Made by a program: the position numbers and the translations under genes
Shown here: piece after piece, positions 1 through 64,000 of the stretch
Position numbering within the stretch: position 1 is the stretch's first letter
How the letters are laid out: each line of letters opens with the position of its first letter
Notes under the pieces: generated by a model
Seen by the model: only the letters and a program-made list of their open reading frames with translations
What the model was told of the DNA's origin: nothing
Databases searched by the model: none
IMG/VR virus record: IMGVR_UViG_3300037141_000314
Span: 3,456-67,455 of that record
Strand: one strand, 5' to 3'
DNA length: 64,000 nucleotides
Source: a virus

Positions 1-172
1 CTATACACGGAAATCGCCCGAGCAGGCGCATCGACCGCTGCCGTGGATCGACATAGCAATCGCAACTATCGCCCGGCTCGAATCTGCGGCGCTTACCGCG
101 GCCGCGGATCGTATGCGTCTTCGATCCGTTTTCGACGAATGGCGCGAACTGCCGCTTGAACCCGAGCAGCAT
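1..172 (-). CDS. ASCH/PUA-like domain protein (partial, runs off window)
   Basis: Manual translation from the ATG at 172, which overlaps the upstream TGA: MLLGFKRQFAPFVENGSKTHTIRGRG...FEPGD. The F-x4-F...G-x-K-x-x-T-I-R pattern is typical of ASCH-like phage proteins. Confidence 0.55.
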   Translation of the reverse strand, partial: MLLGFKRQFAPFVENGSKTHTIRGRGKRRRFEPGDSCDCYVDPRQRSMRLLGRFPCI

Positions 173-600
173 CACGCAACCCCCGCCAGCAGCGGCCGCG
201 CCGCGTCCTTGCGCGCCGCGCGGGTTGCGCGATGAAACGCCTCATCGTAATGAAGGTGGCACCATTGGCAATACGCCTTCAGGTTCTCGTCGCGGTCATC
301 GCCTGGCGTGTGATTAAGGTGCGCGATAGTGAGTACAACGTGGACCGTGCGCACGCCATTGCTCGCGAAAAGGCGGAGAGAGATAGGCTTGCCAGTGAGG
401 CACGATATCCACTTCGGATTTCGCCTGTGGGCTGCGCGCCACACCTGGCCACACGAGCCTGTGCTGAACACCTGGACATCGGAGCCATTGATCTTCAGGC
501 ACTGCTCGCAGCGGTGGGCTGCGCGCGTGAGAATGCGCAGGCGCGTGTTTTCCCACGCTTTGCCGCGGTAGTGATGGCGAAGCTCAGGACGGATCGGCAT
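172..600 (-). CDS. HNH-like phage protein
   Basis: Starts MPIRPE; contains CEQC ... VLTIAHLNH..DDRDENLKAYCQWCHLHYD (Zn-binding HNH motif). Confidence 0.75.
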   Translation of the reverse strand: MPIRPELRHHYRGKAWENTRLRILTRAAHRCEQCLKINGSDVQVFSTGSCGQVWRAAHRRNPKWISCLTGKPISLRLFASNGVRTVHVVLTIAHLNHTPGDDRDENLKAYCQWCHLHYDEAFHRATRAARKDAARPLLAGVA

Positions 601-823
601 CTGGATTCATCTTCTTGCCCGTAAACCTGATCACCAACTCGAAGTTGAAGTTGTCAGTACCCGGGATCCGCTCGAGGTCGTGAGGCACCTGGATTCCCTC
701 CACGTCGGGAAGCAAGCAAAGCCAGCCCATCGATTCCAGATAGTCTTCAACCGCGCGGAGCATCTTTTCTCCGGGCGTTTTCACCGCCCGCTTGCGGCTC
801 GCGACTGACGGACGCGTCGGCAT
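584..823 (-). CDS. hypothetical protein
   Basis: ORF coupled to both neighbours by overlapping start/stop codons. Confidence 0.45.
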   Translation of the reverse strand: MPTRPSVASRKRAVKTPGEKMLRAVEDYLESMGWLCLLPDVEGIQVPHDLERIPGTDNFNFELVIRFTGKKMNPDADPS

Positions 824-1329
824 CACCGCTTCTCCGTTCGGCCGAGCGCTTCGAACCGCTCGCCCCACGTGCGCGCCGCCTTCGCTTTTTCCGCGACGGA
901 TTCGGGCGTCTCCTTAATTTCCACCAGGTCCTTCATGTCCAGCCAAATGAGGGTTGAGCCTGCGTTGCCGCCATCGTCGGGCGGGTAGAACACGTGGACT
1001 GCATCCTTGAGTGCGTCCAGGCCCGTGATCATCGAAAACGTCGTCGTGAGCGTCTTGGTAAGGCCGTCCTGCAGGTAATCAACGGCTTCGGCGCCGCGCT
1101 TGTCTGTGGTGACTATGCCCCAGCTCTTTTCATCAGGATCTTTGTAGTGCCAACGGAATTTCATCTCTACGGCGCCGGTTGCCCGGTCCTCGACAATGAA
1201 TGCGCGAAAGAACGCAGGCGCTACGCGATCGCTCAGCAGCTCCGCAACGCTGTCATCCTGCACGATCATGCAGCGCAGTTTCTCGCGTGCTGCGTCCCAT
1301 CCGGCGACGAATTCGGGCGTGCTCATCAC
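823..1329 (-). CDS. hypothetical protein
   Basis: 168-aa ORF with globular-protein composition, translationally coupled to neighbours. Confidence 0.6.
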   Translation of the reverse strand: MMSTPEFVAGWDAAREKLRCMIVQDDSVAELLSDRVAPAFFRAFIVEDRATGAVEMKFRWHYKDPDEKSWGIVTTDKRGAEAVDYLQDGLTKTLTTTFSMITGLDALKDAVHVFYPPDDGGNAGSTLIWLDMKDLVEIKETPESVAEKAKAARTWGERFEALGRTEKR

Positions 1330-1601
1330 CCTTCCCCCGCGGCCGGATCCGCGTCGCCCGAGCGTGCGGCGCGTTCACCGGGCGCGCGCACTTCGCTGCC
1401 CAGCAGGAGCCGGAACGCCTCGCGGATGGCGGACCTTATGCCAAGCTGCCTAATATAAACGCTCTGATACTTATGGCCGGTCCTGTCCTTCACGCGCACC
1501 TGGAGTGAATCCAAATGCTCGACGATGTACGCAGCCCGCTTGTGCAGTGCCTCGGCCGTCATTTCGATTAGATCGTGGTGCGACGCCGGCGCGGTTCCCA
1601 T
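1326..1601 (-). CDS. hypothetical protein (probably leaderless)
   Basis: TACAAT -10 hexamer lies 7 nt before the ATG at 1601. Confidence 0.5.
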   Translation of the reverse strand: MGTAPASHHDLIEMTAEALHKRAAYIVEHLDSLQVRVKDRTGHKYQSVYIRQLGIRSAIREAFRLLLGSEVRAPGERAARSGDADPAAGEG

Positions 1602-1768
1602 GCCGGACATTGTAGCTCGAAAAGCGGCGGGGGAGTTACCGAATTTGGTAATTCACCGACCCCAGGCCGGATTCGAACTTTTTACGTTTTGACGGTTTTT
1701 TGCCGCGTCTTTGGCGTTTTTACGCGGTAATAACCCGGAAACAATCAAATACCGCAAATACCGCAAAA

Positions 1769-1803
1769 CGAACAAAGGCCGGGAACCTTTCGGCGCCCGG
1801 CCT
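1769..1803 (-). terminator. intrinsic terminator
   Basis: AGGCCGGG/CCCGGCCT stem followed by TTGTTCGTTTT on the minus strand. Confidence 0.65.
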
Positions 1804-1836
1804 CCCCTGGTTCGCCAGCGGGCTGCGGCGGATTCT

Positions 1837-2088
1837 TCACGGAGGCAAAACGTCCTCCGCTTCTCCGCTCTCGTGTGGTGGTTTTATGTGGTATGTCGCG
1901 CTAAAATAACCGTCGAGCGCGCCATCGACGACGCGTTCGAATACCACAAGTGTACGCCGGAACAGATCGCCGCCGGCGCGGAGATCCGGAGCGCGCTCGC
2001 CGATGCCGTGAAGGCCATCGTCGGGCGTCAGCGATCGGGCGCGGGTGAAGTCTGAGAAGTTTCCGCCGATGGGTGTATCGAGAGGCAT
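1837..2088 (-). pseudogene. rearranged Acb2/Tad1-like helical protein gene (internal inversion, C-terminus missing)
   Basis: Minus strand starts MPLDTPIGGNFSDFTRARSLTPD. The natural-looking continuation VERAIDDAFEYHKCTPEQIAAGAEIRSALADAVKAIV is on the plus strand at ~1912-2022. Confidence 0.5.
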
Positions 2089-2111
2089 GCTCAGAGTGTA
2101 GCGACACTCGA

Positions 2112-2303
2112 TTAGAATGCTGCGATTCGCTGATCGAGGATCCCCAGGTACGCCAACATGAAGCCGAGCTGCTGAATCAAACGCGAGCGCTCCTCTGTCG
2201 GCAGCGAGTTGAATATCGCGCCCCAAAGGAATACCTTGAGCTTGTCGCACTTCTCAGCGAGCTGCTCACGCTCGTCTATTACTCGCTGCTGATGGGGAGG
2301 CAT
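2112..2303 (-). CDS. crAss001_48-like small helical-hairpin protein
   Basis: MPPHQQRVIDEREQL..K.DKL..F....F..L...E...L..Q...M..Y..IL.QRIAAF matches the family pattern as recalled. Confidence 0.75.
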   Translation of the reverse strand: MPPHQQRVIDEREQLAEKCDKLKVFLWGAIFNSLPTEERSRLIQQLGFMLAYLGILDQRIAAF

Positions 2304-2312
2304 ACTCCGAGT

Positions 2313-2684
2313 ATGACGCGGTCAATCTGGATGGATCTCCCGGATCTCGTCGACCGGATCCCGGCCGCCGGCGACTACGTTGTCACCCGCGGCAAACGCG
2401 GATGGGGTTCGGCGTACCTGATCGTTGCGTGGCGGGAAGTTCGGCGCGTCGGCCGAAAAACGCCGGAGCGTAGATTCGCGCTTACGGTTCAGCCGGGGTA
2501 CCCGATCGAAGAAGCGCTTCGCTTCCGGCCGTGGGTGCTGGAGTGGTACGCGAGAACGCCGCGAGCAGGGAAAATTGGCAACGCGCCTGATGACACGGGG
2601 TGCTCGCGGGAGCAGACCGGCTTGCCGCGCTCCATATGCCAGCCGCCGTCGGCATCGAGGCGAAGGCCGCAACGCGCGCAATAG
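2313..2684 (+). CDS. hypothetical protein
   Basis: Starts MTRSIWMDLPDL; divergent from 2303 across a 9-nt near-palindromic spacer. Confidence 0.5.
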   Translation: MTRSIWMDLPDLVDRIPAAGDYVVTRGKRGWGSAYLIVAWREVRRVGRKTPERRFALTVQPGYPIEEALRFRPWVLEWYARTPRAGKIGNAPDDTGCSREQTGLPRSICQPPSASRRRPQRAQ

Positions 2685-2755
2685 GTCGGCGTCTTCCACG
2701 TCCAAACGCCGGTGCGCCGCAGTTCCTCTGGCAGATCTTTAATCCAGCGAAGCAT
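2489..2755 (-). CDS. small Cys-containing hypothetical protein
   Basis: CARC...C motif; TAAACT 6 nt before the ATG. Confidence 0.45.
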   Translation of the reverse strand: MLRWIKDLPEELRRTGVWTWKTPTYCARCGLRLDADGGWHMERGKPVCSREHPVSSGALPIFPARGVLAYHSSTHGRKRSASSIGYPG

Positions 2756-2952
2756 GCCGCGAGTTTAGCGCCGCCGGCTTTTTCTCGCGCGCGCGTAGGA
2801 CGTGTACCGTCGTGTCGCACGAGCGCGGGCGAAATCCGGCCGCGCGCTAATGCATACAAATGAATAAGTGTCGCAAAATGCCAATGTTTTGCCACTTTTT
2901 AGTGAATAGCCGTGCATTAAAGGGTCGTTTGCCGCACGCAAAAACGGGTGCT

Positions 2953-3597
2953 TCATTGTCTTGTGTTTCTGGTCGATTTTTTGCCCTTTTTGGGAGACGT
3001 TTGTTGCACACCTGAGAGGGCTGAACGGATCGTGGACTGCCCGACCCCCAAATCCCGCGCGATTTCGCGCCAGCTCGAACCCGCTTTCCGAAGCCGGCGA
3101 GCTCGATCCCTGTCGAATACCTTCCACCGCCTGCCGAGCTGAGCACCCTTTGCCCTGGCGATAGCGAGTCCCGCCTTCGTCCGTTCCGAGATTCGCGAAC
3201 GTTCCTGCTTGGCGATCCAGGCGGCAATTGCAATCATCAATTCGCCGGCGGGCCCCGTCGTCCGGAAGTGCGCCTCGGTCAGAGATTCGAACTGGACTCC
3301 ATAGCCGGTCAGTTTCTTGATGTGGAGGAAAGTCTCAGCAACGCCCTCGCGCGTGAAACGGTCCAGCGCCCAGACGAGGACCATATTGATCTCGCGGCGG
3401 CTGGCAGCTTCGAAGAGTTTGTTGAGCGCTGCGCGGTCGGCGTGCTTGCCGGTCTCGTGATCGATGAACTCGATCACCTTCCAGTTTTGGGACTCCGCAT
3501 AGCGGCGGAGCTGGGCGAGCTGGTTCTCTGTATCCTGGCCTTTGTCTTTCGTGGAGACGCGGGCATAGATCGCGGCGGTGATTGTCTGCTGCTGCAC
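2953..3597 (-). CDS. small serine recombinase (resolvase/invertase family) with C-terminal HTH
   Basis: YARVST catalytic motif, Q..L, LDRFTR, ERTKAGL..ARAKG..LGR, and HTH SWREIARDLGVGQSTI. Confidence 0.92.
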   Translation of the reverse strand: MQQQTITAAIYARVSTKDKGQDTENQLAQLRRYAESQNWKVIEFIDHETGKHADRAALNKLFEAASRREINMVLVWALDRFTREGVAETFLHIKKLTGYGVQFESLTEAHFRTTGPAGELMIAIAAWIAKQERSRISERTKAGLAIARAKGAQLGRRWKVFDRDRARRLRKAGSSWREIARDLGVGQSTIRSALSGVQQTSPKKGKKSTRNTRQ

Positions 3598-3965
3598 TCG
3601 CCTTTATCATCTCCCGCGTTGCGCGCAAACGCGAAACAATGAATTTCCTTGTCGCCGTCTTTGACGATCACAGGACTAAGCCGAAACAGGCCATAGCCAG
3701 CGTAGTTACACGGCTTGACCGCCGGATCGAACGCACCCTTCGCGCCCGTATATCGACCGATGCATTCACATGTTGCCGAACTGGGAATAGAGCCACGGTC
3801 CTTGTATTGACGGAAGTCTATGACCGCCGCGACGTTGCCACAGGACGGGCACTGGAAGCGCCAGTCATCCATGTTCGGACCGAACAGCCTGCTACCCTCG
3901 GCCATCCATTTGTCCTTCGAAACGGGGACGATCGACGACTGCATCTTGGATCTTTGCTCGCTCAT
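3474..3965 (-). CDS. VVA0879-like phage protein
   Basis: W..EG.RLFG....W.F.CPSCG...CIGRY....CNYAGYGLF.L.P pattern. Confidence 0.65.
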   Translation of the reverse strand: MSEQRSKMQSSIVPVSKDKWMAEGSRLFGPNMDDWRFQCPSCGNVAAVIDFRQYKDRGSIPSSATCECIGRYTGAKGAFDPAVKPCNYAGYGLFRLSPVIVKDGDKEIHCFAFARNAGDDKGECSSRQSPPRSMPASPRKTKARIQRTSSPSSAAMRSPKTGR

Positions 3966-4164
3966 GGTTGCGCCTCTCCCGCGTTTCGCTTCTCTTCCGC
4001 TTCATAGCGCCTCGCGCCGCAAGCATCATCGTCGCGACAAACGAGCACCTTCGCGATTTGCGTCTTACGCTTCCCTGGGAAGCCGGCCCATTCGGCGGTG
4101 ACGCGCCGCTCGACCATCACGCCGTCCGCGAACCCGCGCAGCTCGCAACCGCAAAGCGCGCACC

Positions 4165-4362
4165 TCACGAGAGCGCCCACATAACACCCACCACGAGCAG
4201 CGCAACCAAAACGCCGCCCGCGGCCGCGATGAGAAGCCACGCGAGCGCCTGGCGGACGTGGCGCGCGACGTCGCGCTGGCGCGTCTCGATCATCTTGCGC
4301 ACGTCCCGCCGAATGTAGTTATCGGCAGCGCTTTCACGCGGTCGGCGTTGCATCGCTGGCAA
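4165..4362 (-). CDS. small membrane protein
   Basis: C-terminal hydrophobic helix; lies within a coupled minus-strand gene run. Confidence 0.4.
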   Translation of the reverse strand: MPAMQRRPRESAADNYIRRDVRKMIETRQRDVARHVRQALAWLLIAAAGGVLVALLVVGVMWALS

Positions 4363-4649
4363 TGAACGCAGGTCACGGTTTTCACATTACCTCTTGACGT
4401 TCAGCCGAGGCAACAGGAAAATGCCCGACTCTTTAAGCGGCGCGACGCATCCGGTGAACGGCGTCGGCGGAACCGAGATTACCGGAGGCGGGCAGAAGAC
4501 CGGAGGAAACAGCGGCGGCGGCGGAAAGATTGTGAATAACACGAAGACGAGCGATTCGAACATGATTGATCCTTTGGGTGCGTGCGTTTGAGCGTAAAGC
4601 CGGTATATCCCGCCGGCGCGGTGAATTCGTGCTTTCGTGCTTTCGTGCT

Positions 4650-4823
4650 TTACGGCTTCGGTACTGGTTTCGAGATCTCGATCACATCGGCCGGGCCGGC
4701 CGTGATCTCGCGCGATTCGATGGTATGTGTCATCTCGTAGCGCTTCCTGCCTATCGAGAAGATCACCTTCGTGACGCGGATCTCGTCGGCCGGATCCGGG
4801 CGCGGGGTTAGGATGCGGCTCAT
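4650..4823 (-). CDS. hypothetical protein (57 aa, not in ORF track)
   Basis: Manual translation MSRILTPRPDPADEIRVTKVIFSIGRKRYEMTHTIESREITAGPADVIEISKPVPKP; ATGA coupling to the upstream gene. Confidence 0.45.
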   Translation of the reverse strand: MSRILTPRPDPADEIRVTKVIFSIGRKRYEMTHTIESREITAGPADVIEISKPVPKP

Positions 4824-5005
4824 TGAGTCAGCTCCTCTTCTTCCAGCTGCTCCAGTAAGTCATCCACAGCCGCTTCACGCGTCGCGCCGCGGCCGATCGG
4901 CCCGCGCTCTTCGGTGCCGTCGATCCAGGCCGCCCAGTCGAACGAGCGGACCGGGATCGGCGGAAACGCGAATTCAACGCAGATGCACAGGAATTCAGGT
5001 GGCAT
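4820..5005 (-). CDS. hypothetical phage protein
   Basis: PPIPVRSFDWAAW.DG.E..GPIGRGAT.EAA..DL, a recurrent small-phage-protein pattern. Confidence 0.55.
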   Translation of the reverse strand: MPPEFLCICVEFAFPPIPVRSFDWAAWIDGTEERGPIGRGATREAAVDDLLEQLEEEELTQ

Positions 5006-5386
5006 CAGAACCCCCTCGCGATGCCGTAAACAAGCGCAGCACAGCCGAAGACCATCACCAGATAAAGAACCACGCTGTATTTCGCGTGCCCGGGCTGCGC
5101 GGCTTCGAGGTCCGGATGCAGCCCCATCGCATCCCGCCACGTGGCCGGCACTTCCGGCTCGCGTTGCGTTTTCATGAGCGCCTCCCGTCAGCGTCTTCCG
5201 CAGGCAGTTCGCGTTTTGCGAACTTCGGCGGCGTCGGGATGCCGAGGCGCGTTTCGATCGTGGCGAGACGCGATTCGTGGGCGCGCCCCAGATACTTGAC
5301 CTTTGTGCCAATGTCTACGATCTGGCTCGCGACGTCGGCGACCCGGTCGAGTGTGACCTTATCGATGAGGCGCTGCAGTTTGCCTG

Positions 5387-6136
5387 TCATGACCTCACCA
5401 GACGAATTGACCGCCCAACCGCAAAACCGGGAATTTGCCGGCCTGCAGCGATCGCGGTTTTGATTGCGGTCTTGTCTTCGGACCAAGGCGCCGGCTTCGG
5501 CTCGCGCACGAACTCGCGGGCCAGCGGACCGGCCACCGAGGTATCGGGCACCACGCTCGGCGGATTGGGGCGCCGCGCGAGCGTGCTGGTCTCGCCATCG
5601 ATTTTGTCGAGGTTTGATGCCTCGAGGACCGCGAGAACATAATCCTCGAGGCGCTCCAGCTGGCGTTCGTCCCGCTGGACCCGTTTGGCCAGCCGATCGC
5701 GCTCCGCCTTGTCGGCCGCCAGGCGGTGCTCGAGGCCGGCTATCGCCGCGGCGGTGGCGTCGACCTTCTTGCGCGTGCCGGCAAGAGCCGAGATCAGCAT
5801 CGCGCTCAACTCGTCCTTTGCCTCAGGCGTAAGGTCTTCTTCGTCGAGGTCGCCGATGGTCCGGATAATCGCGTCCGTGCCTTCGATGTGCTCGCGCAGC
5901 GTGATCCGCTTCGGCACCACTGTCAGGCCGGAGGCCTCCGGTGTGGAGGCCTCCGGATTCGGATCGCCAGGCTGCCAGTCAATCGGCGGTGCGATCGCGA
6001 TGCCGTTGGTTGGCGCATCCTCGGGCCATCCGAAGTTCGCGTCGTAAGCCGGAGCGAATGAATCGAGTTCCGGCGCCGCGGCGATGATCGAAGCCGCGGT
6101 TTGCGCGGCGGGTTTGCGGGAGGCGGCGCTTTTCAT
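5387..6136 (-). CDS. siphovirus Gp157-like protein
   Basis: Coiled coil ending ...LARRPNPPSV...DKTAIKTAIAAGRQIPGFAV...L. Confidence 0.7.
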   Translation of the reverse strand: MKSAASRKPAAQTAASIIAAAPELDSFAPAYDANFGWPEDAPTNGIAIAPPIDWQPGDPNPEASTPEASGLTVVPKRITLREHIEGTDAIIRTIGDLDEEDLTPEAKDELSAMLISALAGTRKKVDATAAAIAGLEHRLAADKAERDRLAKRVQRDERQLERLEDYVLAVLEASNLDKIDGETSTLARRPNPPSVVPDTSVAGPLAREFVREPKPAPWSEDKTAIKTAIAAGRQIPGFAVGRSIRLVRS

Positions 6137-6726
6137 CGCGCACCGCCTTTGCCGCACTGGATCCAGCAGGAGATGGCCGTCGCGCGGACGTCCTCGCTGG
6201 AGAAGGTGATGCCAAGGCCTTTGCGATTGGCGTAGCTCTGTGCCTCTTGGATAGCGTCGATCGCCTGCATAAAGCAGCCCATCAGCTGGCTGGTAGCTGC
6301 GGGCGTTGGCCCAACGGGAGGCGCTGGCGGCGGAGGAAACGCTATTGGCGGAGGCGGCGGAGGCGGCGGCGTGGGCGGGACCGGGGTATGATAGCCGTTG
6401 CGTGACGTCGCGCTTTGAGCGGCCGATGTTGTAGTTTGCGCAATGGCGGGCGGCGCTGCTGGTACGGCGCTGCCTGCCCCAAATGTCCGGACGCGGATGT
6501 CGTTCGCGCTGGCCTTGACGATCTCAAATTCCTGCATCGCCTGAATGCCAGCCTCGCGGATCCGATCTGCCGCCGATAGCGGCAGGAAGGTGCGCCTGCC
6601 GTCGCAAAGCGTGAACATCACCTGATTCGGTGCGTTCGGTATCGTCGATTCGACGATCTTGCCGGTGGCGTATGTCAGAGAGATGACCTCGGGCACGCCA
6701 ACCTTGAGTTTCAAAAGTTCGGCCAT
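6133..6726 (-). CDS. hypothetical protein with polyproline linker (possible recombination/ssDNA-binding module)
   Basis: Beta-rich N-terminus, Pro-rich linker, helical C-terminus; adjacent to the Gp157-like gene. Confidence 0.55.
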   Translation of the reverse strand: MAELLKLKVGVPEVISLTYATGKIVESTIPNAPNQVMFTLCDGRRTFLPLSAADRIREAGIQAMQEFEIVKASANDIRVRTFGAGSAVPAAPPAIAQTTTSAAQSATSRNGYHTPVPPTPPPPPPPPIAFPPPPAPPVGPTPAATSQLMGCFMQAIDAIQEAQSYANRKGLGITFSSEDVRATAISCWIQCGKGGAR

Positions 6727-6990
6727 TTATCGCGTCCTCCGTTCCATTTCGATAAACGACTCTCCCCGCATCGCGCTGGAGGCCTCCGCGAAGATCTCGC
6801 TGATCGCGCAGTTCATGCGGCCGATCATGCGCTGTTCGGCTTCCGTGGCCGCCGCGAGTTCCGCCTCGATCGCGTCTTCGCTTTTGCTTTTCAGCGGCGC
6901 GTAAAGGCCGGGCACGGCCGCCTCCTGCGCGATTTGGCGCTGGCGCTGGCGGTTTCTGAATTGCGCCCATTCATTTGGTGTGATTCGCAT
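6727..6990 (-). CDS. hypothetical protein, first gene of the leftward early operon
   Basis: AAGGA-type RBS before the ATG at 6990. Confidence 0.55.
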   Translation of the reverse strand: MRITPNEWAQFRNRQRQRQIAQEAAVPGLYAPLKSKSEDAIEAELAAATEAEQRMIGRMNCAISEIFAEASSAMRGESFIEMERRTR

Positions 6991-7039
6991 CGTTTTTTCC
7001 TTTCGCGGGGTTTCCGCGTTTCCGACTTGCATACGTTTC

Positions 7040-7183
7040 TACCTACGTGGGTATAGCGTGACTGAAGTATTTCATACCTACGTGGGTATGTCAACGCTTG
7101 TTTTTGCTTCGGCCGAATTATTATTTACCGCGCCGTTCCCACGTGGGTTATAGTGGTGAGGAACGGGCGTACCCACGTGGCTA
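7040..7183. promoter_or_regulatory. four near-palindromic operators (consensus TACCYACGTGGGTA) in a divergent promoter region
   Basis: Copies at ~7040, 7075, 7136 and 7170. Confidence 0.8.
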
Positions 7184-7194
7184 AAATACTTGAT

Positions 7195-7356
7195 ATGGCA
7201 AAGAAGGAAAAGAAGGAATCGATAGGGGCGCAACTAGTGGCCCTCCGCTACGCGAAGATGACGCCGGAGGAAAGAAGTGAGGCCGCGCGCAACGCGGTAA
7301 CGAAGCGCTGGGCAGCAGTGAAGAAGAAGGCGGGGAAGGGCGGGGGGAAGAAGTGA
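7195..7356 (+). CDS. small basic protein with a 'TPEERSEAARNA...RW' motif
   Basis: 53 aa, Lys/Arg-rich; TAAAAT 7 nt before the ATG. Confidence 0.7.
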   Translation: MAKKEKKESIGAQLVALRYAKMTPEERSEAARNAVTKRWAAVKKKAGKGGGKK

Positions 7357-7441
7357 CGGTACCGGTACTTTTCGCGTTGCTATCCAGCGGGTGTGGTGTC
7401 AATTCTTGGGAGCGCGCAAAGACGCGCGGAGGAAAAAAACG

Positions 7442-7795
7442 ATGAAACGAATAATTGCACTTGCTCTTTGCCTTCTGATGCCGATTGCTGTTTTCGCCGC
7501 CGACGCTCCCGCACGCGAACAGCCTGCAGCGCAGACAAAAACGCATCATAAAGTGCTGGCAGCAGTGATGATTGTTAGTGGGGTCGCATTGGCCGGTTTC
7601 AGTGCTGTTGCTTTTTCGCGAGGCTGTCCGGCGCAAGAGCGCGCGCAACAGATCGGTCAGGAAATCGGTCAGATTGTGACTTCTAGTGGCTGTGGCTCGT
7701 CGTGGCTGGAACACAACAAGAATGTCATCGGCGGAACGACGGCGGGAGCCGGAGCGGCCCTGGTCGTGTCCGGCGTCGTGCTGTTGCGGAAGTGA
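7442..7795 (+). CDS. membrane/secreted protein
   Basis: GGAGG RBS, signal peptide MKRIIALALCLLMPIAVFA, two further hydrophobic segments. Confidence 0.65.
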   Translation: MKRIIALALCLLMPIAVFAADAPAREQPAAQTKTHHKVLAAVMIVSGVALAGFSAVAFSRGCPAQERAQQIGQEIGQIVTSSGCGSSWLEHNKNVIGGTTAGAGAALVVSGVVLLRK

Positions 7796-7799
7796 TCGA

Positions 7800-8018
7800 A
7801 TGACCGATTCCAGTCTTGTAAACGACATGTTTTCGCTCATTGGCTTTGTCGTGAGCATCATCTTTTTTATCTGGTTCGGGTCGACCTTGAGTTCCATCAA
7901 CCGCCATCTTGCCAACATTGCTGACCACTCAGAGCGGCAAACGAAAATGCTGGCAAGTGTCGCAAACGCCGCGCCCGGCCCGCGTGTGACCGTAGTAGCA
8001 GATGATCCATTGGATTGA
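7800..8018 (+). CDS. small single-pass membrane protein
   Basis: Hydrophobic stretch FSLIGFVVSIIFFIWFG. Confidence 0.55.
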   Translation: MTDSSLVNDMFSLIGFVVSIIFFIWFGSTLSSINRHLANIADHSERQTKMLASVANAAPGPRVTVVADDPLD

Positions 8019-8484
8019 AGAAGTCAGGCGACGAACCGAATCGCGGCGTGAACGGAGGCACATGAGCGACGAAGCGCGAGTCAACGATCAGCGGAAGCTG
8101 AACGCGATATTCCCCGAGATCGCGGAGAAGCTGCTCGCGCACGTCGAAAGCGATGCGGACCGCCTGCGATCGGCCCTCGGCCTGCGGCACGACGAAATGA
8201 GCGCGTCGCGGCAATGGACGAATCTCGTCGTCATGATGCATGGCCAGAAGAGCGTCCAGATGACCGTCAGCGTCGAAGCGCCGGTGCTGAAGTACTCCTA
8301 TGTCTTTACGCCGGGCCTGACGGCGACGCCGCGAAAGTGGAGCGGCTTTATTGATCTGAAGATGAGCGAACAGGGAAACCCTTATCTCGCGACCGAGCGG
8401 GAACGGTTCGACGGAATATGGCAGGCGGCAAAGTTCCTGCTCGCGCCGTTCGCGGATCCGGATTTTGCGCCGCCGGGCGTTTAA
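8002..8484 (+). CDS. hypothetical protein
   Basis: 160-aa ORF, coupled to the upstream gene. Confidence 0.6.
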   Translation: MIHWIEEVRRRTESRRERRHMSDEARVNDQRKLNAIFPEIAEKLLAHVESDADRLRSALGLRHDEMSASRQWTNLVVMMHGQKSVQMTVSVEAPVLKYSYVFTPGLTATPRKWSGFIDLKMSEQGNPYLATERERFDGIWQAAKFLLAPFADPDFAPPGV

Positions 8485-8523
8485 CCTTCCCTTTCCGCCC
8501 GCGAAACGCTAAAATGCCAGGGT

Positions 8524-8709
8524 ATGACCGACTGTGTAACGCGACCGAAGCCCGAGACGATCCAGCGCACGCCGAACGCGGAATGCTCCGCGTGCAGAGC
8601 GATGCGGCAGCACACCGCCGCCGAGTTCGAGAAGTACCATCCGGACGCGGGCCACGGCTTCGTGCCGGATCGCGGATGGACGAAGACAGGAATGGAGGGG
8701 AATCGCTAA
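8524..8709 (+). CDS. small Cys/His protein
   Basis: CSAC...H...HPDAGHG; TAAAAT 8 nt upstream. Confidence 0.5.
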   Translation: MTDCVTRPKPETIQRTPNAECSACRAMRQHTAAEFEKYHPDAGHGFVPDRGWTKTGMEGNR

Positions 8710-8990
8710 TGTGTAGCTCATGCGGTATAAATCCCGTGGTCAGCGATTCCGGGCTGTGTATGCATTGCGTCCGTGGCGTTATCGCCAACGCCGCTCCCGC
8801 GATCGCGTTACAGGACCGCGCTCTGCTATTCCACTCGTGGGCATCCTGCCCTGGCCTCATCGTCTCGACCTTCGTCGGCCCGGAGTCGATTTCGCTTACG
8901 TGCGCTGAGTGCGGCCGAGAAGTCGGACGCCTCGAGCCCGGGCTCCTCGACGAGTTTCTCGCGCTTTTGATTCTCGCCGCGGTCTCGTAA
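8709..8990 (+). CDS. small zinc-finger-like protein
   Basis: CSSC, CMHC and CAEC motifs. Confidence 0.5.
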   Translation: MCSSCGINPVVSDSGLCMHCVRGVIANAAPAIALQDRALLFHSWASCPGLIVSTFVGPESISLTCAECGREVGRLEPGLLDEFLALLILAAVS

Positions 8991-8994
8991 ACGC

Positions 8995-9022
8995 AAAACG
9001 CCCGCCGGGTTAGGGCGGGCGC
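8995..9022. terminator. GC hairpin terminator at a convergent junction
   Basis: CGCCCGCC/GGCGGGCG stem with a TTTT tail on the minus strand. Confidence 0.6.
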
Positions 9023-9159
9023 GGGGGGTGGCGGTATCGAACCACCTTGAATTAACTGACTAAATCGACTGAATCACTCCAGTACCTGGCTTGCGGCGGG
9101 TGCTGGCTCCATTTGCTATTGTAACTCGCCCGGCGAGCGTCGAAGCGCACAGGGATTCC

Positions 9160-12057
9160 TTAATTCTGGGTGTGCGCATGGCCGGGATCGGTCACGGTAC
9201 AGGTTATGGATGTGATGATGGTAGCTGTACAGGTCACCGTTATGCCGGTCGTCGCGCTGTTGGTCGCCAGTGATTCCGTGGCGGGCGTATATCCCAATGC
9301 CGTTCGCACGGCCGCTCCGGTGAGCGCTACAGCGGGCGCGGTATTGGTGATGACGCCGGTAGTCAGGTTGATGGATATTCCCGTACCTGACGTGTAGAAA
9401 TTGCAGTTAGCCCCCGACGCTGTGACTGTGCCGCCACTGTCCGCGTAAAGGCAACGGTTTCCCGTTCCTGCAAGATTTGGAGTCTTCAGATACCCACTGA
9501 AAATTGTGTTTCCGCTGGTGTCTGTGTTCGTCTGGCAAGATCCGCCCGTCCAGATGCAAAACGGATGACCTGATTGAGTCCCGACATAGCCGCCAGTACC
9601 AGTGGTTACTCCCGTGACAGTCGTTACGGTTCCATCTGAGCAGAACGATGAAGGGCTTGACGAAGAAGCCGCCGCGCCGCAATAAGTGGCCCCAGTATGC
9701 ACAACGCCAATATCATCAGTGCCGCTGATTTGGTAAAAGTTTCCTACCGACAGTCCCCCTGTAACGGCGGCAGCATTGTTTGCGTAAGAGGGCAATGCTG
9801 AAGATCCAAGACAGGGCGCTCCGGTGCCAGCCAGATCACCCACATTATTTGCTGTAATACATTGATTTCCGCTGCCGCCAAAAAACGGGAACTTTGGTTG
9901 CCCAGAACCAAACATATGAAACCAGCTCACGCTCGTCGGGCCGTAGATCCAGTCGAAGTCAATCGAGATGATGCGCTGATTCGCATAAGTCAGGCCAGCC
10001 GGATTTGCGGCCTTGATAAATGCGCCCGTTGCGTCTGCGCCCCAGTTAAATTGGCTCGTAGTCGGCGCGGTCGGATAAGCCACCGTGTAACTGCCATCTG
10101 ATACCCCTGGCAGGTTGTCGATAGGCACCCATCCCGCTGCCGCCCCGACGCCTGCCGCTGTGGCAATCCATCCCGTTGAGGTGGCACCTGTTGCGCCGGG
10201 GAGTGCGTCTCCTATACGAGCGCCGATGACCCATGTCCCGATTGTCGGAGGTGCCGGTGCGGGGAGCCACTTTGTACCGGCCGACTGGCATTCGTTCCGA
10301 TCATGACGGATCTCGCTCGCATCGCCACCGATGAGCGTTGCGTCCTCGTAACAGGCAAACATGATATTCCCACTGTCATCGCTCATCACGTTATCAAATA
10401 CGTCGATATCCTGCGATGCCTGAGTGCCCGAACCATCAATCAGCAGACCCACGTAGGAGACGGTTGCGGCTGTGCCGATATTATGTCCTCGATTATGGGT
10501 AGCTGATCCGTGCTTGTCGTTGTCAAGGTGGAAGCCGCCGTTGAATGTGGTATCGCAGGTGTTTCCCGACAGTTCAAAGTTGTCCACACTCGTGATGTTC
10601 GGGCAGTTGTCCGCGTTGAGTACGGTTGTATTTTTGATAGAGTCGTAAGTTCCTTTCACCGGGGATGGACCGTTCGACTCAGCCGAAATGAGGATTGAGA
10701 AACCAGACACGGTGTCCAGTTTCACGTCATGGACAGAGACATGGGTGATCGGAAGTTCGATAGTTGGGCCTCCCCCGAGAGTCAGATTTGAGCCGATGAA
10801 GGTAATCGACCCCTGCACTCCGGACACGTTACTGATCTGGTTGTCTCCCACATCGACATGTGAAGCGCCCTCCATGTAGAGATTGTTCTGAACGCCGGGA
10901 AGGCCGCACGCGGTCGTACAGCCATAATCCGCTACGCCGTCGAAAGTATTACCGCTTATCTCGGCGAACGCCTGCCCGGTCTGAACAAAACTAAGATTTG
11001 AGTTAGTGAATGCGTTGCCTGTAACCGACACCCCGTCGCAAAAGAAGTTGACACCAAGTCCGATAGGTGAATGTGCGAACTGGTTTCCGTGAAAGTCAAA
11101 ACCATGCTGGTATTGCGGTGATGCGGTGCCGCCGAGAGCACAAGCTACCGAAACATCAAACCACCAGTTATGGTCAAACGAGCTATTAGCCACGGATACA
11201 TTTGAACTGTTGTTTACCTGAAGTCCGACAATCTGAGCGTGAGATATCGATATCCCGTCCGCGACGATCTTAGTGGCATTCGTGATCGAGATCGCGTCAC
11301 CTGGCGAAGTAAACCGGCTACCGTTCGTGTTCATATCCACGGAAAAATCATGAAGCTCAACAATCCCGGTTGTGGTGATGTCGATCATGTCAGACGTGGG
11401 CTGCGGGCATGAGGAATGGGGCATGATCTTAGTGCCGCCAGTTCCGTCGCCATAGATCCGTATATTCGCCGTTCCGGAGTAGCTGACGTTGCAAATCAGG
11501 TAAGGGTATGGTGAAGCGGGCAGGTATATGCCTTTCCCTGTCACCTCCGCGCTCTTGATCGCCGCCGCCATGAAGGCGCTGGCGTTGGTTGCTGATCCGA
11601 TGGTGCCGAAGTCGCGGAGACTCACCACATCGCGCATTTTGTCTTGTGCGTTCCGCGTGATTAGCGACCCGACTCCTGCCTGTATGAATGATGACCCTGA
11701 TAATGATCCGTTCGCCGTCGCGTTAACCGTGCACGACGCATGCAGCGTGTGGCCTGTTGTAGCCGCAAACTTTACGGAGAGGCCGTCAACGAAGGACTGC
11801 GCCGCGCCCGTCATTGCAATTGGCGAAGAGAATGCGCCGTCGTTCTTGGACCACTCCCAATAGTCGAGCGCCCCCACGGTGGGGAATGTGAACCCGTACT
11901 TCGCATTGACCGCAGCAGGTGCGTACGATCCCGAGATGGTCGCATCGCTGAGGCCCGCGGACATCACGCACGGCACCGGCAAAGACTGCCCGTTAAAGGT
12001 CATCGTTTGCGCGAACGCGGTGAGCGCGCAGAAGAAAAGGGCTATTAAGGTTTTCAT
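9160..12057 (-). CDS. tailspike-like right-handed beta-helix protein with N-terminal Sec signal peptide
   Basis: NAQDKMRDVVSLRDFG tailspike/pectin-lyase entry motif, IYLPA..Y, beta-helix repeats; N-terminus MKTLIALFFCALTAFA|Q; follows the tail-tip gene. Confidence 0.75.
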   Translation of the reverse strand: MKTLIALFFCALTAFAQTMTFNGQSLPVPCVMSAGLSDATISGSYAPAAVNAKYGFTFPTVGALDYWEWSKNDGAFSSPIAMTGAAQSFVDGLSVKFAATTGHTLHASCTVNATANGSLSGSSFIQAGVGSLITRNAQDKMRDVVSLRDFGTIGSATNASAFMAAAIKSAEVTGKGIYLPASPYPYLICNVSYSGTANIRIYGDGTGGTKIMPHSSCPQPTSDMIDITTTGIVELHDFSVDMNTNGSRFTSPGDAISITNATKIVADGISISHAQIVGLQVNNSSNVSVANSSFDHNWWFDVSVACALGGTASPQYQHGFDFHGNQFAHSPIGLGVNFFCDGVSVTGNAFTNSNLSFVQTGQAFAEISGNTFDGVADYGCTTACGLPGVQNNLYMEGASHVDVGDNQISNVSGVQGSITFIGSNLTLGGGPTIELPITHVSVHDVKLDTVSGFSILISAESNGPSPVKGTYDSIKNTTVLNADNCPNITSVDNFELSGNTCDTTFNGGFHLDNDKHGSATHNRGHNIGTAATVSYVGLLIDGSGTQASQDIDVFDNVMSDDSGNIMFACYEDATLIGGDASEIRHDRNECQSAGTKWLPAPAPPTIGTWVIGARIGDALPGATGATSTGWIATAAGVGAAAGWVPIDNLPGVSDGSYTVAYPTAPTTSQFNWGADATGAFIKAANPAGLTYANQRIISIDFDWIYGPTSVSWFHMFGSGQPKFPFFGGSGNQCITANNVGDLAGTGAPCLGSSALPSYANNAAAVTGGLSVGNFYQISGTDDIGVVHTGATYCGAAASSSSPSSFCSDGTVTTVTGVTTGTGGYVGTQSGHPFCIWTGGSCQTNTDTSGNTIFSGYLKTPNLAGTGNRCLYADSGGTVTASGANCNFYTSGTGISINLTTGVITNTAPAVALTGAAVRTALGYTPATESLATNSATTGITVTCTATIITSITCTVTDPGHAHTQN

Positions 12058-12071
12058 TTAAATTAGCTGGT

Positions 12072-15000
12072 TTAGATGGGTTGGTCGATCAATGCGCCCG
12101 TCGGCGTGGTCACGCCCGCCGAGCTGGTGCGGAAGTCTACGTGGCACTGAGTGTCAGCGGGTGAAGCTGCGCTGGCGACTGCAAAGGCTATCTTGTAGCT
12201 GGGGTCGAAAATAGTGGAATAGCCGCCGGTACCGCCGACAGGATCTTCCTGCGTGATGAACTGCCATGGCGTTTCGACGCCAGAAGGGGTAGTCGAGTAG
12301 TTAATCGGAGGCGCAACGTTGACATATTTGTTGCCATTGGCGTCGGTAAGGCAATTCGCGGCTGTGAGGATCAGCAGATTGACGGCCTGCGACGCATCGG
12401 GCGTCGCTGTGCCAGCGACAACGGGCACGAGGTAGGAGGAGGCGGGCGCGAACGCGCTGCTCGTAAGCGCCGGCACGAAGACCTCCTGCCACGGCGCAAA
12501 TCGCACGGGCGAGATATTGCCCTTCGCGTCCTGGGTAACTACCTGCACCAGAAACGACTGCGATCCCGCGCTCGAAAACGGAACCTGCATCACGCCGAGA
12601 ATGGCGGCTCCCGACGGCGCGATGCCGTTATTGGTAAACGCCGCGCACGGGATCGAAAGCGACGGCGCCGATTCGAGGATCGAGAAGACGCTCGTCGAGT
12701 CCGGAATCGTGGTCCATGCCTGCGTGATCGTACACGTCGTTGCTGTGTTCGATGCGATATTGCGCTTCTGGCCAGCACCGGTGCCCGCCATAATCCAGAC
12801 GACCTTGCCATACTCCGCGTTGACGACCAGGCCGCCGGGCGCGAACTGATTCACGAAGGCCGTGTCGCCAATCGTGGTGGCCGACGCAATATTCGCCACT
12901 GCACGCATCACGTAGGCGTCGCCGGGATTGCCAGACGTCGACTGCGTGACCGTCATATTGCCCGACGTGTCGTTCGCCGTGACGTTGTAACTCGCGGGCT
13001 GCGCATAACAGAGCCCTGCGAAGGTCTGTGGGCCGACGCCGCCTATGGGGATCGGCGTGGCCGAACCGTATGCGGATAGAATGCGGCCTGCCCACTGGTT
13101 GACCGTGGGTGATGATGGAAACGAGAGAGTATGGGTCGCGACGGCAGATGCGCCATCGCCCCAGATGCCCCCGTGCCGGATCGGCGTCACGAGAAGCATC
13201 ACGTTCGTGTCGACTACATCAGGGCGCCCCGGGCCGTCTGTCGGCCAGATGATTTCCGCGCCGATCGTGATGGAGGAAGCGACCGGATTATGCGCGAACG
13301 AAGGCGCCGGATCCACCAGCCACATGTTCAGCGAGTGCGGGCCAAAATAAACTTCGTAATTGACAGCGTTCGAATCCCAGACAATATTGGAAACCGTAAT
13401 GGTGGATCCGCCTGACGCCACGACCGCCTTCACATTCGCCGATGGCTGCGACTTCGCGCCCGCGGCATCGATGCCGACGAAGGAAACGAGCCACGTGCCG
13501 GCCGCGATCGCGCCGCCCGAGCCGACCGTGGCCTGCAGCGGCACGCGCGGCGCCGAGGTCAGCGCCGACGGAACGTTGACGACAGGAACGGACGCGACGG
13601 TGATCTGGCCGTTGGTCGTGTAGAGCCCGATCGTTTCGAGACCCGGGTAAAGCGCGTCGTTCGTGGGCCACGCGCTGTAGCCGGGTTTCAACGGCCAGGG
13701 CGGCCTGTTCGGCGCGGCCGATAGCGGATTCTTTTGATAGGGCGCCGGATCCTGCCCGTAGAGGTCGGTGTGCCACTGATCGAAGTGCCAGCGGAATGCA
13801 AGGTCCCAATGCTCGCCGTCAGTGTTCGGCGTGGCGGAAAGCAGGCGCGCGAGGACCATCTCGAGCGAAGCCTGCGCGTAGTTGATGCCGCAAATAAAGC
13901 CCACGCGGCTCGCGAGATGCGCGGCCTTGACCGTGGTCTTAAACGACGGCAATTCCGTGCCGCGGGCGTCGAAGCGCGAATTGCCGTAGAGCGCTTTCGC
14001 AAGCTCGACGTTCGAAACGCGCGTGCCCTGGTCGAAATTGTCGATACCCAGCACGGCGAAAGACGCGGCTATTTCCTGATTGCCTGAGGTCGCATAACCG
14101 TCCGGATCGATCGTCGTGATCGTGTCCTGCACGAACTGGTTCGCTCCGTCCTGAAACGGAAACGAAATCGTGTTCGGCGTGTCGTTCAGCGTGCGACCGC
14201 CTAGTTTAAACGTGCTCTTTTCTATCGACGCCGGCACGGTCGCGGATCCGCCGTCGAACAAGTACGCCAGATAGCCTGGCGTCGTCAGCGATGGGATTAG
14301 CGTGATGCTGGTCGCCGGCATCGATGCCACGGCTGTCGAGTAATTCGAGCCGGGGATCGGCGCGCCCTGCTGGTCGGCCAGTGTCTGCTCGATGAAGCAC
14401 TGCAGCAGCCCGTTGGCCGGATTGCGCGCCAAAATAAGGCCCGCGCAGTTGCGAATCGCGAGTACAGCCTTCGCCAAAGTTTGCCGCTGGCCCGTGACCA
14501 GAGCCAGCGAGCAGCGGAAGCGCGCGTGCGTGGCCGCGTTGTTATTGATGTCGGTATAGCCGATCTGAACCGCGCAGATTTGGGCCGCGGCGTACCAACT
14601 GGCGGCGTCGATATCGAGGACCGTGAACGGCCCCCAGCAGGCCAGCAGATCCATCAGCGCCCAAACCGGATTGGCCGCGACAGCGCCGGTCGAAGCTTCG
14701 GTGAAGCCGACATCCCTATCGTTATCGGGGATGTAGAAAATCGAGCCGCCAGCGCCCGACCCGGCGGCTATTGTGCCAATCAGCGTCACCGTTCCCGGAG
14801 GTCCGGTCGTCCAGTTGTACAGTCCATACGAGCCGTTCGGGATCAGGCTGTTGCCCCGGATGTTGATCGTGTAGGGCGGGTTGCCGGCGATATCAGCGTT
14901 CGCTATTCCGGCGGGCAGCGTGATCGTCGTGCCATTCGCCGCGCCAGTCGACACCGCAGTCGCGATCGGCATCGCGTGCAAGCATTGCGGGAACTGCACG

Positions 15001-16409
15001 AGGACTCGGACGGCCGGAATTGTTCCCGATCCTGCTAGTTCGCTCGGGATTGTGACGATGATCCAACACATTGAGCCATGCGGATCGCCCTGCCCATTGA
15101 TCACCGCCAGCTGGGTAACGATGCCCTTCCTTCCACCCGATGAAGTGCTGCCGACGGGCAAACACACCCACGTGAAACTCTGCAGCGGATCGTTATTGAA
15201 TGGCACTTCAACGCCATTGACGAGAACCTTCAGAACGGTAGCCGGGCCGTTGGGCGCCACACAAACAATGCATTCAGCAATCAGGTCGTTCGCTCCGCTA
15301 AAAGGCTCAAGCACGGTGGCGTCGACCCATTGCGTACCGTAGCCCTGGCTGTAAAACCCGTTGCCGATTGGCGAATTCGGCGCATTGAAACCGTATTGAG
15401 TGCCTGCGCCGGGATTAACATACTGATTGCCCGACCAGCCCTGGGGAGCAACCCAGGTGTCCCCAGTGAAGTGGCCGGTAGCGCGGTTGCCTGTATCGTT
15501 CGCGATATCGCCGTCCTGCCCGCATGGTTTGCCGCCAGAGCCGTACGTCGTGGTGGCCGCGTAGTTGCCGAGGCGCGCCATGCAGCCCTGCGTGCGCGTG
15601 GCGCGTCCGGATCCGCAGGAGCGCGAATAGTCGCACATCAGGTAGTAGCCCGAGGCATCCGTAAGAAATGAACCGTCCGGGTTGTCCAGATTAGGAGTCC
15701 CGACATTGCCGACGCCGCCTATACTAATGAGATCTGGCGAGTACCCACAGCCGAAAGACAGCGAGGTCGGATTGGTCAGGCCATCCAACCGCGCAACAGC
15801 CGCTGCCGCGGCAGCAACCGCCCGCGTGGCGCCCGTCGCGCCGGGGAATATATTCCCGCAGCGATTCTGCCGCGCGAAGTTCGGCACGGTCAGTCGCGTC
15901 ATCGACTGGCGCGCCTGCCCGGTGACCTTGATGATGCCGGCGCCGAAATCGACGTTCGGCTTATCGAGGATGAACGTCCAGACGTACGCGTTAGTTGAAT
16001 ACGCGCCCGTCGGCGCGTCCCAAAGCACAAACGTGACGGTCAACGTGCCGCCGCGCCAGCCGAACGCGTTGGCGTGCGTGGTCCAGATGGTAAAATCGCC
16101 GTCCGCGATCACGAGCGAGATCGAACCCGGGATGTCATAGCCCTGCGGGGACTGCGCCTGTATCTGCTCGATTGGGTTGCCCTGAAGGCGCGCTTCGTAG
16201 ACGTTGCCGTTGTACGTCTGCGTCTTGCCGCCGAGCGCGGGGGTCGTCGTCAGATATGTGACATCGCTGCCCGAATCCACCAGCAGGGTCGCGGGATTGA
16301 TCGCCGCGAGCGAGCATAGGATTAAAGGTTTGGGCGTGACGTTGAGTTGAACAAGGCCTGTTTCTTTGCCTTCTTCAATCGTGTAGGGGATTGTGATGAG
16401 GGACGGCAT
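12072..16409 (-). CDS. tail tip / host-specificity (gpJ-like) protein
   Basis: 1445 aa; NPVWALMDLL...IDAASW..AAQIC motif; position after the tape measure and distal tail genes. Confidence 0.75.
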   Translation of the reverse strand: MPSLITIPYTIEEGKETGLVQLNVTPKPLILCSLAAINPATLLVDSGSDVTYLTTTPALGGKTQTYNGNVYEARLQGNPIEQIQAQSPQGYDIPGSISLVIADGDFTIWTTHANAFGWRGGTLTVTFVLWDAPTGAYSTNAYVWTFILDKPNVDFGAGIIKVTGQARQSMTRLTVPNFARQNRCGNIFPGATGATRAVAAAAAAVARLDGLTNPTSLSFGCGYSPDLISIGGVGNVGTPNLDNPDGSFLTDASGYYLMCDYSRSCGSGRATRTQGCMARLGNYAATTTYGSGGKPCGQDGDIANDTGNRATGHFTGDTWVAPQGWSGNQYVNPGAGTQYGFNAPNSPIGNGFYSQGYGTQWVDATVLEPFSGANDLIAECIVCVAPNGPATVLKVLVNGVEVPFNNDPLQSFTWVCLPVGSTSSGGRKGIVTQLAVINGQGDPHGSMCWIIVTIPSELAGSGTIPAVRVLVQFPQCLHAMPIATAVSTGAANGTTITLPAGIANADIAGNPPYTINIRGNSLIPNGSYGLYNWTTGPPGTVTLIGTIAAGSGAGGSIFYIPDNDRDVGFTEASTGAVAANPVWALMDLLACWGPFTVLDIDAASWYAAAQICAVQIGYTDINNNAATHARFRCSLALVTGQRQTLAKAVLAIRNCAGLILARNPANGLLQCFIEQTLADQQGAPIPGSNYSTAVASMPATSITLIPSLTTPGYLAYLFDGGSATVPASIEKSTFKLGGRTLNDTPNTISFPFQDGANQFVQDTITTIDPDGYATSGNQEIAASFAVLGIDNFDQGTRVSNVELAKALYGNSRFDARGTELPSFKTTVKAAHLASRVGFICGINYAQASLEMVLARLLSATPNTDGEHWDLAFRWHFDQWHTDLYGQDPAPYQKNPLSAAPNRPPWPLKPGYSAWPTNDALYPGLETIGLYTTNGQITVASVPVVNVPSALTSAPRVPLQATVGSGGAIAAGTWLVSFVGIDAAGAKSQPSANVKAVVASGGSTITVSNIVWDSNAVNYEVYFGPHSLNMWLVDPAPSFAHNPVASSITIGAEIIWPTDGPGRPDVVDTNVMLLVTPIRHGGIWGDGASAVATHTLSFPSSPTVNQWAGRILSAYGSATPIPIGGVGPQTFAGLCYAQPASYNVTANDTSGNMTVTQSTSGNPGDAYVMRAVANIASATTIGDTAFVNQFAPGGLVVNAEYGKVVWIMAGTGAGQKRNIASNTATTCTITQAWTTIPDSTSVFSILESAPSLSIPCAAFTNNGIAPSGAAILGVMQVPFSSAGSQSFLVQVVTQDAKGNISPVRFAPWQEVFVPALTSSAFAPASSYLVPVVAGTATPDASQAVNLLILTAANCLTDANGNKYVNVAPPINYSTTPSGVETPWQFITQEDPVGGTGGYSTIFDPSYKIAFAVASAASPADTQCHVDFRTSSAGVTTPTGALIDQPI

Positions 16410-16423
16410 GCGAACGTTGATCT

Positions 16424-16597
16424 ATGAGAGAGGTGCTTGACCACAGCCAGATAAGCCTTATCTGGCGAACGATCCTGTCGGTCGGGAAAGATCCGCGCGA
16501 TCCTTCGGTGTGGGCTGAATATGAAGAAGGCTATAGGCGGATGCAGAAGGTGCTGCATTTCAGCGAGTGCCAGCCCGCGAGTTCGGTGCCGCAATGA
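16424..16597 (+). CDS. hypothetical protein (57 aa, not in ORF track), first gene of an antisense mini-operon
   Basis: MREVLDHSQISLIWRTILSVGKDPRDPSVWAEYEEGYRRMQK...; TGA overlaps the next ATG. Confidence 0.45.
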   Translation: MREVLDHSQISLIWRTILSVGKDPRDPSVWAEYEEGYRRMQKVLHFSECQPASSVPQ

Positions 16598-16890
16598 TGA
16601 ACCGCCGCGATTTTCTCGCGCTGGCGGGCGCGGCGGCGATAGCGCCCGCCGTGGCGAAGGAAATGAGCATCGTCGACTGCGTGGCGGATATGTGCTCGAA
16701 CGCCGGACTCGTCATCGACAAGGCGAGCTTCGCAAAAGCTAACGCGATTTGCCTGCAGACTGTTCGGTTTCATCCGAGAGGCTTTTCTACCGTGTGGCCT
16801 CCCATCCCGTTTGACATCGTGACAACAGCCACCGAAGCGGACGCGCTGGCAATGGGCTATTTAAACTTCGTCCTCGGAGCGCCGCAATGA
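16597..16890 (+). CDS. twin-arginine-signal small protein 1
   Basis: N-terminus MNRRDFLALAGAAAIAPAVA. Confidence 0.65.
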   Translation: MNRRDFLALAGAAAIAPAVAKEMSIVDCVADMCSNAGLVIDKASFAKANAICLQTVRFHPRGFSTVWPPIPFDIVTTATEADALAMGYLNFVLGAPQ

Positions 16891-17114
16891 ACCGCCGCGA
16901 TTTTCTCGCGCTGGCGGCGATAGCGCCCGCGCTGCCCATCAAGACGCCAAACGATGTGGTCTCGATTCTTCGCGACATGCTGCTTAACGCGGGAGATACA
17001 ATCGACGAAGCGTCTTTTGCGGCGGCATCCGAAGTATGCGATCAGGCCGTGGCCTTCCCTCCTCATGATGCGGAAGCGGAGCAGTGGGCGATGATCTGTT
17101 CGGGGTGCCGCTAG
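16887..17114 (+). CDS. twin-arginine-signal small protein 2 (paralogue)
   Basis: N-terminus MNRRDFLALAAIAPALP; first 30 nt identical to the previous gene. Confidence 0.65.
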   Translation: MNRRDFLALAAIAPALPIKTPNDVVSILRDMLLNAGDTIDEASFAAASEVCDQAVAFPPHDAEAEQWAMICSGCR

Positions 17115-18088
17115 TTCGTCGCCTCGAGCATAATCTTCAAGCTCGAATCGTTCACCCCGCGATACGTAACAACCAAATCGTCCACCGCCCAGTGCGTATT
17201 GAGATACACGCAAAAGAGCGGCGCGATGATGAGGTGCGCCGCCGCCGTCGTGCCGTTATACGCGCGCGTCGCCGTCAGTGTCGCGCCACCCCACACCGCC
17301 GTCACGTGGAACTGCTCCGCATCGATCTCGAACGCCTGGCCAACGGCCAGCGCGGGATCCGTCGCGAACGGGATCGCGGTCACGCTCGAATTGATCGCGG
17401 CCGATAATACCGATCCGGACGCTTCATCCTTAAAAAGAAAGCTATATGCGCGGCCCCAGTTGGCAATGAAGTGCGCGACCAGCGTAACGAGGTCCGCGTC
17501 GCTCACGAGCTGCATGTCGAATTCCCAGGACATCAGGCCGTCTTTGGGATAGCCGCTCAGGCCGCCGCCGAATTCCGCGAGCGTGTAAATCGGCCCCGCT
17601 TCGACCTTCTGTGCGACGGTCTGGAACCGCTTCTTCTGGACATACGGCAAGATGCCGATCGTGCCGTTGGCCAGCGTGGGGAACGCCAGGCCGGGCGTGC
17701 CGGGCGAAAGGCTCTGCGTGATCGACTGCGTGAGGCGCATCGGACCGGCGTATTGCGTCGTCTTCGATTCGGTCGCGGCCCATTCGTCCGCGTCCATGCC
17801 GAAATTAAAGAACGTAGCGAGGGAGCCGCCGAACGGCAGGCTGATTTCGAGGTTCTGCTCGAAGCGGCCCGCGGCGCCCGTGAACGCGGCCTTGACCGTG
17901 TTCTTCTGCGCCTGCGTCATCTGCGCGTACGGAATCGCTATCTTGACCAGACCGCCCGGCTGCCGGATCCAGCGCTGCTGCGCGCCGTTCTGCCACTCGC
18001 CGATGCCGGTTAGGAAGCTGTAGGTCAGCTCGAACGGGTAGTTCGCGGCGGACGCGCCATGGATGACGGGAAGGGGAGTCGATGACAT
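17111..18088 (-). CDS. distal/minor tail protein
   Basis: Lies between tape measure and tail tip; G.EQR-like GAQQRW motif. Confidence 0.6.
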   Translation of the reverse strand: MSSTPLPVIHGASAANYPFELTYSFLTGIGEWQNGAQQRWIRQPGGLVKIAIPYAQMTQAQKNTVKAAFTGAAGRFEQNLEISLPFGGSLATFFNFGMDADEWAATESKTTQYAGPMRLTQSITQSLSPGTPGLAFPTLANGTIGILPYVQKKRFQTVAQKVEAGPIYTLAEFGGGLSGYPKDGLMSWEFDMQLVSDADLVTLVAHFIANWGRAYSFLFKDEASGSVLSAAINSSVTAIPFATDPALAVGQAFEIDAEQFHVTAVWGGATLTATRAYNGTTAAAHLIIAPLFCVYLNTHWAVDDLVVTYRGVNDSSLKIMLEATN

Positions 18089-18091
18089 GGC

Positions 18092-21000
18092 TTAACCGTT
18101 CGCAGCCCGCTGAACTTCCGTCGCGAGCGCGCCGTGCATGTTCTGCAAATTCTTCGCCGCCGCGTTTCCGACAGCGACGTGAGCTTTATCGATCGCTTCC
18201 GCGAAAGTTTGCGTGTCTATCGCCTGAATAGCACCGGCGGCGTAGTTGTGGTTTACGATGGTCGCGGCGGGCGCCGCGGTCGTCGGATTGAACTGGCTGG
18301 TCTGGCCGCCCGGCACGTTGTAATACGTCGGCGGCGGACCGAACAGCCCGTGCGTCTGTTCCCAGACGAAGCCCTGGCGTACGGTCGGCACCGCGGAGAA
18401 ATCGGACGTGCGGATATTTCCGCGCGCGTCGAAGTCCGTGAAGTTGCCGTTTGACGACTGCGTGACATTGAGAGCCTGCGGCGCGATGTACTGGTTGGCC
18501 GAGAGTTCCTGATTGATCTGATTGGCGCGCTGCGTGGGCCCGTTGCCGAACAGGCTGCCGATCAGCGGCAGAGCGACGGCCGCGATGGATCCGATGATGG
18601 GGATCGCGGACAGCAGCGGCGTGGCCGCGCCGAGCAGCTTCGCGACGTTTCCGACAACCGCGCCCGCGATGCCGGCAGCGCTGCCGGCCGCCGTCAGATC
18701 GCCGCGCGGGCCGCCCTGCGAGAGGCCCGAGATAATGCCCATCGTGCCCGCGCCGATCGTAGCCGCGAGGCCAACGCCGGATGCGATCTGCTGGCCCGTC
18801 GTCGGGGTATAGCCGGGAAGGGACACCGACATGCCGTCCAGTGGATTGGCGAGACCGCCGTAAGAGACCGGCAGCGGCGCGACCAGGCCGGGAGTCGGCG
18901 CCGTGGAAGTCGGTGCCGAGACGAAGCCGCCGCCGCCGGTTCCTTCTCCTCCCAGCAGATCGACCGTTACCCCCGGCGTGCCGCTGCCGCCGCCCAAGAT
19001 ATTACTGAGCGCGTCGCCACGCACCACGGAGCTAACGCCGCCGCCCGCGCCGCTGATCAGCTTCGCGATGCTCGCGAGCGCGGTGCCGGTCTCGACGACA
19101 GCGCCACCGCCGCCGCCCGAGGGCGAAAGCGCCTGCGCCCGCAGAGTCGAAAGCGTGGCGAGGATGCCGGTACCAAGGGGTGCGGCCCCGCTGATCTGGT
19201 CGATGATTCCGGGTGGCATGCCATACCCGGCGCCAGACGCAGTGTAAGGCGACAGCGCCGGCAAGGCCGCAACCGGCTGGGCAAGCGATCCCGCGAGGCT
19301 ATTGGGCGCCGGCGCCGAACCGACAGAACTGTCGGGCGAGTTGCCGGTGATGCCGGAATACAGTTGACCGATGGATTTTGTCAGCACGCCCGTCGCCTGC
19401 GTGTTGTCGTCGAGCGCCTGCGCGATCGCGAGCGCGGCCGGGCTCGGGGCGTTGGCCCCGGCGGGGAGCACACTGACAGGCGGGCCGCCGCCCTCCGCAA
19501 AAGCGAGGATGCCTGACGCCAGAAGCCGCTTCGTGTCGGCTGCGGTCAGGATCGTGCCCGGCGTGGTGGGCACGAACAATTCCGGGCCCTCCTCGCCCAC
19601 AAGCGATGGCACGCCGACAGGCGGACCGCCGCCCCGCGCGTACGCGAGGATGCCGGGCAGCTTCGCCGGTGCCGTGGCTGCTGCCGGCGAGGCGACGGGC
19701 GCCGAGCCTCCCGTCATCGCGCGAAAGATCTGCGCGAGCCAGTCCGCCGTCTTGCCCGTGTTGGCGGCAGTAGCGGCTTGTGTGGCGTCGGAGGCGCCAG
19801 GGACGGCCCTGTTCGCAGGGTCAAATATCGTGTCTTTCGTGAACGGCCGGAAGCTCGCCGGCACGGCGCCCGCGAGAGTCTCGCCCGCGGTTTTCAAAAT
19901 CGGCGCCGTCGCGTTCGCGAATAGCTTCGCGCCCTGGCCGAGCGCTTCTTTACGCAGCAGCAGCGTGAGCGCGTGGCCCGCGCCCAGCTGGCGGTTGATC
20001 AGAGCGTCGAAGATGCTCTCGGAATCGCGCTTGTACTTTTCGAGATCCTTTTCGCGGATCTCCGCGATCTTGAGCTCGATATCGATACGCTCATCGCCGA
20101 GTTCGCGTTCGTAGCCGCGCTGATTGGCGATTTCCTGCGCGCGCAGCTGCGCCAGCTGGGTATCAACTTCCTTTTCACTGCCCGGGTTCGCCTTGAGAAT
20201 GCCCTGCTGCTCGGCGCGCTCGGCCTCGATATCGCGCTGCTTTTCGTCGCGATCGATCTGCGCGATCTGGCGGCGCAGGTCTATCTGTTTGCGTAAAGTA
20301 TCGAGATCGTTGCCCTTGCCGTCCTGCGCTGCGATCAGCGCGGAGCGGCGCTGCAGCGAGGCTTTATTGTCCTCGATGTCGGCCTTGGTTGATGCTTCTG
20401 TAACGGTGCGCAGATTGCGCGCGTGGCTGGCCTCGTCCTCGAATCGTTTCTTGCCCAGTGCAATAAGTTCGAGCTCGCGCTGTTTCTGTGCATCGTAAAG
20501 AGCCAGCGCCGCGGCGCCGGTGGCTTTGATCTGCGCCTCAGTAATGCCGCGGTTGTCGGCTTCGAGTTGCTTCGTGTCGGGCTTAATGGCCTGCCGCTCG
20601 TCACGCTGCTGACGCAGTTCGACGACCTGACGCGCCGCGTCTTCGAATTGCTGCCGCTGCGACGCCAGCCGTTCCTGATACGCAGCTTCGATGCCCGCTT
20701 CGTCCTGTCCGGAGCTTTTACCGCGCGCCAGATCGATCTCTGCGCCGCCCGCACCCTGCGCCTTATCGAGCGCCTTTTGCTGGTCGATAACGGTACCGGC
20801 TACCGCGCGATCATTCTGCGCCCGGGAAATGGCGAGGCCCTGATTGTACTTGTCCTTCTCGATCGCCGTGTCCTGATCGATCTGCGCCAGGTTGGCTGGC
20901 GTCAGCTTCTCGTTAGGCTTTGCCCCGGGATGTTCCTTCCGGTAGAGTGCATCTTCCTCGCGCAGTTTAGCGATCAGCGCATCGTGCTTTGCATTGATCG

Positions 21001-22657
21001 CGTCGAGCCCGGTGAGCTCGCCTTCCTGCAGGCGTGCGCGTTCGCTACGAAGCGCGATCGCTTCTTCGTCTCCGCGGTTGGCTTCCTTCTTGCCATCCGC
21101 GACGGCCTTGATGGCCGCTTCGAGGCGCGTGACTTCGGCGGTTTGTTTGTTGTACTCCGCGGTTTCGGTGGCGCGCGTCTTTTTGTCGATGCTATCGCCG
21201 CGCAGATCGGGGCGCAGTTTATCTGCGGCGGCTTTGGCCGTCTTAAGCTGCTCGTCGAGTGATTCTTTAGTTTTATCGTCGCTCGCGCGGAAGGCAGCGC
21301 CGCTGGTTTTCAGGGCGTCCTCACCTAACTTCCGCATCTGGTCGAGAGAGCCCTGAATATCTCTGTCGATCAGCGGCTTGACGTTGCGCGCAATACCCTG
21401 CGCTCTGGCCGCGACATTTCCGGGCTCATTGCTATTGCCGTTGAGCAGCCCCTGCATGTCCGCGTCGTCGCGGGCTTCATGGCCATCGGGAATAAGCTTG
21501 GCCAGAACCCGTATTGTGATCGGAGCGATTTCCGTCGCCAGACTTTTTTTGAATAGCGTCCAGCTTTCGTCCAGTTTTTTAACGGCGCGATCCGCGTCCA
21601 GTAATTCCTTAGAGCCGGCGGCATCCTCGCCAACATGAAGCGATGCGGCGATGCGCTGCAGCTCCGCGTAATCGGCGATGAGCGGCTGGATTGCCTTCCC
21701 GCCGCGGCCGAGTACTTCGTTCGCGAGCGCGAATCGTGTCGCCTGATCTGGAATACGTGAAAGCTTATCCAGCAATTCAAGAACAATTGGTCCGGTCTCT
21801 TTAAATTCGCCCTGCAGGCCGACCGTCTCGATGCCCAGCTTATGAAGCGCATCGGACGCCTTTTTACCTGTAGTCGCGGGATTTTCGAGCGCCTCGCCTA
21901 AAAGCCGTCCCGATTGCTCCAGCGCGTTAATACTGATGCCGGTAAGTCGCGCTTGCGATTGGAGCTTTTCGGCCTGTAAGAGCGTAACGCCGATTCGATC
22001 CGCGAAGTTGGAGGTCTCACGCTCAGCGGCAGCGAACTCGGCGACGAGATCGTAGCTCATCTTAGCGGCGGCCACGCCGATTGCCAGGATGCCAACAGTG
22101 GCGAGGCCGGCCGGCGTTACAATTCCTCCCAGACCTCCGGACAGCGCCCCGGCGCCACGCGTCAGGCTTGCGAGTTGCCCTGTGACGATTCCCGACCCAC
22201 TCGCCAGCTGCAGCAGCCCGGACGCGCCGCGATTCGCTGCCGCTTCGCCGTCTTTCGCTGCCTTCGCCGCCTTCGCTGCCGCGTCCGCCTGTTCTTTCAG
22301 CGCATCGGTGATCTTTTTGACATCGCGCGCGTGGTTCTCGTTGTACGCGAGTTCCATCATGCGGCCGAGCTTCTGCGTCTCGTCTGCCGCCTTCGATGCT
22401 TCTTTCCCGAGGTTCTGTGCTTCCTTCGCTATCTTTGCGACGCCTTCGAAGCCGCCGCTCGTTGTAGACGCGATGCTTTTCAGCGCCTGCGCGAGCGAAT
22501 CGCCAGCGGCGATGCTGCCGCGCAGCGCGAACTCGAAAACCTTCAGCTCGCCGGCCGAGGCCTTGGTGTTCGTCGCGAGGCGCTGAATCAGCCCGTCGAC
22601 CGAAGCGAGGGCTTCGGCGCCGGTTTGTTTCAAATCGAATCTGAGCTCGTAAGCCAT
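18092..22657 (-). CDS. tape measure protein
   Basis: 1521 aa, Ala/Gly-rich and helical; YARGG..VG...LVGEEGPELFVP motif; follows the tail chaperones. Confidence 0.9.
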   Translation of the reverse strand: MAYELRFDLKQTGAEALASVDGLIQRLATNTKASAGELKVFEFALRGSIAAGDSLAQALKSIASTTSGGFEGVAKIAKEAQNLGKEASKAADETQKLGRMMELAYNENHARDVKKITDALKEQADAAAKAAKAAKDGEAAANRGASGLLQLASGSGIVTGQLASLTRGAGALSGGLGGIVTPAGLATVGILAIGVAAAKMSYDLVAEFAAAERETSNFADRIGVTLLQAEKLQSQARLTGISINALEQSGRLLGEALENPATTGKKASDALHKLGIETVGLQGEFKETGPIVLELLDKLSRIPDQATRFALANEVLGRGGKAIQPLIADYAELQRIAASLHVGEDAAGSKELLDADRAVKKLDESWTLFKKSLATEIAPITIRVLAKLIPDGHEARDDADMQGLLNGNSNEPGNVAARAQGIARNVKPLIDRDIQGSLDQMRKLGEDALKTSGAAFRASDDKTKESLDEQLKTAKAAADKLRPDLRGDSIDKKTRATETAEYNKQTAEVTRLEAAIKAVADGKKEANRGDEEAIALRSERARLQEGELTGLDAINAKHDALIAKLREEDALYRKEHPGAKPNEKLTPANLAQIDQDTAIEKDKYNQGLAISRAQNDRAVAGTVIDQQKALDKAQGAGGAEIDLARGKSSGQDEAGIEAAYQERLASQRQQFEDAARQVVELRQQRDERQAIKPDTKQLEADNRGITEAQIKATGAAALALYDAQKQRELELIALGKKRFEDEASHARNLRTVTEASTKADIEDNKASLQRRSALIAAQDGKGNDLDTLRKQIDLRRQIAQIDRDEKQRDIEAERAEQQGILKANPGSEKEVDTQLAQLRAQEIANQRGYERELGDERIDIELKIAEIREKDLEKYKRDSESIFDALINRQLGAGHALTLLLRKEALGQGAKLFANATAPILKTAGETLAGAVPASFRPFTKDTIFDPANRAVPGASDATQAATAANTGKTADWLAQIFRAMTGGSAPVASPAAATAPAKLPGILAYARGGGPPVGVPSLVGEEGPELFVPTTPGTILTAADTKRLLASGILAFAEGGGPPVSVLPAGANAPSPAALAIAQALDDNTQATGVLTKSIGQLYSGITGNSPDSSVGSAPAPNSLAGSLAQPVAALPALSPYTASGAGYGMPPGIIDQISGAAPLGTGILATLSTLRAQALSPSGGGGGAVVETGTALASIAKLISGAGGGVSSVVRGDALSNILGGGSGTPGVTVDLLGGEGTGGGGFVSAPTSTAPTPGLVAPLPVSYGGLANPLDGMSVSLPGYTPTTGQQIASGVGLAATIGAGTMGIISGLSQGGPRGDLTAAGSAAGIAGAVVGNVAKLLGAATPLLSAIPIIGSIAAVALPLIGSLFGNGPTQRANQINQELSANQYIAPQALNVTQSSNGNFTDFDARGNIRTSDFSAVPTVRQGFVWEQTHGLFGPPPTYYNVPGGQTSQFNPTTAAPAATIVNHNYAAGAIQAIDTQTFAEAIDKAHVAVGNAAAKNLQNMHGALATEVQRAANG

Positions 22658-23158
22658 CTAAGTTTGGGAGGTTTGAAATCTGTGGATTGCAAGACTTTGC
22701 GCGTTCTCGTCGCGCGCTTTGGCGCTCTTCAGCACGCCGATTGCGTCGTATAGCGCACCGGGCCAACTGGACGCGGTGCCGAGCGGCGACTCGCCCACTG
22801 CGTCCATCTGGGCGAAGATCTGCACTAATTCGGCCGCGCGCGGGTCGCGGAGTAAAACGCTCTTGGGACATTCGGCCGAGCGGATCTCATCAAGCTCCAC
22901 GCGCACCGTTTTCAAGCCCTTGCCCGTGTCGAGCTGGAGCGGGTAGCCAGCAGAAAACCACTCGCGCGGCGCGGCCCCGTAGCGATACCAGAAACTGATG
23001 CGCTTGAGAAACACGACCTTATCCGGCTCGACGTCCTCCGGATGCCGCGCTATACAGCGGCGGGCAAGATACTCTCGTCGCTCTTCACATCGGGCGCAGT
23101 CGAACTCGTCTCGATGCATTCCTCCTGCGCGCCGGAAGTGGAATGCGATGGTAAATTT
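22658..23158 (-). CDS. tail assembly chaperone, -1 frameshift extension (gpT-like)
   Basis: Reached by a -1 shift at A AAT TTA; reads FTIAFHFRRAGGMHRDEFDCARC... Confidence 0.75.
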   Translation of the reverse strand, partial: KFTIAFHFRRAGGMHRDEFDCARCEERREYLARRCIARHPEDVEPDKVVFLKRISFWYRYGAAPREWFSAGYPLQLDTGKGLKTVRVELDEIRSAECPKSVLLRDPRAAELVQIFAQMDAVGESPLGTASSWPGALYDAIGVLKSAKARDENAQSLAIHRFQTSQT

Positions 23159-23640
23159 CGCGCCGCCTCGGCCGGGAGGTAGCCGTTTCCGTTGATTGCC
23201 TTAACGACTTCGTCAAAGAGATCATCCGGCCCGTAGTCGTTAAGCAGATCAGCCGTCGCGGGCTTGCCTTCGTATGTGAGCGCTTCCGTGCCGCCAAACG
23301 ATTTCAGCGCCGCCCTCACGAACGCGGGGTGTATCTGCGAACGCACCAGCGCTTGCGCCTCGTCTATGACGGCCAGCCTCTCGCACCCGATCGCGACGGC
23401 TTCGGTGCTCATCTCAGTTTCGATCGGCGCGCCCGCCGCGTCTTTGGGGCACGGTATCAATGCGGCCTTCAGCTTGTCTTCCAGTATTTCGCGGCGAATC
23501 GCAAGCTCGCGCTGTCGCGCGCGCGCGGCGGAGACGGAAAGCTCTACCTCCGCGCGGCGCTTCGGGCCCATGCGGCGCAGGGTTACGATAACTCCCGGGA
23601 AGGCGGTCGATTCAAGTGTGTAAGTACTTTTGAAATCCAT
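23050..23640 (-). CDS. tail assembly chaperone (gpG-like)
   Basis: Between tail tube and tape measure; likely start MDFKSTY. Confidence 0.75.
   Translation of the reverse strand: MDFKSTYTLESTAFPGVIVTLRRMGPKRRAEVELSVSAARARQRELAIRREILEDKLKAALIPCPKDAAGAPIETEMSTEAVAIGCERLAVIDEAQALVRSQIHPAFVRAALKSFGGTEALTYEGKPATADLLNDYGPDDLFDEVVKAINGNGYLPAEAARNLPSHSTSGAQEECIETSSTAPDVKSDESILPAAV
23152..23158 (-). other. programmed -1 frameshift heptamer AAATTTA
   Basis: X XXY YYZ phase in the gpG frame; the -1 frame is the 22658-23119 ORF. Confidence 0.8.
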
Positions 23641-23773
23641 AAATGTGGTGGTACACTTTCGAAAGAAAAGCCGCAACGCGGAGAGATTCGCCTCCGCGCC
23701 CGGCCCTGTGAAAAAGGCCGGAGTGATTCGCCTCCGGCCTTTTGTTTTTGACGTTTTCTTATTTCGGCGAATG

Positions 23774-23860
23774 TCTCGCAAAGGCCGCCAAGGCAGACGC
23801 AAAACAAAACCCAGCCCATTTTTGGAGGCGTCTTTGCGCGGACTTTGCGTCTTTGCGAGA
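23774..23860. repeat. REP-like palindromic element (CGCAAAG/CTTTGCG units)
   Basis: TCTCGCAAAG ... CTTTGCGTCTTTGCGAGA; related copies at 31836 and 46446. Confidence 0.7.
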
Positions 23861-23883
23861 AACATCGTGCGCGCGATTCGCGC

Positions 23884-24942
23884 CTAGGTCAACACGACAT
23901 TTAATTCGTTCGTGAGAGCCGAGGTGGTCGCGCTCCCGGCCGATTCCCCGAACTTGATGTTCAGCGCGGCACCCGCTTCTTCCCACGACATATTGCCAAT
24001 CTGCACATTGGTCAGGTTGACCGTGACGATCGATCCCGCCACGTTGCCGAACTGGAACGCCAAAACCTGCGGCGCTTTCGTGAGTGACGCCGCCTTCAGT
24101 GAATTCAGAAGCGTCGAGTCGGAATCGATGCAGGTGATGCTCGAGATGCCGATCTCGCGCAGGCCGCCAACGAAGCCGATCACATACTGATCGTCGAGCG
24201 CATCGGCGATCGCCTCGACGCCCATCGCCATCGAGATTTCAACCGTGCCGCGGACCTCGGCCATGGGCGAGCCGCCGATCGAGAAACCCGCGCCCGAGCC
24301 GAAGCCGGGGATCACATTGCCGTTGGTGGATACCGTGGGCTCGGCCGGGAACGTGGTCAGGCCGCCGCCGAGCGGAGCATCCGGACCGCCCACATAGCTC
24401 GGAAAGTTGACGGAATCGGCCACACCCACCGAGGTGCCGGAGATCTCCATATCGAAGAAATTCCCGCCGCCCATGAACTTGACGCTCTGCGGAATCGCGC
24501 CGAGGACATAGCGGTTCGTCGGGCTCGAGGCGCCCGGCGTTTTGTTGTAGTCGTAGAAACCGAGGAACTTCAGCGTGTCGATGAGGTTATACGTCACGCT
24601 GGTCGAGGCGACGACGGTGCCGGTAGCGCCAAAGATGGATTCGAGGATCGTGTCGTCATCGGGACGCACACCAGCCGAGCCAGACGGGAAGAACGGCTTG
24701 TTCAGCGTCCACGAGCCGCCCTGGCGGCCGCGCAGGCCCTGCAGGCGCGAACGGTTGCCGGTTTTGTATGTCGGCGAGTTGACGGGGTTGGTGGAGGACG
24801 GTCCGAATGTATTGAAGCGGACGTTGCTCGTGCCGGTATTGGTCCAGACGCCGGAAGCATTCTGAATCGTGCGCGGGCCGGTGATGATCTGCGCGTATAG
24901 TGTTCTATCCCGCGAGGAAGATGGAGTAAATGTATAGGACAT
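23884..24942 (-). CDS. tail tube (major tail) protein
   Basis: 352 aa, beta-rich and Ser/Thr/Gly-rich; directly upstream of the chaperones. Confidence 0.75.
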   Translation of the reverse strand: MSYTFTPSSSRDRTLYAQIITGPRTIQNASGVWTNTGTSNVRFNTFGPSSTNPVNSPTYKTGNRSRLQGLRGRQGGSWTLNKPFFPSGSAGVRPDDDTILESIFGATGTVVASTSVTYNLIDTLKFLGFYDYNKTPGASSPTNRYVLGAIPQSVKFMGGGNFFDMEISGTSVGVADSVNFPSYVGGPDAPLGGGLTTFPAEPTVSTNGNVIPGFGSGAGFSIGGSPMAEVRGTVEISMAMGVEAIADALDDQYVIGFVGGLREIGISSITCIDSDSTLLNSLKAASLTKAPQVLAFQFGNVAGSIVTVNLTNVQIGNMSWEEAGAALNIKFGESAGSATTSALTNELNVVLT

Positions 24943-25014
24943 AGTGTGTTGTTTTCCTTTGTGGTTTTCGCGGGGAGCGCCTCGCGTCGTGAGTCAGCGT
25001 GCCAGAGTGAAGCT

Positions 25015-25326
25015 ATGGCAGTGTTCAGATTCCTGGGAACGACGGCGACCTACGCGGGCGTCGCGTATTCGATCTACGGGCAGCAGGTTGAGATGGAAGA
25101 GGCGAAAGCGAACGCGCTGATCGCGGCGTCCCCGCCCGCGCTATTGATCCCTGAAGCACTGTGGGAGAAATGGTTTCCAGTCGACGATCCCGAGACGGCG
25201 CCGCTGCTCGCCAAATGGTCTAACGCCGACCTTCACTACAAGGCGCCCGAGTTTTTCCGCGACAAGGCAAAAGGCGTGCGCACGGACTGGCACGACAACT
25301 GGCAAATACTGCTTAAGGCCGCTTAG
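25015..25326 (+). CDS. hypothetical protein, antisense within the tail module
   Basis: Starts MAVFRFLG; 103 aa; fills the gap between two minus-strand genes. Confidence 0.6.
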   Translation: MAVFRFLGTTATYAGVAYSIYGQQVEMEEAKANALIAASPPALLIPEALWEKWFPVDDPETAPLLAKWSNADLHYKAPEFFRDKAKGVRTDWHDNWQILLKAA

Positions 25327-25341
25327 CTCCCGGGGCTTCGA

Positions 25342-25875
25342 TCAACTGATATAGGCTTCGAACTGCGCGGTAAAGCGCACCGGCACGATCCAGTTCTCGC
25401 CGTCCAACACGCATTTCTGGCGCGCGGCGGAAATCTCCAGACCATACAGTTTGCCCGAGCCCGCGAAATTCGCCTGCAGGCTGAGGTTATTCATGGTCGC
25501 GATCACGGCGCCCTCGCCCGCGTCCGCATACGGCTCGAAATTGCTCACCGCTTCGCCGGGCACGCTGAGATACAGATCCAGAATGATCGAAACGTTTCCA
25601 GACCACGTGGCGTTAAAAAGCTTCTGCGTTCCGCCCGCCTTGAACGGCGCAGCCGTCCCGCCATACACGCAGAGCAGATTCGGCATCGCCGTGCCGGACA
25701 GCTCGGTATCGCTGTAACCCACGTTCGCCTGGAAGACGTTCAGAGATCCCGCCGCGAAATCGAACGCGACAATCGGCACGCTGAACGCGGCGCACGACGT
25801 CGCCAGATTCGTGTTGAGGCTCGCTGAAAGCTGCGCCATCACGGCGGCGCGGATCAGCGCAATCGGTGAGCTCAC
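25342..25875 (-). CDS. putative tail terminator / completion protein
   Basis: Size and position; IR.A.MA.L N-terminus and beta-strand C-terminus. Confidence 0.55.
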   Translation of the reverse strand: MSSPIALIRAAVMAQLSASLNTNLATSCAAFSVPIVAFDFAAGSLNVFQANVGYSDTELSGTAMPNLLCVYGGTAAPFKAGGTQKLFNATWSGNVSIILDLYLSVPGEAVSNFEPYADAGEGAVIATMNNLSLQANFAGSGKLYGLEISAARQKCVLDGENWIVPVRFTAQFEAYIS

Positions 25876-26438
25876 GCTGCGCGGCCTTGCATGCGCATTT
25901 CACTCCGCGTGCCCATGTCGTTTTCCATTTCGTGTCGATCCTCGTCGGTAGCGTCGAAAAAATGCCGGCGCGGCATCGCGAACGTTGCGGCGCCGTTTTT
26001 CTTCGCTTTGCCCTTGCCCTTGCCCGTACCCTGGCGGCTGCGGATGGTCGCGCCTTCGTTGTGGACCTCGGCCAGCAGCGCGGCGCGTTCGTCGTAGAAC
26101 CCGAGACTGCCGTTGAGCGCCTGCGTGTTCGAATCGCCGTCATCGGTCAGCGATCCGGAGGTGGCCACAATCGCCTGCAGCATGTTTGGCGCATTGCGCC
26201 CGCGCAGATCGACGCCGCTTCGGCCGTACGCTGACTTCTTCTTCGCATAGCCCGGCGAATACGCCGCAAACGATGCGCCGTCCGCGTCGACGCCGGCCGC
26301 GGTCCGCTTCAGGATGCGGGTGCGCTGCCGCTGCAGCGCATAGAGCAAATCGCCCTCGGTTGGCAGCGCCGCGGTTACGAGCGCGTGCGCGTGGGTAACG
26401 GGATCGGCGCCCGCGGTCGCGGTGAAGGTTACGGTCAT
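25872..26438 (-). CDS. virion morphogenesis / neck protein
   Basis: G.DADG..FAAYSPGYAKKK ... A..HNEG ... MPRRHFF motif. Confidence 0.7.
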   Translation of the reverse strand: MTVTFTATAGADPVTHAHALVTAALPTEGDLLYALQRQRTRILKRTAAGVDADGASFAAYSPGYAKKKSAYGRSGVDLRGRNAPNMLQAIVATSGSLTDDGDSNTQALNGSLGFYDERAALLAEVHNEGATIRSRQGTGKGKGKAKKNGAATFAMPRRHFFDATDEDRHEMENDMGTRSEMRMQGRAA

Positions 26439-26734
26439 TCTGGCTTTACGTCTTTCGTGCTTTCTGGCTTTCGTGCTTTCTTCACCCGCGGCTTGGGAAA
26501 GGCGCGCGCCAGCGTGGTGCGCTTTATTTCCACGATGTTGACCTTCGGGACGGTTAGCCACATCCGCACATTTGTTGCCGCGTCCTGACACTCCGTTCCG
26601 ATGACGATAGAATCCGGCGTCTCCTTAATCAGAAAGCCGATCTCGTGCAACTCCGCGAGGCCGCCAAGCTCAGTGATCGCGTGTTCGTTCATGCTGTGTA
26701 TTGCGTCGCGCCACTTGAGGTAGATTATTGTCAT
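26435..26734 (-). CDS. hypothetical phage protein
   Basis: IYLKWRDA...IGFLIKE...IP..NI pattern. Confidence 0.6.
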   Translation of the reverse strand: MTIIYLKWRDAIHSMNEHAITELGGLAELHEIGFLIKETPDSIVIGTECQDAATNVRMWLTVPKVNIVEIKRTTLARAFPKPRVKKARKPESTKDVKPE

Positions 26735-27003
26735 TTCCCGAACCACCAGAGCGAGACGTAAATGCCCGTTACCGTGCCCGCGACGCCGCCGAGCGTGTAA
26801 CCAATCCAAGGGATCAGCGTCGTATCGTCCATCTTCGCGATCTTGCGCAGCACGAAGAAACTCAGCGTACCGAGCGTCGTGTCCGTCAGGATCGCGGCGG
26901 CCACGTTGGCCTGCGCCACCGCGCGCCACGATAGCGTGCAAATCGACCAGCTTAGGAACTGCATCGCGGCGAGCTTGAGCGCGTTTTTCAGTGCAACGTT
27001 CAC
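26731..27003 (-). CDS. small multi-pass membrane protein
   Basis: Hydrophobic; Y.LGG..GT..G motif. Confidence 0.6.
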   Translation of the reverse strand: MNVALKNALKLAAMQFLSWSICTLSWRAVAQANVAAAILTDTTLGTLSFFVLRKIAKMDDTTLIPWIGYTLGGVAGTVTGIYVSLWWFGK

Positions 27004-27821
27004 AGGGCGACCATGAGCTGGTGTCTACAATTCCAACCGCCGCAAAATATAAAAACAGGGCCGGGCTGATTCGGCCCCGCGTTCATCGCATCGATCTCGG
27101 CGCGCGTATACGTCCTCTTGGCTTCCATCAGGCGCCTGCAGAAAGGACGATCCAGAGAATCGAGAGGCCCCTCATACTCGTACCGGATTGTCATCTCAGG
27201 CAGGTCCTTCTCGATTACTTTGAACGCCTGATCGGTGGCAGTCCTGAAAAATCCTACCTGGCCCGTGTCCGCCAGAGTCTTGGCCTGCGCCGTCGTTTTC
27301 CCGAGCGCCTTCGAAAGCGTAGCCGCGAGATCCGCGACCTTCAATCCCGCGAAGCCAAACATCGCCTGGCGCTTGGCGCCCGCGGCCACGGCCTGCGCCA
27401 CGCCTTCGAGCGAATCGACGGTCGAGGCCTGCTGTGCGGCCAGCGTCTTCTTTTCCTCGGCGCGAATCACGTCGCGTACATCTGGCAGCGGCGTTTTCAG
27501 GCTATCCGATATCTTGTCGAGGATCTGATCGAGATACGGCAACTGCCCGGCGAACTGCCCGGCGTACGCGCGGTTCAGCGCGCTGAACCCGGCGTCTTCC
27601 AGCTCCGACATGAACAGATCGTCAACGCTTCGCAGCACGCGGCGGTTCGAAGCCGTGGCCGCGATCGCGCCTGACTTATCGACCGTCAGGCGGCGCGAAA
27701 GCTCCGCAATCGTTCGCGCGGTTGCGGCGGCGACGAGCTCGTCGAGCCGCGCTTCGTAGGCGGAAACGGACGCCGTTACGTAGCGATCGTGCGCGATGAC
27801 GATCTCGTGAACGGTGGCCAC
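27000..27821 (-). CDS. minor capsid / MuF-like head morphogenesis protein
   Basis: C-terminal YEGPLD...RPFC...GGWNCRH. Confidence 0.75.
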   Translation of the reverse strand: MATVHEIVIAHDRYVTASVSAYEARLDELVAAATARTIAELSRRLTVDKSGAIAATASNRRVLRSVDDLFMSELEDAGFSALNRAYAGQFAGQLPYLDQILDKISDSLKTPLPDVRDVIRAEEKKTLAAQQASTVDSLEGVAQAVAAGAKRQAMFGFAGLKVADLAATLSKALGKTTAQAKTLADTGQVGFFRTATDQAFKVIEKDLPEMTIRYEYEGPLDSLDRPFCRRLMEAKRTYTRAEIDAMNAGPNQPGPVFIFCGGWNCRHQLMVAL

Positions 27822-27825
27822 GCTA

Positions 27826-29043
27826 TTATTCCGCCGCCACCAAATACCAGCTGGTCACCGTTACCGATCCGTCTCCAGACTGCACAGTGAGATTGGCAGC
27901 AAGCGTTGTGTCTCCAGTGGCCGCACTTGTGATGTCAAGCTGTAGAGTTCCGTCTCCAGTTCCGGTGCTGACCGATGTAGCACACGTCTGAGGACTGGCA
28001 TAGCTGTCGCCACCCGAGGCAGCAACGGTCTGGACAACTCCCGCAAGAGAGGTTAATACTACGTATGAGGCATTGCCATGTCCGCAGCCGTTTATTACCC
28101 CAGTGTCGCCATTGGAATAGCCGGTTCCTGGAAATCCAACGTTCGGAACTGCCGCCAGAACGTTTCCTAAGACATTGAGGGCTTGTGAACCGGGAGTGTT
28201 GCCCAAGCCAGGGGTGGTTATTGTCAATCCGGTCACGCCACCGCCGCCTGAAACAGACGAGACGGTAAGCAATGCTGTTCCGTCCGCACCTACCTCTTCG
28301 CCGACCGCATATCCTGACCCCGGCGTTGTGATGGACACGACTGAAGCAACCGGGCCAGCATTGAGGGTTTCTCCGGAGTAGAGTTGGGCCACCACCGGGA
28401 TATTTGCATAAGCGGATGGAATTACGCCGCCGACGTTCGAGTAAGCGGCGCTCAGCCCCGAATAATAGAAAGCGGCATCCGTGTGGGGTGTCGCCGGCAG
28501 TCCAAATCCAAGCGCAAAAATAGCATTGAACGACGCGATAGTTCCGAACGCATTGGACCTATTACCCCACCATAAGGCCGGTCCTCCGTAGGTGGTATTG
28601 GTCTCGAGATACGGATAAGCCGCCCACGTATGTTTCCAGCGAACTGCCAGCGGAAAAATCACCGTGCCGGCGCCTTGCGCAGGAATCAGCACAAATGGCG
28701 TGGAATCGAGCGCAAGGATATCAGATTGTGCAAGGGTAACCGTAGCGCAGTGAAGACCGCTGGGGAGTGATCCAATAGATTGTGAGCATGGATCGGCTCC
28801 ACCGCCTCCATCCGAAACCCAGTTATTCGTCGCGCCGCACACATACGTATTCGCGCCCGCCGTTCCGGGCGAGTAAATCATCATCTCGCCGTACACGCAC
28901 GCGCCCGGAAAGTACGTGCGAACCGGATACGGCAGCACGCGCGCCGCCGTCGAATTATCGACGGTTTGCTGCGCAAACAGCGCGGCGGCGGCGAAAAGCG
29001 CGAGCGCGGCGAGCGCTGCGAAACGGCGGAGTGAGGTTTTCAT
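27826..29043 (-). CDS. fibre/decoration-like protein with Sec signal peptide
   Basis: MKTSLRRFAALAALALFAAAALFA|Q; I.TPG.GY..G repeats typical of virion proteins. Confidence 0.65.
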   Translation of the reverse strand: MKTSLRRFAALAALALFAAAALFAQQTVDNSTAARVLPYPVRTYFPGACVYGEMMIYSPGTAGANTYVCGATNNWVSDGGGGADPCSQSIGSLPSGLHCATVTLAQSDILALDSTPFVLIPAQGAGTVIFPLAVRWKHTWAAYPYLETNTTYGGPALWWGNRSNAFGTIASFNAIFALGFGLPATPHTDAAFYYSGLSAAYSNVGGVIPSAYANIPVVAQLYSGETLNAGPVASVVSITTPGSGYAVGEEVGADGTALLTVSSVSGGGGVTGLTITTPGLGNTPGSQALNVLGNVLAAVPNVGFPGTGYSNGDTGVINGCGHGNASYVVLTSLAGVVQTVAASGGDSYASPQTCATSVSTGTGDGTLQLDITSAATGDTTLAANLTVQSGDGSVTVTSWYLVAAE

Positions 29044-29107
29044 TATTGTCCTGTCTTTAAGGCGCGTGTCGTTTCCATTTGCGGATCGGAGTCGTGGCGG
29101 CCTGATG

Positions 29108-31957
29108 TTAGTGCGCCCATGGAATACCCCAGGTAACCGCGTCCGAAGCGGTGAAGTTAGCGGCCAGGCCAGTTGTCCGGCTGTATCCGGTAAGCGCAAG
29201 GCCGGTCGTGCTGAGAACTGTCGACATCACAGCAGGGCCGGTACATGTCGCCGTCCCGTTCGACACGGTAGCGCCCGTTGGTGCTGTGACAAAGGAGTTC
29301 CCCGCCGCCGTGATGACGATGGCTGCCCCGCCAGCGATGGCGTTGGTTCCGGTTAGTGCTACCGTGGCAGTCGCGCTGCTTCCGCCACCTCCCGTAATCG
29401 TGAGCGTGCAGGTTTGCGTAGCCGTTCCCGTCGCCGTGATTCCGCTGGTATAGGTGCCTGAACCGACGCCGGCATACGGGGCGGTCGTACAGACAGCCAC
29501 AATGGTCGCCGCGTTGGTCTGATCTGTGGCATCACAGTTGAACATGCCATAAGGAAACGCTGTTCCGAATGTCAGAACAACTGAGCCGGTACCTACAGAA
29601 GTTCCCACCAGCACTGTGCCAGATTGATCCGCGCCCGCAATTGCCGATGCCGTTCCGCCGCCGCCCGCGGCAATCGTTGGCGCGGTGCCCGATGCGACAG
29701 AATGACGCAGTTTTAGGTCGCGGTAGTTGGCGAGCGTGGTACCTTGCGTGGATTGAGTGATTCCGAGAACGCCAGCGGAGTCACGTTGCAGACCGGTATC
29801 GACAGCAGACCCCGAGCCGGTTCCAAACTGAAGCTGCATAGTTGACCCAAGCTGAAGGCCGTTGCCGAAATTGTATGCAAACATATTGTTGCCGCCCGCG
29901 ATGATCGTCAGGGCCGGTAGTTGGACCGTGAACTGGCCCAACTGTATGTATGAGGTGCCGTTTATTTTCAGGTCGATCAGGTACCCACTAAAGCCACTGC
30001 ACGCATTCACCCCCAGTCCTGTGCCCGACGTGTTCCAGCCGGTCGAAGTAGTTGTGCCTGAATTACACTCAATCAGCCCTTGCGGTTTGGTCGTCGTCGC
30101 GGAACCGCCAGAGTACCAGGTCCCGCCGAGGCGAAACGGCGGCGCGGATGCAGCCCCGTTCAACGTCGAGAGCAATTGTACCGGCGTCGTTAAACTCGTT
30201 CCCGGCACATCAGCGATGTCCGTCGATATCGACGGCACGCCCGACGGGCTCGTCGCGAGAAAGCCGCTGTTAGCCGTCGCGATACAGCCCGGCGTCGACG
30301 TCGCGGAGTTGAAAAAGATATCGTTCGCGGTCGTACAGGGAATGGCCAATGCCCCGAGATTGCTCCGTGCGGTCGCTGCCGATGCAACGTCGCTCAGGTT
30401 ATTGGCAGATTGAAGAAAGTATGAGCTGGCCTGGAGCGCCGCGCTACCTAAGCCCAGATTCGTTCGTGCTGTCGCGGCGCTCGCGAGGTCAGATAAATTG
30501 CTCGCCCTCTGCAGACTTGCCGCAATGGCAGCCGCCTGCGCTGCTGCTGCCGCACCCGCCGTATCGCTCGCTGCAATAGCCGCAGCTTGGGCAGCCGAGG
30601 CCGCTCCCGCCGCATCGAATGCGCTGGTGGCCTGAGTGGCCGCAGTGCCGAGACCAAGATTCGTTCGTGCTGTCGCGGCGCTGGCGAGGTCGGACAAGTT
30701 ACTGGCCCTCTGCAGGCTTGCCGCAATGGCAGCCGCCTGCGCTGCTGCTGCCGCACCCGCCGTATCGCTCGCTGCAATAGCCGCAGCCTGTGCAGCCGAG
30801 GCCGCTCCCGCCGCATCGAATGCGCTGGTGGCCTGAGTGGCCGCAGTGCCAAGGCCCAGATTCGTTCGTGCTGTGGCTGCGCTGGCGAGATCGCTGAGGT
30901 TGTTAGCAGACTGGAGAAAGTATGAGCTGGCTTGAAGCGCCGCACTGCCCAGGCCCAGATTCGTTCGCGAGGTGGATGCGCTCGAAACATCGCTCAGATT
31001 GTTGGACGCCAGCAGAAACGTGGGTACGCCTGTCAGTTTCGACCAGGCAAGGCTTGTGATCCATGACGGGTTAGCGTACGATCCGGTTTGGTCCGCGCAA
31101 TTCGTCACAGCCGCGCAATTCAGCGTCTGCCACGATTTATCGCCTCGCCAGTATTGGCTTGTCGTTCCCGCTGTGATGGCGGGTTCGTAGGACGGAACGC
31201 CAGTCAGCTTAGACCACGCCAGCGACGCGAGCCATGAAGGATTGGCATACGTGCCGCCGCTCTGCAGCACGTTGGCCGGCACGATACCCGAGTCGGCGCC
31301 GTTGCCCGCGCCGTCCCCTTCGATTAGATCGGTGGTTGCAGGGATCGTTGCACCGCCGCCCGCGCCTGTTTTCGGCAGCCACGCTCCTGCGGATGCGCTC
31401 CATTCGGGCGTTTGACCATCGATCGCGCCGCTTTTCGAAATTTGTGCGAGCGCGATGATTGTGGCTGGCGTGACAGCAGTGTCACCCTCGACGTATTGCA
31501 CCGTGTACGGGCCGCCTCCCGGAACGGTCCACGTGCGCGTGTAGGTATCGGTACCCCCCATCGGGGCCGGGAGGCGGACTGTATACGTCGCGGTATACGT
31601 CGCGGGCGTTAAGCATGCAGAGAACGTGCCAGCCGACGTCGTAATGCGCGCAGCGCTCTGCGTCGGCCCGGTCGCGGGCGTATAAGCAAGAGTGATATCG
31701 ATAACACTGCCGTTCAGCAGGAGCATGGGAACAGCAGCGCCGATCTGGTAAACCGGGCCCGTGATCGTGGTACATGCAGGCTGCGCGAGCGCGCCCGCGC
31801 AAGCGACAAGCATGAAAGCAATGAGCGCGGCCGAGTTTCTCGCAATGGGCGCAAAGGTCGACGCAAAGGCACTCCCGCTATGGCTGCAGACTCGCCGGAG
31901 CCCTCTGGAGGGTTGGCTTTGCGGTAAACTTTGCGTCTTTGCGAGAAAGTTATGCAC
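29108..31957 (-). CDS. fibre protein with NNLSD..SAATARTNLGLG repeats and a signal-peptide-like segment
   Basis: Classic tail-fibre repeat, also Y.RGD.SWQ; hydrophobic ALIAFMLVACAGALA|Q near the N-terminus. Confidence 0.75.
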   Translation of the reverse strand: MHNFLAKTQSLPQSQPSRGLRRVCSHSGSAFASTFAPIARNSAALIAFMLVACAGALAQPACTTITGPVYQIGAAVPMLLLNGSVIDITLAYTPATGPTQSAARITTSAGTFSACLTPATYTATYTVRLPAPMGGTDTYTRTWTVPGGGPYTVQYVEGDTAVTPATIIALAQISKSGAIDGQTPEWSASAGAWLPKTGAGGGATIPATTDLIEGDGAGNGADSGIVPANVLQSGGTYANPSWLASLAWSKLTGVPSYEPAITAGTTSQYWRGDKSWQTLNCAAVTNCADQTGSYANPSWITSLAWSKLTGVPTFLLASNNLSDVSSASTSRTNLGLGSAALQASSYFLQSANNLSDLASAATARTNLGLGTAATQATSAFDAAGAASAAQAAAIAASDTAGAAAAAQAAAIAASLQRASNLSDLASAATARTNLGLGTAATQATSAFDAAGAASAAQAAAIAASDTAGAAAAAQAAAIAASLQRASNLSDLASAATARTNLGLGSAALQASSYFLQSANNLSDVASAATARSNLGALAIPCTTANDIFFNSATSTPGCIATANSGFLATSPSGVPSISTDIADVPGTSLTTPVQLLSTLNGAASAPPFRLGGTWYSGGSATTTKPQGLIECNSGTTTSTGWNTSGTGLGVNACSGFSGYLIDLKINGTSYIQLGQFTVQLPALTIIAGGNNMFAYNFGNGLQLGSTMQLQFGTGSGSAVDTGLQRDSAGVLGITQSTQGTTLANYRDLKLRHSVASGTAPTIAAGGGGTASAIAGADQSGTVLVGTSVGTGSVVLTFGTAFPYGMFNCDATDQTNAATIVAVCTTAPYAGVGSGTYTSGITATGTATQTCTLTITGGGGSSATATVALTGTNAIAGGAAIVITAAGNSFVTAPTGATVSNGTATCTGPAVMSTVLSTTGLALTGYSRTTGLAANFTASDAVTWGIPWAH
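30457..30880. repeat. 201-bp tandem repeat (67 aa) inside the fibre gene
   Basis: GATTCGTTCGTGCTGT recurs at 30457, 30658 and 30859. Confidence 0.9.
31836..31948. repeat. REP-like palindromic element, in frame in the fibre gene 5' end
   Basis: TTTCTCGCAA ... TTGCGAGAAA terminal inverted repeat. Confidence 0.7.
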
Positions 31958-32921
31958 GATTCAGCGTCCTCTGGAAAAACAGATTCCGATCCGCGAACTG
32001 CCCGCTTCCGAGCGCCGCGCCCGTTGTCGAAGGCGCGCCCGCGAACGTGTAAGTCTGCGTTGCGATGGCGATCGGCGAGACGTTTTGCAGCGTCAGCACG
32101 CCGCCGGTGACTGTGGCGTAAACGTTCCAGCCGCTTGCGTTCAGCGGAACGACCTGCCCATCCGCGATGCCGACCTGATCGGGCGCGCCGTTGGGCGGGT
32201 TCAGCCCGGCGATGGAAACCGACAGATAATGCGAGGCGGCGAGCGCATAAGTAACAACCGCGCTCGGCCCGCTTTCGCCGTTGCCCTTGACTAGCGGCGT
32301 GATGTACTGCGATTGATCCACGTACGCGATCGCGACATCGTAAGCCGCCGCGCCACCGGCGCCTCCGGAGACCCCCGTGACGTTCGCCGCGCCCCACGTG
32401 CCCGCGTTGACGGCGTGCAGAGCACCCGGGCATTCGAGCGGCCGGAATACGATAGGCAGCCCGTTGGCGCGCAACGTGCCCCACGCGGTCGCTGCGGCCG
32501 CCGTATAGCGGACGAACTTCTCATCGTAACGGTCTTTGATTTTGCGATTCGCCGCAGCGCGATAGAAATTGCGCAGCGCGAGATAAGAGAGCCACGTCTG
32601 GACAGACGAGACATCGTTGGCATAAGCCGAACTGACAACGATCTGCGACGGTTTAACGCGCGGGATCGAAGCGGCCGTGTAGCTCGCGCTCAGGACGGCC
32701 CACGAGCCGCCCCCGGCGAGAGAGGACGCGCCATACCAGGTGTTATAAAGCTGCTGCGCGCGCAGTAGCTCGTTTTTCGCTTCCGCCCACGCCTGCCGGA
32801 TGACGCCGCCCGCGCCGTCGACGGTAATCGATTCGGCGGTGGCGACCTTGGGCACCTCGCTATCGATCTGCGCGAGATCGGCGGACGAGGAAATAATATC
32901 GGAGTCGGAGAATAGAGCCAT
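31950..32921 (-). CDS. putative head-tail adaptor / virion protein
   Basis: Downstream of the capsid gene; helical N-terminal domain plus beta C-terminal domain with a GES.PS motif. Confidence 0.55.
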   Translation of the reverse strand: MALFSDSDIISSSADLAQIDSEVPKVATAESITVDGAGGVIRQAWAEAKNELLRAQQLYNTWYGASSLAGGGSWAVLSASYTAASIPRVKPSQIVVSSAYANDVSSVQTWLSYLALRNFYRAAANRKIKDRYDEKFVRYTAAAATAWGTLRANGLPIVFRPLECPGALHAVNAGTWGAANVTGVSGGAGGAAAYDVAIAYVDQSQYITPLVKGNGESGPSAVVTYALAASHYLSVSIAGLNPPNGAPDQVGIADGQVVPLNASGWNVYATVTGGVLTLQNVSPIAIATQTYTFAGAPSTTGAALGSGQFADRNLFFQRTLNRA

Positions 32922-32930
32922 GGTGAGTCA

Positions 32931-33167
32931 ATGCCGTTAAAGCAGGGCGATACCGTCACGTGCATCACGTGCGGAAGGTCCTATATCCTCCAACCGATGG
33001 ACGATTATTTCAACGCGACGAACAGCCAGGACGGGCAATGCGAAGCGTGCCTCGTTAAGTCTCTCGGATGCAGCGAAGTTATCGTGCTGAATCCGGGGAG
33101 AGGCGAGGAGTTGCAGCAAGCGTTCGAAAGATCGGCGAGCGCCCCGGCGGATAAGCCGAAGCGCTGA
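32931..33167 (+). CDS. small Zn-ribbon protein, antisense in the head module
   Basis: CITC...CEAC motifs. Confidence 0.55.
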   Translation: MPLKQGDTVTCITCGRSYILQPMDDYFNATNSQDGQCEACLVKSLGCSEVIVLNPGRGEELQQAFERSASAPADKPKR

Positions 33168-33182
33168 GCGCCGAATCGGGTC

Positions 33183-33554
33183 TTATTGCTCGAGCCACGC
33201 CTGCACGAGCGCCGTCGGAGATCCCGTGACCACCTGCGCATTGACGCGCAGCTTGGTATTGGTCGCGCCAAAACGGCAGGCCGGAATCTGATAGTCGCGA
33301 ACCGACTGCGTCGCACCCTCGGGTTCGGCAACGCCCGCGAAAGTCACGGACCAGGGCTGAAGCGCATCGGAGAACGCGGACGCGTTGGCCGTGTCTTCGA
33401 GCGCGATCTGGATGTTCTGCGCGCTGGTCAGCCCGCGAACGCGGATCTTAACCGTGTAGGCGCCCGTCAGCGCGGAGGTGTCGAGCGATCCGGTGATGGC
33501 GCCAGTGGTGGTTACGGACTGCTCGCCCGTTGAAATGGCACTGATCTTAGACAT
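33183..33554 (-). CDS. virion structural protein (beta-sandwich, decoration-like)
   Basis: Strong AAGGA RBS; Thr/Ser/Ala-rich beta composition. Confidence 0.6.
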   Translation of the reverse strand: MSKISAISTGEQSVTTTGAITGSLDTSALTGAYTVKIRVRGLTSAQNIQIALEDTANASAFSDALQPWSVTFAGVAEPEGATQSVRDYQIPACRFGATNTKLRVNAQVVTGSPTALVQAWLEQ

Positions 33555-33571
33555 GTGTTTTTTCCTTTTTC

Positions 33572-34285
33572 CTATGTGAGATGTTCCGCAATGCGGAAGT
33601 TGAAAATACGTTTGATGTGATTCAGAAATTCAGGAACTGAGAGATTATGCTTGGCTATATTGCAAACCTTACAGCAAGGAACCGAATTGATCTTCGTGTA
33701 ACCGAGCGAACTATCCAAACGGTCAATTCCGCTGTACTTTCCGCTTTCATATCTGCCGCCGTTGTGATAGTTGGACGGAGGCAGATCACAATAGATGCAG
33801 TTCGATTCAAAGAGCACGATGGCATCGTCGATGGTGAGCGAGAACTCCCGGGCATTCCGTTTCGCGCGGGACTTCGCGGCGACAAACGCTTTGGAATAAA
33901 AATGCGGATTCGGGCACGGCTTAGACGGCGGAGGCGGCGACTTGAAACAACCGCACGACCTGACAACGCGCCGGGCATCTACCAGGTCCTCATAGGATCT
34001 GGCGCATATCGTCCCACAGGTACATCTGCACTCGAACCACCGTTTACCGTGGCGCTTTCCTTCCGGGCGCTCAATACGACGGAGAACCGTCAGGCGAGAC
34101 AACGTTAGGCCAGTGATGTCTCCTCCCGGCGGAAGGGTTATTTTATTTGTCGAATAGCGCTCCCTCAAAAGCCGGTTTGAGCAGTCCTTGCATCTCCGGA
34201 GTACGCCAAGCCGTCCGTTCGGACTCTTATGAAAGCGATCCAGTGTTCTGTTCCGATTACAGTCAGAGCAACGCTTGCGTGGCAT
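33572..34285 (-). CDS. HNH-type homing endonuclease
   Basis: CxxC pairs, RLTV...W.CRCTCG, and CIYC...GIDRLDSSLGYT..N.VPCCKVCNIAK; lower GC than flanks. Confidence 0.85.
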   Translation of the reverse strand: MPRKRCSDCNRNRTLDRFHKSPNGRLGVLRRCKDCSNRLLRERYSTNKITLPPGGDITGLTLSRLTVLRRIERPEGKRHGKRWFECRCTCGTICARSYEDLVDARRVVRSCGCFKSPPPPSKPCPNPHFYSKAFVAAKSRAKRNAREFSLTIDDAIVLFESNCIYCDLPPSNYHNGGRYESGKYSGIDRLDSSLGYTKINSVPCCKVCNIAKHNLSVPEFLNHIKRIFNFRIAEHLT

Positions 34286-34319
34286 ATTAACCAGTATAGG
34301 TTATACTGGTTAATATGCC
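34281..34319. promoter_or_regulatory. perfect 18-bp inverted repeat holding two divergent leaderless promoters
   Basis: GGCATATTAACCAGTATA-GGT-TATACTGGTTAATATGCC; each arm reads TATACT-N7-ATG. Confidence 0.85.
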
Positions 34320-34473
34320 TAGCAAAAAGCAGTTACTTTCGTTCGTTATCGACGCCCCACTACTGGAACGTGTCGATGACTTCTGGCACAAATACAAATT
34401 TCAGAGCAGGGCCGAGGCGATTCGCTGGCTGATGGAAAATGCCCTCGACAAAAAGCTCGCTCCCGGCAAGTGA
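34315..34473 (+). CDS. ribbon-helix-helix (CopG/Arc-like) repressor, 52 aa (not in ORF track)
   Basis: MPSKKQLLSFVIDAPLLERVDDFWHKYKFQSRAEAIRWLMENALDKKLAPGK. Confidence 0.85.
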   Translation: MPSKKQLLSFVIDAPLLERVDDFWHKYKFQSRAEAIRWLMENALDKKLAPGK

Positions 34474-34482
34474 GGCAGCTAA

Positions 34483-34881
34483 CTACGCGCCGTCGGAGTG
34501 GTCTTTGGCTGCCTTAGCCGGCTTCGCCGGCTTCGCGTCCCGATCCGCCAGCGCCACCGCGAGCGCGCGCTGCAGCTGATCGTCGGAGACCGCCGTTTCG
34601 AGGCGCACGGTCTGTTTCTTTTCGAGTTCCGTTCTGTTGATGGCGTCGGTGCGCGCCTTCAGATCGGAGTGGTATGTCGCAATCTCCGTATCGGTCGCCA
34701 GACGCGCGTCGCCCTGCACAATCCACCGCGCGGCGTAACCGCGGGGCGCGGCGCTAATCTTGCCGGCAGTCGAGCCCGAGACCTCGTTTTCGCGAGAGAC
34801 GATATACACGGGTTCGGTCGGGTCGCCCGGGAATGATGCTTCCATTGCCTTGGCGCCGGTCCAGTACTTTTTTAGATCCAT
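34483..34881 (-). CDS. hypothetical protein downstream of the capsid gene
   Basis: 132-aa ORF in the late operon. Confidence 0.65.
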   Translation of the reverse strand: MDLKKYWTGAKAMEASFPGDPTEPVYIVSRENEVSGSTAGKISAAPRGYAARWIVQGDARLATDTEIATYHSDLKARTDAINRTELEKKQTVRLETAVSDDQLQRALAVALADRDAKPAKPAKAAKDHSDGA

Positions 34882-34950
34882 AAATGTGTTTGGGCCTCTT
34901 GGCTTTCGGCGGGCCGGATGCTTTCCAGCCCGCTCGAAGTGCCGGGTGAA

Positions 34951-35862
34951 CTAGGTGCTCTGGACGTCGACGGCGAAGTTCTGCCGCAACGGCGCGCAGC
35001 CGTACAGGCAATCGACAGTGAACTGCTGTGCCAGCGTGTTGGGCTGGTAGCTCATCGTGACGCGCATGCCGAAGTTGCCCATCTCGGCATACTCGGCGAT
35101 CGCGCCGGTACCGGGAAGCGGCATCGGGAGGCGGCGAACCACCAAACCGATCGCATCGCGGACGAAAGCGAGGTTGTGATAGAGCGTCGAAACTTTCGTG
35201 ATGTACTGGCTGCGGAAAATGTCAAAGCTCGTGCCGCGCAGGACCATGCCCTCGGCAATCGGGCTGGGCTGGCCGTTGATCACGTAGCCGGCCGTCTGCA
35301 GCTCGGTGTAACGCGGGATCTGGCGCAGCGCCGTATATGGGTTGTCGCCCACGATCAGGATCTTGCGCTGTCCGCCGGGGATCTTGGCGTTGAACAGAGC
35401 CTGTTCGGCGGCGTTCAGAACGGCTTCGGTGATGGCCGCGGATCCACCCACTGCGACGTTGGCCGTGTAGAGCGAATACATGGCGAGCAGATCGGTTTCG
35501 ATCTTTTCCGCGAGCGCGATCACTGCCGGCTGCATGAACACTTTCAGCAGATCCGGCGTGGCCAGAATCTTGGTGACGTCGGGAATCTGGAAAGTCGCTT
35601 CGCAGTGCGTGTTCAGCACGATCTGCGCGTTGCCGAGCGATGGGTTCTGTGTGGTGACGGTGCCGGCTTCCGCGATGTTATTCGCGGTGAGCTTCGGCGA
35701 GATCGGCACATTGACCGTATCGCCGGCGTTGGCGAGCGTGGGTTCGAAGTCGCGGTTGACCAGGTTGCCCATGAGAAGATTACCGACCAGCGCCGGGAGG
35801 GCGTCGGCGGCGACGAGTTTGACGATGGCTTGCGCCACATTTTGGGACGTAATTGCTGGCAT
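34951..35862 (-). CDS. major capsid protein (P22-coat-like, HK97 fold)
   Basis: LVNRDFE.....GDTVNVP ... LA..I..DL ... D.LYG motif; AGGAG RBS. Confidence 0.9.
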   Translation of the reverse strand: MPAITSQNVAQAIVKLVAADALPALVGNLLMGNLVNRDFEPTLANAGDTVNVPISPKLTANNIAEAGTVTTQNPSLGNAQIVLNTHCEATFQIPDVTKILATPDLLKVFMQPAVIALAEKIETDLLAMYSLYTANVAVGGSAAITEAVLNAAEQALFNAKIPGGQRKILIVGDNPYTALRQIPRYTELQTAGYVINGQPSPIAEGMVLRGTSFDIFRSQYITKVSTLYHNLAFVRDAIGLVVRRLPMPLPGTGAIAEYAEMGNFGMRVTMSYQPNTLAQQFTVDCLYGCAPLRQNFAVDVQST

Positions 35863-35962
35863 GTTGATTCAGGCTCCTTTTTGCCTTGTTGTGCTGCTGT
35901 GAGACACGCCTGGCTTAGGAGCCATTGGCAGTGTTGGGTTGACTTAAAATCGGGGAACTAAC

Positions 35963-36697
35963 TTAGAGGCCCTTGGCGGCCTCAGCGGCTGCTCTTCGCA
36001 CGCTTTCCCATGCGGCGTCGCGCACCTTCGGATCCATGCCGGTTTTGATATCTTCCATCTGGACCTGGCGGCCTCCCGCCATACCGTTCGGCCGCGCGCC
36101 GGACGAATCGACCTGCTTGGGCGCGAGGAGGTGAGTCTTCGTCGCCATGACGGTTTTGATGTAATCCTTCACCGGGACGAAATCGCCGCCGTAAAGCTCG
36201 CCGTCTTCGCCGCGCTTGACGTCCTCGCGCAATGCGCGGAATGCATCTTCGCGGGCATTTGCCGTGTTGCCGGTGCTGTCGGGCGCGAAGGCGAAATCGC
36301 CCAGCGCCGCGCGAATGGCGGAGTGGCGTTCTTTTTCTTCCGCCTGCGCGTTGGTCCTTTTGGTTGCCTCGCGCTCGGCGGTGCGCTCTTCTTCCATCAC
36401 TCTCATGCGCGTTTCCATCGCCTTGTTGGAACGCTCCAACCCGGCGAGCATCGGGTCGCGTGGCTTATTGGGATCAACGGGGGGATCGACGGGCGGATCG
36501 ACGGGCGGATCGACGACTTTCGTATGCTTCGCCATCTCCGCTTTGAACGCCTTCGTCGTGGCGGCGTTTGCCGCCGTGATGGCTTTCGTTACCTCGGCCA
36601 TCAGCGACGTTTGAAACGCGACAGCATCGAACGCGCCGCCGCCGGCGGCGGGATCGGCTTCTTCGAAAAGCGGGGACTGCAATCCAAAATGTTTCAT
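35963..36697 (-). CDS. capsid scaffolding protein
   Basis: Between portal and capsid; coiled coil, DPPV repeats, SSGA near the C-terminus. Confidence 0.75.
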   Translation of the reverse strand: MKHFGLQSPLFEEADPAAGGGAFDAVAFQTSLMAEVTKAITAANAATTKAFKAEMAKHTKVVDPPVDPPVDPPVDPNKPRDPMLAGLERSNKAMETRMRVMEEERTAEREATKRTNAQAEEKERHSAIRAALGDFAFAPDSTGNTANAREDAFRALREDVKRGEDGELYGGDFVPVKDYIKTVMATKTHLLAPKQVDSSGARPNGMAGGRQVQMEDIKTGMDPKVRDAAWESVRRAAAEAAKGL

Positions 36698-36710
36698 TTT
36701 TCCTTTTGTC

Positions 36711-38255
36711 TTAAGCGTTCGTATAGCCAGCGAGCGACGTCGCAAACAACCCCTGCTGCGTTACTTCCGCAGCCGCGGCCAGTTCCGCGAGCGTCGGCGC
36801 CGCGTCGATCTCGTTATCGATGGCCGCATAAACGGCCGGGTTCGCGTCCTGCAGCCCGATGCGCGCGAGCTTCTTTTGGGTTTCCTTAACGAACGTGTCG
36901 GACGGGATGTTCTCCGCCAGGATGGCGCTGAGGAATTCCACGTCTTCGGCTCCGCCCTTGTCGGCGAAATCAAAGCCGCGAATATCGGCCGCGATATCGG
37001 CGTACCCGCGGATCGTGAGCACGTCATCGAGAACGCCCTGCATGTCGGTGCGCAAATTGTCGCCGAAGCCTTCCTGCGCGTCCTTCGAAGGCGACTTATC
37101 CTGCTCTTTCGAGATTCCCGACTGCGCCGCCGGCGTGGCCCGCCCGCTTCGCGCCTGATCGATCAGGTAGCAGGAGCGGTAAACGTCCTCGCGCAGCTCG
37201 TGTAAACGCTCGCGATGCGTTTGCATCGCCTTGCCTTCAGGCTCCAGCCATTCGGCGCGCGTTTCCTTATCGGGGAAGTGCAGCCACGAAACCTCGCTCA
37301 TCGTCGGCGTGTCGTCGTACGGTCCGAAGATCGCCAGCATGGCGAGCGCGGACTGGAAGATCTGCCAGTCGAGCGCGTTTTCCATATTCAGGTGCTTCAG
37401 CAGCGGCAGCATCACGCGATTGCCGAACCACATACCCTCGGGCGCATCGCAGCGCCGCAAGGGCACGCGGTTCTGATCGCTCAGCGCGTGGCGCCGCGGG
37501 TAGCCCTCGACGAGCGAGGCGTCTTTCTCTTTCGCGGCCGCGGCCGGCCCGGCTTCGTAAAAGACCTCATAGGCGGCGACCTGATCGGGCGTGTAGATGT
37601 ACCAGCAAACGCGCACCTGCGTTTCGCCAAGGAGCACGGCTTCGAAGGTCTGCACCTTGAGAACGGCCCAGATTATATTGCCGTAATCGTCCGTTTTCCA
37701 GTTGAGGACGCACGTCGGATCGTAAGTCAAGATGACCGGATCGAGAGCGCCCGCGGCTTCCTGCTGCGCCAGCGATTCGTACTGCGCGCCCGCGGAGTCG
37801 GGCAGATCGATCAACAGCCACGAAGCGCCGAACACGATCTCGTGCGCCAGCACCTGGCGCCACTTGTCCGCGTACGCGCCGCCGTGGTGATCGCAGTCGA
37901 GCTCCCATTGCGCAATCCAAGCGGCCGTCTCGGCCGGCACCGCGTCCTGCGCCGCTTTGATATCCGCGATCGCGCTGACGCGGGTGAGAATATCCGGCTC
38001 GCGCGCGAACATCGAAGAAACGTACCAGCCCGCGATGTTGCCGAGCAGGTTTGAATAATTGAAGTTTTCCTGACGCGAAGCGAAGACGTCGGCGTGCTCT
38101 TTGACCTTCCGCACGAGAACTTCGCCGCAGTTCTCCTTCAGAAGAGTGCCTCCCGCATAAAGCAGGCCGAGCTTGCGCCAGGCCCCTTTATAGAGGGAGT
38201 ACTCCGGATGCTCGGCATCGAGAGTCTTGATCGGAACTGTGGCTGGAAAGTCCAT
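36711..38255 (-). CDS. portal protein
   Basis: 514 aa after TerL; HPEY......W N-terminus and SG.SK..D motif. Confidence 0.85.
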   Translation of the reverse strand: MDFPATVPIKTLDAEHPEYSLYKGAWRKLGLLYAGGTLLKENCGEVLVRKVKEHADVFASRQENFNYSNLLGNIAGWYVSSMFAREPDILTRVSAIADIKAAQDAVPAETAAWIAQWELDCDHHGGAYADKWRQVLAHEIVFGASWLLIDLPDSAGAQYESLAQQEAAGALDPVILTYDPTCVLNWKTDDYGNIIWAVLKVQTFEAVLLGETQVRVCWYIYTPDQVAAYEVFYEAGPAAAAKEKDASLVEGYPRRHALSDQNRVPLRRCDAPEGMWFGNRVMLPLLKHLNMENALDWQIFQSALAMLAIFGPYDDTPTMSEVSWLHFPDKETRAEWLEPEGKAMQTHRERLHELREDVYRSCYLIDQARSGRATPAAQSGISKEQDKSPSKDAQEGFGDNLRTDMQGVLDDVLTIRGYADIAADIRGFDFADKGGAEDVEFLSAILAENIPSDTFVKETQKKLARIGLQDANPAVYAAIDNEIDAAPTLAELAAAAEVTQQGLFATSLAGYTNA

Positions 38256-38575
38256 CAGATCTGGAGAAGCGAAACCAGCAGCCCTTCGCCGTTAACCGCG
38301 ACATCGACCCAGTAGTCCGCCGCGTTGAGCAGGTTCCCACCGGGCGATTTGAGCACCAGCACGTCTGCGAGTCCGGTCGTTGAAGGCTTCAGAAACGTCT
38401 TCACGACGCCGACGAGCGTCGAGGCGACCAGCGTCGAGGTGCCGAAATGCGCCACGCCGGTTGACGCCGCGATCTGCGACACGATAATCGCGTGGCAGAA
38501 CGTCGGCGCAGACGTGACCTGCACTATCGTTCCGGCGGTGGCAACGGCGATCTTGCCGAGAGGAATGGTGATCAT
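38255..38575 (-). CDS. small virion-associated beta protein
   Basis: Coupled to the portal gene; NGEG.LVS ending. Confidence 0.55.
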   Translation of the reverse strand: MITIPLGKIAVATAGTIVQVTSAPTFCHAIIVSQIAASTGVAHFGTSTLVASTLVGVVKTFLKPSTTGLADVLVLKSPGGNLLNAADYWVDVAVNGEGLLVSLLQI

Positions 38576-38826
38576 TTGGCGTCAACCGCCTTGGCCGGCG
38601 CTGCGCCAAGCGATGCACCAACAGACGAAATCAGCGACGCGAGCGGCGTGGGTTCGGCTGCCTTCACCACGACGGGCGCGGGCGCCTTCGCTGCGGGCGC
38701 ATCCGGCGCAAGCTCGACTTTGAGCTTCGCGAACAGCGCCGCCGCTTTCGCGTGCGTGGCCGGATCGATAGCGCGCTTTTTCGCTTCGTCGAGCAGGAAC
38801 AGGAGAGCTTCTTGGGCTGGATGCAT
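38572..38826 (-). CDS. hypothetical protein
   Basis: AAGGA RBS; Ala/Pro/Lys-rich. Confidence 0.5.
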   Translation of the reverse strand: MHPAQEALLFLLDEAKKRAIDPATHAKAAALFAKLKVELAPDAPAAKAPAPVVVKAAEPTPLASLISSVGASLGAAPAKAVDAK

Positions 38827-39020
38827 ATTGTTTTCCTTTATGTGGGCGGGCGCCGTCTTTCTTCTCCGGACGGCGCGAATCCGAAGCGGCCTTTGCTGGT
38901 TAAAGGTCGGGCGCTGATGCGACTGAACCAGAGCGATAGCCCGAAGTCTCCGTCCTCGGCGTCATACCAGAACAGATATCCGCGAATATTCAGGCGGTAG
39001 ATCGTGATGTCGAATTTCAC

Positions 39021-40376
39021 TTAGAACAGAACGTTCGATTGCGGGCCGCCGCGCTGCTGGACCGGGAACTCGCGATGAATCAAATACCCGAGCGCGTCCG
39101 ATACGTGCGTGCGCCGCGGATCGCGCTTATCGACCGACGCCGTCAAATTGCCCGAAGCGTCCGGCTTCCACGCCACCTGCTCGAAATCGCGGATCAGCTC
39201 TTTGCACTTCGGATCCACGAAAAGCCGCGCCTCGCCGAGCGAGTTGCACAGCATCGAGTTCACCGCGGTGACGCGATCCTTAACCGGCGGATCCGCCGAC
39301 GGAACCTTGAAATTGAAGACGAAGCGCGAATCGTGGCGGAAGTACTCCCGCACCAATTCCCAGTCCGAAGCGCCCGCATGCGTCCGGGCATTGCCGGCCG
39401 CATCGCCGTACACGTTCACGCGGACCTGGCCGCGGTGCTCTGCGTACACGCCGGCGCGCTTCGCAAACTCGGCGCAGGCCTCGCGGATGTTCGAATCCGG
39501 CAGGCAGATCTCGCTGAGTACCCGGACCGTGGCGCAGCGCCTGCCCATCAGCGCTTCCGCCCGCGTGCCCGATTCCTCGATCTGCGCGATCACAGAGCAC
39601 ATCGGATCCACGTTGAAATCGAGAGCCCAGCAAAGCTGGTTCACGTTCAGGAAGCCTTGCGGCGCGATGTTCAGCTCGCGATCGAAGGCGTAATAAATGG
39701 CGCCCGTCGCCATGTTCTCGAAGCTGCCCTGATACTCTTGGCGGAAAGTCTTCTCGTCGAGATCGGAAGCGGAGGATTCGATTTCCTCGCGCGTAACGTT
39801 GCCGCCGTCTTCGGTGGTGAACTGAAACGCCGCCCAGTCGGGCTTTTCGCGCGCCGCCTGCCAGAGGTCGTAGAAGTTGTTTCTGCCCTTCGGCGTGCCG
39901 ATGAAGAGCGCCTTCCCCATGCGGTCGGAAAGCATCGGGCGGATGACCTCGGTCCATGCCTCCCGGTGCATGTCGGCGAATTCGTCCATTACCGCGAAGT
40001 CGAGGCCTTCGCCGCGCAGATTGTCGTAATTATCGGCGCCGCGCAGCGCGATGACCGCGCCGCATTTCAGCACTATCGACAAGTCCGTTTCGTTCGGCCG
40101 GCTGCGCCAGTACGGCCGCGTCAGTGCCTTCAGCGGCTTCCATGCCACGCGCTTGGCTTGCTTATACGTCGGCGCCAGATACCAGCAGGCGCGATCATAA
40201 ACAGGCGTCCTGCTGAAGTCCTTCCTGGTAGCCGCGCGGAGCAGTTCTTCGCACGCCAGAAACGTCTTACCGAACCGCCGGCCCGCAACCAGAACGCGAA
40301 AACGCTTCTGGCTGTTGTAGACATCGGACTGCGGTATCGTCAGATGCACGTCCGGCGGCGGAATGCGCTTTCTCAC
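39021..40376 (-). CDS. terL: terminase large subunit
   Basis: Walker A AGRRFGKT, Walker B VMDE, GTPKG.N, nuclease motifs LDFN and H..DALGY. Confidence 0.95.
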   Translation of the reverse strand: MRKRIPPPDVHLTIPQSDVYNSQKRFRVLVAGRRFGKTFLACEELLRAATRKDFSRTPVYDRACWYLAPTYKQAKRVAWKPLKALTRPYWRSRPNETDLSIVLKCGAVIALRGADNYDNLRGEGLDFAVMDEFADMHREAWTEVIRPMLSDRMGKALFIGTPKGRNNFYDLWQAAREKPDWAAFQFTTEDGGNVTREEIESSASDLDEKTFRQEYQGSFENMATGAIYYAFDRELNIAPQGFLNVNQLCWALDFNVDPMCSVIAQIEESGTRAEALMGRRCATVRVLSEICLPDSNIREACAEFAKRAGVYAEHRGQVRVNVYGDAAGNARTHAGASDWELVREYFRHDSRFVFNFKVPSADPPVKDRVTAVNSMLCNSLGEARLFVDPKCKELIRDFEQVAWKPDASGNLTASVDKRDPRRTHVSDALGYLIHREFPVQQRGGPQSNVLF

Positions 40377-40394
40377 GCATGGCAGCGGGCAGGA

Positions 40395-40979
40395 TCATCG
40401 CTGCTGTGTAAAGACGTTATGTGCCGGCGGTTCTGAGTCATCTTCGTTGGGTGCAACAGCCCTGCGGTATTTCGCTGGCAGCCACGCGCTGAGCAGAATC
40501 GCGAGCAGCTTCGTGTCGGGCCGCCACACGCCGATCTGCTTTCCGTCGGGCGTCATCACGATGCGCTCGCTGATCACTTTCGCGTGCTTTTTTGGAAGCT
40601 TATCTTTGAACGCTTCCGTGCCGTCCGCGAGCGTGCAGCGGATGCGTTCGCGGGGCTCATAGCAGTATTTGCCCTTGTAAACTTCGGGCTCGAAAACGCC
40701 ACGCGCCGCGTACCGCACCGCCCTGTCCTCGAGAAAACCGGCGGCCTCCGGCACGACTGCCTCGAACTTGAGCTGGTAATCCGGCTCCTCCATCCACCGA
40801 TAGTGCTGTGAGCGATGAACGCCGACCGCCTTCGCCGCTGCCGTAACCGAGCACGTAGCGAAAAACGCGGCAAGAAACGGAGCGCGCAGGTCCAGAAGCG
40901 GGCTTTTCCGCGGCGCCTTGCGCTTCGGCGCGGGCGCGGCGGGCGCCTTCTTCGCTGGCTTTTTGCGGGGGGAAGTCAA
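40395..40979 (-). CDS. terS: terminase small subunit
   Basis: FL.....CSVT.AAKAVG..RS..Y.W ... LED.A..A..G ... D.KLL..LL....P.KY; directly upstream of TerL. Confidence 0.8.
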   Translation of the reverse strand: MTSPRKKPAKKAPAAPAPKRKAPRKSPLLDLRAPFLAAFFATCSVTAAAKAVGVHRSQHYRWMEEPDYQLKFEAVVPEAAGFLEDRAVRYAARGVFEPEVYKGKYCYEPRERIRCTLADGTEAFKDKLPKKHAKVISERIVMTPDGKQIGVWRPDTKLLAILLSAWLPAKYRRAVAPNEDDSEPPAHNVFTQQR

Positions 40980-41114
40980 GAGAATTGTTCGGGATTGGAC
41001 ACCGAAAGATAAAGCTCAGAAATAAGCAGAATTCGCTTTACTGTGCCCGGCACCAAGAGCGAACATCACATCGGGCGAACGACATCAACCCCAAAAAGGA
41101 GCACTGAAAGAATA

Positions 41115-41276
41115 ATGAAAACCAAACGGCTCGCACTAACCGCGGAACAGCTCAGGATCATCGAGTATGCACTGAACGTCGCCACCAACGGACGTCACTG
41201 GACGCATGACGAAGCCAACAGGGTCATGATCCTGACCCGATTAGTCAAGGGCGCCCGCGGGCTTCTGGAATCGTAA
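41115..41276 (+). CDS. small hypothetical protein
   Basis: AGGAG upstream; 53 aa. Confidence 0.45.
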   Translation: MKTKRLALTAEQLRIIEYALNVATNGRHWTHDEANRVMILTRLVKGARGLLES

Positions 41277-41350
41277 GTCAACGCAGGATTCCGCGCCGGA
41301 AGGCTTCCGGCAGCCACGAGACGCAGGACCGAATTAAGAGGACAACGACA

Positions 41351-41935
41351 ATGAAAGCCTTCACCCTGGACACAGACAACGGCATCACGCTTTACCCGTC
41401 AATCAAAGCCGCGGGCGACGCCCGACCGGACGGAGCATCAACATTCACCTGCGAGGAGGACCTGCTGCAGTCCCTAAGCGGCAGAACAGGCAACGACCAA
41501 GTCGAGATCTTTAACTCCTTCACGGGCGTAATCCCGGTCAAGAAGTTTATGGATCGCAAGACCGCGGCCCGGCGCATCTGGCGCGAATGCGAAAAGATGA
41601 CGCTCTCGGTCGACCGCGAAACTCCGGTAACGATTCACCTGCAGGAGCTTGTCGAGCCCGAAGCGCCCGCCGCGAAACCCGCGAAGGCGAAGAACGCGAT
41701 GGCACCCGCCGGATCCGCACTGAAGAGCCCCCGCGATAGCAGCAAGACCGCGCAGCTGATCGCGCTCCTGAAAACCGAAGCCGGAATGACGCTCGACGCG
41801 ATCTGCAGCCGTTTCGGCTGGCAGCCGCACACGACGCGGGCGCTGATGAGCGCGGGCGGCGCGATCTTCAAGAAGTACGGCCTCACCGTGATCAGCGAGA
41901 AGGTCGGCGAAGCGCGGACCTACCGGATCGCGTAA
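41351..41935 (+). CDS. DUF3489-like winged-helix protein
   Basis: VKKF.DRKTA..RIW and SKTAQLIALL....G.TL..I....GWQPHT.R; customary neighbour of ParB-MTase/terminase. Confidence 0.8.
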   Translation: MKAFTLDTDNGITLYPSIKAAGDARPDGASTFTCEEDLLQSLSGRTGNDQVEIFNSFTGVIPVKKFMDRKTAARRIWRECEKMTLSVDRETPVTIHLQELVEPEAPAAKPAKAKNAMAPAGSALKSPRDSSKTAQLIALLKTEAGMTLDAICSRFGWQPHTTRALMSAGGAIFKKYGLTVISEKVGEARTYRIA

Positions 41936-41961
41936 GCTGGAGACTACTCTGAGGCTCGAAG

Positions 41962-43299
41962 TTATGCAGCCTTGGGCAGAGACGGCGTCGGCTTCACAGT
42001 CGGCGCCGTCTTTGCTTTTGCCGGCGCGGGATTCACGGCTCGCGCCGTTTTTACTTGTTCGAACGTTTCGCCCGACGCCAGCGTCGCGGTCTTGCCCGTG
42101 TATTCCTGCCAGCGCACCACGATCACGTCAACGTACTTCGGATCCAGCTCCATCAGCAGCGCGCGCCGCTGCGTTTTTTCGCACGCGATCAGCGTGGATC
42201 CGCTGCCGCCGAACAGGTCGATAACGATATCGTCGGCCACGCTGGAGTTTTTCAGCGCGATCTCGATAAGCTCGATCGGCTTCATCGTGGGATGCAGCCG
42301 GTTCGCCGCGGGCTTATTCACCTGCCAGAGCGTCGACTGCGATTTGTTGCCGTACCAGGCGTCTTTCTGGCCGGGCACGTGGCAATAGAAAATCGGCTCG
42401 TGTTGAAACTTGTACCGCGCGAAACCCCAGCCGAACGTGTTCTTCGCCCAGATGATCTGCGTCCGGATCTCGAACCCGGCGCCTTCGATGGCCGCCTGAA
42501 ACTCGCGCTGGAAGGATGAGCCGTGGCAGACATACAGCGAGGCCTGCGGCTTGATCGCCTCTTTGTAGCTGGCAAAGACCTTATCGAGGAACGCCGCAAA
42601 TTCGTCCTGTGTGCGCGCGTCGCCTTCGATCTTCAGCTTGTCTTTGGTGTAGCCCTCATAGTCCACGTTATACGGAGGGTCGGTGAACACCAGGTCGGCC
42701 TTGTCCGCGCCCACGAGCCGCGCCACGGCGTCGGCCGCGGTGGAGTCGCCGCACAGTACCCGGTGCGTTCCCAAAAGCCACATATCGCCCAGCTGGCTAA
42801 CTGGTGCCTCCGGCGGATCCGGAACGGCGTCAGGAAGGGTCAACCCCCCCCCAGCAAACAAAGCACCAATTTCTTGCTCGGTGAAGCCCGTTAGCGCCAG
42901 GTCGTATTCGAGCGCCTGCAGCTCGACCATCTCCGCTTCCACCAGTTCGATATCCCAGGAGCTCTCGTCGGCCGAGCGATTGTCCATCAGCCGGTACGCT
43001 TTTACCTGCGCCGGCGTGAGATTCGTCGCCACGTGCACGGGTACTTCCGTATGGCCCAGCTTGATACCGGCCAGCCGGCGCGTGTGGCCAACGATGATGA
43101 CACCCTTCGCGTCCACCACGATGGGCTGCCGCCAGCCGAACGCCTGGATGCTGGCGGCCACGGTGGCCACCGCGCGATCGGAGAGCGTGCGCGCGTTCTT
43201 CGGGTACGGGATTACTTTGTCGATGGGCCAGATCTCGACCGTCATCGGCTCAGGCGCCTTCGCCGGCGCGGTCGCCGGTACCGCCGTTTTCTTTTTCAA
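41962..43299 (-). CDS. ParB-like domain fused to an amino (N6A/N4C) DNA methyltransferase
   Basis: PYPKNAR...FGW..PI...GH.R ParB/Srx domain; TDPPY, HPTMKP and DLFGGSGST motifs; start codon uncertain. Confidence 0.92.
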   Translation of the reverse strand: MKKKTAVPATAPAKAPEPMTVEIWPIDKVIPYPKNARTLSDRAVATVAASIQAFGWRQPIVVDAKGVIIVGHTRRLAGIKLGHTEVPVHVATNLTPAQVKAYRLMDNRSADESSWDIELVEAEMVELQALEYDLALTGFTEQEIGALFAGGGLTLPDAVPDPPEAPVSQLGDMWLLGTHRVLCGDSTAADAVARLVGADKADLVFTDPPYNVDYEGYTKDKLKIEGDARTQDEFAAFLDKVFASYKEAIKPQASLYVCHGSSFQREFQAAIEGAGFEIRTQIIWAKNTFGWGFARYKFQHEPIFYCHVPGQKDAWYGNKSQSTLWQVNKPAANRLHPTMKPIELIEIALKNSSVADDIVIDLFGGSGSTLIACEKTQRRALLMELDPKYVDVIVVRWQEYTGKTATLASGETFEQVKTARAVNPAPAKAKTAPTVKPTPSLPKAA

Positions 43300-43520
43300 C
43301 TGATCTCCGGCATAGCCTGCACAATCAACTGCATCCGCTTTTTCAGCAGCGTCCGCAGTGCCACGTTTTCGCGCGCCTGCTTGATCGCTTCGGCGTGCCA
43401 CGCCTGCGCGGTGTCGCGCCAGGACGCGGCGTCTTCGAGCAGCGCGGCCTTTTCCTCGAGCCAGGCCTTCCAGTCGTGAGGCGCAATACTTAACAGAGGT
43501 GGTGCTGTTAAGTTATCCAT
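43296..43520 (-). CDS. small coiled-coil protein
   Basis: Coupled to the endolysin and methyltransferase genes. Confidence 0.45.
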   Translation of the reverse strand: MDNLTAPPLLSIAPHDWKAWLEEKAALLEDAASWRDTAQAWHAEAIKQARENVALRTLLKKRMQLIVQAMPEIS

Positions 43521-43917
43521 CGAGCGTCGGGTCCCACGCGCACTGCTGGCCGTTCGCCGCGTAACACCAGCGCGCCTTCACGGCTCGCGTGTCGACGTGG
43601 ATATACCCATCGTGCTCGCGACAGACGCCGATCCCGCCGTTGGCGAACGCGGGAACACACAGGGCGACCCTATACATCTCCGCTGGTACCATTCCCTGAA
43701 TCCTGATATCGGCCGCGATCCCGCGCACGTGTTCCGAGTTGGGTACTCCGCCCACCTGAGCGTTGTGGATTGCGCAGCGATACGCGTCGTCGACGGTGAC
43801 AGGGACACCGGCGATCGCGCGGAGCGCCTCGAGCGAATCCACTAACGATGGGAGACAACCGTTAACGCCGCAGTGGTGACAAGCCAGCTCGGCGTCGCTG
43901 AAGTGGGCGGAATGCAT
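43513..43917 (-). CDS. endolysin, peptidase M15A family
   Basis: HFS..EL.C..CG, YRC..HN..VGG...S.H..G.AADI and YIHVD motifs. Confidence 0.9.
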   Translation of the reverse strand: MHSAHFSDAELACHHCGVNGCLPSLVDSLEALRAIAGVPVTVDDAYRCAIHNAQVGGVPNSEHVRGIAADIRIQGMVPAEMYRVALCVPAFANGGIGVCREHDGYIHVDTRAVKARWCYAANGQQCAWDPTLDG

Positions 43918-44228
43918 TACGCTTTGGCAGCAGGTGCGGCAGTTGCGGCAACGGCGGGCGCGGTCTTCATCCCCGCAAACGCCTTGATAAGCGAGGCGAA
44001 CAGATTCACGAGAAGCGCGCAGCTGGCCACGGTGGGATTTGGGGAGCTTTCAAGGGCACCGCTTCCCACGTCAATACCGACGAGGACCTTGTTGAGCAGA
44101 ACGGACTGCTTGGTCGCGCCCGGTACCGGCGGCGCGATGGTTTCGATCGCCTGCACTCCCGCCATAAGGGCCGGCGCGTATGCGAGCGTGTCTGCGGTGA
44201 TTTGATTGGTTACTGCAAGTGTGGTCAT
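43917..44228 (-). CDS. putative holin / lysis-associated protein
   Basis: Immediately upstream of the endolysin; amphipathic, PG..K motif. Confidence 0.45.
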   Translation of the reverse strand: MTTLAVTNQITADTLAYAPALMAGVQAIETIAPPVPGATKQSVLLNKVLVGIDVGSGALESSPNPTVASCALLVNLFASLIKAFAGMKTAPAVAATAAPAAKA

Positions 44229-44409
44229 AAATTGTTAGGTCAGGTCGATCAGCGCGCCGGGCATTCCCGAGCCTCGCGGCGTTCTATGCGCGCCGTCTCG
44301 TTTGACGGCCAGATCCGGATACATCTTCGGCGCCAATACCATCCAAGCCAGATCGCGCCGCTTTCCGGATCGATCATTCTTTGAAAGCCGAAGCGAGGAC
44401 GGAGAGATC

Positions 44410-45144
44410 TCATGTAAGATCGATCAGCGCTAGCGAGTCCAGCATCTTCGCGATGCCGGGCCTGTACGATGCCGAGAGCGAATGCTCAAAGTGAACATCG
44501 AGCGCCTGGCCGACGTTGATGGCGTTGAGCCATCCGTTAAAAACCGCAGCCATGCCCGCATGGATAAACTCCGGACGCGGCGGAATATGCGTGACGATAT
44601 CGCGGGTGTTGCTCACACGTACGAGGCAGACGTTCTCGTCGCAATGCGCCTTCCACGCCACGTCGCCGACCCGCGGGCTGGCGAAGACGATGCACGTAAC
44701 GGGCAGCGAGGTCCCGCCGGCGATGCTGGCAGCCACAAGGGTTGCCGCGGCGGCGCCCAGCGAATGGCCGATGACGCAGAATTCCATGCCGGAGCGCGTG
44801 GGCGCGATAGCAGCGCGGATCGATGGCAGTAACAATTCGAGAAGGCGCTGAAAACCGGCGTGTACTTTAAATCCGCCGACGTCTTCAAGCACCGATTCGA
44901 AATCGTCGACCCACTCGTCCGGCGTTTGCGTGCCGCGGATCGCGATATAGACCACGTTGCCTGCGGTGGCCACGAAGCCGAAATACGGATTGTCCGGCGA
45001 GATCTTCCCGAGGGGGCGGTCAAGTTGAATTGACCGGATCAACGCATAGCCTGCCGGCAGCACCGGCGTTTCGGCAACGACGGTGTACGCGGCCTCGGCA
45101 AGAGGCAGCGCCACGGAAAGCAGGAAGGCTTTATCGATGATCAT
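44410..45144 (-). CDS. class 3 lipase (alpha/beta hydrolase)
   Basis: IAIRGT, VHAGF, GHSLGAA nucleophile elbow, FASPRVG, DIVTHIP, catalytic-like H. Confidence 0.9.
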   Translation of the reverse strand: MIIDKAFLLSVALPLAEAAYTVVAETPVLPAGYALIRSIQLDRPLGKISPDNPYFGFVATAGNVVYIAIRGTQTPDEWVDDFESVLEDVGGFKVHAGFQRLLELLLPSIRAAIAPTRSGMEFCVIGHSLGAAAATLVAASIAGGTSLPVTCIVFASPRVGDVAWKAHCDENVCLVRVSNTRDIVTHIPPRPEFIHAGMAAVFNGWLNAINVGQALDVHFEHSLSASYRPGIAKMLDSLALIDLT

Positions 45145-45437
45145 GATTCCCAGTCCGGGATTTCGACGGTCTGTCCAGCTAGCGCGTGGTGGCAATCGCT
45201 CAGGAACTGGATTCTGCCATCACGCACAAACGAGTGGCACCGGGACGCCGGGACGCTGGCGTTGCAAAGTAACGATGGCGCGAACGTCGGCAGATCAAAC
45301 GATCCGTTCCACGTCCAGTTGATATTGCGTGTACCGCCAACGGTAAAGCCGTGACCGTACCCGCATCCCGGGCAGTGGAACATGTAGAGCTTTGATCCAT
45401 CCGGATTTGTCCCGGCCTCGCGTATCTTCGGCTTCAT
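45141..45437 (-). CDS. DUF6527-like Cys/His protein
   Basis: FHCPGC...H...WTWNG...PTFAPS...CHSFVRDG.IQFLSDCHH.LAGQTV. Confidence 0.75.
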   Translation of the reverse strand: MKPKIREAGTNPDGSKLYMFHCPGCGYGHGFTVGGTRNINWTWNGSFDLPTFAPSLLCNASVPASRCHSFVRDGRIQFLSDCHHALAGQTVEIPDWES

Positions 45438-45646
45438 GTTCGTTTCGCGATCTTCTTCGCCGCTTTCGCGCCGATCCGTTTCGCGACTTTCGCAGCTTTC
45501 ACCGCTGCGGCTGCGGTTTGCCGGATCGACAGCGCGTTGACCGCGACGGTGCTAAGTGTGGCGGCGTCGTACCAGCCCCTGCCGATGGCAGGGGCCTCGG
45601 TCGCCAGCGCAGCGAGCGCCAGCGAACAGATAAGAAGCCGCCTCAT
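45434..45646 (-). CDS. small secreted/membrane protein
   Basis: Signal-like N-terminus and basic C-terminus. Confidence 0.5.
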   Translation of the reverse strand: MRRLLICSLALAALATEAPAIGRGWYDAATLSTVAVNALSIRQTAAAAVKAAKVAKRIGAKAAKKIAKRT

Positions 45647-45653
45647 GTCGGAG

Positions 45654-46238
45654 TTACTTTTGCGCGAGGTTCAGTGCAGCCGCGATTTCGTCGACAACGA
45701 TAAGGATGCTTTGGTCCAGCGCCAGAATCTGCGCTTCGATAGCATTGGGCGCTGCAACGGAAGTGGGAGCGGTCACAACCGGAGGAGGCGCAGGCAGCAC
45801 GACAAGCGGCAGCTGGCCGAATATAGACATCGGGTTGACCGTCACTGTGGCACCGAGCGCGGTAATCGCGGCGACGTTGACTGGAGTGGGGTACGGCGTC
45901 GAGTTCACCGGCGTTTGCGCGAGCGTGGCGGCCTGAACCGCGGCGGCTGTATAGACGTTCGGGGTTGCGAGCTGGCCCTTCGTCATGACGAAGGTATGCA
46001 GGCTGGCGTCCAGATCGTAATACTGATAAATGAAGTCGTCGGTCGCCTTGTCGGTTGCGCCCAGCGCGCGCGTGAAATTCTGGGCGGGTTTCGTGACGTC
46101 GACAGTCGGGCTCGACGTGAGAACCGGAAACTGAAAATACGCAGCGATGGTGGCTGGCTTAGCCGGTGTAACCGTTTGCGCGAAGGCCGAAATGGCGAAA
46201 AGCGCCAATGCGAGAAGGCGTTTCATTTGTTTGGTCAT
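45654..46238 (-). CDS. secreted protein with Sec signal peptide
   Basis: MKRLLALALFAISAFA|Q; C-terminal coiled coil. Confidence 0.65.
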   Translation of the reverse strand: MTKQMKRLLALALFAISAFAQTVTPAKPATIAAYFQFPVLTSSPTVDVTKPAQNFTRALGATDKATDDFIYQYYDLDASLHTFVMTKGQLATPNVYTAAAVQAATLAQTPVNSTPYPTPVNVAAITALGATVTVNPMSIFGQLPLVVLPAPPPVVTAPTSVAAPNAIEAQILALDQSILIVVDEIAAALNLAQK

Positions 46239-46410
46239 AAATTTTTGCGATCACTTACGGACTCGCGGAGCGCAAGCGCTACGACGCTAACCGTCCGCCA
46301 TGTGTCTCTCATCTCAGGCGGCAGGTTTTCCCACGATGGGTAGACATTTTGCTCGCCCAGCCGCGCTCTCAGCCACGCGCGGAAGAGCTGCTCAGCGTAC
46401 GCGTCGCTGG

Positions 46411-46713
46411 TCACGCAGCCGCGGCCATTGCGCGCGAAGTCTCTATTTCCCGCAAAGACGCAAAGGTCCGCAAAGCCGGATCCGGCAATGGCTCGGGTTT
46501 CTTTGCATCTGCCTTTGCGCCTTGGCGTGAAACCGTGCGCGGGCGGTAGTTTTCGATGCGCCAGGGGCATTCAATCTGCAGGCGCAGCCATTCGTTAACC
46601 TGGCGCAAATCGCGCGCCTCGCGGCAGAGCGCCTCGCGCTGCTCGTATTCGCGGGCGGCGATCGCCGGGCGGTCGGCATCGTCATGAGGGCCGTCGCTAT
46701 ATTGCCGTGTCAT
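46411..46713 (-). CDS. hypothetical protein containing an in-frame palindromic element
   Basis: Coupled ORF; the RQGAKADAK...FASLRE segment is encoded by the hairpin. Confidence 0.45.
   Translation of the reverse strand: MTRQYSDGPHDDADRPAIAAREYEQREALCREARDLRQVNEWLRLQIECPWRIENYRPRTVSRQGAKADAKKPEPLPDPALRTFASLREIETSRAMAAAA
46446..46532. repeat. REP-like palindromic element
   Basis: TTTCCCGCAAAGACGCAAAG ... CTTTGCGCCTTGGCGTGAAA. Confidence 0.7.
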
Positions 46714-46960
46714 TCGTTGCCCGCAGCCGTTCGATCTCGCTCGCCATCGTCGTCACCAGAATCGAGAGCCGTTCGATTTCGCTCGCCATCAGATCGATGC
46801 GGTTGTGGATTCCGAGCTTTGCGTAGAGCTTCTGCGCATAAATCTTGACCGTGCCGTGCGTGAGACCCATCTGGGCGGCGATCTCTTTGCCGATCAGCCG
46901 CGTAAACAGCAGCGCCCGCAATTCCACGTGCCAGGGGATGGCGCGCCGGGGATATCTCAT
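46697..46960 (-). CDS. LuxR-type HTH regulator
   Basis: KEIAAQMGLTHGTVKIYAQKLYAKLGIHNR. Confidence 0.85.
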   Translation of the reverse strand: MRYPRRAIPWHVELRALLFTRLIGKEIAAQMGLTHGTVKIYAQKLYAKLGIHNRIDLMASEIERLSILVTTMASEIERLRATNDTAI

Positions 46961-47226
46961 TTCGCGGTCGCCCTCACGTCGCTTGCGTACATCGCGTTCG
47001 GTCCGACAGGCAGATCTGCGACCCGAACCTGCGGCGCCAACTTTAGAGCCTCCAGCGCCGCACATTTCCAGGCGCCGCGCACGCCCGGCGACGAGTCTTC
47101 GAACGCCAGCGGTTCGAAAAACGGCCCGAAGCGCGAGGCGATGAACGCGGTGTAGAGAAATTCCGTGAAGTCGAAAAGCGAGAGGCCTTCGGGCTTCGGA
47201 ACGGGAATCGGAACGGGAACGGTCAA
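46957..47226 (-). CDS. hypothetical protein
   Basis: Coupled ORF in the late operon. Confidence 0.45.
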   Translation of the reverse strand: MTVPVPIPVPKPEGLSLFDFTEFLYTAFIASRFGPFFEPLAFEDSSPGVRGAWKCAALEALKLAPQVRVADLPVGPNAMYASDVRATAK

Positions 47227-47660
47227 GAGCCCACCTGCTCGATGGTGCCTTCCCAGATGAACTCGCTAAGCGGTCGATGTGTCCCGCAAGAGCAGCAAAA
47301 TGTCCCGCCGTAGAACTGCGGATCTCTCGCATATGTCTCAGCGATCGCGCGATTCATACTGGTGCGCGTGAGGCAGCCTCCGGGAAACGGCTTCACGCCA
47401 CCGCGAATCGGATATTCAAAGCGGCTGTAGTCAGCCTCCCTGTAACGACTATCCATCCCGGAATTGTCATCAACGAGTGGTGGCGCGCCGACATGGATGT
47501 ACGCCATGCGTACGGGTCGCACGAAGCCTTTCGCGCGCTCTTCTGCCGTCAGAACGACATATCCCTTTTGCTGGCCGGTCGCGGGGTTGATCTCGCGATG
47601 ATCCTCTGTGACGGGCGAACCGTCCGTAAGAACGCGCGCGCTTCGATCTACTTCGTTCAT
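47223..47660 (-). CDS. conserved-looking phage Cys protein
   Basis: GQQK.YVVL..EERAKGFVRPVR..Y.H...IAETYARDP.FYG.TFC..C motif. Confidence 0.7.
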   Translation of the reverse strand: MNEVDRSARVLTDGSPVTEDHREINPATGQQKGYVVLTAEERAKGFVRPVRMAYIHVGAPPLVDDNSGMDSRYREADYSRFEYPIRGGVKPFPGGCLTRTSMNRAIAETYARDPQFYGGTFCCSCGTHRPLSEFIWEGTIEQVGS

Positions 47661-48190
47661 GATTTCTTCGCCTTCGGCGCGTCGGCTTTTTTCGCGACGC
47701 AGTCTGCGCTTTCGATCTCAACAGGCGTGTCCCTGCCGAAGATCGGAAGCAATAGCGTGAGAAGCGTGCCGCCTTTGATTCGACTGATCACGGCGGAGCG
47801 TCCCGCGAAGTTTCCCTTCGCCACCGTTACCGCCTGGCCCAGAACATATGTCTGCAGCGAGGGGGCAGCGGCGGCGGTTTCGATTACGAGGCGCAAGTCA
47901 GCGATCTCGGAATCAGGAATCGAAATAGGAATCTGGTCAGTACTCAAAATCGTTACAACGCCGCGCGTCCGGCGAATCAGCGGCGCGCTGAGTGGATCAA
48001 ACCGCGCAAAGATGTATCCCGGGAACAGGGGCCTTGTCGTGACTTTTTCGCGATCCGACCACTTCACTCGCTCGTCCCACGTCGGCAGAAATTCCTCGAC
48101 GCCTTCGCCGCGGAGCTGGTCGCGAACGGAAAACTCGAAACGTGATCTGGTGACCACACAAAACCAAGCCGGTACCGGTACGGTCAGCAT
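47657..48190 (-). CDS. NusG paralogue (RfaH/UpxY/LoaP-like antiterminator)
   Basis: W..V.TRSR.E, PLFPGYIF NGN domain, KOW motif GQ.V.V..G.FAG. Confidence 0.9.
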   Translation of the reverse strand: MLTVPVPAWFCVVTRSRFEFSVRDQLRGEGVEEFLPTWDERVKWSDREKVTTRPLFPGYIFARFDPLSAPLIRRTRGVVTILSTDQIPISIPDSEIADLRLVIETAAAAPSLQTYVLGQAVTVAKGNFAGRSAVISRIKGGTLLTLLLPIFGRDTPVEIESADCVAKKADAPKAKKS

Positions 48191-48237
48191 GCGTTTGAAC
48201 CTAGTAAATACAGGGGTTTTAGCGCAAACTGGTAAGT

Positions 48238-49089
48238 ATGAAGTGGGTTATCTATACCCTGAAAAACCCGCGCACAAGTGAGGTCCGGTATGTCGGCTGG
48301 ACTGTACGAGTTCCAGGCAAACGATTGCGTCATCACATCAACGAATCGCTCAAGCTTCAGCAAACTCACAAGCAGCGCTGGATTATGTCGCTTTTGAGCA
48401 TCGGATTGGAACCTGTCATCGACGTAATCGAATCCGGCTCGGGCCCGGGCTGGCAAGACGCTGAGATTCGCTGGATCGCGTTCTATCGGGCCACTGGATC
48501 GTGTCTCACGAACGCCACTGACGGCGGAGACGGACTTCTGGGATGCCGCGCGTCTGAGGAGCGCAAATCTCGCATTAGAGCGTTCTGGGCAGCTCTTACC
48601 CCGGAAGAACGTAAGGCCCGCGCGAAACACGCGCGCGATGAAAGGACGGTGGATTCGTTCGCCGCTATAAGTCGCGCAACAAGCGCGTCTATGGCGCTTA
48701 TGACTCCCGAACAGCGCAGCGCAAACGGGAAAAAAGGATCCGATGCCATCCCCTTGGAGAAACGCAGCCAGGCTATGGCTGCCCTGATGGCATCTTTTTC
48801 CCCCGAACAAAGAACTGAGAATGCGAGAAAAGCAGGCAAGACATCGCAGGCGAACCATTCCGCCGAGGAACGTCGCGCGCGTATGGCCCACGCCTACGCG
48901 AGTCGATCCCGCGAGGAATGCACTGCAACCGCGCTGCGGAATGCAGCTCAGATGAACGCCGGGCTCACCTACACCCAGAGAAGCGCGGCTCGCAAAAAAG
49001 GCTGGGCGGACACGACTCCTGAGGAGCGCAGCGCAATTATTAAAAGAGGCCACATAACCCGCGCGGCCAATAAGGCAGCGCAAAAGTGA
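48238..49089 (+). CDS. GIY-YIG endonuclease with tandem 'TPEERS'-like C-terminal repeats
   Basis: VIYTL.NP....RYVG.T...RL..H...E..WI..Y....LTN.TDGGDG. Confidence 0.85.
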   Translation: MKWVIYTLKNPRTSEVRYVGWTVRVPGKRLRHHINESLKLQQTHKQRWIMSLLSIGLEPVIDVIESGSGPGWQDAEIRWIAFYRATGSCLTNATDGGDGLLGCRASEERKSRIRAFWAALTPEERKARAKHARDERTVDSFAAISRATSASMALMTPEQRSANGKKGSDAIPLEKRSQAMAALMASFSPEQRTENARKAGKTSQANHSAEERRARMAHAYASRSREECTATALRNAAQMNAGLTYTQRSAARKKGWADTTPEERSAIIKRGHITRAANKAAQK

Positions 49090-49214
49090 TGCCGCTACGC
49101 GTGGCTGCCTGGCGGCAGCCGTCTCCTGCGGGGGGCAGGCCTCGGACGTCAGATGCACAAAGTGCCTTCCAGTCCCAGGCGCAGAGCGCATTTGGAAACT
49201 TTACTTAGCGGCAA
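49090..49214 (-). ncRNA. putative structured leader RNA of the late operon
   Basis: Closed by TGCCGCTA/TAGCGGCA with three internal hairpins; starts 6 nt after a promoter motif. Confidence 0.5.
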
Positions 49215-49220
49215 ACTACC

Positions 49221-49250
49221 TTATCGGCGCGCGCCGGGAAATCGTGCAAA
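49221..49250 (-). promoter_or_regulatory. phage sigma-28-like promoter, copy 1
   Basis: TTTGCACG-N14-GCCGATAA. Confidence 0.8.
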
Positions 49251-49261
49251 CCGCGCTTCGG

Positions 49262-49603
49262 CTACCCGCGCGGAGTCCGGTCCATCGAATTCCTGATTTC
49301 TCTGATGTCCTGCCGAATTTCGTCCAAACGCTGAGAAAGGGCGAGGAAATCGCCGCGCGTGACCATATTGCTTTCAACGGCAGCAACGCGGCGGTCAATC
49401 TCGTCGGCCTTAGTCGCGAGCGATACCGCAGCCCGCGCGTTAACCGTGCTCTCCGTTTCGAGGAGCGCCACACGGTGTTCCATCGCCTCCACCTTAGTGA
49501 TCGTGGCGGAGCCGGACCGCGTGGCGCCGAACAGCGCGCCCAGCGCCATGCCGGCCATCGAAAGAATGGCAGCGAACAGCGGGGATGAAAAGAACGGTTC
49601 CAA
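49262..49603 (-). CDS. membrane-anchored coiled-coil protein (holin-like)
   Basis: N-terminal TM helix plus coiled coil; TTG start 6 nt after the promoter. Confidence 0.65.
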   Translation of the reverse strand: MEPFFSSPLFAAILSMAGMALGALFGATRSGSATITKVEAMEHRVALLETESTVNARAAVSLATKADEIDRRVAAVESNMVTRGDFLALSQRLDEIRQDIREIRNSMDRTPRG

Positions 49604-49609
49604 TAGTGG

Positions 49610-49639
49610 TTATCGGCGCGCGGCGGGAAATCGTGCAAA
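49610..49639 (-). promoter_or_regulatory. phage sigma-28-like promoter, copy 2
   Basis: TTTGCACG-N14-GCCGATAA. Confidence 0.8.
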
Positions 49640-49760
49640 TGGCGGAAACGGGGCGGGTTTATTTTCGCGGATTCGATTGACAATAAACAGCAAACGGAGC
49701 TAAGCTGAAGGAGTACTGAATTAGACCAGCCTGGCAACTCCGGGCGGAGAACAAAAAACG

Positions 49761-49937
49761 ATGTCAGACACGCAGATGATTATCCTGGTCGCCATGCCGC
49801 TCCTTGGCATCGCCAGCAACGTAGCACTTTTCCTTTACATAGCGAGCCGGGTCGACAAACTGGCGGATAAGGTCGGCACGCTTACCGACCGCGTTACGCG
49901 CCTCGAAGAGCACGGCCCGAAGCTGGTGACCGCGTAG
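49761..49937 (+). CDS. small TM plus coiled-coil protein (not in ORF track)
   Basis: MSDTQMIILVAMPLLGIASNVALFLYIASRVDKLADKVGTLTDRVTRLEEHGPKLVTA; GGAG RBS. Confidence 0.6.
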   Translation: MSDTQMIILVAMPLLGIASNVALFLYIASRVDKLADKVGTLTDRVTRLEEHGPKLVTA

Positions 49938-50008
49938 GCAAAGGCAGGGCGCGGCCTTCGCGCCATTTTTTATTCGACCAGCGCGGCATTCCGCGCGGAG
50001 GAAAAACG

Positions 50009-50224
50009 ATGACAAATGAGATTGTGGTTTACGCTTACACGGCTAACGGGCGTGAGATACGCGAAGTGGAAATCGGCGGGCGTACGCTCTACCGCGTCCA
50101 GCCGAAAAACGACAACTACTGGCTCTGGTGCCGTACTGCGCATGCCGCGCTCCAGGCCTTTTACGCGCCGGGACGGTTTCGTGCCGCGTCGGATCGACTT
50201 GCGGCGTGGGTGGCGAAGCAATGA
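50009..50224 (+). CDS. hypothetical protein
   Basis: GGAGG RBS. Confidence 0.55.
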   Translation: MTNEIVVYAYTANGREIREVEIGGRTLYRVQPKNDNYWLWCRTAHAALQAFYAPGRFRAASDRLAAWVAKQ

Positions 50225-50418
50225 TGTATATTTTCCGGGGCCGTCCCCGGACCACATGGAAGCTATGTGCCGTTCTCTTTTGCGACGCGTAGTCATGCAG
50301 TTTTTCCCGACCTTACCGGATCGGGCCTCATGAAAGCTGTTTCAGTACTTGGCTGCTTAAGTCGCTATTTTGCAACACTTCCGGGGATCAGAGATGATCC
50401 CCGGCCTCAAAAACTAAT

Positions 50419-50667
50419 ATGAAAATCACCGTTATCATAACGAAGGATAAGCAGCCGCGATCTTTCAGGTGGGGCATTCGCGCTGGCGTGAACCAACCGA
50501 ATGAACTGGGATTGTCGCGCGCTGAAGCCAACCCCGGTAAAGCGCGACGGGCTGCGGAAAGACTCTTCGGACCGCTCGAATGGATCGACGCGTCCGAAGT
50601 CGCCGACGAAAGAAATTCCTACGTGATCGAGTGCGCCAGAGTGGAGGCCTATGCCGCAGCAGACTAA
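50419..50667 (+). CDS. hypothetical protein
   Basis: 82-aa ORF with normal composition. Confidence 0.5.
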   Translation: MKITVIITKDKQPRSFRWGIRAGVNQPNELGLSRAEANPGKARRAAERLFGPLEWIDASEVADERNSYVIECARVEAYAAAD

Positions 50668-50844
50668 ACCCCTATCCGCGATCCGCCGCGCCGCCGCCGC
50701 AAAACGGAAAACGTTTGGCGCCGGCAGCGGCCGTCCAGCGATCGCGGACCGCTGCCCGTGCGGATCGATGACGCGGGCGCGGGCGGAAAAACGCCGGCAC
50801 GTGTGCGGGTGAAACGTCGCGCGAAATCGGAGTAAACTAGGCGC

Positions 50845-51219
50845 ATGCACGGTCTAGCAAGCATCACCCTCCCCTCTGCCAACTCCCTCGTTCGCGGCGC
50901 GCTGACTAATCTCCAGAACACGTCGAACGAAGCGCTCCGCTCGATCCCCGACAAGGCGGATCAGCTTATCTACTTTCAGGCCATACAGCAATGGGGCGCG
51001 GCGGGCTCGAAAGTGCCTGTCGGCATCACCCTCCCCATAGGCAATCTCCCGGTCCGGGGCGCGCTGAATAACATTCAGACGACGTCGACGGAATCGCTTG
51101 TCACAATGACCGAGAAGACAGACCAGCTCGTTTACTTCCAGGCCATCGAGCATTGGGGAGCGACGAACTGCAAATCGCTCAGCGCGCAGGGCGCGAAGAC
51201 ACACGGCGCGGCGGGCTAA
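50845..51219 (+). CDS. protein made of two 54-aa tandem repeats
   Basis: ITLP..N..VRGAL.N.Q.TS.E.L....K.DQL.YFQAI..WGA occurs twice; TAAACT-N6-ATG. Confidence 0.7.
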   Translation: MHGLASITLPSANSLVRGALTNLQNTSNEALRSIPDKADQLIYFQAIQQWGAAGSKVPVGITLPIGNLPVRGALNNIQTTSTESLVTMTEKTDQLVYFQAIEHWGATNCKSLSAQGAKTHGAAG

Positions 51220-51240
51220 AGCGCCGGCATCAGTGCGCGG

Positions 51241-51603
51241 TCAAACTTGGCTAAATGCCAACCGGGGCAGGCGCGGCGTCGACCAACTCCACGAATTTAC
51301 GGTGGACTGAGCTTCCCGCATCTTCACCTGGCGCTGAACCTCGGCGTCGACTTCTTCGGCTTCGCCGTTCGCAATCGCCTGTAGCCCGGCGATCAGCGCG
51401 CGGCGTTCGGCCATGCCGCCGAACTCGGCCGACGCGAATCGCGCCAGTAGCTTTTGGGCTACACGCAGGTTCAGCTTCAGGATGCCGGCCAGCGTCTTGG
51501 CGTCGACGACCACGGCGGGGCGGCCGGACGAACCAGACGTAAGGCGCTTCAGCGCCTCGATTCCGGCGGGAAGTCGTACAATCCATTCAGATTTGCGCGC
51601 CAC
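51241..51603 (-). CDS. putative HTH DNA-binding protein
   Basis: GGGAGG RBS; VDAKTLAGILKLNLRVAQKLL. Confidence 0.55.
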   Translation of the reverse strand: MARKSEWIVRLPAGIEALKRLTSGSSGRPAVVVDAKTLAGILKLNLRVAQKLLARFASAEFGGMAERRALIAGLQAIANGEAEEVDAEVQRQVKMREAQSTVNSWSWSTPRLPRLAFSQV

Positions 51604-51670
51604 GCGGCAACCTCCCTTTATCCTCTACGTTCGTTCGCGAAACGAACGAATCGACCGATTGTACCTTGGG

Positions 51671-51719
51671 TTGCAACACCTTGCAAGAGGTTGCAGATAT
51701 AACTTGCAAGGCACTGCAA
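51671..51719. promoter_or_regulatory. phased TTGCAA hexamer array
   Basis: Copies at 51671, 51681, 51691, 51704 and 51714. Confidence 0.65.
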
Positions 51720-51888
51720 CCCTCGCTATACTCGCAGTCGATAACCTGCGCGGGATATCGCGGATCGTGAACTTCCTGCTTCACGAGGCGCCGATCAAAT
51801 CGTGGGGATCCGAGGCAGCGGTTCAGGCCTGGATCAATGCCGCCGCGGAGCGCGAGCGGCTGCTCCGCGAAGCGCCGGCGGTGAACGT

Positions 51889-52119
51889 ATGATCGCCGTG
51901 GCGGCAAAGACCGCAACCCCGGTCCACTTCGCGCCCGGCGATCGTGTGCGTATGTCCGCGACGAACAGCATCTGGAGCCGGCGAAGTGGAACGGTGGTTG
52001 CCCGGGTCGTGTCTAACGACACTCTACTTAGAGTGCGCTGGGACGGCACTAAGCATGAGCGCACGGTCGCGGAGGCGCGGCTGAAGAAAAGCTATCAGGA
52101 GGATCCATGCCGGAAGTGA
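51889..52119 (+). CDS. small SH3/KOW-like protein
   Basis: F.PGDRV....G.VV......VRWDG. Confidence 0.6.
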   Translation: MIAVAAKTATPVHFAPGDRVRMSATNSIWSRRSGTVVARVVSNDTLLRVRWDGTKHERTVAEARLKKSYQEDPCRK

Positions 52120-52442
52120 AGCACAAAATTGAAAAGCGCCCCGAACCGAAGCGAGATCTATCGGGCGAGATCCGCTGCCGCGTCTGCGGATGCACCGAGA
52201 CGTTCGCCTGCAATCCGCCGTGCGGCTGGACGCCAGGCGAAGAAGACCTGTGCACGAACTGCGCCGCAACCGTTCAGGTTATGGCCGTGTGGAACGAAGG
52301 CGCGCGGCGCGCCAACGTGTCGGCTCTGTTGCGCGAATATCGCCGGGAAATAAATCTTCCACAGGCCGCTCGAAGCCCGGAATTGAACGGTCTGTTCCGC
52401 AGCGAAACGCGCGCGGGAGAAGGGAAGCATGCCCGAGCCTGA
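52107..52442 (+). CDS. Cys-rich protein
   Basis: CRVCGCT...AC...C.W.....LCTNC. Confidence 0.65.
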   Translation: MPEVKHKIEKRPEPKRDLSGEIRCRVCGCTETFACNPPCGWTPGEEDLCTNCAATVQVMAVWNEGARRANVSALLREYRREINLPQAARSPELNGLFRSETRAGEGKHARA

Positions 52443-53025
52443 AGCCTTGCAGCAACCCGCTGCAACCGACAACAACCCATTGCAACCCGACGCCGCGGCG
52501 CTCACCAAGCCGGAGGTCTGCGAGCTGCTCGGCAAGTCCGAGCGCACCGTGAACACGTACATGAAAAGCCACCGCCTTCCGTCCCGCCTCATCGGCGGCA
52601 AGGCGGTCTTCGAACGCGGCAACGTCGAGCGCCTGAAAGCCGATCTCGAAACGCCGATTGTGCGCGGGGTGCCGATACTGTCCGGAATGGCAGTATCGCC
52701 CGCGGTATCAAATGATGCCGGCAACAGACCGGCAATGGACGGGCAAGATCCTGGCAACGGCGCGCTCGCCGTTATCGATTCCGGAACGATGACGACGTTC
52801 GCGCGATTCGCGGATGCGATCGCCGCGGCGGTTCGGCCGGCGGTGGCGCCTCCTCCACCGCCGGCGCTGCAGCAGTGGAAGACGCTGAAGGAGGCGGCCG
52901 AGTATTCAGGATTGCCGCCGCGGTGGCTGGCGAAGCAGGCTAAGGCGGGTGCGCCGTGGGCGATGAACGTGGGCACTGAGAAAACGCCGGACTGGCGGTT
53001 TCGGATCGCGGGAGGTGTGAAGTGA
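52429..53025 (+). CDS. excisionase-like protein with two winged-HTH domains
   Basis: LTKPEVCELLGKSERTV..Y and WKTLKEAAEYSGLP..WL. Confidence 0.8.
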   Translation: MPEPEALQQPAATDNNPLQPDAAALTKPEVCELLGKSERTVNTYMKSHRLPSRLIGGKAVFERGNVERLKADLETPIVRGVPILSGMAVSPAVSNDAGNRPAMDGQDPGNGALAVIDSGTMTTFARFADAIAAAVRPAVAPPPPPALQQWKTLKEAAEYSGLPPRWLAKQAKAGAPWAMNVGTEKTPDWRFRIAGGVK

Positions 53026-53291
53026 AGCGAACGCAGCTGCAGCCCTTTACCGGATGGCTCCCAAAATGGGTCAAGGATTTACTGATGCGCCTCGGCGTCG
53101 GCGACTGCCTCATTGAATATTGCAATGAGTGTGGAAGGCTTCAGCCGCTCGTCTGGTGGTGTCGCGATAACGCTCTTTGGCGCGAGGTAAACGGCGGCTC
53201 CGAAGGCGGCGCGCTCTGCCCGGCGTGCTTCAATATGCGCGCCAGTAAACTCGGCCACTTCATCCGGTGGTATCCGGAGGCCTCCGCATGA
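53022..53291 (+). CDS. Zn-binding hypothetical protein
   Basis: CNECG...LW......LCPACF. Confidence 0.55.
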   Translation: MKRTQLQPFTGWLPKWVKDLLMRLGVGDCLIEYCNECGRLQPLVWWCRDNALWREVNGGSEGGALCPACFNMRASKLGHFIRWYPEASA

Positions 53292-53713
53292 ACCCCGCGT
53301 TCCGGCCGCCGCCCGATTCGACGCGCCGCGAGGCGGAGGCGACGATTCGCGACTCTGGTCCGAAGTGCCCGTTTTACGGCGCATCGATTCACTGGGGCAG
53401 ACTGATCGTCGTCGGGCGAAACGTCAACGAGGCGTATCTACCGAGCAACCAATGCGCACTGATAACCTCCGCGCACTCACCCTGCTGGATGGAAGTCGGT
53501 GAATCGCGGCCGCCCGACTGGGCGGCGTGCCCGCGCAATCCGGAATTCGCGGCGCCTGGAATTCTCTGCCAGGTTCCTGTGGGCCAGCTCAGTGTTATAG
53601 GTCGAGTAATCATGCAGGCGACGGAGTTGGTACGGTTAACGCGCAAGCGGGACGCGGCCGAGTTGGAAGGAGAACACGGCCCGCGCGGCCGCTGCGGAGG
53701 CGGCATCGAATGA
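53288..53713 (+). CDS. hypothetical Cys protein
   Basis: CPFYG...NQCALI...HSPC.ME......W..CP. Confidence 0.55.
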   Translation: MNPAFRPPPDSTRREAEATIRDSGPKCPFYGASIHWGRLIVVGRNVNEAYLPSNQCALITSAHSPCWMEVGESRPPDWAACPRNPEFAAPGILCQVPVGQLSVIGRVIMQATELVRLTRKRDAAELEGEHGPRGRCGGGIE

Positions 53714-53937
53714 ACTTCCGCCAGAACCTCGACACGATCAACCGCCTCCTGAACCATCCCGACATCACGGGAATGGGCGGCTACTCGCTCGGCGTGATCT
53801 CGTCGCTCGCGGAGCAGGAAGGCGTCGTCGCGCCCGACGTGCTGCTTGAGGTCGGGGCGCAATGCCAGACGGTTGAGGCGGCGGTTGCGCTGTATAAGGC
53901 CTGGCGGAGGCCTCCATATGTTGCTCGGGAAGTCTGA
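53710..53937 (+). CDS. hypothetical protein
   Basis: ATGA-coupled last gene of the operon. Confidence 0.5.
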   Translation: MNFRQNLDTINRLLNHPDITGMGGYSLGVISSLAEQEGVVAPDVLLEVGAQCQTVEAAVALYKAWRRPPYVAREV

Positions 53938-53961
53938 GCGCGGCACTCGCCGAAAACGCAG

Positions 53962-53990
53962 AAAGGCCCGCCGGGTATCCAGCGGGCCTT
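53962..53990. terminator. hairpin terminator at a convergent junction
   Basis: AAGGCCCGC/GCGGGCCTT stem. Confidence 0.6.
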
Positions 53991-54014
53991 CGCGCTTAGC
54001 AGATCCGCGGCGCT

Positions 54015-54449
54015 TTACGGGGTGGACGCCACGACCGGAACTACCGGAATCGGGGCTCCCCCAGGAGGCGGCGGTACCGCGGGCGATGCCGGATTGGACG
54101 AGAGGACGCCGGCCGCGCTTGTGTTGTTGGCGGCCAGCGCATTTGTCGCGTTTTCAAGGGCGGAAAGATCGAGGACCGGGTTTGCCGCCTGCAGAGTAGC
54201 GATTTCCGCGTTCATCGTCGCGATGTTGGTGGTGTCGGCCGCCACCAGAGTTTCGAGGTTCTGAAGAACCAAAGTGTTGAGGCCCACCGCTGTGGTGAGG
54301 GCCGCGACGTCGGTTACAAATTGCGCGTTGGAAGACATAAGCTTTGCTCCTTGAATGACGAGTTTATTGACTGCCACCAGGACTTCGGCGAGCGTGAGCT
54401 GGAGGCCCTCGACCTCTGCGAGCGTTGCGTAATTGACAGTGACAGTCAT
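54015..54449 (-). CDS. coiled-coil protein with Pro-rich tail
   Basis: Heptad pattern; CATACT-N8-ATG. Confidence 0.6.
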   Translation of the reverse strand: MTVTVNYATLAEVEGLQLTLAEVLVAVNKLVIQGAKLMSSNAQFVTDVAALTTAVGLNTLVLQNLETLVAADTTNIATMNAEIATLQAANPVLDLSALENATNALAANNTSAAGVLSSNPASPAVPPPPGGAPIPVVPVVASTP

Positions 54450-54483
54450 CAGCCTCAAGTATGCGGCCAACCGACAATAAGTG

Positions 54484-55170
54484 ATGAAGCTTTTTTTGTT
54501 TGTAATATTGGCGGCCGCTTCCGCGTTCGCTCAGACCAAGCCCGCGGTTCCGGCGCTCCCGAAGCTTTACACCTATTACCTTCTGCCCGGCGCCGGCGCA
54601 TATGCGTGGCTCTCGGTCGTAGTTGATGCGACGCTGACTCTCTCGGTTGACTCGACCGGGCAGGCCCACATTGGCGCAGCAAGCCAGCAGGGCACCGCGG
54701 GACCAGCTGGCGCAACCGGGCCGCAGGGCCCTCCCGGGCCGGCCGGACCGGCGGCCTCGGCCGGGCCTCCGGGCGTGCCAGGTCCGTCAGGCGCGACGGG
54801 AGCACCCGGAGCTCCGGGTGCACTCGCTATCCAAAGCGGCGGCAAAGCGATCGGCACCGCGACGACGCTCGATATCGAGCCCGGGATCGGTACGGTGTGC
54901 GTTCCGCAGCTCAACCCCGACAATGGCGTGATGACCCTTCAGTGCTCGTCCGACACCGCGATCATAGCGTTTCGCGTTCCGGCGCCCGTTTATGCTTCCA
55001 GCACGCCGGTGGTGCAACATCCCTGTGTGGATCCGGTGACGAGCTCGCCCTATAGCGCGAGCACGTGGGCCGCAGACGCCTCGTACTTTTATACGTGCGT
55101 CCCAAGTACTCCTGCGACCGTGCCGGTTTCGTTCGTCTGGTCGCGCGCTCCAGTGACTACGGGCTGGTGA
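54484..55170 (+). CDS. collagen-like (Gly-X-Y) protein with Sec signal peptide
   Basis: MKLFLFVILAAASAFA|Q; GPAGATGPQGPPGPAG; Y.YTCV....W.R C-terminal motif seen in phage fibres. Confidence 0.8.
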   Translation: MKLFLFVILAAASAFAQTKPAVPALPKLYTYYLLPGAGAYAWLSVVVDATLTLSVDSTGQAHIGAASQQGTAGPAGATGPQGPPGPAGPAASAGPPGVPGPSGATGAPGAPGALAIQSGGKAIGTATTLDIEPGIGTVCVPQLNPDNGVMTLQCSSDTAIIAFRVPAPVYASSTPVVQHPCVDPVTSSPYSASTWAADASYFYTCVPSTPATVPVSFVWSRAPVTTGW

Positions 55171-58100
55171 CGTAGAGCGGGACGTTCTCACCGGGCATCA
55201 TCACCGCGCCCGATGCGTCGAGATAGTCCAGCTCCATCAGCACGGATCCGGATCGCCTGTCGACCGATACCTCGCATGGTGAAACAGGGCACACCGTGGT
55301 CACCGCTTTTCCGGTCGCGGCCGTAATAGTTACCTGCGCCTGCGCGGCGCCAGTTTCCTCAACAGTGAACGGGATCATCACCGTGGCCGGATCCGGTGGA
55401 TCCACACCGCCGAGGCGAACCGCCGGCCAGCGCCAGGCCGCGCCCATCCCGAAGAAGAAGCCGGGCCACTTTCCGTTTGCCAGGCTGGCGTCTGACAGAT
55501 TTGTCGGAGCGAGGTTGGTTGCGTCGGACGCTGGATCGGAGTACGCGCCCGCGGCGTCGAAGGCCGGGTTGCCGAACACGGCACCATACATCTGATCGCC
55601 CCACGCCAGGTTGGCCGCGGTCGGGCTGGCGATGTATAGCTCAGAAATCGCGTTGGCGATCTCGGCGTTTTGCTCGCGGCCGACCGACATGCTGTCCTTG
55701 CTCCCTGTGGTGTAATTGCAGCCCGGCGACTTGGCGCTGAATGAGGCGGAGGACGACGGCGGGTTGACTGGCGAGCACAGCTGATATCCGACGCCGTAGT
55801 TAGTGGTGAGGGACGCGATGTCGGTTCCAACATCGTGCAGCCAGTGAGCAATCCCGCTGCTGAGCTTCTGGTAGAAAGAGGCGACGGCGGCAAGCGCAGG
55901 ATCGGTGACGCGGGAAAGAAACCCGGTGCCGAGCGCGCGAACTCCCAAATAGAACGGCTGCACTCCGGTGCCCACGACGTTGCTCAGGTTGCCGACATAG
56001 GTGGATCCGGTTGCACCGGGCCACGCGTGATCGAGGGTCAGGGTGCCGTCGGCGTTCGCTATGCAGTTGAAGCCGTGGCTAAGATTCGCAGTATCGTTAT
56101 TGTCGGTCCCGAATGTCAGCATATTCGTGCTGCCGTTATTTGTGCTCGTGCTCATCCAGCTCACCGTGCCCGAGTCATACGGCCACAGGACCGCCAGATT
56201 TCCATTCGCCGCCATAAATTGCGAAGCGAACGGAGCGCCGCCCGATACGCCGGCCAGCGTCAGCGCGTCAAAGCCGGACGACGGAAACGGCGTGCTGCCG
56301 GCCGTCACAGTGATCACTGAACTGCCATGCACGACCGTGGCGAAGCCCTGCGCGGTTCCGATGCAAGCTGCTGCCGGAAGGCCACCAGGAGCACTCACAG
56401 TCGTCGAGCCATTCGTCAGTGTGAGCGGGCCGAAGCCTCCGTTGTATCCGAGGCCTCCGCCGCGGCTTCCCGACGGATTGAATAAGTAAGAGTTCGTGAA
56501 GCTGTTGTCTGCCGTCTTGCAGGCCGCGTCGTTGGCCGCCATCTGCACAATGTCTTTTTGCCAGCGCGCCCGCCAGATCGGATCCGGATCATAAGTTCCG
56601 GCATAGCCAACCCACTCATAAGCGTATCCGGTGTTGCGCTGGTCGTACACATTGCAGCCCGAGGTCGCTGTCGTGTTGACGTACTCCTCGCCCTGCTCCG
56701 CGTAACTGCGGAGGCTCGCCCAGCTTGGCGCACCGTCCGATCCGAGGATCGCGGCGAAGAAACTTCCAATCACCGGGCCGCCGGTAACGAGCGGGGCGTA
56801 ACCGTTGCCGATCGGATTTCCCCACGGCGAGTTGAGGAGGCAGCAGTCAATCAGGTCTGCGGCGTTTTTCGCCTCGTCCAGACCGGAGCGGAAGTACAAA
56901 GAGCGCGCCATGGTGTTCTCTGCATAGAAAAACGTGCCCGCGATCGCAGCGTTGGCGAAGAAGCCTTCGTTGGCCGCGTTGGCGTCAAAGCTGTACTGGC
57001 GGCCGGTCTGCGGCAGCGCGTCGAGCAGGGTAATATCGTGCGCGCCATTCACGGGATCGATGTAGAGCGTCGTTGGGCTCTCGCATCCCGTCACAAACCA
57101 GAACCACTCGCCGATGCCGGCTGTGTCCACGGTAAGGTTCGCACGAAGATCGATGCGTGCTGCAGCGCCTGGCGAGGCACCCTTCGGGCAAACCGCGGCG
57201 TTGGGATCGTTTAAGAAGTCAGTTCCAACGCCCGTGACTTTGAACTGACCAACCATCGAACCAGCCGACCACGCTGCGGCTGGCTCAGATCCGGCGCAGA
57301 TCGCCAGTATGTTTGGAGTCGGGATTGTCTGGGCGCAGATACGGACCTCCGTCTCGGCGCCGCCATTGAACAACAGGATTCTTGTCGGCAGGGTGCTGAG
57401 GTCGATGCACGCTGCATTTGTCACCACTACGAACATCGACCCGGCTGGCACATCGGCAGCCAGCCCGTTCGGGCAGGACTTGTCGCCCAGCGGCGTGCCT
57501 GTGCCGTCCCACGTATAGCTCACGGTCCCAGCTCCCACCTTTTCCCACCTGCTCGAATTGCCAAGCCAGCCGGCCGCCTGATACGCGGGCACGCGCAAAT
57601 CGAGAGCGCGCTTATTAAGCCTGTCCGCAGAGCCCCACGGAATTTTGCCCCACGTCATCATGTCGCCGTACAGAGCCGTTACATTCGGGTCAGCCGGGAT
57701 CACGATGCCCTTCGAATCCTGAGCCACCGCGCCAACGTCGACCGCGGTTGTGGTGCAGGCGCTGGTGTTGTCACACACGGTCAATGCAATCCGGTAGTCG
57801 CCGAAGATTACGCCAGTGGGCGCGGGCGTTCCGGACGTCAGTGAATCCCAGAAGAGCCGCGACGGGCCCGAGAGTTGTTTCCACGCCCACGTGACCGCGG
57901 CCGACGTATCGGACTGGGAGTAGCTGGACGTGCCATCGAGCGGCATCGGAAAACCCGCGCGGGCCGTCGTTACATCGGCCCAGCTTCTCCAGTTGCTTTT
58001 GATCGAGGCGTAAGGCGCCAGGACAGGCGTCGGCACATAAGTCGGAATAAATACCCCAGGTGACCCGTAGGCATAGTTGGCAGGGTAGTTGCCGCCGCAT

Positions 58101-58702
58101 GAATCACTCAGGTCGCCCTCGAACTTCCACTCGAACACGCAGCTCGCGTCTTGGCTGAAGGTGACCGGCGCGCGGGAATTCATCGGGACCAGAGTCGAGA
58201 GTACTCGCATGAAGGCAACGTTCACGACCGGCTCGTTTCCGTAGCCCATGACGAGGCCGCTTCCGGTGTTGGTCTCCGTCGTGTATGGCACAGAGACCGC
58301 GTAGAAGCGGCTGCCGTTGCTCCAGCCCTCATACTCATCGGCCTTAGCTATGACGTTGTGCTGCGCGCGCACGCTGACGTCTGTCATGCCGTCGACCGGG
58401 ATGAACGAGCCGAGGCCGTCATCCCACGTGTTACGGAGTGACACCCCTTCGCCGACGCCGGTCTGGTTAGCAAGATAGGCAACCCACCCAGTGGCACCCT
58501 GGTACGTCGGCCAGACCCCGGTGCCTGCTATCAGGTGAGTGTAGCTGTTCGGCGTCCAGTCGTGAATGCGAAACTCCACGCGGTTGTTGATGGTCAGCCG
58601 GATCGCGGTGTTCGAAATCGTCTGTGGTCCGTACTGGATGCTCTGGCCGGCGAAAGCCGGCAGCGCGAGCGCGGCGAAAAAGCAAGCGAGGGTTTTGTTC
58701 AC
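55157..58702 (-). CDS. large secreted multidomain protein (PKD-like domain, possible carbohydrate-active or adhesin function)
   Basis: Signal peptide MNKTLACFFAALALPAFA; PKD-like LDGTSS....TWAWKQLSGP; many Cys. Confidence 0.7.
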   Translation of the reverse strand: MNKTLACFFAALALPAFAGQSIQYGPQTISNTAIRLTINNRVEFRIHDWTPNSYTHLIAGTGVWPTYQGATGWVAYLANQTGVGEGVSLRNTWDDGLGSFIPVDGMTDVSVRAQHNVIAKADEYEGWSNGSRFYAVSVPYTTETNTGSGLVMGYGNEPVVNVAFMRVLSTLVPMNSRAPVTFSQDASCVFEWKFEGDLSDSCGGNYPANYAYGSPGVFIPTYVPTPVLAPYASIKSNWRSWADVTTARAGFPMPLDGTSSYSQSDTSAAVTWAWKQLSGPSRLFWDSLTSGTPAPTGVIFGDYRIALTVCDNTSACTTTAVDVGAVAQDSKGIVIPADPNVTALYGDMMTWGKIPWGSADRLNKRALDLRVPAYQAAGWLGNSSRWEKVGAGTVSYTWDGTGTPLGDKSCPNGLAADVPAGSMFVVVTNAACIDLSTLPTRILLFNGGAETEVRICAQTIPTPNILAICAGSEPAAAWSAGSMVGQFKVTGVGTDFLNDPNAAVCPKGASPGAAARIDLRANLTVDTAGIGEWFWFVTGCESPTTLYIDPVNGAHDITLLDALPQTGRQYSFDANAANEGFFANAAIAGTFFYAENTMARSLYFRSGLDEAKNAADLIDCCLLNSPWGNPIGNGYAPLVTGGPVIGSFFAAILGSDGAPSWASLRSYAEQGEEYVNTTATSGCNVYDQRNTGYAYEWVGYAGTYDPDPIWRARWQKDIVQMAANDAACKTADNSFTNSYLFNPSGSRGGGLGYNGGFGPLTLTNGSTTVSAPGGLPAAACIGTAQGFATVVHGSSVITVTAGSTPFPSSGFDALTLAGVSGGAPFASQFMAANGNLAVLWPYDSGTVSWMSTSTNNGSTNMLTFGTDNNDTANLSHGFNCIANADGTLTLDHAWPGATGSTYVGNLSNVVGTGVQPFYLGVRALGTGFLSRVTDPALAAVASFYQKLSSGIAHWLHDVGTDIASLTTNYGVGYQLCSPVNPPSSSASFSAKSPGCNYTTGSKDSMSVGREQNAEIANAISELYIASPTAANLAWGDQMYGAVFGNPAFDAAGAYSDPASDATNLAPTNLSDASLANGKWPGFFFGMGAAWRWPAVRLGGVDPPDPATVMIPFTVEETGAAQAQVTITAATGKAVTTVCPVSPCEVSVDRRSGSVLMELDYLDASGAVMMPGENVPLYVTSP

Positions 58703-58708
58703 GCTTGT

Positions 58709-58738
58709 TAATCGGCGCGCGGGCGGGAAACGTGCAAA
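58709..58738 (-). promoter_or_regulatory. phage sigma-28-like promoter, copy 3
   Basis: TTTGCACG-N14-GCCGATTA, 6 nt before the GTG at 58702. Confidence 0.8.
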
Positions 58739-58828
58739 CAGTCAAGTAGACTTTACTTGCGGTCGGTGCTGGACTCATTAAACCGAGAGATGGTGAATGG
58801 GACGGAATCCAGCATCGGCCCGTTTTTC

Positions 58829-59890
58829 CTACGCCGCCTTTTTCGCCGGCGTTCCGCGTTCGTAGCTCGAAACGCTGCGGGAACCGGTTTGCGCGACCGA
58901 GGTGACACTGGCTGCCACGTCGGGGGAGGTATAGAGCGCCAGATCCTTCAGCGTCGTCTTCGCAAATGTGCCGAAGAGTTTGATTCCTATTTTTTTGATC
59001 AGCGCCACGATGTCGACGGTGCTGACGTTGCTGCGCGGTCCGATCAGCACAGTGAAACGATCACCCGACGCTTCGAAGCCGCGGGTTGCATCGGCATCGT
59101 CGTACATACCGCGCGCCCATTCGCGAAGACTCGCCTGGCGGGTCAGTTTCGATTTAAGCGGCGCGAAAAACTGGTCTAATTCGCCCAGCTCGTCCAGATT
59201 CTTTTTGCGATCCGCTTCGAGCGCGGCCGCGGGCGATACGGAAATAGGAACTACTTTGCTGGTTTGGGTGGGTTTGGGCACACTACTATATCGGCGCGGG
59301 GTTGCCCGACCGTGCAAACCGAGGTGCCTTTGTATTTCCGTGATCGCAGCGTCGTGCTCGAAAAACACCATCCGCAGCGACATACAGAGCTCCTCGGCGA
59401 TCGCCGGCATCGTCATCTCGGCCGAGCCGTAGCGCATGGAGAGAATACACCGCCGATCGGCAGTGAGCCATGTGGCGGCCTCCGCAATCCGGCACAGCTG
59501 GTCTCGGCGTTCCGCCTGAGCGGCCTGCGTTGGCGCACAGGCGGGCAGGGGCACGCCGTCGCTCTCGTCCGCGGTACGGAACGGTAGGCACGTATTGGCG
59601 GTCCAGTGGCGCCGCCGGACGGATTCGAGCATCGCGCCGCGGATCCGCGTGTGCGCAAACGTTGAAAACGAGGCGCGGGTAGAGCCCGGGGTGGGGTGCG
59701 CCGCCGAGTCATATCGCTTGGCGGCGTGGAGCAGGCCAATCACGCCTTCCTGCACGAGGTCATCGATAGGGAATGAAGGTGGCAGGCTACGGCTCAGGCT
59801 GCGGCTCAGGCTGCGGGCGATATGGCGGACGAGGGGAAGGTGCGCGTCGACAAGTTCAGCCTGGCGTGATGTGCTGTTTTTCACTGCCAT
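58829..59890 (-). CDS. FliA/WhiG-like sigma-70 family factor with an in-frame C-terminal extra domain
   Basis: HLPLVRHIAR...DDLVQEG.IGLL.AA.RYD...FSTFA..RIRGAML..VR (region 2); region 4 HTH ends near aa 190. Confidence 0.88.
   Translation of the reverse strand: MAVKNSTSRQAELVDAHLPLVRHIARSLSRSLSRSLPPSFPIDDLVQEGVIGLLHAAKRYDSAAHPTPGSTRASFSTFAHTRIRGAMLESVRRRHWTANTCLPFRTADESDGVPLPACAPTQAAQAERRDQLCRIAEAATWLTADRRCILSMRYGSAEMTMPAIAEELCMSLRMVFFEHDAAITEIQRHLGLHGRATPRRYSSVPKPTQTSKVVPISVSPAAALEADRKKNLDELGELDQFFAPLKSKLTRQASLREWARGMYDDADATRGFEASGDRFTVLIGPRSNVSTVDIVALIKKIGIKLFGTFAKTTLKDLALYTSPDVAASVTSVAQTGSRSVSSYERGTPAKKAA
59288..59318 (-). promoter_or_regulatory. phage sigma-28-like promoter, copy 4, inside the sigma ORF
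   Basis: TTTGCACG-N15-GCCGATAT, 6 nt before the in-frame GTG at 59281. Confidence 0.75.
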
Positions 59891-59903
59891 ACTGGTGGAC
59901 GAT

Positions 59904-60218
59904 ATGAGCTTACCGCGAAAAACCCGCCAAACGTCGCTTTGTAGCCCGGACGCTACAGGAATCCATAGCGTGGCCGCAACGGTTGGGTTGGCGGTGTTGC
60001 GCTACCGCGACGCCAACGGCCTCACACAGGCCGCTCTGGCGCGCAAGTGTAGTATTTCTCGCAGTCGATACAACCAGGTCGAATCGTGCCGCCAAACCGG
60101 CATGCACGTGGTCACGCTCATGCGCCTCGCGGACGGCTGCGAAAAAACGCCGAACGACATGCTCGGCTTCGTTCTCGACCGGCGGCTGATGCCCGGGGTT
60201 TGGGACGCGGTTCGGTAG
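59904..60218 (+). CDS. XRE-family HTH regulator
   Basis: R..NGLTQAALA....ISRS.Y..VE....TL.RLA; divergent from the sigma gene. Confidence 0.8.
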   Translation: MSLPRKTRQTSLCSPDATGIHSVAATVGLAVLRYRDANGLTQAALARKCSISRSRYNQVESCRQTGMHVVTLMRLADGCEKTPNDMLGFVLDRRLMPGVWDAVR

Positions 60219-60509
60219 GGGTTTTCCGCCTGCGGTCGCAGTCGCCGCGTCCGGATCCGGCGCGGGAAGGGCGCGAACGGGATCACGCCCATTCGAAAGG
60301 AAGCTTTTTGCCCGGAGCAGGCGCGGTGCTTGTCCAGGACTTAAAGAGCCGCGGCGCGGGCTTTGACGCGACGCTTCCGAATGCCTTTTTGGATGCGACC
60401 GCGTAGCGGGAGCTCGGGACGACTTATCAAATTCACAAGGCGCGCGGCGCGCCGCTTCAGAAAGAAGAAGGTCAAAAGCCCTTAAAGGCTTTAAAGTCAA
60501 AGGCTAGAA

Positions 60510-60575
60510 GTAGTAACCGGTGCCATACATGCATGGTAATCCGTACCATACGGGGCGTAGTAACGGTTACCACGC
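60510..60575. repeat. three iteron-like repeats (candidate replication origin)
   Basis: GTAGTAACCGGTGCCATAC / ATGGTAATCCGTACCATAC / GTAGTAACGGTTACCACGC next to an A/T-rich tract. Confidence 0.5.
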
Positions 60576-60802
60576 CTGTGGACGGATCTGTGGGGCGACC
60601 GGGCGCCTTCGATTGGCGTTTTCGATGGCTCGCGGGTCCAGTTATAAGGGAAGCGTCAAGGCGTACGGGTGAAACGGTCGCTGCGGATCGACGTCCAGCC
60701 TGGGAAGCTGGCAGTCATTCGGTAGCGAGCGAGAAAAATGGCGAATGCGTAGCGAAACGCGAACGTAAGGCGAAACTGCGGCGCGAGCCGCGGGCCGGGC
60801 GG

Positions 60803-61759
60803 TCAGCCCTCTTTCTGCTCCCAATCGGCCATTACCCGATGGCGAACGTGCCGGCGAATCGCGCCGCCCAGAAACCAGCCGGGCGTCGGCTTCGGGTAGT
60901 TCCGCGCCTGGCTCGGGCTCGGCTTGTAGTCCGCCGCTGCGTCCCTGATAACCTCGACAACCGTGAGGCAGGGGAACGGGCCACCGTAGCCGAGCTCCGC
61001 GTAACCGGTACGCTTCGCCTCGGCGCGGGCGTCGGCAATGATGTCGTTCGCGTCTTTGAGACAGCATGCGCCACTCCAGCGCATCAGCTCCATCAGGACG
61101 GCGTTGACATCTTCGTCGTTGTCCATCGGTTGCGGTGGCGCGATCGGCGCGACGTTCGCTGGAACGATGGCTGCCTCGACGATCTCAGCCAGGCCGCGCC
61201 CGCAACCCTTCTTCGGCGCGCGATTACGGTCTATTTGCCAGTCCACCTCGCCCTCTTCGACGGTCATGAACTGTTTTGATCGCTTCCGCGCAACGACCGA
61301 ATCTTTATAGGCAGTGTGGAACCACTCAGGGTTCGCGCGCCAGGCGGGCAGGATGTCGCCAAAATGCAGCGCGAAATAGACGGTGTGCGTGCGCTGCTTG
61401 CCCTTATAGTGGCGGTGGAACACCTCCAGCACGCCTTTCGCGATCAGCGCTTTGACTGCGTTGTAGACGGTCTTTCTGGCAAGGCCGGTCCCTTGCGCCA
61501 TCTTCGTGTAGCCGGGCGGTTTGCAAATAAAGCCGCGCCTCTCGCCTTTCTTGCTGCCGTCCTGTGATTTTGTCCAGTGTTTCTCGGTAATGTAGGCAAG
61601 CACGCGCTGCTGCGTCAGCGAAAGGCCATCGCCAACGGATGAGACCACGTACGGGATCGCGAGGTTCAGCGGCGTATCGGGCGGCGGCGTCCACCAATCC
61701 GTCCCGCGCGTTTTCGGTCCGCGCGGTTGTTTCTGCGTTGCTTGCCCGGCGCTGCTCAT
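60803..61759 (-). CDS. putative replication initiator (winged HTH)
   Basis: L..TQQRVL.YI ... PGYTKMAQGTGLARKTVYNAVKALIAKGVLE. Confidence 0.7.
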   Translation of the reverse strand: MSSAGQATQKQPRGPKTRGTDWWTPPPDTPLNLAIPYVVSSVGDGLSLTQQRVLAYITEKHWTKSQDGSKKGERRGFICKPPGYTKMAQGTGLARKTVYNAVKALIAKGVLEVFHRHYKGKQRTHTVYFALHFGDILPAWRANPEWFHTAYKDSVVARKRSKQFMTVEEGEVDWQIDRNRAPKKGCGRGLAEIVEAAIVPANVAPIAPPQPMDNDEDVNAVLMELMRWSGACCLKDANDIIADARAEAKRTGYAELGYGGPFPCLTVVEVIRDAAADYKPSPSQARNYPKPTPGWFLGGAIRRHVRHRVMADWEQKEG

Positions 61760-62115
61760 TCCGGTCTCCAGCCCGGAAAAACCAAGCGGGGGTAACGAAA
61801 TTCGCACGTCTCCGGATCAATAGCCGCCTCGGCGGCGCGATAGATCCCGTCCAGCCGTTGCTCGTAGGCGGGCGCGGGCTTCACATGGGGAATGAGCCAG
61901 CAAACCGCAATAGCGCGCACGATGAGCGCCTCACCATAGCCAAGGCGTGCGAGATCGTCGTACACCCCGGCCCATGTGTTGTCGTTTGGACGCTTCACGG
62001 ACGCCTCCAATGCCGAATTGAACGCCCGTATCAACTCATCACCCCGAACTGTAGCTATAGCGCTCATGCCCTCGTTTTTCGTCGTAGCCTGCGCAGGTAC
62101 TTCAGGCGGTACCAC
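61756..62115 (-). CDS. hypothetical protein
   Basis: Coupled ORF; true start probably ~62067. Confidence 0.45.
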   Translation of the reverse strand: MVPPEVPAQATTKNEGMSAIATVRGDELIRAFNSALEASVKRPNDNTWAGVYDDLARLGYGEALIVRAIAVCWLIPHVKPAPAYEQRLDGIYRAAEAAIDPETCEFRYPRLVFPGWRPE

Positions 62116-62589
62116 TCGCGCAGGTGCGCCTTACGGCAGGCCTCGCAGCGCGTGGCCGGGTTGCCGGCCTGCGTTTCGAACACCGCGCCGCAGGGCACGG
62201 TTATACCCCGTGAGGTATAGCCCTCGCACCGGTATCGGCTGGCGGGCCATTGGAAGCCACCGCGTCCCACGGTCGAATAGCGCATCAGGTAACCAGAGGG
62301 CACGGGATTGCGGAAGCGCAGCTTCATCGCCCTCCTCCGTCGCCGGCGGCGTCCGGCTCGAGCAGCTCGCCGAGCGGATCGAGGTCCGCGCCCGCCGCGT
62401 CCCGCCAGCGCCCAGTCTCGTCGCGGTACCCGTATCGATCCGGCTCGCGTTGACATGCCGCACCCGGGGACGCCGGAGGGCGTGGCGTCCCGGGCGCGGG
62501 TGCGTCGCCGGCAAGGACAGCCGGCGCGCCGCCGAAAAACGGAGCGCCAGGGCCGGCGAGGGCGGGGAAATGGGAGGACCAGCAAAAGC

Positions 62590-62832
62590 TCATGCGGTTG
62601 GCCCTTTCGCGTTGTACTGGCGGACGAGGGCCTGCGCACGGATCAGATAGTCTTTGGCATCGCGCAGGCGCTGGCGCTGCTCGTATTCTTCGGCCGAATG
62701 GGTCAGCGCCCCGCGCTGCAATTCCTCTTCGTCGAGGCCCGCGATCGCGTGCCCGATCCAGATGATCGGGCCGTCGATCGGCAGCGGGCGCGTCGCCGGC
62801 TGTTGTTCGAAGGCGCGGGCGGCGCTGCTCAA
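62590..62832 (-). CDS. hypothetical protein
   Basis: Coupled ORF in the minus-strand early run. Confidence 0.5.
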   Translation of the reverse strand: MSSAARAFEQQPATRPLPIDGPIIWIGHAIAGLDEEELQRGALTHSAEEYEQRQRLRDAKDYLIRAQALVRQYNAKGPTA

Positions 62833-63083
62833 TTGGAACTCCTTCCGAGAAGCGAATTAACCAAAGCATCTAACGAAGCCCGGCCCGCGGGGTCCGATGC
62901 GAAAAGGAGCTGCTCCTTTATCGCTTCTCGCGGTCTCAGCTCCTGCAGCAGCGCGAGCGCCTCGTCCCGGTCTGCATCGCAAGGTGGATCTCGAAAGTCG
63001 ATTGAAACAGCTGCTATGGCGAAGCTGTCTTCGCGCTTCCAGCGCGCCACGTTGCCGCTCGCGAGCGTCTTTTCGCCCATCAT
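62829..63083 (-). CDS. hypothetical protein
   Basis: Coupled ORF. Confidence 0.45.
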   Translation of the reverse strand: MMGEKTLASGNVARWKREDSFAIAAVSIDFRDPPCDADRDEALALLQELRPREAIKEQLLFASDPAGRASLDALVNSLLGRSSN

Positions 63084-63322
63084 AGAATCATCCTCAGCGG
63101 GAAGGCGCGCGTTGCATCGCTCGGTTCGCGCTGCTCGATCAGTTCGCTATCGAATTGGCTCTGATCATCTGTTTTAAGTACCCCGATTCGCGAAACCAGG
63201 CATGTAACCGGGATGCCGCTGTCGGTCTGACCCTCCCAAACGCGACACGGAAATCCGGGCTCTTCCGAAACAGTCGTCACCAGGTAAACCACGCGCGACG
63301 TGCTCTCAATGGTGATCTTCAT
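63080..63322 (-). CDS. hypothetical phage protein
   Basis: MKITIEST..V....PCRVWEG.T.SGIPV..L...I....QF..EL pattern. Confidence 0.65.
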   Translation of the reverse strand: MKITIESTSRVVYLVTTVSEEPGFPCRVWEGQTDSGIPVTCLVSRIGVLKTDDQSQFDSELIEQREPSDATRAFPLRMIL

Positions 63323-63712
63323 TGCTCGCTCCGGTCGCGCGTGCATGCGCGGATCTCCGCGTCCGTCGCGAGCCGCGGATCGTCGAGAATCTCGGCCAAC
63401 TCGTAATCGAATCCGTGGCGAACGCGCTGCACGGGCTCGGCAGGGGCCGGCGCCGAGCCATAGGCGTGAAGGCGTGCGATTTTCTGTCGCACCTGCTCTT
63501 CCCGGGATACGGCCGCAACGTTGGGGACCGAAGGACCGTGCCAGGAAATAGCGCGCAGGCTGGCATGCATTTGGCGTTCGCCTTCCTCTGTCAGTTCGGG
63601 AACTGGAGGTGTCGGCCTGACGCCTGTCCAGCTCGGCTGGGCGTTCGGAAACGTCGCCAGCATAAAGCTTTTCCGCGTGCGGTGGAAGACGAATTCGGGG
63701 CCTTCACTCATG
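63319..63712 (-). CDS. hypothetical protein
   Basis: Starts MSEGPEF after a GGGAGG RBS; start coordinate approximate. Confidence 0.45.
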
Positions 63713-64000
63713 CCCGCCTCCCGCTCCCATACGTCTTCCGGTAGTAGGCGCGGTCCTCGCGATGGCGGCGGCGGTCGGCGCGCGCGCGTAACGCGATTTT
63801 GCACGCAAAGGCGCCAAGGATCGCGAGCGCGAGGTAAACGAGGAATTCGGGAAAATTGTCGGGCACTGCACATACTCCCTTCAGAAAATCACCTGGGAAA
63901 AGTGCGAGTGCGACAACGCTACCTTCGGTCGAACCATGCGAACGGCGCGTTTCCATAACCGCGCGTCGTCAGGCAGCGGCTGCGTCCGCAACCCGAAGAT

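Follow-up and report, generated by a model that had tools for sequence, protein, structure and literature searches.

Between the distal-tail and tail-tip genes of a siphovirus of Acidobacteriota lies what is very probably a genuine accessory cassette of three translationally coupled genes, antisense within the late tail operon. Two of its products carry a twin-arginine-type N-terminus in front of a core of about 40 residues that, judged by profile comparison, is homologous to a highly conserved segment of pb3/gpJ-type tail-tip hubs. We propose, at a probability of roughly 0.4, that the cassette proteins are exported mimics of the hub that would exclude superinfecting phages.

In the window (the whole 64,000-nucleotide stretch analyzed here), the gap between the distal-tail (Dit) and hub genes measures 701 nt and is wholly tiled by three plus-strand open reading frames (ORFs), antisense to the tail genes. 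ORF1 (16424..16597, + strand, 57 aa), the first cassette gene, has neither a signal nor a family, and its stop overlaps the start of ORF2. ORF2 (16597..16890, + strand; 97 aa, or 98 if the ATG at 16594 is used) runs from its signal (MNRRDFLALAGAAAIAPAVA) through a helix-loop-helix core to a C-terminal tail for which no kin were seen, and ORF3 (16887..17114, + strand, 75 aa) joins the same signal start (MNRRDFLALAAIAPALP) to a helix-loop-helix core. Both cassette junctions are ATGA stop/start overlaps, the ATG of ORF1 lies 14 nt from that of the hub gene, and the stop of ORF3 overlaps the stop of the Dit gene (CTAG). The preliminary description of this DNA had picked out the coupled antisense trio, an identical 30-nt start of two of its members and a likeness between their cores, all of which hold: the identity extends to 31 nt (16597-16627 = 16887-16917), and ORF2 and ORF3 are paralogues with 30/61 identical residues (49%; E = 1e-10). 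Their cores, with coordinates calculated from the protein alignment, lie on the + strand at 16657..16776 (aa 21-60 of ORF2) and 16941..17060 (aa 19-58 of ORF3).

The composition and divergence of the three frames fit coding sequence. GC content by codon position in ORF1 to ORF3 is 0.67-0.72 at third and 0.43-0.49 at second positions; third-position GC is below that of the flanking tail genes (0.76-0.84), a modest difference, and overall GC is 0.593 in the gap vs 0.612 in the whole window. Conservation of the ORFs had been set beforehand as a test, and ORF1 has a homologue at the related locus L006 (60% identical, E = 4e-24), from which it differs less at nonsynonymous than at synonymous sites (pN 0.30, pS 0.73). 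The same holds between ORF2 and ORF3 (pN 0.37, pS 0.64) and between their cores (pN 0.43; pS 0.93, at which synonymous sites are saturated). ORF1 matched nothing in Pfam, PHROGs, NCBIfam or PADLOC, and its best score in an Atlas search (0.80) was at chance level; a word-indexed homologue search with ORF2 returned only itself, leaving it an orphan. None of the cassette ORFs matched a known exclusion or defense family in Pfam, PHROG or PADLOC, and a relative of ORF2 and ORF3, P0044, gave an 11.6-bit chance match in PADLOC.

The neighboring genes define a tail-tip module on the opposite strand. The Dit-position gene (17111..18088, - strand, 325 aa, DUF2460-like) directly follows that of the tape measure protein (18092..22657, - strand, 1,521 aa; phrog_12506, E = 4.9e-8), and its product matches PF09343 with E = 1.7e-6 at 28.1 bits, under the cut-off of 30.4. 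On the other side stands the tail-tip/baseplate hub (12072..16409, - strand, 1,445 aa), of pb3/gpJ type with a gpL-like N-terminal part. The hub has no Pfam or PHROG match of its own, no match by tblastn in 50,697 phage records and, as a profile, none among PDB sequences; 38 relatives were found, 6 of them with PF13550 and 3 with PF09931. An AlphaFold2 model of hub residues 1 to 800 (pLDDT 81.9) resembles T5 pb3 (7zqp_b, E = 5e-15) and also matches tip chains of lambda, T1 and GTA, so that by predicted fold the protein has the domain architecture of a hub. The segment resembled by the small proteins, residues 576-619 (NPVWALMDLL...IDAASWYAAAQICAVQI; 14553..14684, - strand, calculated coordinates), includes the stretch first quoted from the hub, present at residues ~584-612. 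In the model it forms two helices, at 581-591 and 602-613, with a strand after them; N580, W592, A608, A609 and Y618 hardly vary across the 38 family members.

The two cores had been read as echoes of this motif in the adjacent protein, and a profile-profile search against tail-tip families had been suggested as a check. Compared as families, five small proteins against 38 hubs, the two match in hhalign with a probability of 82.6 and E = 9.7e-6, and the match falls exactly on hub residues 576-619; the score of 44.2 compares with at most 16.7 in 60 column shuffles and 14.3 for the reversed alignment. Pairwise, the likeness to the window's own hub is at chance level: the alignment originally noticed for ORF2 has a BLASTP E value of 12, ORF3 yields no such alignment, and the observed scores were reached by 10/100 and 18/100 shuffles. 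For each of the five family members the top-scoring hubs are the most distant ones, P0038 and P0039 (ORF3 versus P0038, BLASTP E = 0.01; the relative P0042 versus P0039, pairwise E = 2e-5), and this closer likeness to distant hubs than to the adjacent one indicates that the core is not a recent copy of its neighbor. The echo is therefore borne out at the level of profiles, neither pairwise nor as something specific to the adjacent protein.

Likeness to hubs extends beyond this one segment. P0044, which is unlinked to the window, joins two hub segments: it aligns with P0038 in two high-scoring pairs (E = 4e-6 and 4e-4) on non-adjacent stretches of the hub, and its C-terminal part resembles a third hub motif (P = 1.7e-6). 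Two hub segments other than residues 576-619, at residues 368-453 and about 1195-1230, recur in related small proteins; the difference from the hubs themselves is that proteins of 51 to 134 aa hold one or two fragments and not hub domains. Neither PF13550 nor PF09931 matches the ORFs of 75 to 98 aa, in which the segment of about 40 residues alone aligns. A placement of the hub hairpin inside PF13550 was considered and rejected, as the Pfam match in P0038 (531-635) starts about 100 residues past the hairpin (396-432). In the AlphaFold2 model of ORF3 (75 aa) helices span residues 24-34 and 41-50 at pLDDT 78-89, and a helix-loop-helix-strand order is common to this model and that of the hub segment. 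Foldseek returned nothing for the 75-aa model at E ≤ 0.001; EF-hand proteins headed its results at E > 2 and were judged generic helix-loop-helix matches. The small-protein profile found one chance match among PDB sequences (E = 0.23). Whatever the function, the statistical tie of hub segments to small signal-tagged ORFs provides a clean example of domain-fragment capture. The captured fragments coincide with the most conserved motifs of the hub, which may be a detection bias.

The N-termini of ORF2 and ORF3 had been described as twin-arginine motifs, and closer analysis agrees. Tat signals carry an S/T-R-R-x-F-L-K-like motif near the N-terminus; both ORFs begin MNRRDFL, with the twin-arginine-type motif N-R-R-D-F-L, and their relatives have NRRNFL, NRRHFL, KRRTFL and NRRSFL. 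An uncharged, alanine-rich h-region and an A-x-A follow in ORF2 (LALAGAAAIAPAVA, then KE); ORF3 continues with LALAAIAPA and then LPIK, and its cleavage site is less clear than that of ORF2. ORF2 scores 17.4 bits against TIGR01409, above the cut-off of 16.7, and 22.3 bits against Pfam TAT_signal (PF10518), just below the cut-off of 22.7, whereas ORF3 is under both (15.5 and 14.4 bits). Among the relatives, PF10518 gives scores below its cut-off for an 87-aa ORF of L006 (22.4), for L009 (16.3) and for P0042 (10.7), and no match at E ≤ 1 for P0044 or a 134-aa ORF of L006. A six-frame search of the whole 64-kb window for a start codon, RR-x-[FLIVM][LIVMA] and an uncharged h-region matched only ORF2 and ORF3.

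Signals of this kind were found in 6 of the 7 ORFs with a signal or a core; the 51-aa family member at L007/L020 has none, so that a periplasmic location is not universal in the family. TatC (PF00902) scored above cut-off in two of the three genomes with related prophages. Like known Tat substrates, the cassette proteins combine the NRRDFL motif with an alanine-rich uncharged h-region and an A-x-A before lysine; they differ in having no evident cofactor-binding or large folded cargo, and ORF3 and some relatives fall under the curated cut-offs. A literature search found no phage-encoded Tat substrates of this kind.

The DNA encoding the signals forms a junction in its own right. Junction module 1 (16588..16660, + strand) comprises the GCAATGA stop/start overlap and signal-coding DNA; module 2 (16878..16936, + strand) repeats this element ahead of ORF3 and is shorter by a 9-nt deletion. 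The 31-nt repeat is followed by a second exact repeat of 18 nt (16632-16649 = 16913-16930). Positions 16597-16660 share 96.9% identity across 64 nt with the signal-coding DNA of the 87-aa ORF of L006, while the flanking tail genes of the two phages are 83% identical and the mature parts behind the junction are unrelated and cannot be aligned. The junction, made up of the overlap and some 65 nt that encode signal, is common to five cassette genes in three phages, with ATGA coupling intact at all five; a search of IMG/VR for the junction pattern returned the L006 contig only. The comparison shows that the junction hardly varies, whether inside one phage or from one phage to another, and that the mature parts it precedes are swapped.

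Some of the swapped parts are other fragments of the hub. The signal-tagged 134-aa ORF of L006 resembles hub residues 368-453 (BLASTP E = 3e-5; hhalign P = 6e-7), at a score that 0/100 shuffles reach. Two related signal-tagged ORFs, ORF1 and the C-terminal tail of ORF2 have no tail similarity. The initial idea, that tip fragments had been captured and joined to an export tag, gains further backing from the 134-aa ORF and P0044 and falls short for ORF1, for the tail of ORF2 and for these two related ORFs.

Variable-end cassettes marked by a conserved junction are familiar from the toxin tips of CdiA and Rhs proteins with their orphan modules. The cassette shares with them a short conserved coding junction that stands before interchangeable parts and recurs in tandem, an arrangement that would allow swapping by homologous recombination. 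It differs in that the junction encodes an N-terminal signal in each of several small genes, where theirs is an internal motif of one giant protein, and in having no evident toxin/immunity pair. Several other repeat-based systems were considered and set aside. A CRISPR array was rejected since Rfam CRISPR-DR20 scored 24.8 bits on the repeated module, under its threshold of 42, which occurs in two copies 290 nt apart; a diversity-generating retroelement, since the 67-kb record has no RVT_1 and the cassette repeats are direct; and Gin-like inversion, since no convincing inverted repeat brackets the region. A small serine recombinase is encoded at 2953-3597, and target sites for it were not found. 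The ORFs are not silent donor cassettes for hub variation, as they carry signals and share no DNA identity with the hub gene, and a RiPP-like leader/core system was rejected for want of a maturase gene among the nearby ORFs scanned.

Related phages, found in Bryobacteraceae and Acidobacteriaceae genomes, show the site with and without an insertion. Loci were collected with a 15-member subset of the 38-member hub alignment; a search via the Dit protein gave none. Three of nine distinct relatives are cassette-free, with Dit and hub genes that overlap by 4 nt; this 4-nt overlap is seen in L008/L011/L014 and L022, and the genes abut in L015/L017. The gap is occupied in L006 (796 nt), where the same junction recurs, in L009 (555 nt) and in L007/L020 (166 nt), and its contents differ among close relatives; a look for the arrangement in related prophages had been a suggested check. 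The cassette thus sits, in the manner of a moron, between genes that are adjacent in related phages, as far as the compared loci indicate. An exhaustive HMMER search brought in P0042 (E = 5.6e-5) and P0044 (E = 4.4e-4), both unlinked and both built of a signal and a core, with signals that have diverged from those of the cassette while the architecture is kept. Their own contigs measure 1,424 and 873 nt, and no genomic context for them was found in viral contigs. Matches to P0041 and P0043, long eukaryote-like repeat proteins with 9 and 2 matching stretches, were dropped as repeat-inflated. The family is tiny and rare, occurring in 1 of 401 Acidobacteriota genomes sampled. Cellular genes share a genome contig with the relative L020; lysogeny of the window's phage is deduced from this relative, since the phage has no recognizable integrase, only the small serine recombinase. 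Contigs from four peat runs hold pieces identical to the window, which speaks for presence only.

Decoys, superinfection-exclusion factors or assembly inhibitors had been suggested at the outset as possible roles. We speculate that the junction serves as a recombination anchor, that the prophage expresses the proteins in the opposite direction to late transcription, and that Tat exports them to the periplasm. There they would mimic hub surfaces and bind the contacts of an incoming tail-tip hub, for which the tape measure, a neighboring hub subunit or a host envelope factor are candidates, and DNA entry of superinfecting relatives would be blocked. If close relatives were the target, a mimic should resemble the neighboring hub; the cores are nearer to distant hubs, which runs against the exclusion reading. 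So do the scan for promoters and terminators, the signals below cut-off and the signal-less member at L007/L020. In the cassette region, a consensus scan found no sigma-70-type promoter (acidobacterial promoters may not fit this consensus) and no convincing terminator, the one weak site, inside ORF2, being no more than shuffled sequence gives. With 14 nt between the starts of ORF1 and the hub gene, any promoter of the cassette must lie inside the hub coding region. A predicted complex of mature ORF3 with the tape-measure C-terminus scored 0.01.

Several known systems share elements of the exclusion proposed here. Exclusion by the HK97 moron product gp15, whose gene sits in the tail operon, hinges on tail features of the infecting phage, and gp15 is described as an inner-membrane YebO-like protein (PMC3594210). 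The cassette resembles it in encoding small, here predictedly envelope-targeted, proteins from an insertion between tail genes. It differs in its Tat-type signal, hub-derived core, tandem genes and antisense orientation, and in having no promoter or terminator of its own detectable by consensus scan; for gp15, the part of PMC3594210 drawn on here reports no likeness to tail proteins. A periplasmic effector that blocks DNA entry is described for the HXS system (PMC13128918). Across the superinfection exclusion class (gp15, Ltp, Llp, Cor, SieA), no family match to the cassette was found in PADLOC, Pfam or PHROG.

Among the alternatives, the one that keeps most weight, though unlikely, is lysogenic conversion, in which the cassette would act in the periplasm in some process that has nothing to do with phages (envelope physiology or competition, for example), and the hub-like hairpin would be no more than inherited material reused as a small stable fold. 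Both the signal and the pattern of insertion would suit any moron with an exported product. Several of the cassette ORFs lack resemblance to tail proteins, and morons are described as serving diverse host-benefit roles (PMC3594210). Three hub segments recur in unlinked sequences, each after a signal of the same type, and this makes it hard to regard the hub likeness as irrelevant, and absence of the family from 400 of the 401 genomes sampled argues that there is no cellular counterpart. An extension of the exclusion proposal, "hub-fragment display," is also doubtful: the recombining junction would capture and swap conserved hub pieces, including those of foreign lineages, and these would be exported as jammers of DNA entry with a broad target range. 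Mimicry by protein fragments would then be a modular and evolvable way to exclude superinfecting phages.

A role in the phage's own lytic cycle strikes us as improbable. The logic would be that of T5 Llp, which occupies the receptor and thereby spares progeny from being lost to debris or to cells already infected; the exported mimics would likewise occupy a receptor or envelope factor of the dying cell. A location inside the tail module and a predicted periplasmic tip mimic suit this idea, but the antisense orientation would collide with late transcription, and the hub hairpin lies outside the receptor-binding part, in a model that matches the hub domains of T5 pb3.

Similarly improbable, and ranked just after it, is interference in the cytoplasm, where dominant-negative hub fragments would poison the tip assembly of invaders, or regulate that of the phage itself, with the N-terminus unused for export or serving for Tat hitch-hiking of a bound partner. 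Tat substrates fold in the cytoplasm before export, and the family member of L007/L020 lacks any signal. Precedents exist in Tab and Tai, prophage proteins that block tail assembly (PMC10884400, PMC11364771). Gene taiEcA of phi80, a case of a "noncontiguous operon," is described as lying in the late operon on the opposite strand; its product is present in the lysogen and declines once the late genes are active (PMC11364771). The cassette is likewise oriented against the late operon that it interrupts. Both would be prophage accessory genes aimed at the tails of rivals, putatively so for the cassette. As described in these two reports, the target of Tab and Tai is assembly in the cytoplasm, and an anti-Tab or Ati partner protects the carrier, whereas the cassette has export signals and no evident counter-gene. 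Against a cytoplasmic role, nothing in the cassette is better conserved than the signal (97% DNA identity), which argues that it is in use, and PADLOC found no match to known defense proteins.

That the ORFs are non-functional leftovers of illegitimate recombination in the tail region, open by chance, would suit a tiny, rare family with low third-position GC and variable gap contents, but it is most improbable given pN below pS in ORF1 and in ORF2/ORF3, conserved coupling in a fully tiled gap, and a signal-plus-core architecture kept behind diverged signals in P0042 and P0044.

If exclusion by exported hub mimics is correct, it would constitute a new mode in which a resident phage exports pieces of the most conserved hub surfaces of its rivals, new with respect to masking of receptors or action at the inner membrane. 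It would show which hub elements make the contacts essential for DNA entry in siphoviruses of Gram-negative-type cells, and the logic of the cassette, a conserved signal-coding junction with swappable cargo, could permit fast evolution of inhibitors. Acidobacteriota are an abundant phylum in soil, and the cassette also offers one of the rare functional leads on their phages.

In the virus record (67,455 bp, rated complete by CheckV; the window covers 64 kb), the late genes lie on the minus strand and make up a siphovirus-like module. PHROG and Pfam scans of the window placed the terminase small (40395-40979) and large (39021-40376) subunits, portal (36711-38255), major head protein (34951-35862), tail completion protein (25872-26591), tape measure (18092-22657) and, in the distal-tail position (Dit), a 325-aa DUF2460-like protein (17111-18088). 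The following 1445-aa protein (12072-16409, minus strand), assigned from its relatives and fold, had itself zero matches in Pfam or PHROG; of its 38 relatives, six matched PF13550 and three PF09931. An AlphaFold2 model of residues 1-800 (pLDDT 81.9) was similar to the T5 hub pb3 (E = 5e-15) and also matched the lambda, T1, Chi and GTA tip chains. These family and fold matches identify the protein as a pb3/gpJ-type baseplate hub. The hub gene stops after 803 aa in a related prophage (L007, 6995-9406, plus strand; L020, 3995-6406, plus strand), and ~800 aa is the length of several database relatives (P0008, P0010, P0011, P0013 and P0014); the long C-terminal half is thus a separable module. Within hub residues ~180-280, C184, C259 and C276 are invariant and C221 nearly so across the 38-member family; the model of this part is similar to lambda gpL (8iyk_L). 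In lambda, gpL holds an Fe-S cluster, and by analogy the fused hub may carry one too. Elsewhere in the module, a 949-aa protein upstream of the tail genes (29108-31957, minus strand), with PHROG matches to major tail protein and tail fibre families, may be a decorated tail tube or fibre protein. An HNH/endonuclease VII-like gene of low GC3 (0.59) within the head-tail module (33572-34285, minus strand) looks like a mobile insertion.

On the plus strand, three ORFs of 57, 97 and 75 aa (ORF1, 16424-16597; ORF2, 16597-16890; ORF3, 16887-17114), joined by ATGA stop/start overlaps, fill the 701-nt gap between Dit and hub. The cassette lies 14 nt from the hub start codon, and its far end overlaps the Dit stop. 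ORF2 and ORF3 have two exact repeats in common, of 31 and 18 nt, and are 49% identical across 61 residues (E = 1e-10); the tiling, the overlaps and the 31-nt repeat bear out the preliminary description of three coupled antisense ORFs, two with an identical start. Minus-strand frames over the gap hold only arginine-rich shadow ORFs. Coding in the plus frames is supported by codon-position base composition, by a homologue of ORF1 that a related phage carries in the same position (60% identity, E = 4e-24) and by an excess of synonymous over nonsynonymous change both between ORF1 and its homologue (pN 0.30, pS 0.73) and between ORF2 and ORF3 (pN 0.37, pS 0.64). Synonymous sites are saturated in the ORF2/ORF3 core, while the signal-coding DNA is identical. 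A consensus scan found neither a promoter nor a terminator for the cassette.

ORF2 and ORF3 both begin MNRRDFLAL and run on into an uncharged, alanine-rich stretch. For the twin-arginine signal proposed earlier, profile scores were mixed: ORF2 passes NCBIfam TIGR01409 (17.4 against a cut-off of 16.7) but falls just short of Pfam TAT_signal (22.3 against 22.7), and ORF3 scores under both cut-offs. No further ORF of this pattern emerged from a six-frame pattern scan of the window. TatC is present in two of three genomes with related prophages. A sub-threshold Rfam match to CRISPR-DR20 on the repeated signal-coding module (16588-16642, minus strand; 24.8 bits against 42, E = 0.019) was rejected as chance, the module having just two copies, 290 nt apart.

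The claim that the cores echo the adjacent tail tip failed pairwise; similarity to the hub family was significant at profile level. The alignment of ORF2 to the adjacent hub has E = 12, that of ORF3 is absent, and their pairwise scores were equalled by 18/100 and 10/100 shuffles. When 1.84 billion representatives were searched exhaustively with HMMER, the ORF2/ORF3 profile returned six matches: the two queries, two long repeat proteins dropped as repeat-inflated, and two small unlinked proteins, P0042 (117 aa) and P0044 (98 aa), each with a twin-arginine N-terminus and an NP...D...AG..D.AS..AA.VC.Q core. A fifth member, a signal-less 51-aa ORF, occupies the corresponding gap in the L007/L020 prophage. 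The five-member profile matched a 38-member hub profile at exactly residues 576-619 (probability 82.6, E = 9.7e-6; score 44.2, against a maximum of 16.7 in 60 column shuffles and 14.3 for the reversed alignment), a segment containing five of the few nearly invariant residues of the hub family. Helix-loop-helix then strand is modeled in both (hub 581-591 and 602-613; ORF3 24-34 and 41-50). Distant hubs are matched pairwise by P0044 (P0038, E = 4e-6), P0042 (P0039, E = 2e-5) and ORF3 (P0038, E = 0.01). The core is therefore hub derived. All five members have their highest scores with the two most distant hubs rather than with their own neighbor's clade, so the core was not copied recently from the gene next to it.

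Other hub segments also lie behind such signals. Related phage L006 (hub identity 84%) has in this gap, besides a homologue of ORF1, two signal-tagged ORFs, one of which (134 aa) resembles hub residues 368-453 (BLASTP E = 3e-5, 0/100 shuffles, hhalign P = 6e-7). The second half of P0044 resembles a third hub motif (GTGAGQ region; P0038 residues 882-919; BLASTP E = 4e-4, hhalign P = 1.7e-6); together with its core match, this means that P0044 has two non-adjacent hub segments joined behind a single signal. No hub or tape measure similarity was found for the L006 87-aa ORF, the signal-tagged and 83-aa ORFs of relative L009, ORF1, or the tails of ORF2 and P0042. Alignment of five signal-tagged genes (window, L006 and L009) gave one conserved block that opens with the CAA TGA stop of the gene in front, which overlaps the ATG, and extends through ~65 nt of signal coding, with no similarity on either side. 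ORF2 and the L006 87-aa ORF are 96.9% identical over 64 nt of this block, against 83% for the flanking tail genes; their mature parts are unalignable. Such a pattern would be expected from recombination at a common junction, which may be its origin.

Among nine distinct arrangements with a visible Dit-hub boundary, three have signal-tagged ORFs (window, L006 and L009), and in another three Dit and hub overlap or abut with no cassette (L008/L011/L014, L022 and L015/L017). The signal-less core ORF accounts for one (L007/L020), and the 283-nt gap of L021 contains no convincing ORF. In the ninth, the more distant L018, a 644-nt gap holds an unrelated antisense ORF of 167 aa (2986-3489, minus strand), which makes the junction look like a hot spot where accessory genes in general insert. 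The family occurs in 1/401 sampled genomes of the phylum (Acidobacteriota), an already known one, and no extra members were found among 5.8 billion clustered proteins. Zero-difference pieces of window 15800-17800 span the cassette in contigs of four other peat metagenome runs; the same phage genotype thus recurs (as presence only) across peat samples.

Relatives were found in Bryobacteraceae, Bryobacterales and Acidobacteriaceae genome bins, and L020 is a prophage, with ordinary cellular genes on its 108-kb contig. For the window phage itself lysogeny is a candidate state: a small serine recombinase (2953-3597, minus strand; Resolvase E = 2.1e-37, plus HTH) is the sole recombinase found, with no tyrosine integrase, rve or reverse transcriptase in the record. 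A Mu Gam-like gene lies at 5387-6157, and a class-3 lipase domain protein (44410-45195, minus strand; E = 2.7e-24) among early or accessory genes. The phage also encodes a sigma-70 region-2 protein (58829-59890), a NusG-like protein (47657-48190) and a LuxR-type regulator (46697-47332), all on the minus strand, suggesting phage-run transcription control, which may bear on regulation of the antisense cassette.

Starting from the observed anatomy, paralogy, coding constraint, signal-type N-termini, hub homology, junction and insertion, we propose that the cassette would be expressed from the prophage, against late transcription, and its proteins exported by Tat. Weak points are the sub-threshold ORF3 signal, the signal-less member, the lack of a consensus promoter or terminator, and cores closer to distant hubs. 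The precedents are HK97 gp15, a tail-operon moron that excludes phages in a manner dependent on the incoming tail (PMC3594210); phi80 taiEcA, which runs antisense within the late operon, is produced in the lysogen and falls in level once late genes turn on (PMC11364771); and the HXS system, in which a periplasmic effector arrests DNA entry (PMC13128918). With Tab, the tails of rivals are the prophage target (PMC10884400). Neither phage-encoded Tat-tagged tail-hub fragments nor such a junction cassette is described in the literature searched, which included few subscription papers and no supplements. We class the cassette among tail-operon accessory or exclusion genes, whose exported products may act in the periplasm as hub mimics, blocking DNA entry of superinfecting phages.

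Follow-up and report, generated by a model that had tools for sequence, protein, structure and literature searches.

A phage sigma factor fused to a partner protein, with a candidate sigma-type promoter inside the shared reading frame

The sigma-factor gene considered here runs on without a stop far beyond the end of its sigma homology, and its codons at that boundary spell a promoter-like motif followed by an in-frame GTG. The question raised by this locus is whether one reading frame serves two products, a sigma fusion and a free C-terminal protein. This was proposed in an earlier note made from the letters alone, in which the free protein was thought to be made only after the sigma becomes active, with a recent fusion of two genes as the alternative and a stop near 59310, hidden by an assembly error, as the finding that would undo the proposal. 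The stretch analysed, hereafter the window, makes up 64,000 bases of a 67,455-base virus record that is linear, 61% G+C and rated 100% complete; its genes lie mostly on the minus strand, and terminase large subunit, portal protein, tail proteins and a ParB-methyltransferase are among the products.

Sigma domain and fused reading frame

The ORF at 58829..59890 on the minus strand consists of 353 codons without a stop and encodes a sigma domain, a linker and an uncharacterised phage-family domain, which confirms that the frame stays open for about 150 residues past the sigma homology. The FliA-like sigma region 2 covers aa 13-97 (59600..59854, minus strand), where the Pfam profile Sigma70_r2 (PF04542) scores 54.9 bits against a cut-off of 24. 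Region 4 is placed at about aa 134-188 (59327..59491, minus strand) by the span of the NCBIfam profile TIGR02937 and by a weak alignment to FliA residues 191-237; the precomputed annotation lists Sigma70_r4 for the homologues P0003, P0004, P0006 and P0008. TIGR02937 itself matches aa 11-188 over profile positions 4-163 of 165 with 63.7 bits (cut-off 42.9), and with both profiles above their cut-offs the protein belongs to the two-domain sigma-70 family (ECF-like superfamily TIGR02937). Since this match ends at aa 188, the sigma homology ends where the note had put it, near aa 190. Only about 34 residues separate regions 2 and 4, thus region 3 is absent.

The solved chains nearest to region 2 are those of FliA (9wsm_F, E 3.6e-14; 6pmi_F, E 1.4e-11), and the pattern ...F.T.A..RIRGAML..VR...W is conserved in the FliA alignment. 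FliA/WhiG are also the best named NCBIfam families for the sigma ORF, matching region 2 only, and the protein stays far below the cut-offs of this sigma-28 subfamily (TIGR02479, 70.2 vs 189.6 bits; NF005413, 71.1 vs 201 bits).

The absence of a stop at the junction was compared with contigs assembled from other sequencing runs. Two of them match the window with 0 differences and 0 gaps, X2 over 58961-59950 and X4 over 59120-59321, and X1 was left out of this count of independent assemblies as it may be the source sample. Identical independent contigs across the junction mean that no stop has been missed and exclude an assembly error, so the stop near 59310 did not materialise. Split forms do exist in relatives, as would suit two separate genes whose stop or frameshift was obscured by faulty assembly or sequencing; against these contigs, and against ten other fused proteins that come from other samples, such an error is exceedingly improbable.

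The whole-protein search returned eight fused homologues (P0002-P0009, 318-363 aa, 36-72% identity) and five short sigma-only relatives; the eight together with the window's protein, P0029 and P0033 make up the 11 fused proteins referred to below. A full HMMER search with aa 204-353 alone gave at least 276 cluster representatives (50% identity clusters) at E<=0.001. Among the 150 representatives listed of these 276, 145 are free of sigma fusion, most of them 105-180 aa long; complete sigma fusions account for four more (P0005, P0009, P0029, P0033), and the last, P0031, is a fragment of such a fusion. The homologues are therefore both split and fused, and the nested product matches a protein that is independent elsewhere. 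Some longer family members (P0118, P0135, P0152, P0112, P0034, P0155) were checked for other fusion partners; no domain match in them exceeded its cut-off, and at the N-terminus their ORFs seem to have been called too long.

The gene order in IMG/VR contigs places the free-standing gene close to a sigma gene in a number of relatives. The family gene comes directly after a sigma gene of about 190-270 aa in L005, L011/L012 and L014, and one gene stands between the two in L001, L006, L008 and L013. In L002/L003, L004 and L007 no sigma gene was found within the locus DNA examined, and in L002/L003 the family gene lies between portal-like and protease/capsid-like ORFs.

In a tree of 22 sigma domains all 11 fused proteins fall in one clade with 97/97 support, which also holds the long-branched split relative L013, and a single origin of the fusion may be compatible with this topology. 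As fused forms diverge down to 36-40% identity and share one clade, the fusion is not recent; of the alternative that two genes were recently joined, the joining stands and the recency does not. Judged by these sequence comparisons, the gene fusion is real, old and maintained. Further searching for distant fused homologues gave no relative in two scans of genome contigs, no match to P0009 in GenBank phages, and four weak matches, to the C-terminal part only, in a second scan of viral contigs.

Promoter copies and the codons of the junction

The pattern TTTGCAC-N14-22-GCCGAT occurs four times in the window, always on the minus strand (49223, 49612, 58711 and 59290), against an expectation of 0.06 per 128 kb (both strands), and none of 100 shuffles reached four; the remaining 3455 contig bases beyond the window hold no copy. 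The observed form is TTTGCAC-N15/16-GCCGAT, and the proposed promoters read TTTGCAC-N15/16-GCCGAT(A/T)(A/T), with GCCGATAA, GCCGATAA, GCCGATTA and GCCGATAT as the -10 elements of copies 1-4. In all four copies a start codon follows 8 nt after GCCGAT (TTG, TTG, GTG and GTG, respectively).

Copy 1 (49221..49250, minus strand) has a TTG at 49212-49214 that opens a 21-codon ORF only, and the next plausible minus-strand gene is a NusG-like one (PF02357) at 47657-48190. Copy 2 (49610..49639, minus strand) lies directly 5' of TTG 49603, the start of a 113-aa protein whose hydrophobic N-terminal stretch is complete only if translation begins at this codon. Copy 3 (58709..58738, minus strand) lies directly 5' of GTG 58702, the start of an 1181-aa protein with an N-terminus that, judged by eye, is signal-peptide-like. 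The genes that begin at copies 2 and 3 look genuine. Copies 1-3 have a spacer of 15 nt and a common block (ATTTCCCGC...CGCGC); copy 4, in contrast, has a spacer of 16 nt and is devoid of the block ATTTCCCGC.

Copy 4 is the one within the sigma ORF, where it spans codons 191-201. Its -35-like TTTGCAC (59312..59318, minus strand) is formed by codons 191-193 (G-L-H), at the end of the sigma homology as had been noticed before, and its -10 element GCCGATAT (59288..59295, minus strand) by codons 199-201 (R-R-Y). The GTG at 59279..59281 on the minus strand, for which a leaderless position had been claimed, is in frame as codon 204 and stands 8 nt after GCCGAT; it is the proposed leaderless start of a nested 150-aa ORF (58829..59281, minus strand). 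The locus thus combines a promoter motif inside an ORF with an in-frame start at the distance seen in the other copies.

That copy 4 is a chance match to the motif might be argued from the two end blocks, which are all that it has in common with the other copies. Given the motif expectation cited above, the location of the site at a domain boundary, the in-frame start at the same 8 nt and the conservation of the site in the fused relative L019, a coincidence of this kind is hardly credible.

Copies 1 and 2 carry exactly the sigma-28-type -10 element GCCGATAA, whereas the TTTGCAC block, at 15 nt and in copy 4 at 16 nt, does not correspond to a sigma-28 -35 of the TAAAG type at about 14 nt. In PMC12784957 GCCGATAA is given as the cellular sigma-28 -10 consensus and the P. 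aeruginosa fliC promoter is presented as (-15)GCCGATAA(-8), and by this spacing the start codons considered here would fall at about -1/+1, which points to leaderless or nearly leaderless mRNAs. An XRE-type HTH regulator gene (59904..60218, plus strand) is divergent from the sigma gene, and the 13 nt between the sigma ATG (59890) and the HTH ATG (59904) leave no space for leaders, which also fits leaderless expression. Some bacteria translate leaderless mRNAs that begin with GUG or UUG inefficiently, which counts against the leaderless reading. A scan of 58500-60300 for sigma-70 promoters and terminators gave nothing above shuffles, and none of the 20 runs listed for the sequence is on record as RNA.

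The peptide encoded at the junction is strongly conserved. The sequence R-[L/Y]-x-x-V-P, which corresponds to CGA-CTA/TAT-N6-GTG-CC, is present in 11/11 fused proteins and in the fragment P0031, with variation at the two middle residues. The residue before it is R in eight of the 11 fused proteins and in P0031, and C, G and N once each; R, C and G are chemically unlike, yet any of them can be encoded by an NGC codon, and with CGA behind it this would read GC-CGA. Junction DNA was examined in the window and in L019, and for the other fused relatives this codon-level argument is drawn from their peptides. Copy 4 also uses codons that are rare in the 9313 codons of 13 long ORFs (CGA, 7.7% of Arg; TTG, 7.5% of Leu; GGT, 11% of Gly), and the hand-multiplied frequencies of the seven motif codons amount to about 3e-5 for this spelling, the peptide being given.

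Of the ten fused relatives, L019 (68% identity) is the one for which DNA is available. Its CCGCGCCGATATAG and GTGTGCCCAAA are identical to the window and stand out as an island at 80-83% identity, with flanks on either side at 27-53%. The -10 element GCCGATAT is likewise identical, and Val204 is GTG in both DNAs; the -35 part is GGCGTGCAC, with two changes relative to the window. The L019 locus offered no second promoter copy with which to compare it. In viral contigs the DNA pattern of the -10 element with GTG-CCN-AAR-CC occurred at seven places, all of them unrelated by translation.

These data bear on the reading in which the fusion is real and the internal motif is a relic, or is kept for the sake of the peptide, so that only the 353-aa protein is made. 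The off-consensus 16-nt spacer of copy 4, the missing spacer block and the altered -35 part of L019 agree with it, as does the free-standing relative L007, whose peptide LRRLAIVP is encoded CGC CGT CTC...GTT, with RRLAIVP retained and the DNA motif absent, so that the junction peptide can outlast the promoter. A relic does not readily account for a junction that is invariant in all 11 fused proteins across deep divergence with two free residues in its midst, for R, C and G at the preceding position, which fit an NGC codon better than any common chemistry, for the use of the rare codons CGA, TTG and GGT, for the DNA identity island in L019, or for the invariance of Val204, spelled GTG in both sequences with DNA. 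With this evidence on its two sides a relic promoter is considered rather unlikely, and a promoter still in use remains the preferred interpretation of the motif.

Promoters before the free-standing gene

If the junction descends from the start of a separate gene, the free-standing relatives should resemble it in the corresponding place. A CGACTA core lies 7-9 nt 5' of the family gene start in six of ten distinct loci (L004, L005, L006, L008, L011/12, L014), and CGACTT precedes the family gene in L013. Before the family genes of L001, L002/3 and L007 the -10-like element is absent; L007 has TATAAT 6 nt 5' of the family gene ATG.

Several loci carry more than one site of this type. In L008 there are three sites with TGATCGTTyyCGC...CGC-GCCGACTA and a GTG 6-12 nt further on, one of them being the start of the free-standing family gene. 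In L011 there are two sites of the form GTTAACGCTC-N12-GGCGACTA, one located 5' of the family gene. In L014 GCCGACTA is present four times, each time with a start codon 6-12 nt further on: one site precedes the sigma gene, another the family gene, and the remaining two lie 5' of other genes. L004 and L005 carry two sites each. The octamer GCCGACTA alone, counted in whole viral records, was not clearly enriched over a reversed control (in G002, for example, 6 vs 8+1), and the promoter argument therefore rests on position and on the extended motifs.

The upstream half of these promoters differs by phage, being TGATCGTT in L008 and GTTAACGCTC in L011, and the -10 part is common, which is expected if the sigma-4 region of each phage's own sigma reads the upstream part. 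This bears on the possibility that host sigma-28 (FliA) and not the phage sigma reads the promoters, in which case the free C-terminal protein would be independent of the gene that contains it. Such a possibility is suggested by the -10 element, which equals the cellular sigma-28 consensus GCCGATAA (PMC12784957) and is exact in copies 1 and 2; it is nevertheless improbable, since TTTGCAC differs from the TAAAG-type -35 described in that same text, the -35 part varies from phage to phage as own sigma-4 regions would require, and each such phage encodes a sigma with FliA-like region 2.

Three features of the free-standing relatives refer to codon 204 in particular. The start of the free gene in L014, ATGCCCAAACCC, aligns with GTGCCCAAACCC of the window at codon 204, the L014 start being ATG. 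From codon 204 onward the window reads (M)PKP; of the N-termini of 97 free-standing relatives, MPKP occurs most often, in four of them. The tail that leads up to the conserved DELG motif is 29 residues long, inside the 5-95% range of 4-42 seen in the free relatives (median 19). On the basis of this alignment, N-terminus and tail length, codon 204 is the ancestral start codon of the downstream gene as judged from homology.

Taken together, an old fusion that keeps the sigma-dependent leaderless promoter of the downstream gene, with the sigma reading four promoters and with both the fusion and a free 150-aa partner being made, is the explanation that we hold to be fairly probable. The ancestral arrangement would be a small gene just downstream of the sigma gene, regularly the target of such promoters; the lineage of this phage would have lost the stop codon of the sigma gene together with the DNA between the two genes, giving a single reading frame in which the promoter and start codon of the small gene were retained as codons 191-204. 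An early promoter beside the HTH regulator would produce the 353-aa fusion, and this two-domain phage sigma (FliA-like sigma-2, short linker, sigma-4) would most likely direct host RNA polymerase to the four phage promoters, with transcription starting at or within about one base of the TTG or GTG and giving leaderless mRNAs. Copy 1 would be the likely late-operon promoter upstream of the NusG-like gene, copies 2 and 3 would serve genes for envelope or secreted proteins, and the internal copy 4 would give a leaderless mRNA for the free 150-aa protein once the sigma is active. We infer recognition of the four promoters by this sigma, firing of copy 4 and translation from the leaderless GUG; with the sigma active, the partner would then probably be produced as a separate protein as well.

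The proposal of one ORF for a sigma fusion and a free C-terminal protein has thus gained comparative support for its sigma-type internal promoter and leaderless in-frame start: the downstream gene is free-standing in most relatives and often beside the sigma gene, the -10 type is the same, and the junction is kept in every fused protein. The production of the free protein itself stays at the level of probability just given, and a feedback role of the internal promoter is a conjecture. The promoter sets of this group of uncultured phages from soil and peat place the start codon at the expected transcription start or beside it, and may be of practical aid in gene calling.

Known systems and the 150-residue partner

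Sigma C-terminal fusions, sigma isoforms and nested phage genes are already known. Full-text literature searches did not turn up any sigma gene described as containing a promoter of its own type that releases a fused partner. ECF41, ECF42 and similar proteins are ECF-type sigmas with fused C-terminal regulatory extensions, and the protein described here resembles them in joining a two-domain sigma (sigma-2 and sigma-4) and an extra C-terminal domain in one polypeptide. It differs in that region 2 is FliA-like and not typical of ECF sigmas, and in that the extension falls outside the described families, occurs as a separate phage protein in most relatives and comes with a candidate promoter and start codon of its own within the ORF; no Pfam family, such as the SnoaL-like, TPR and similar extensions of ECF41/42, was matched on aa 204-353.

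In-frame nested phage genes are represented by T4 gene 49 with its internal late promoter, lambda C/Nu3, phiX174 A/A* and T7 4A/4B. In these systems, as is proposed for the present case, a shorter in-frame C-terminal product arises from inside a longer gene, in T4 gene 49 by means of a late promoter; the nested unit here is moreover a formerly independent gene. To our knowledge none of the four is a sigma gene with a promoter of its own specificity.

A further parallel is offered by Streptomyces, in which SigR' is reportedly a longer, unstable sigma made from an upstream sigma-dependent promoter. SigR and SigR' are described as sigma-dependent isoforms of one sigma (PMC4921905). The likeness lies in a sigma-dependent promoter at the sigma's own gene that yields a second isoform shaping the response; the second product here, in contrast, is a predicted non-sigma C-terminal fragment from an internal promoter. 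With FliA/FlgM (PMC12784957) the locus shares a -10 of the GCCGATAA type and a similar region 2, whereas its sigma is devoid of region 3, uses another -35 and scores far under the FliA/WhiG cut-off, and its partner resembles none of the solved chains. Provided that the internal promoter fires, the locus would be a compact device in which a sigma gene carries a target of its own specificity that releases the fused partner separately, and the ratio of fused to free partner would report the duration of sigma activity.

The 150-aa protein encoded by the nested ORF consists of a long helix and a small alpha/beta domain. As had been suggested for aa 204-353 alone, its structure was predicted, and the AlphaFold2 model built with 98 sequences is confident (pLDDT 91.6): after a 42-residue helix (aa 17-58) come three strands, then four short helices, then two more strands, and the globular part (aa 60-150) modelled alone reaches pLDDT 93.0. 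Prediction of a complex between sigma aa 1-195 and the 150-aa part gave a score of 0.00 (mark 0.32), which speaks neither for nor against binding.

Profile searching with aa 204-353 found no Pfam or PHROG family; the scan of 98 family members gave four different single-member matches only in Pfam (E<=0.01) and one weak match in PHROGs. A lead from a protein atlas to Mu Gam (PF07352) and DUF7173 (PF23791), drawn from neighbouring clusters of whose members 12% and 35% supported it, was rejected, since neither profile matched the contig at E<=10 or appeared among the 98 members scanned. The PDB sequence search with the family gave nothing below E 0.17, and Foldseek against the PDB gave no match at E<=0.001 for the 150-aa model or for its globular part. 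In the VIA wide fold search the best Z was 4.8, on the long helix only, and the globular part reached 3.3.

The family is thus an uncharacterised phage family of at least 276 clusters with a confident predicted fold and no solved relative, tied to phage sigmas by neighbourhood, shared regulation and fusion. Recurrent sigma adjacency, shared regulation and fusion suggest a sigma- or RNA-polymerase-related role as the best guess at its function, and the head-gene-block context of the gene in L002/L003 advises caution about such a role. A further step would be to regard the family as a new kind of protein that serves phage FliA-like sigmas as a dedicated partner, either an anti-sigma or an RNA-polymerase co-factor, and the fusion with its nested promoter as a built-in timer; the first sigma molecules would carry one partner in cis, sigma activity would then flood the cell with free partner, and the free partner would lower the activity of the sigma or redirect it to another gene set. 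This extension is conceivable but doubtful. Structural likenesses in BFVD are to unnamed phage proteins of 100-160 aa and to the N-terminal parts of two actinophage proteins named as RecB-like or PD-(D/E)XK nucleases; below these ranks a weak match to a protein named Siphovirus Gp157 (rank 20, E 0.043, TM 0.30).

Conservation and expression of the fused sigma gene

When the window is compared with L019, the sole fused relative with DNA, the DNA encoding the C-terminal part of the sigma gene (58829–59281) is better conserved than that encoding the sigma part, with identity per 30-nt window of mostly 80–100% in the former and 40–90% in the latter. Only 13 nt separate the start codon of the sigma gene (ATG at 59890, − strand) from that of the divergently transcribed XRE-type HTH gene (ATG at 59904, + strand), and therefore each mRNA must be leaderless or begin within the opposite gene. 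In L019 the sigma and HTH genes are likewise arranged back-to-back.

In the related viral locus L014, which has the split arrangement, the sigma gene is preceded (2248–2264) by GCCGACTA-N6-GTG and, judging by this sequence, appears to be autoregulated; unlike in L014, no copy of the GCCGACTA-N6-GTG type stands ahead of the sigma gene of the window.

Free-standing members of the C-terminal family

In two related loci, L002 (2968–3357) and L003, a C-terminal family member has as its two neighbours ORFs that, by eye, resemble a portal gene on one side and a protease/capsid gene on the other, and no sigma gene occurs in the sequence examined. The free-standing member of L007 (2893–3384) possesses a 45-aa N-terminal extension rich in Pro/Ala, which includes the junction peptide, here in the form LRRLAIVP, while the promoter DNA motif is absent there; a consensus TATAAT is located 6 nt upstream of its ATG. 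This protein may be a onetime fusion that has since lost its sigma part. The ORF that comes after it is NusG-like in appearance, by eye.

Genes near promoter copies 1 and 3

In the region 47657–49250, promoter copy 1 is followed by a TTG ORF of only 21 codons, next to which a 283-aa ORF (48238–49089) lies on the opposite strand. The latter gave no Pfam match; by eye, its N-terminus is reminiscent of GIY-YIG nucleases. After it comes a NusG-like gene (47657–48190; PF02357, E 4.8e-18), which may be the head of a late operon. Under promoter copy 3 is encoded a 1181-aa protein (55157–58702) with a signal-peptide-like N-terminus, no PHROG match and a sole, weak Pfam match, PKD-like (E 0.0075). A collagen-repeat protein gene (PF01391) is found at 54481–55170 on the + strand.

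Contig ends

In the whole contig of the virus record (G000) the first 30 bases have no second occurrence, while bases 1–20 are found again at about 67346, about 110 bases short of the contig end. This 20-base repeat could be due to chance or be a vestige of a terminal overlap.
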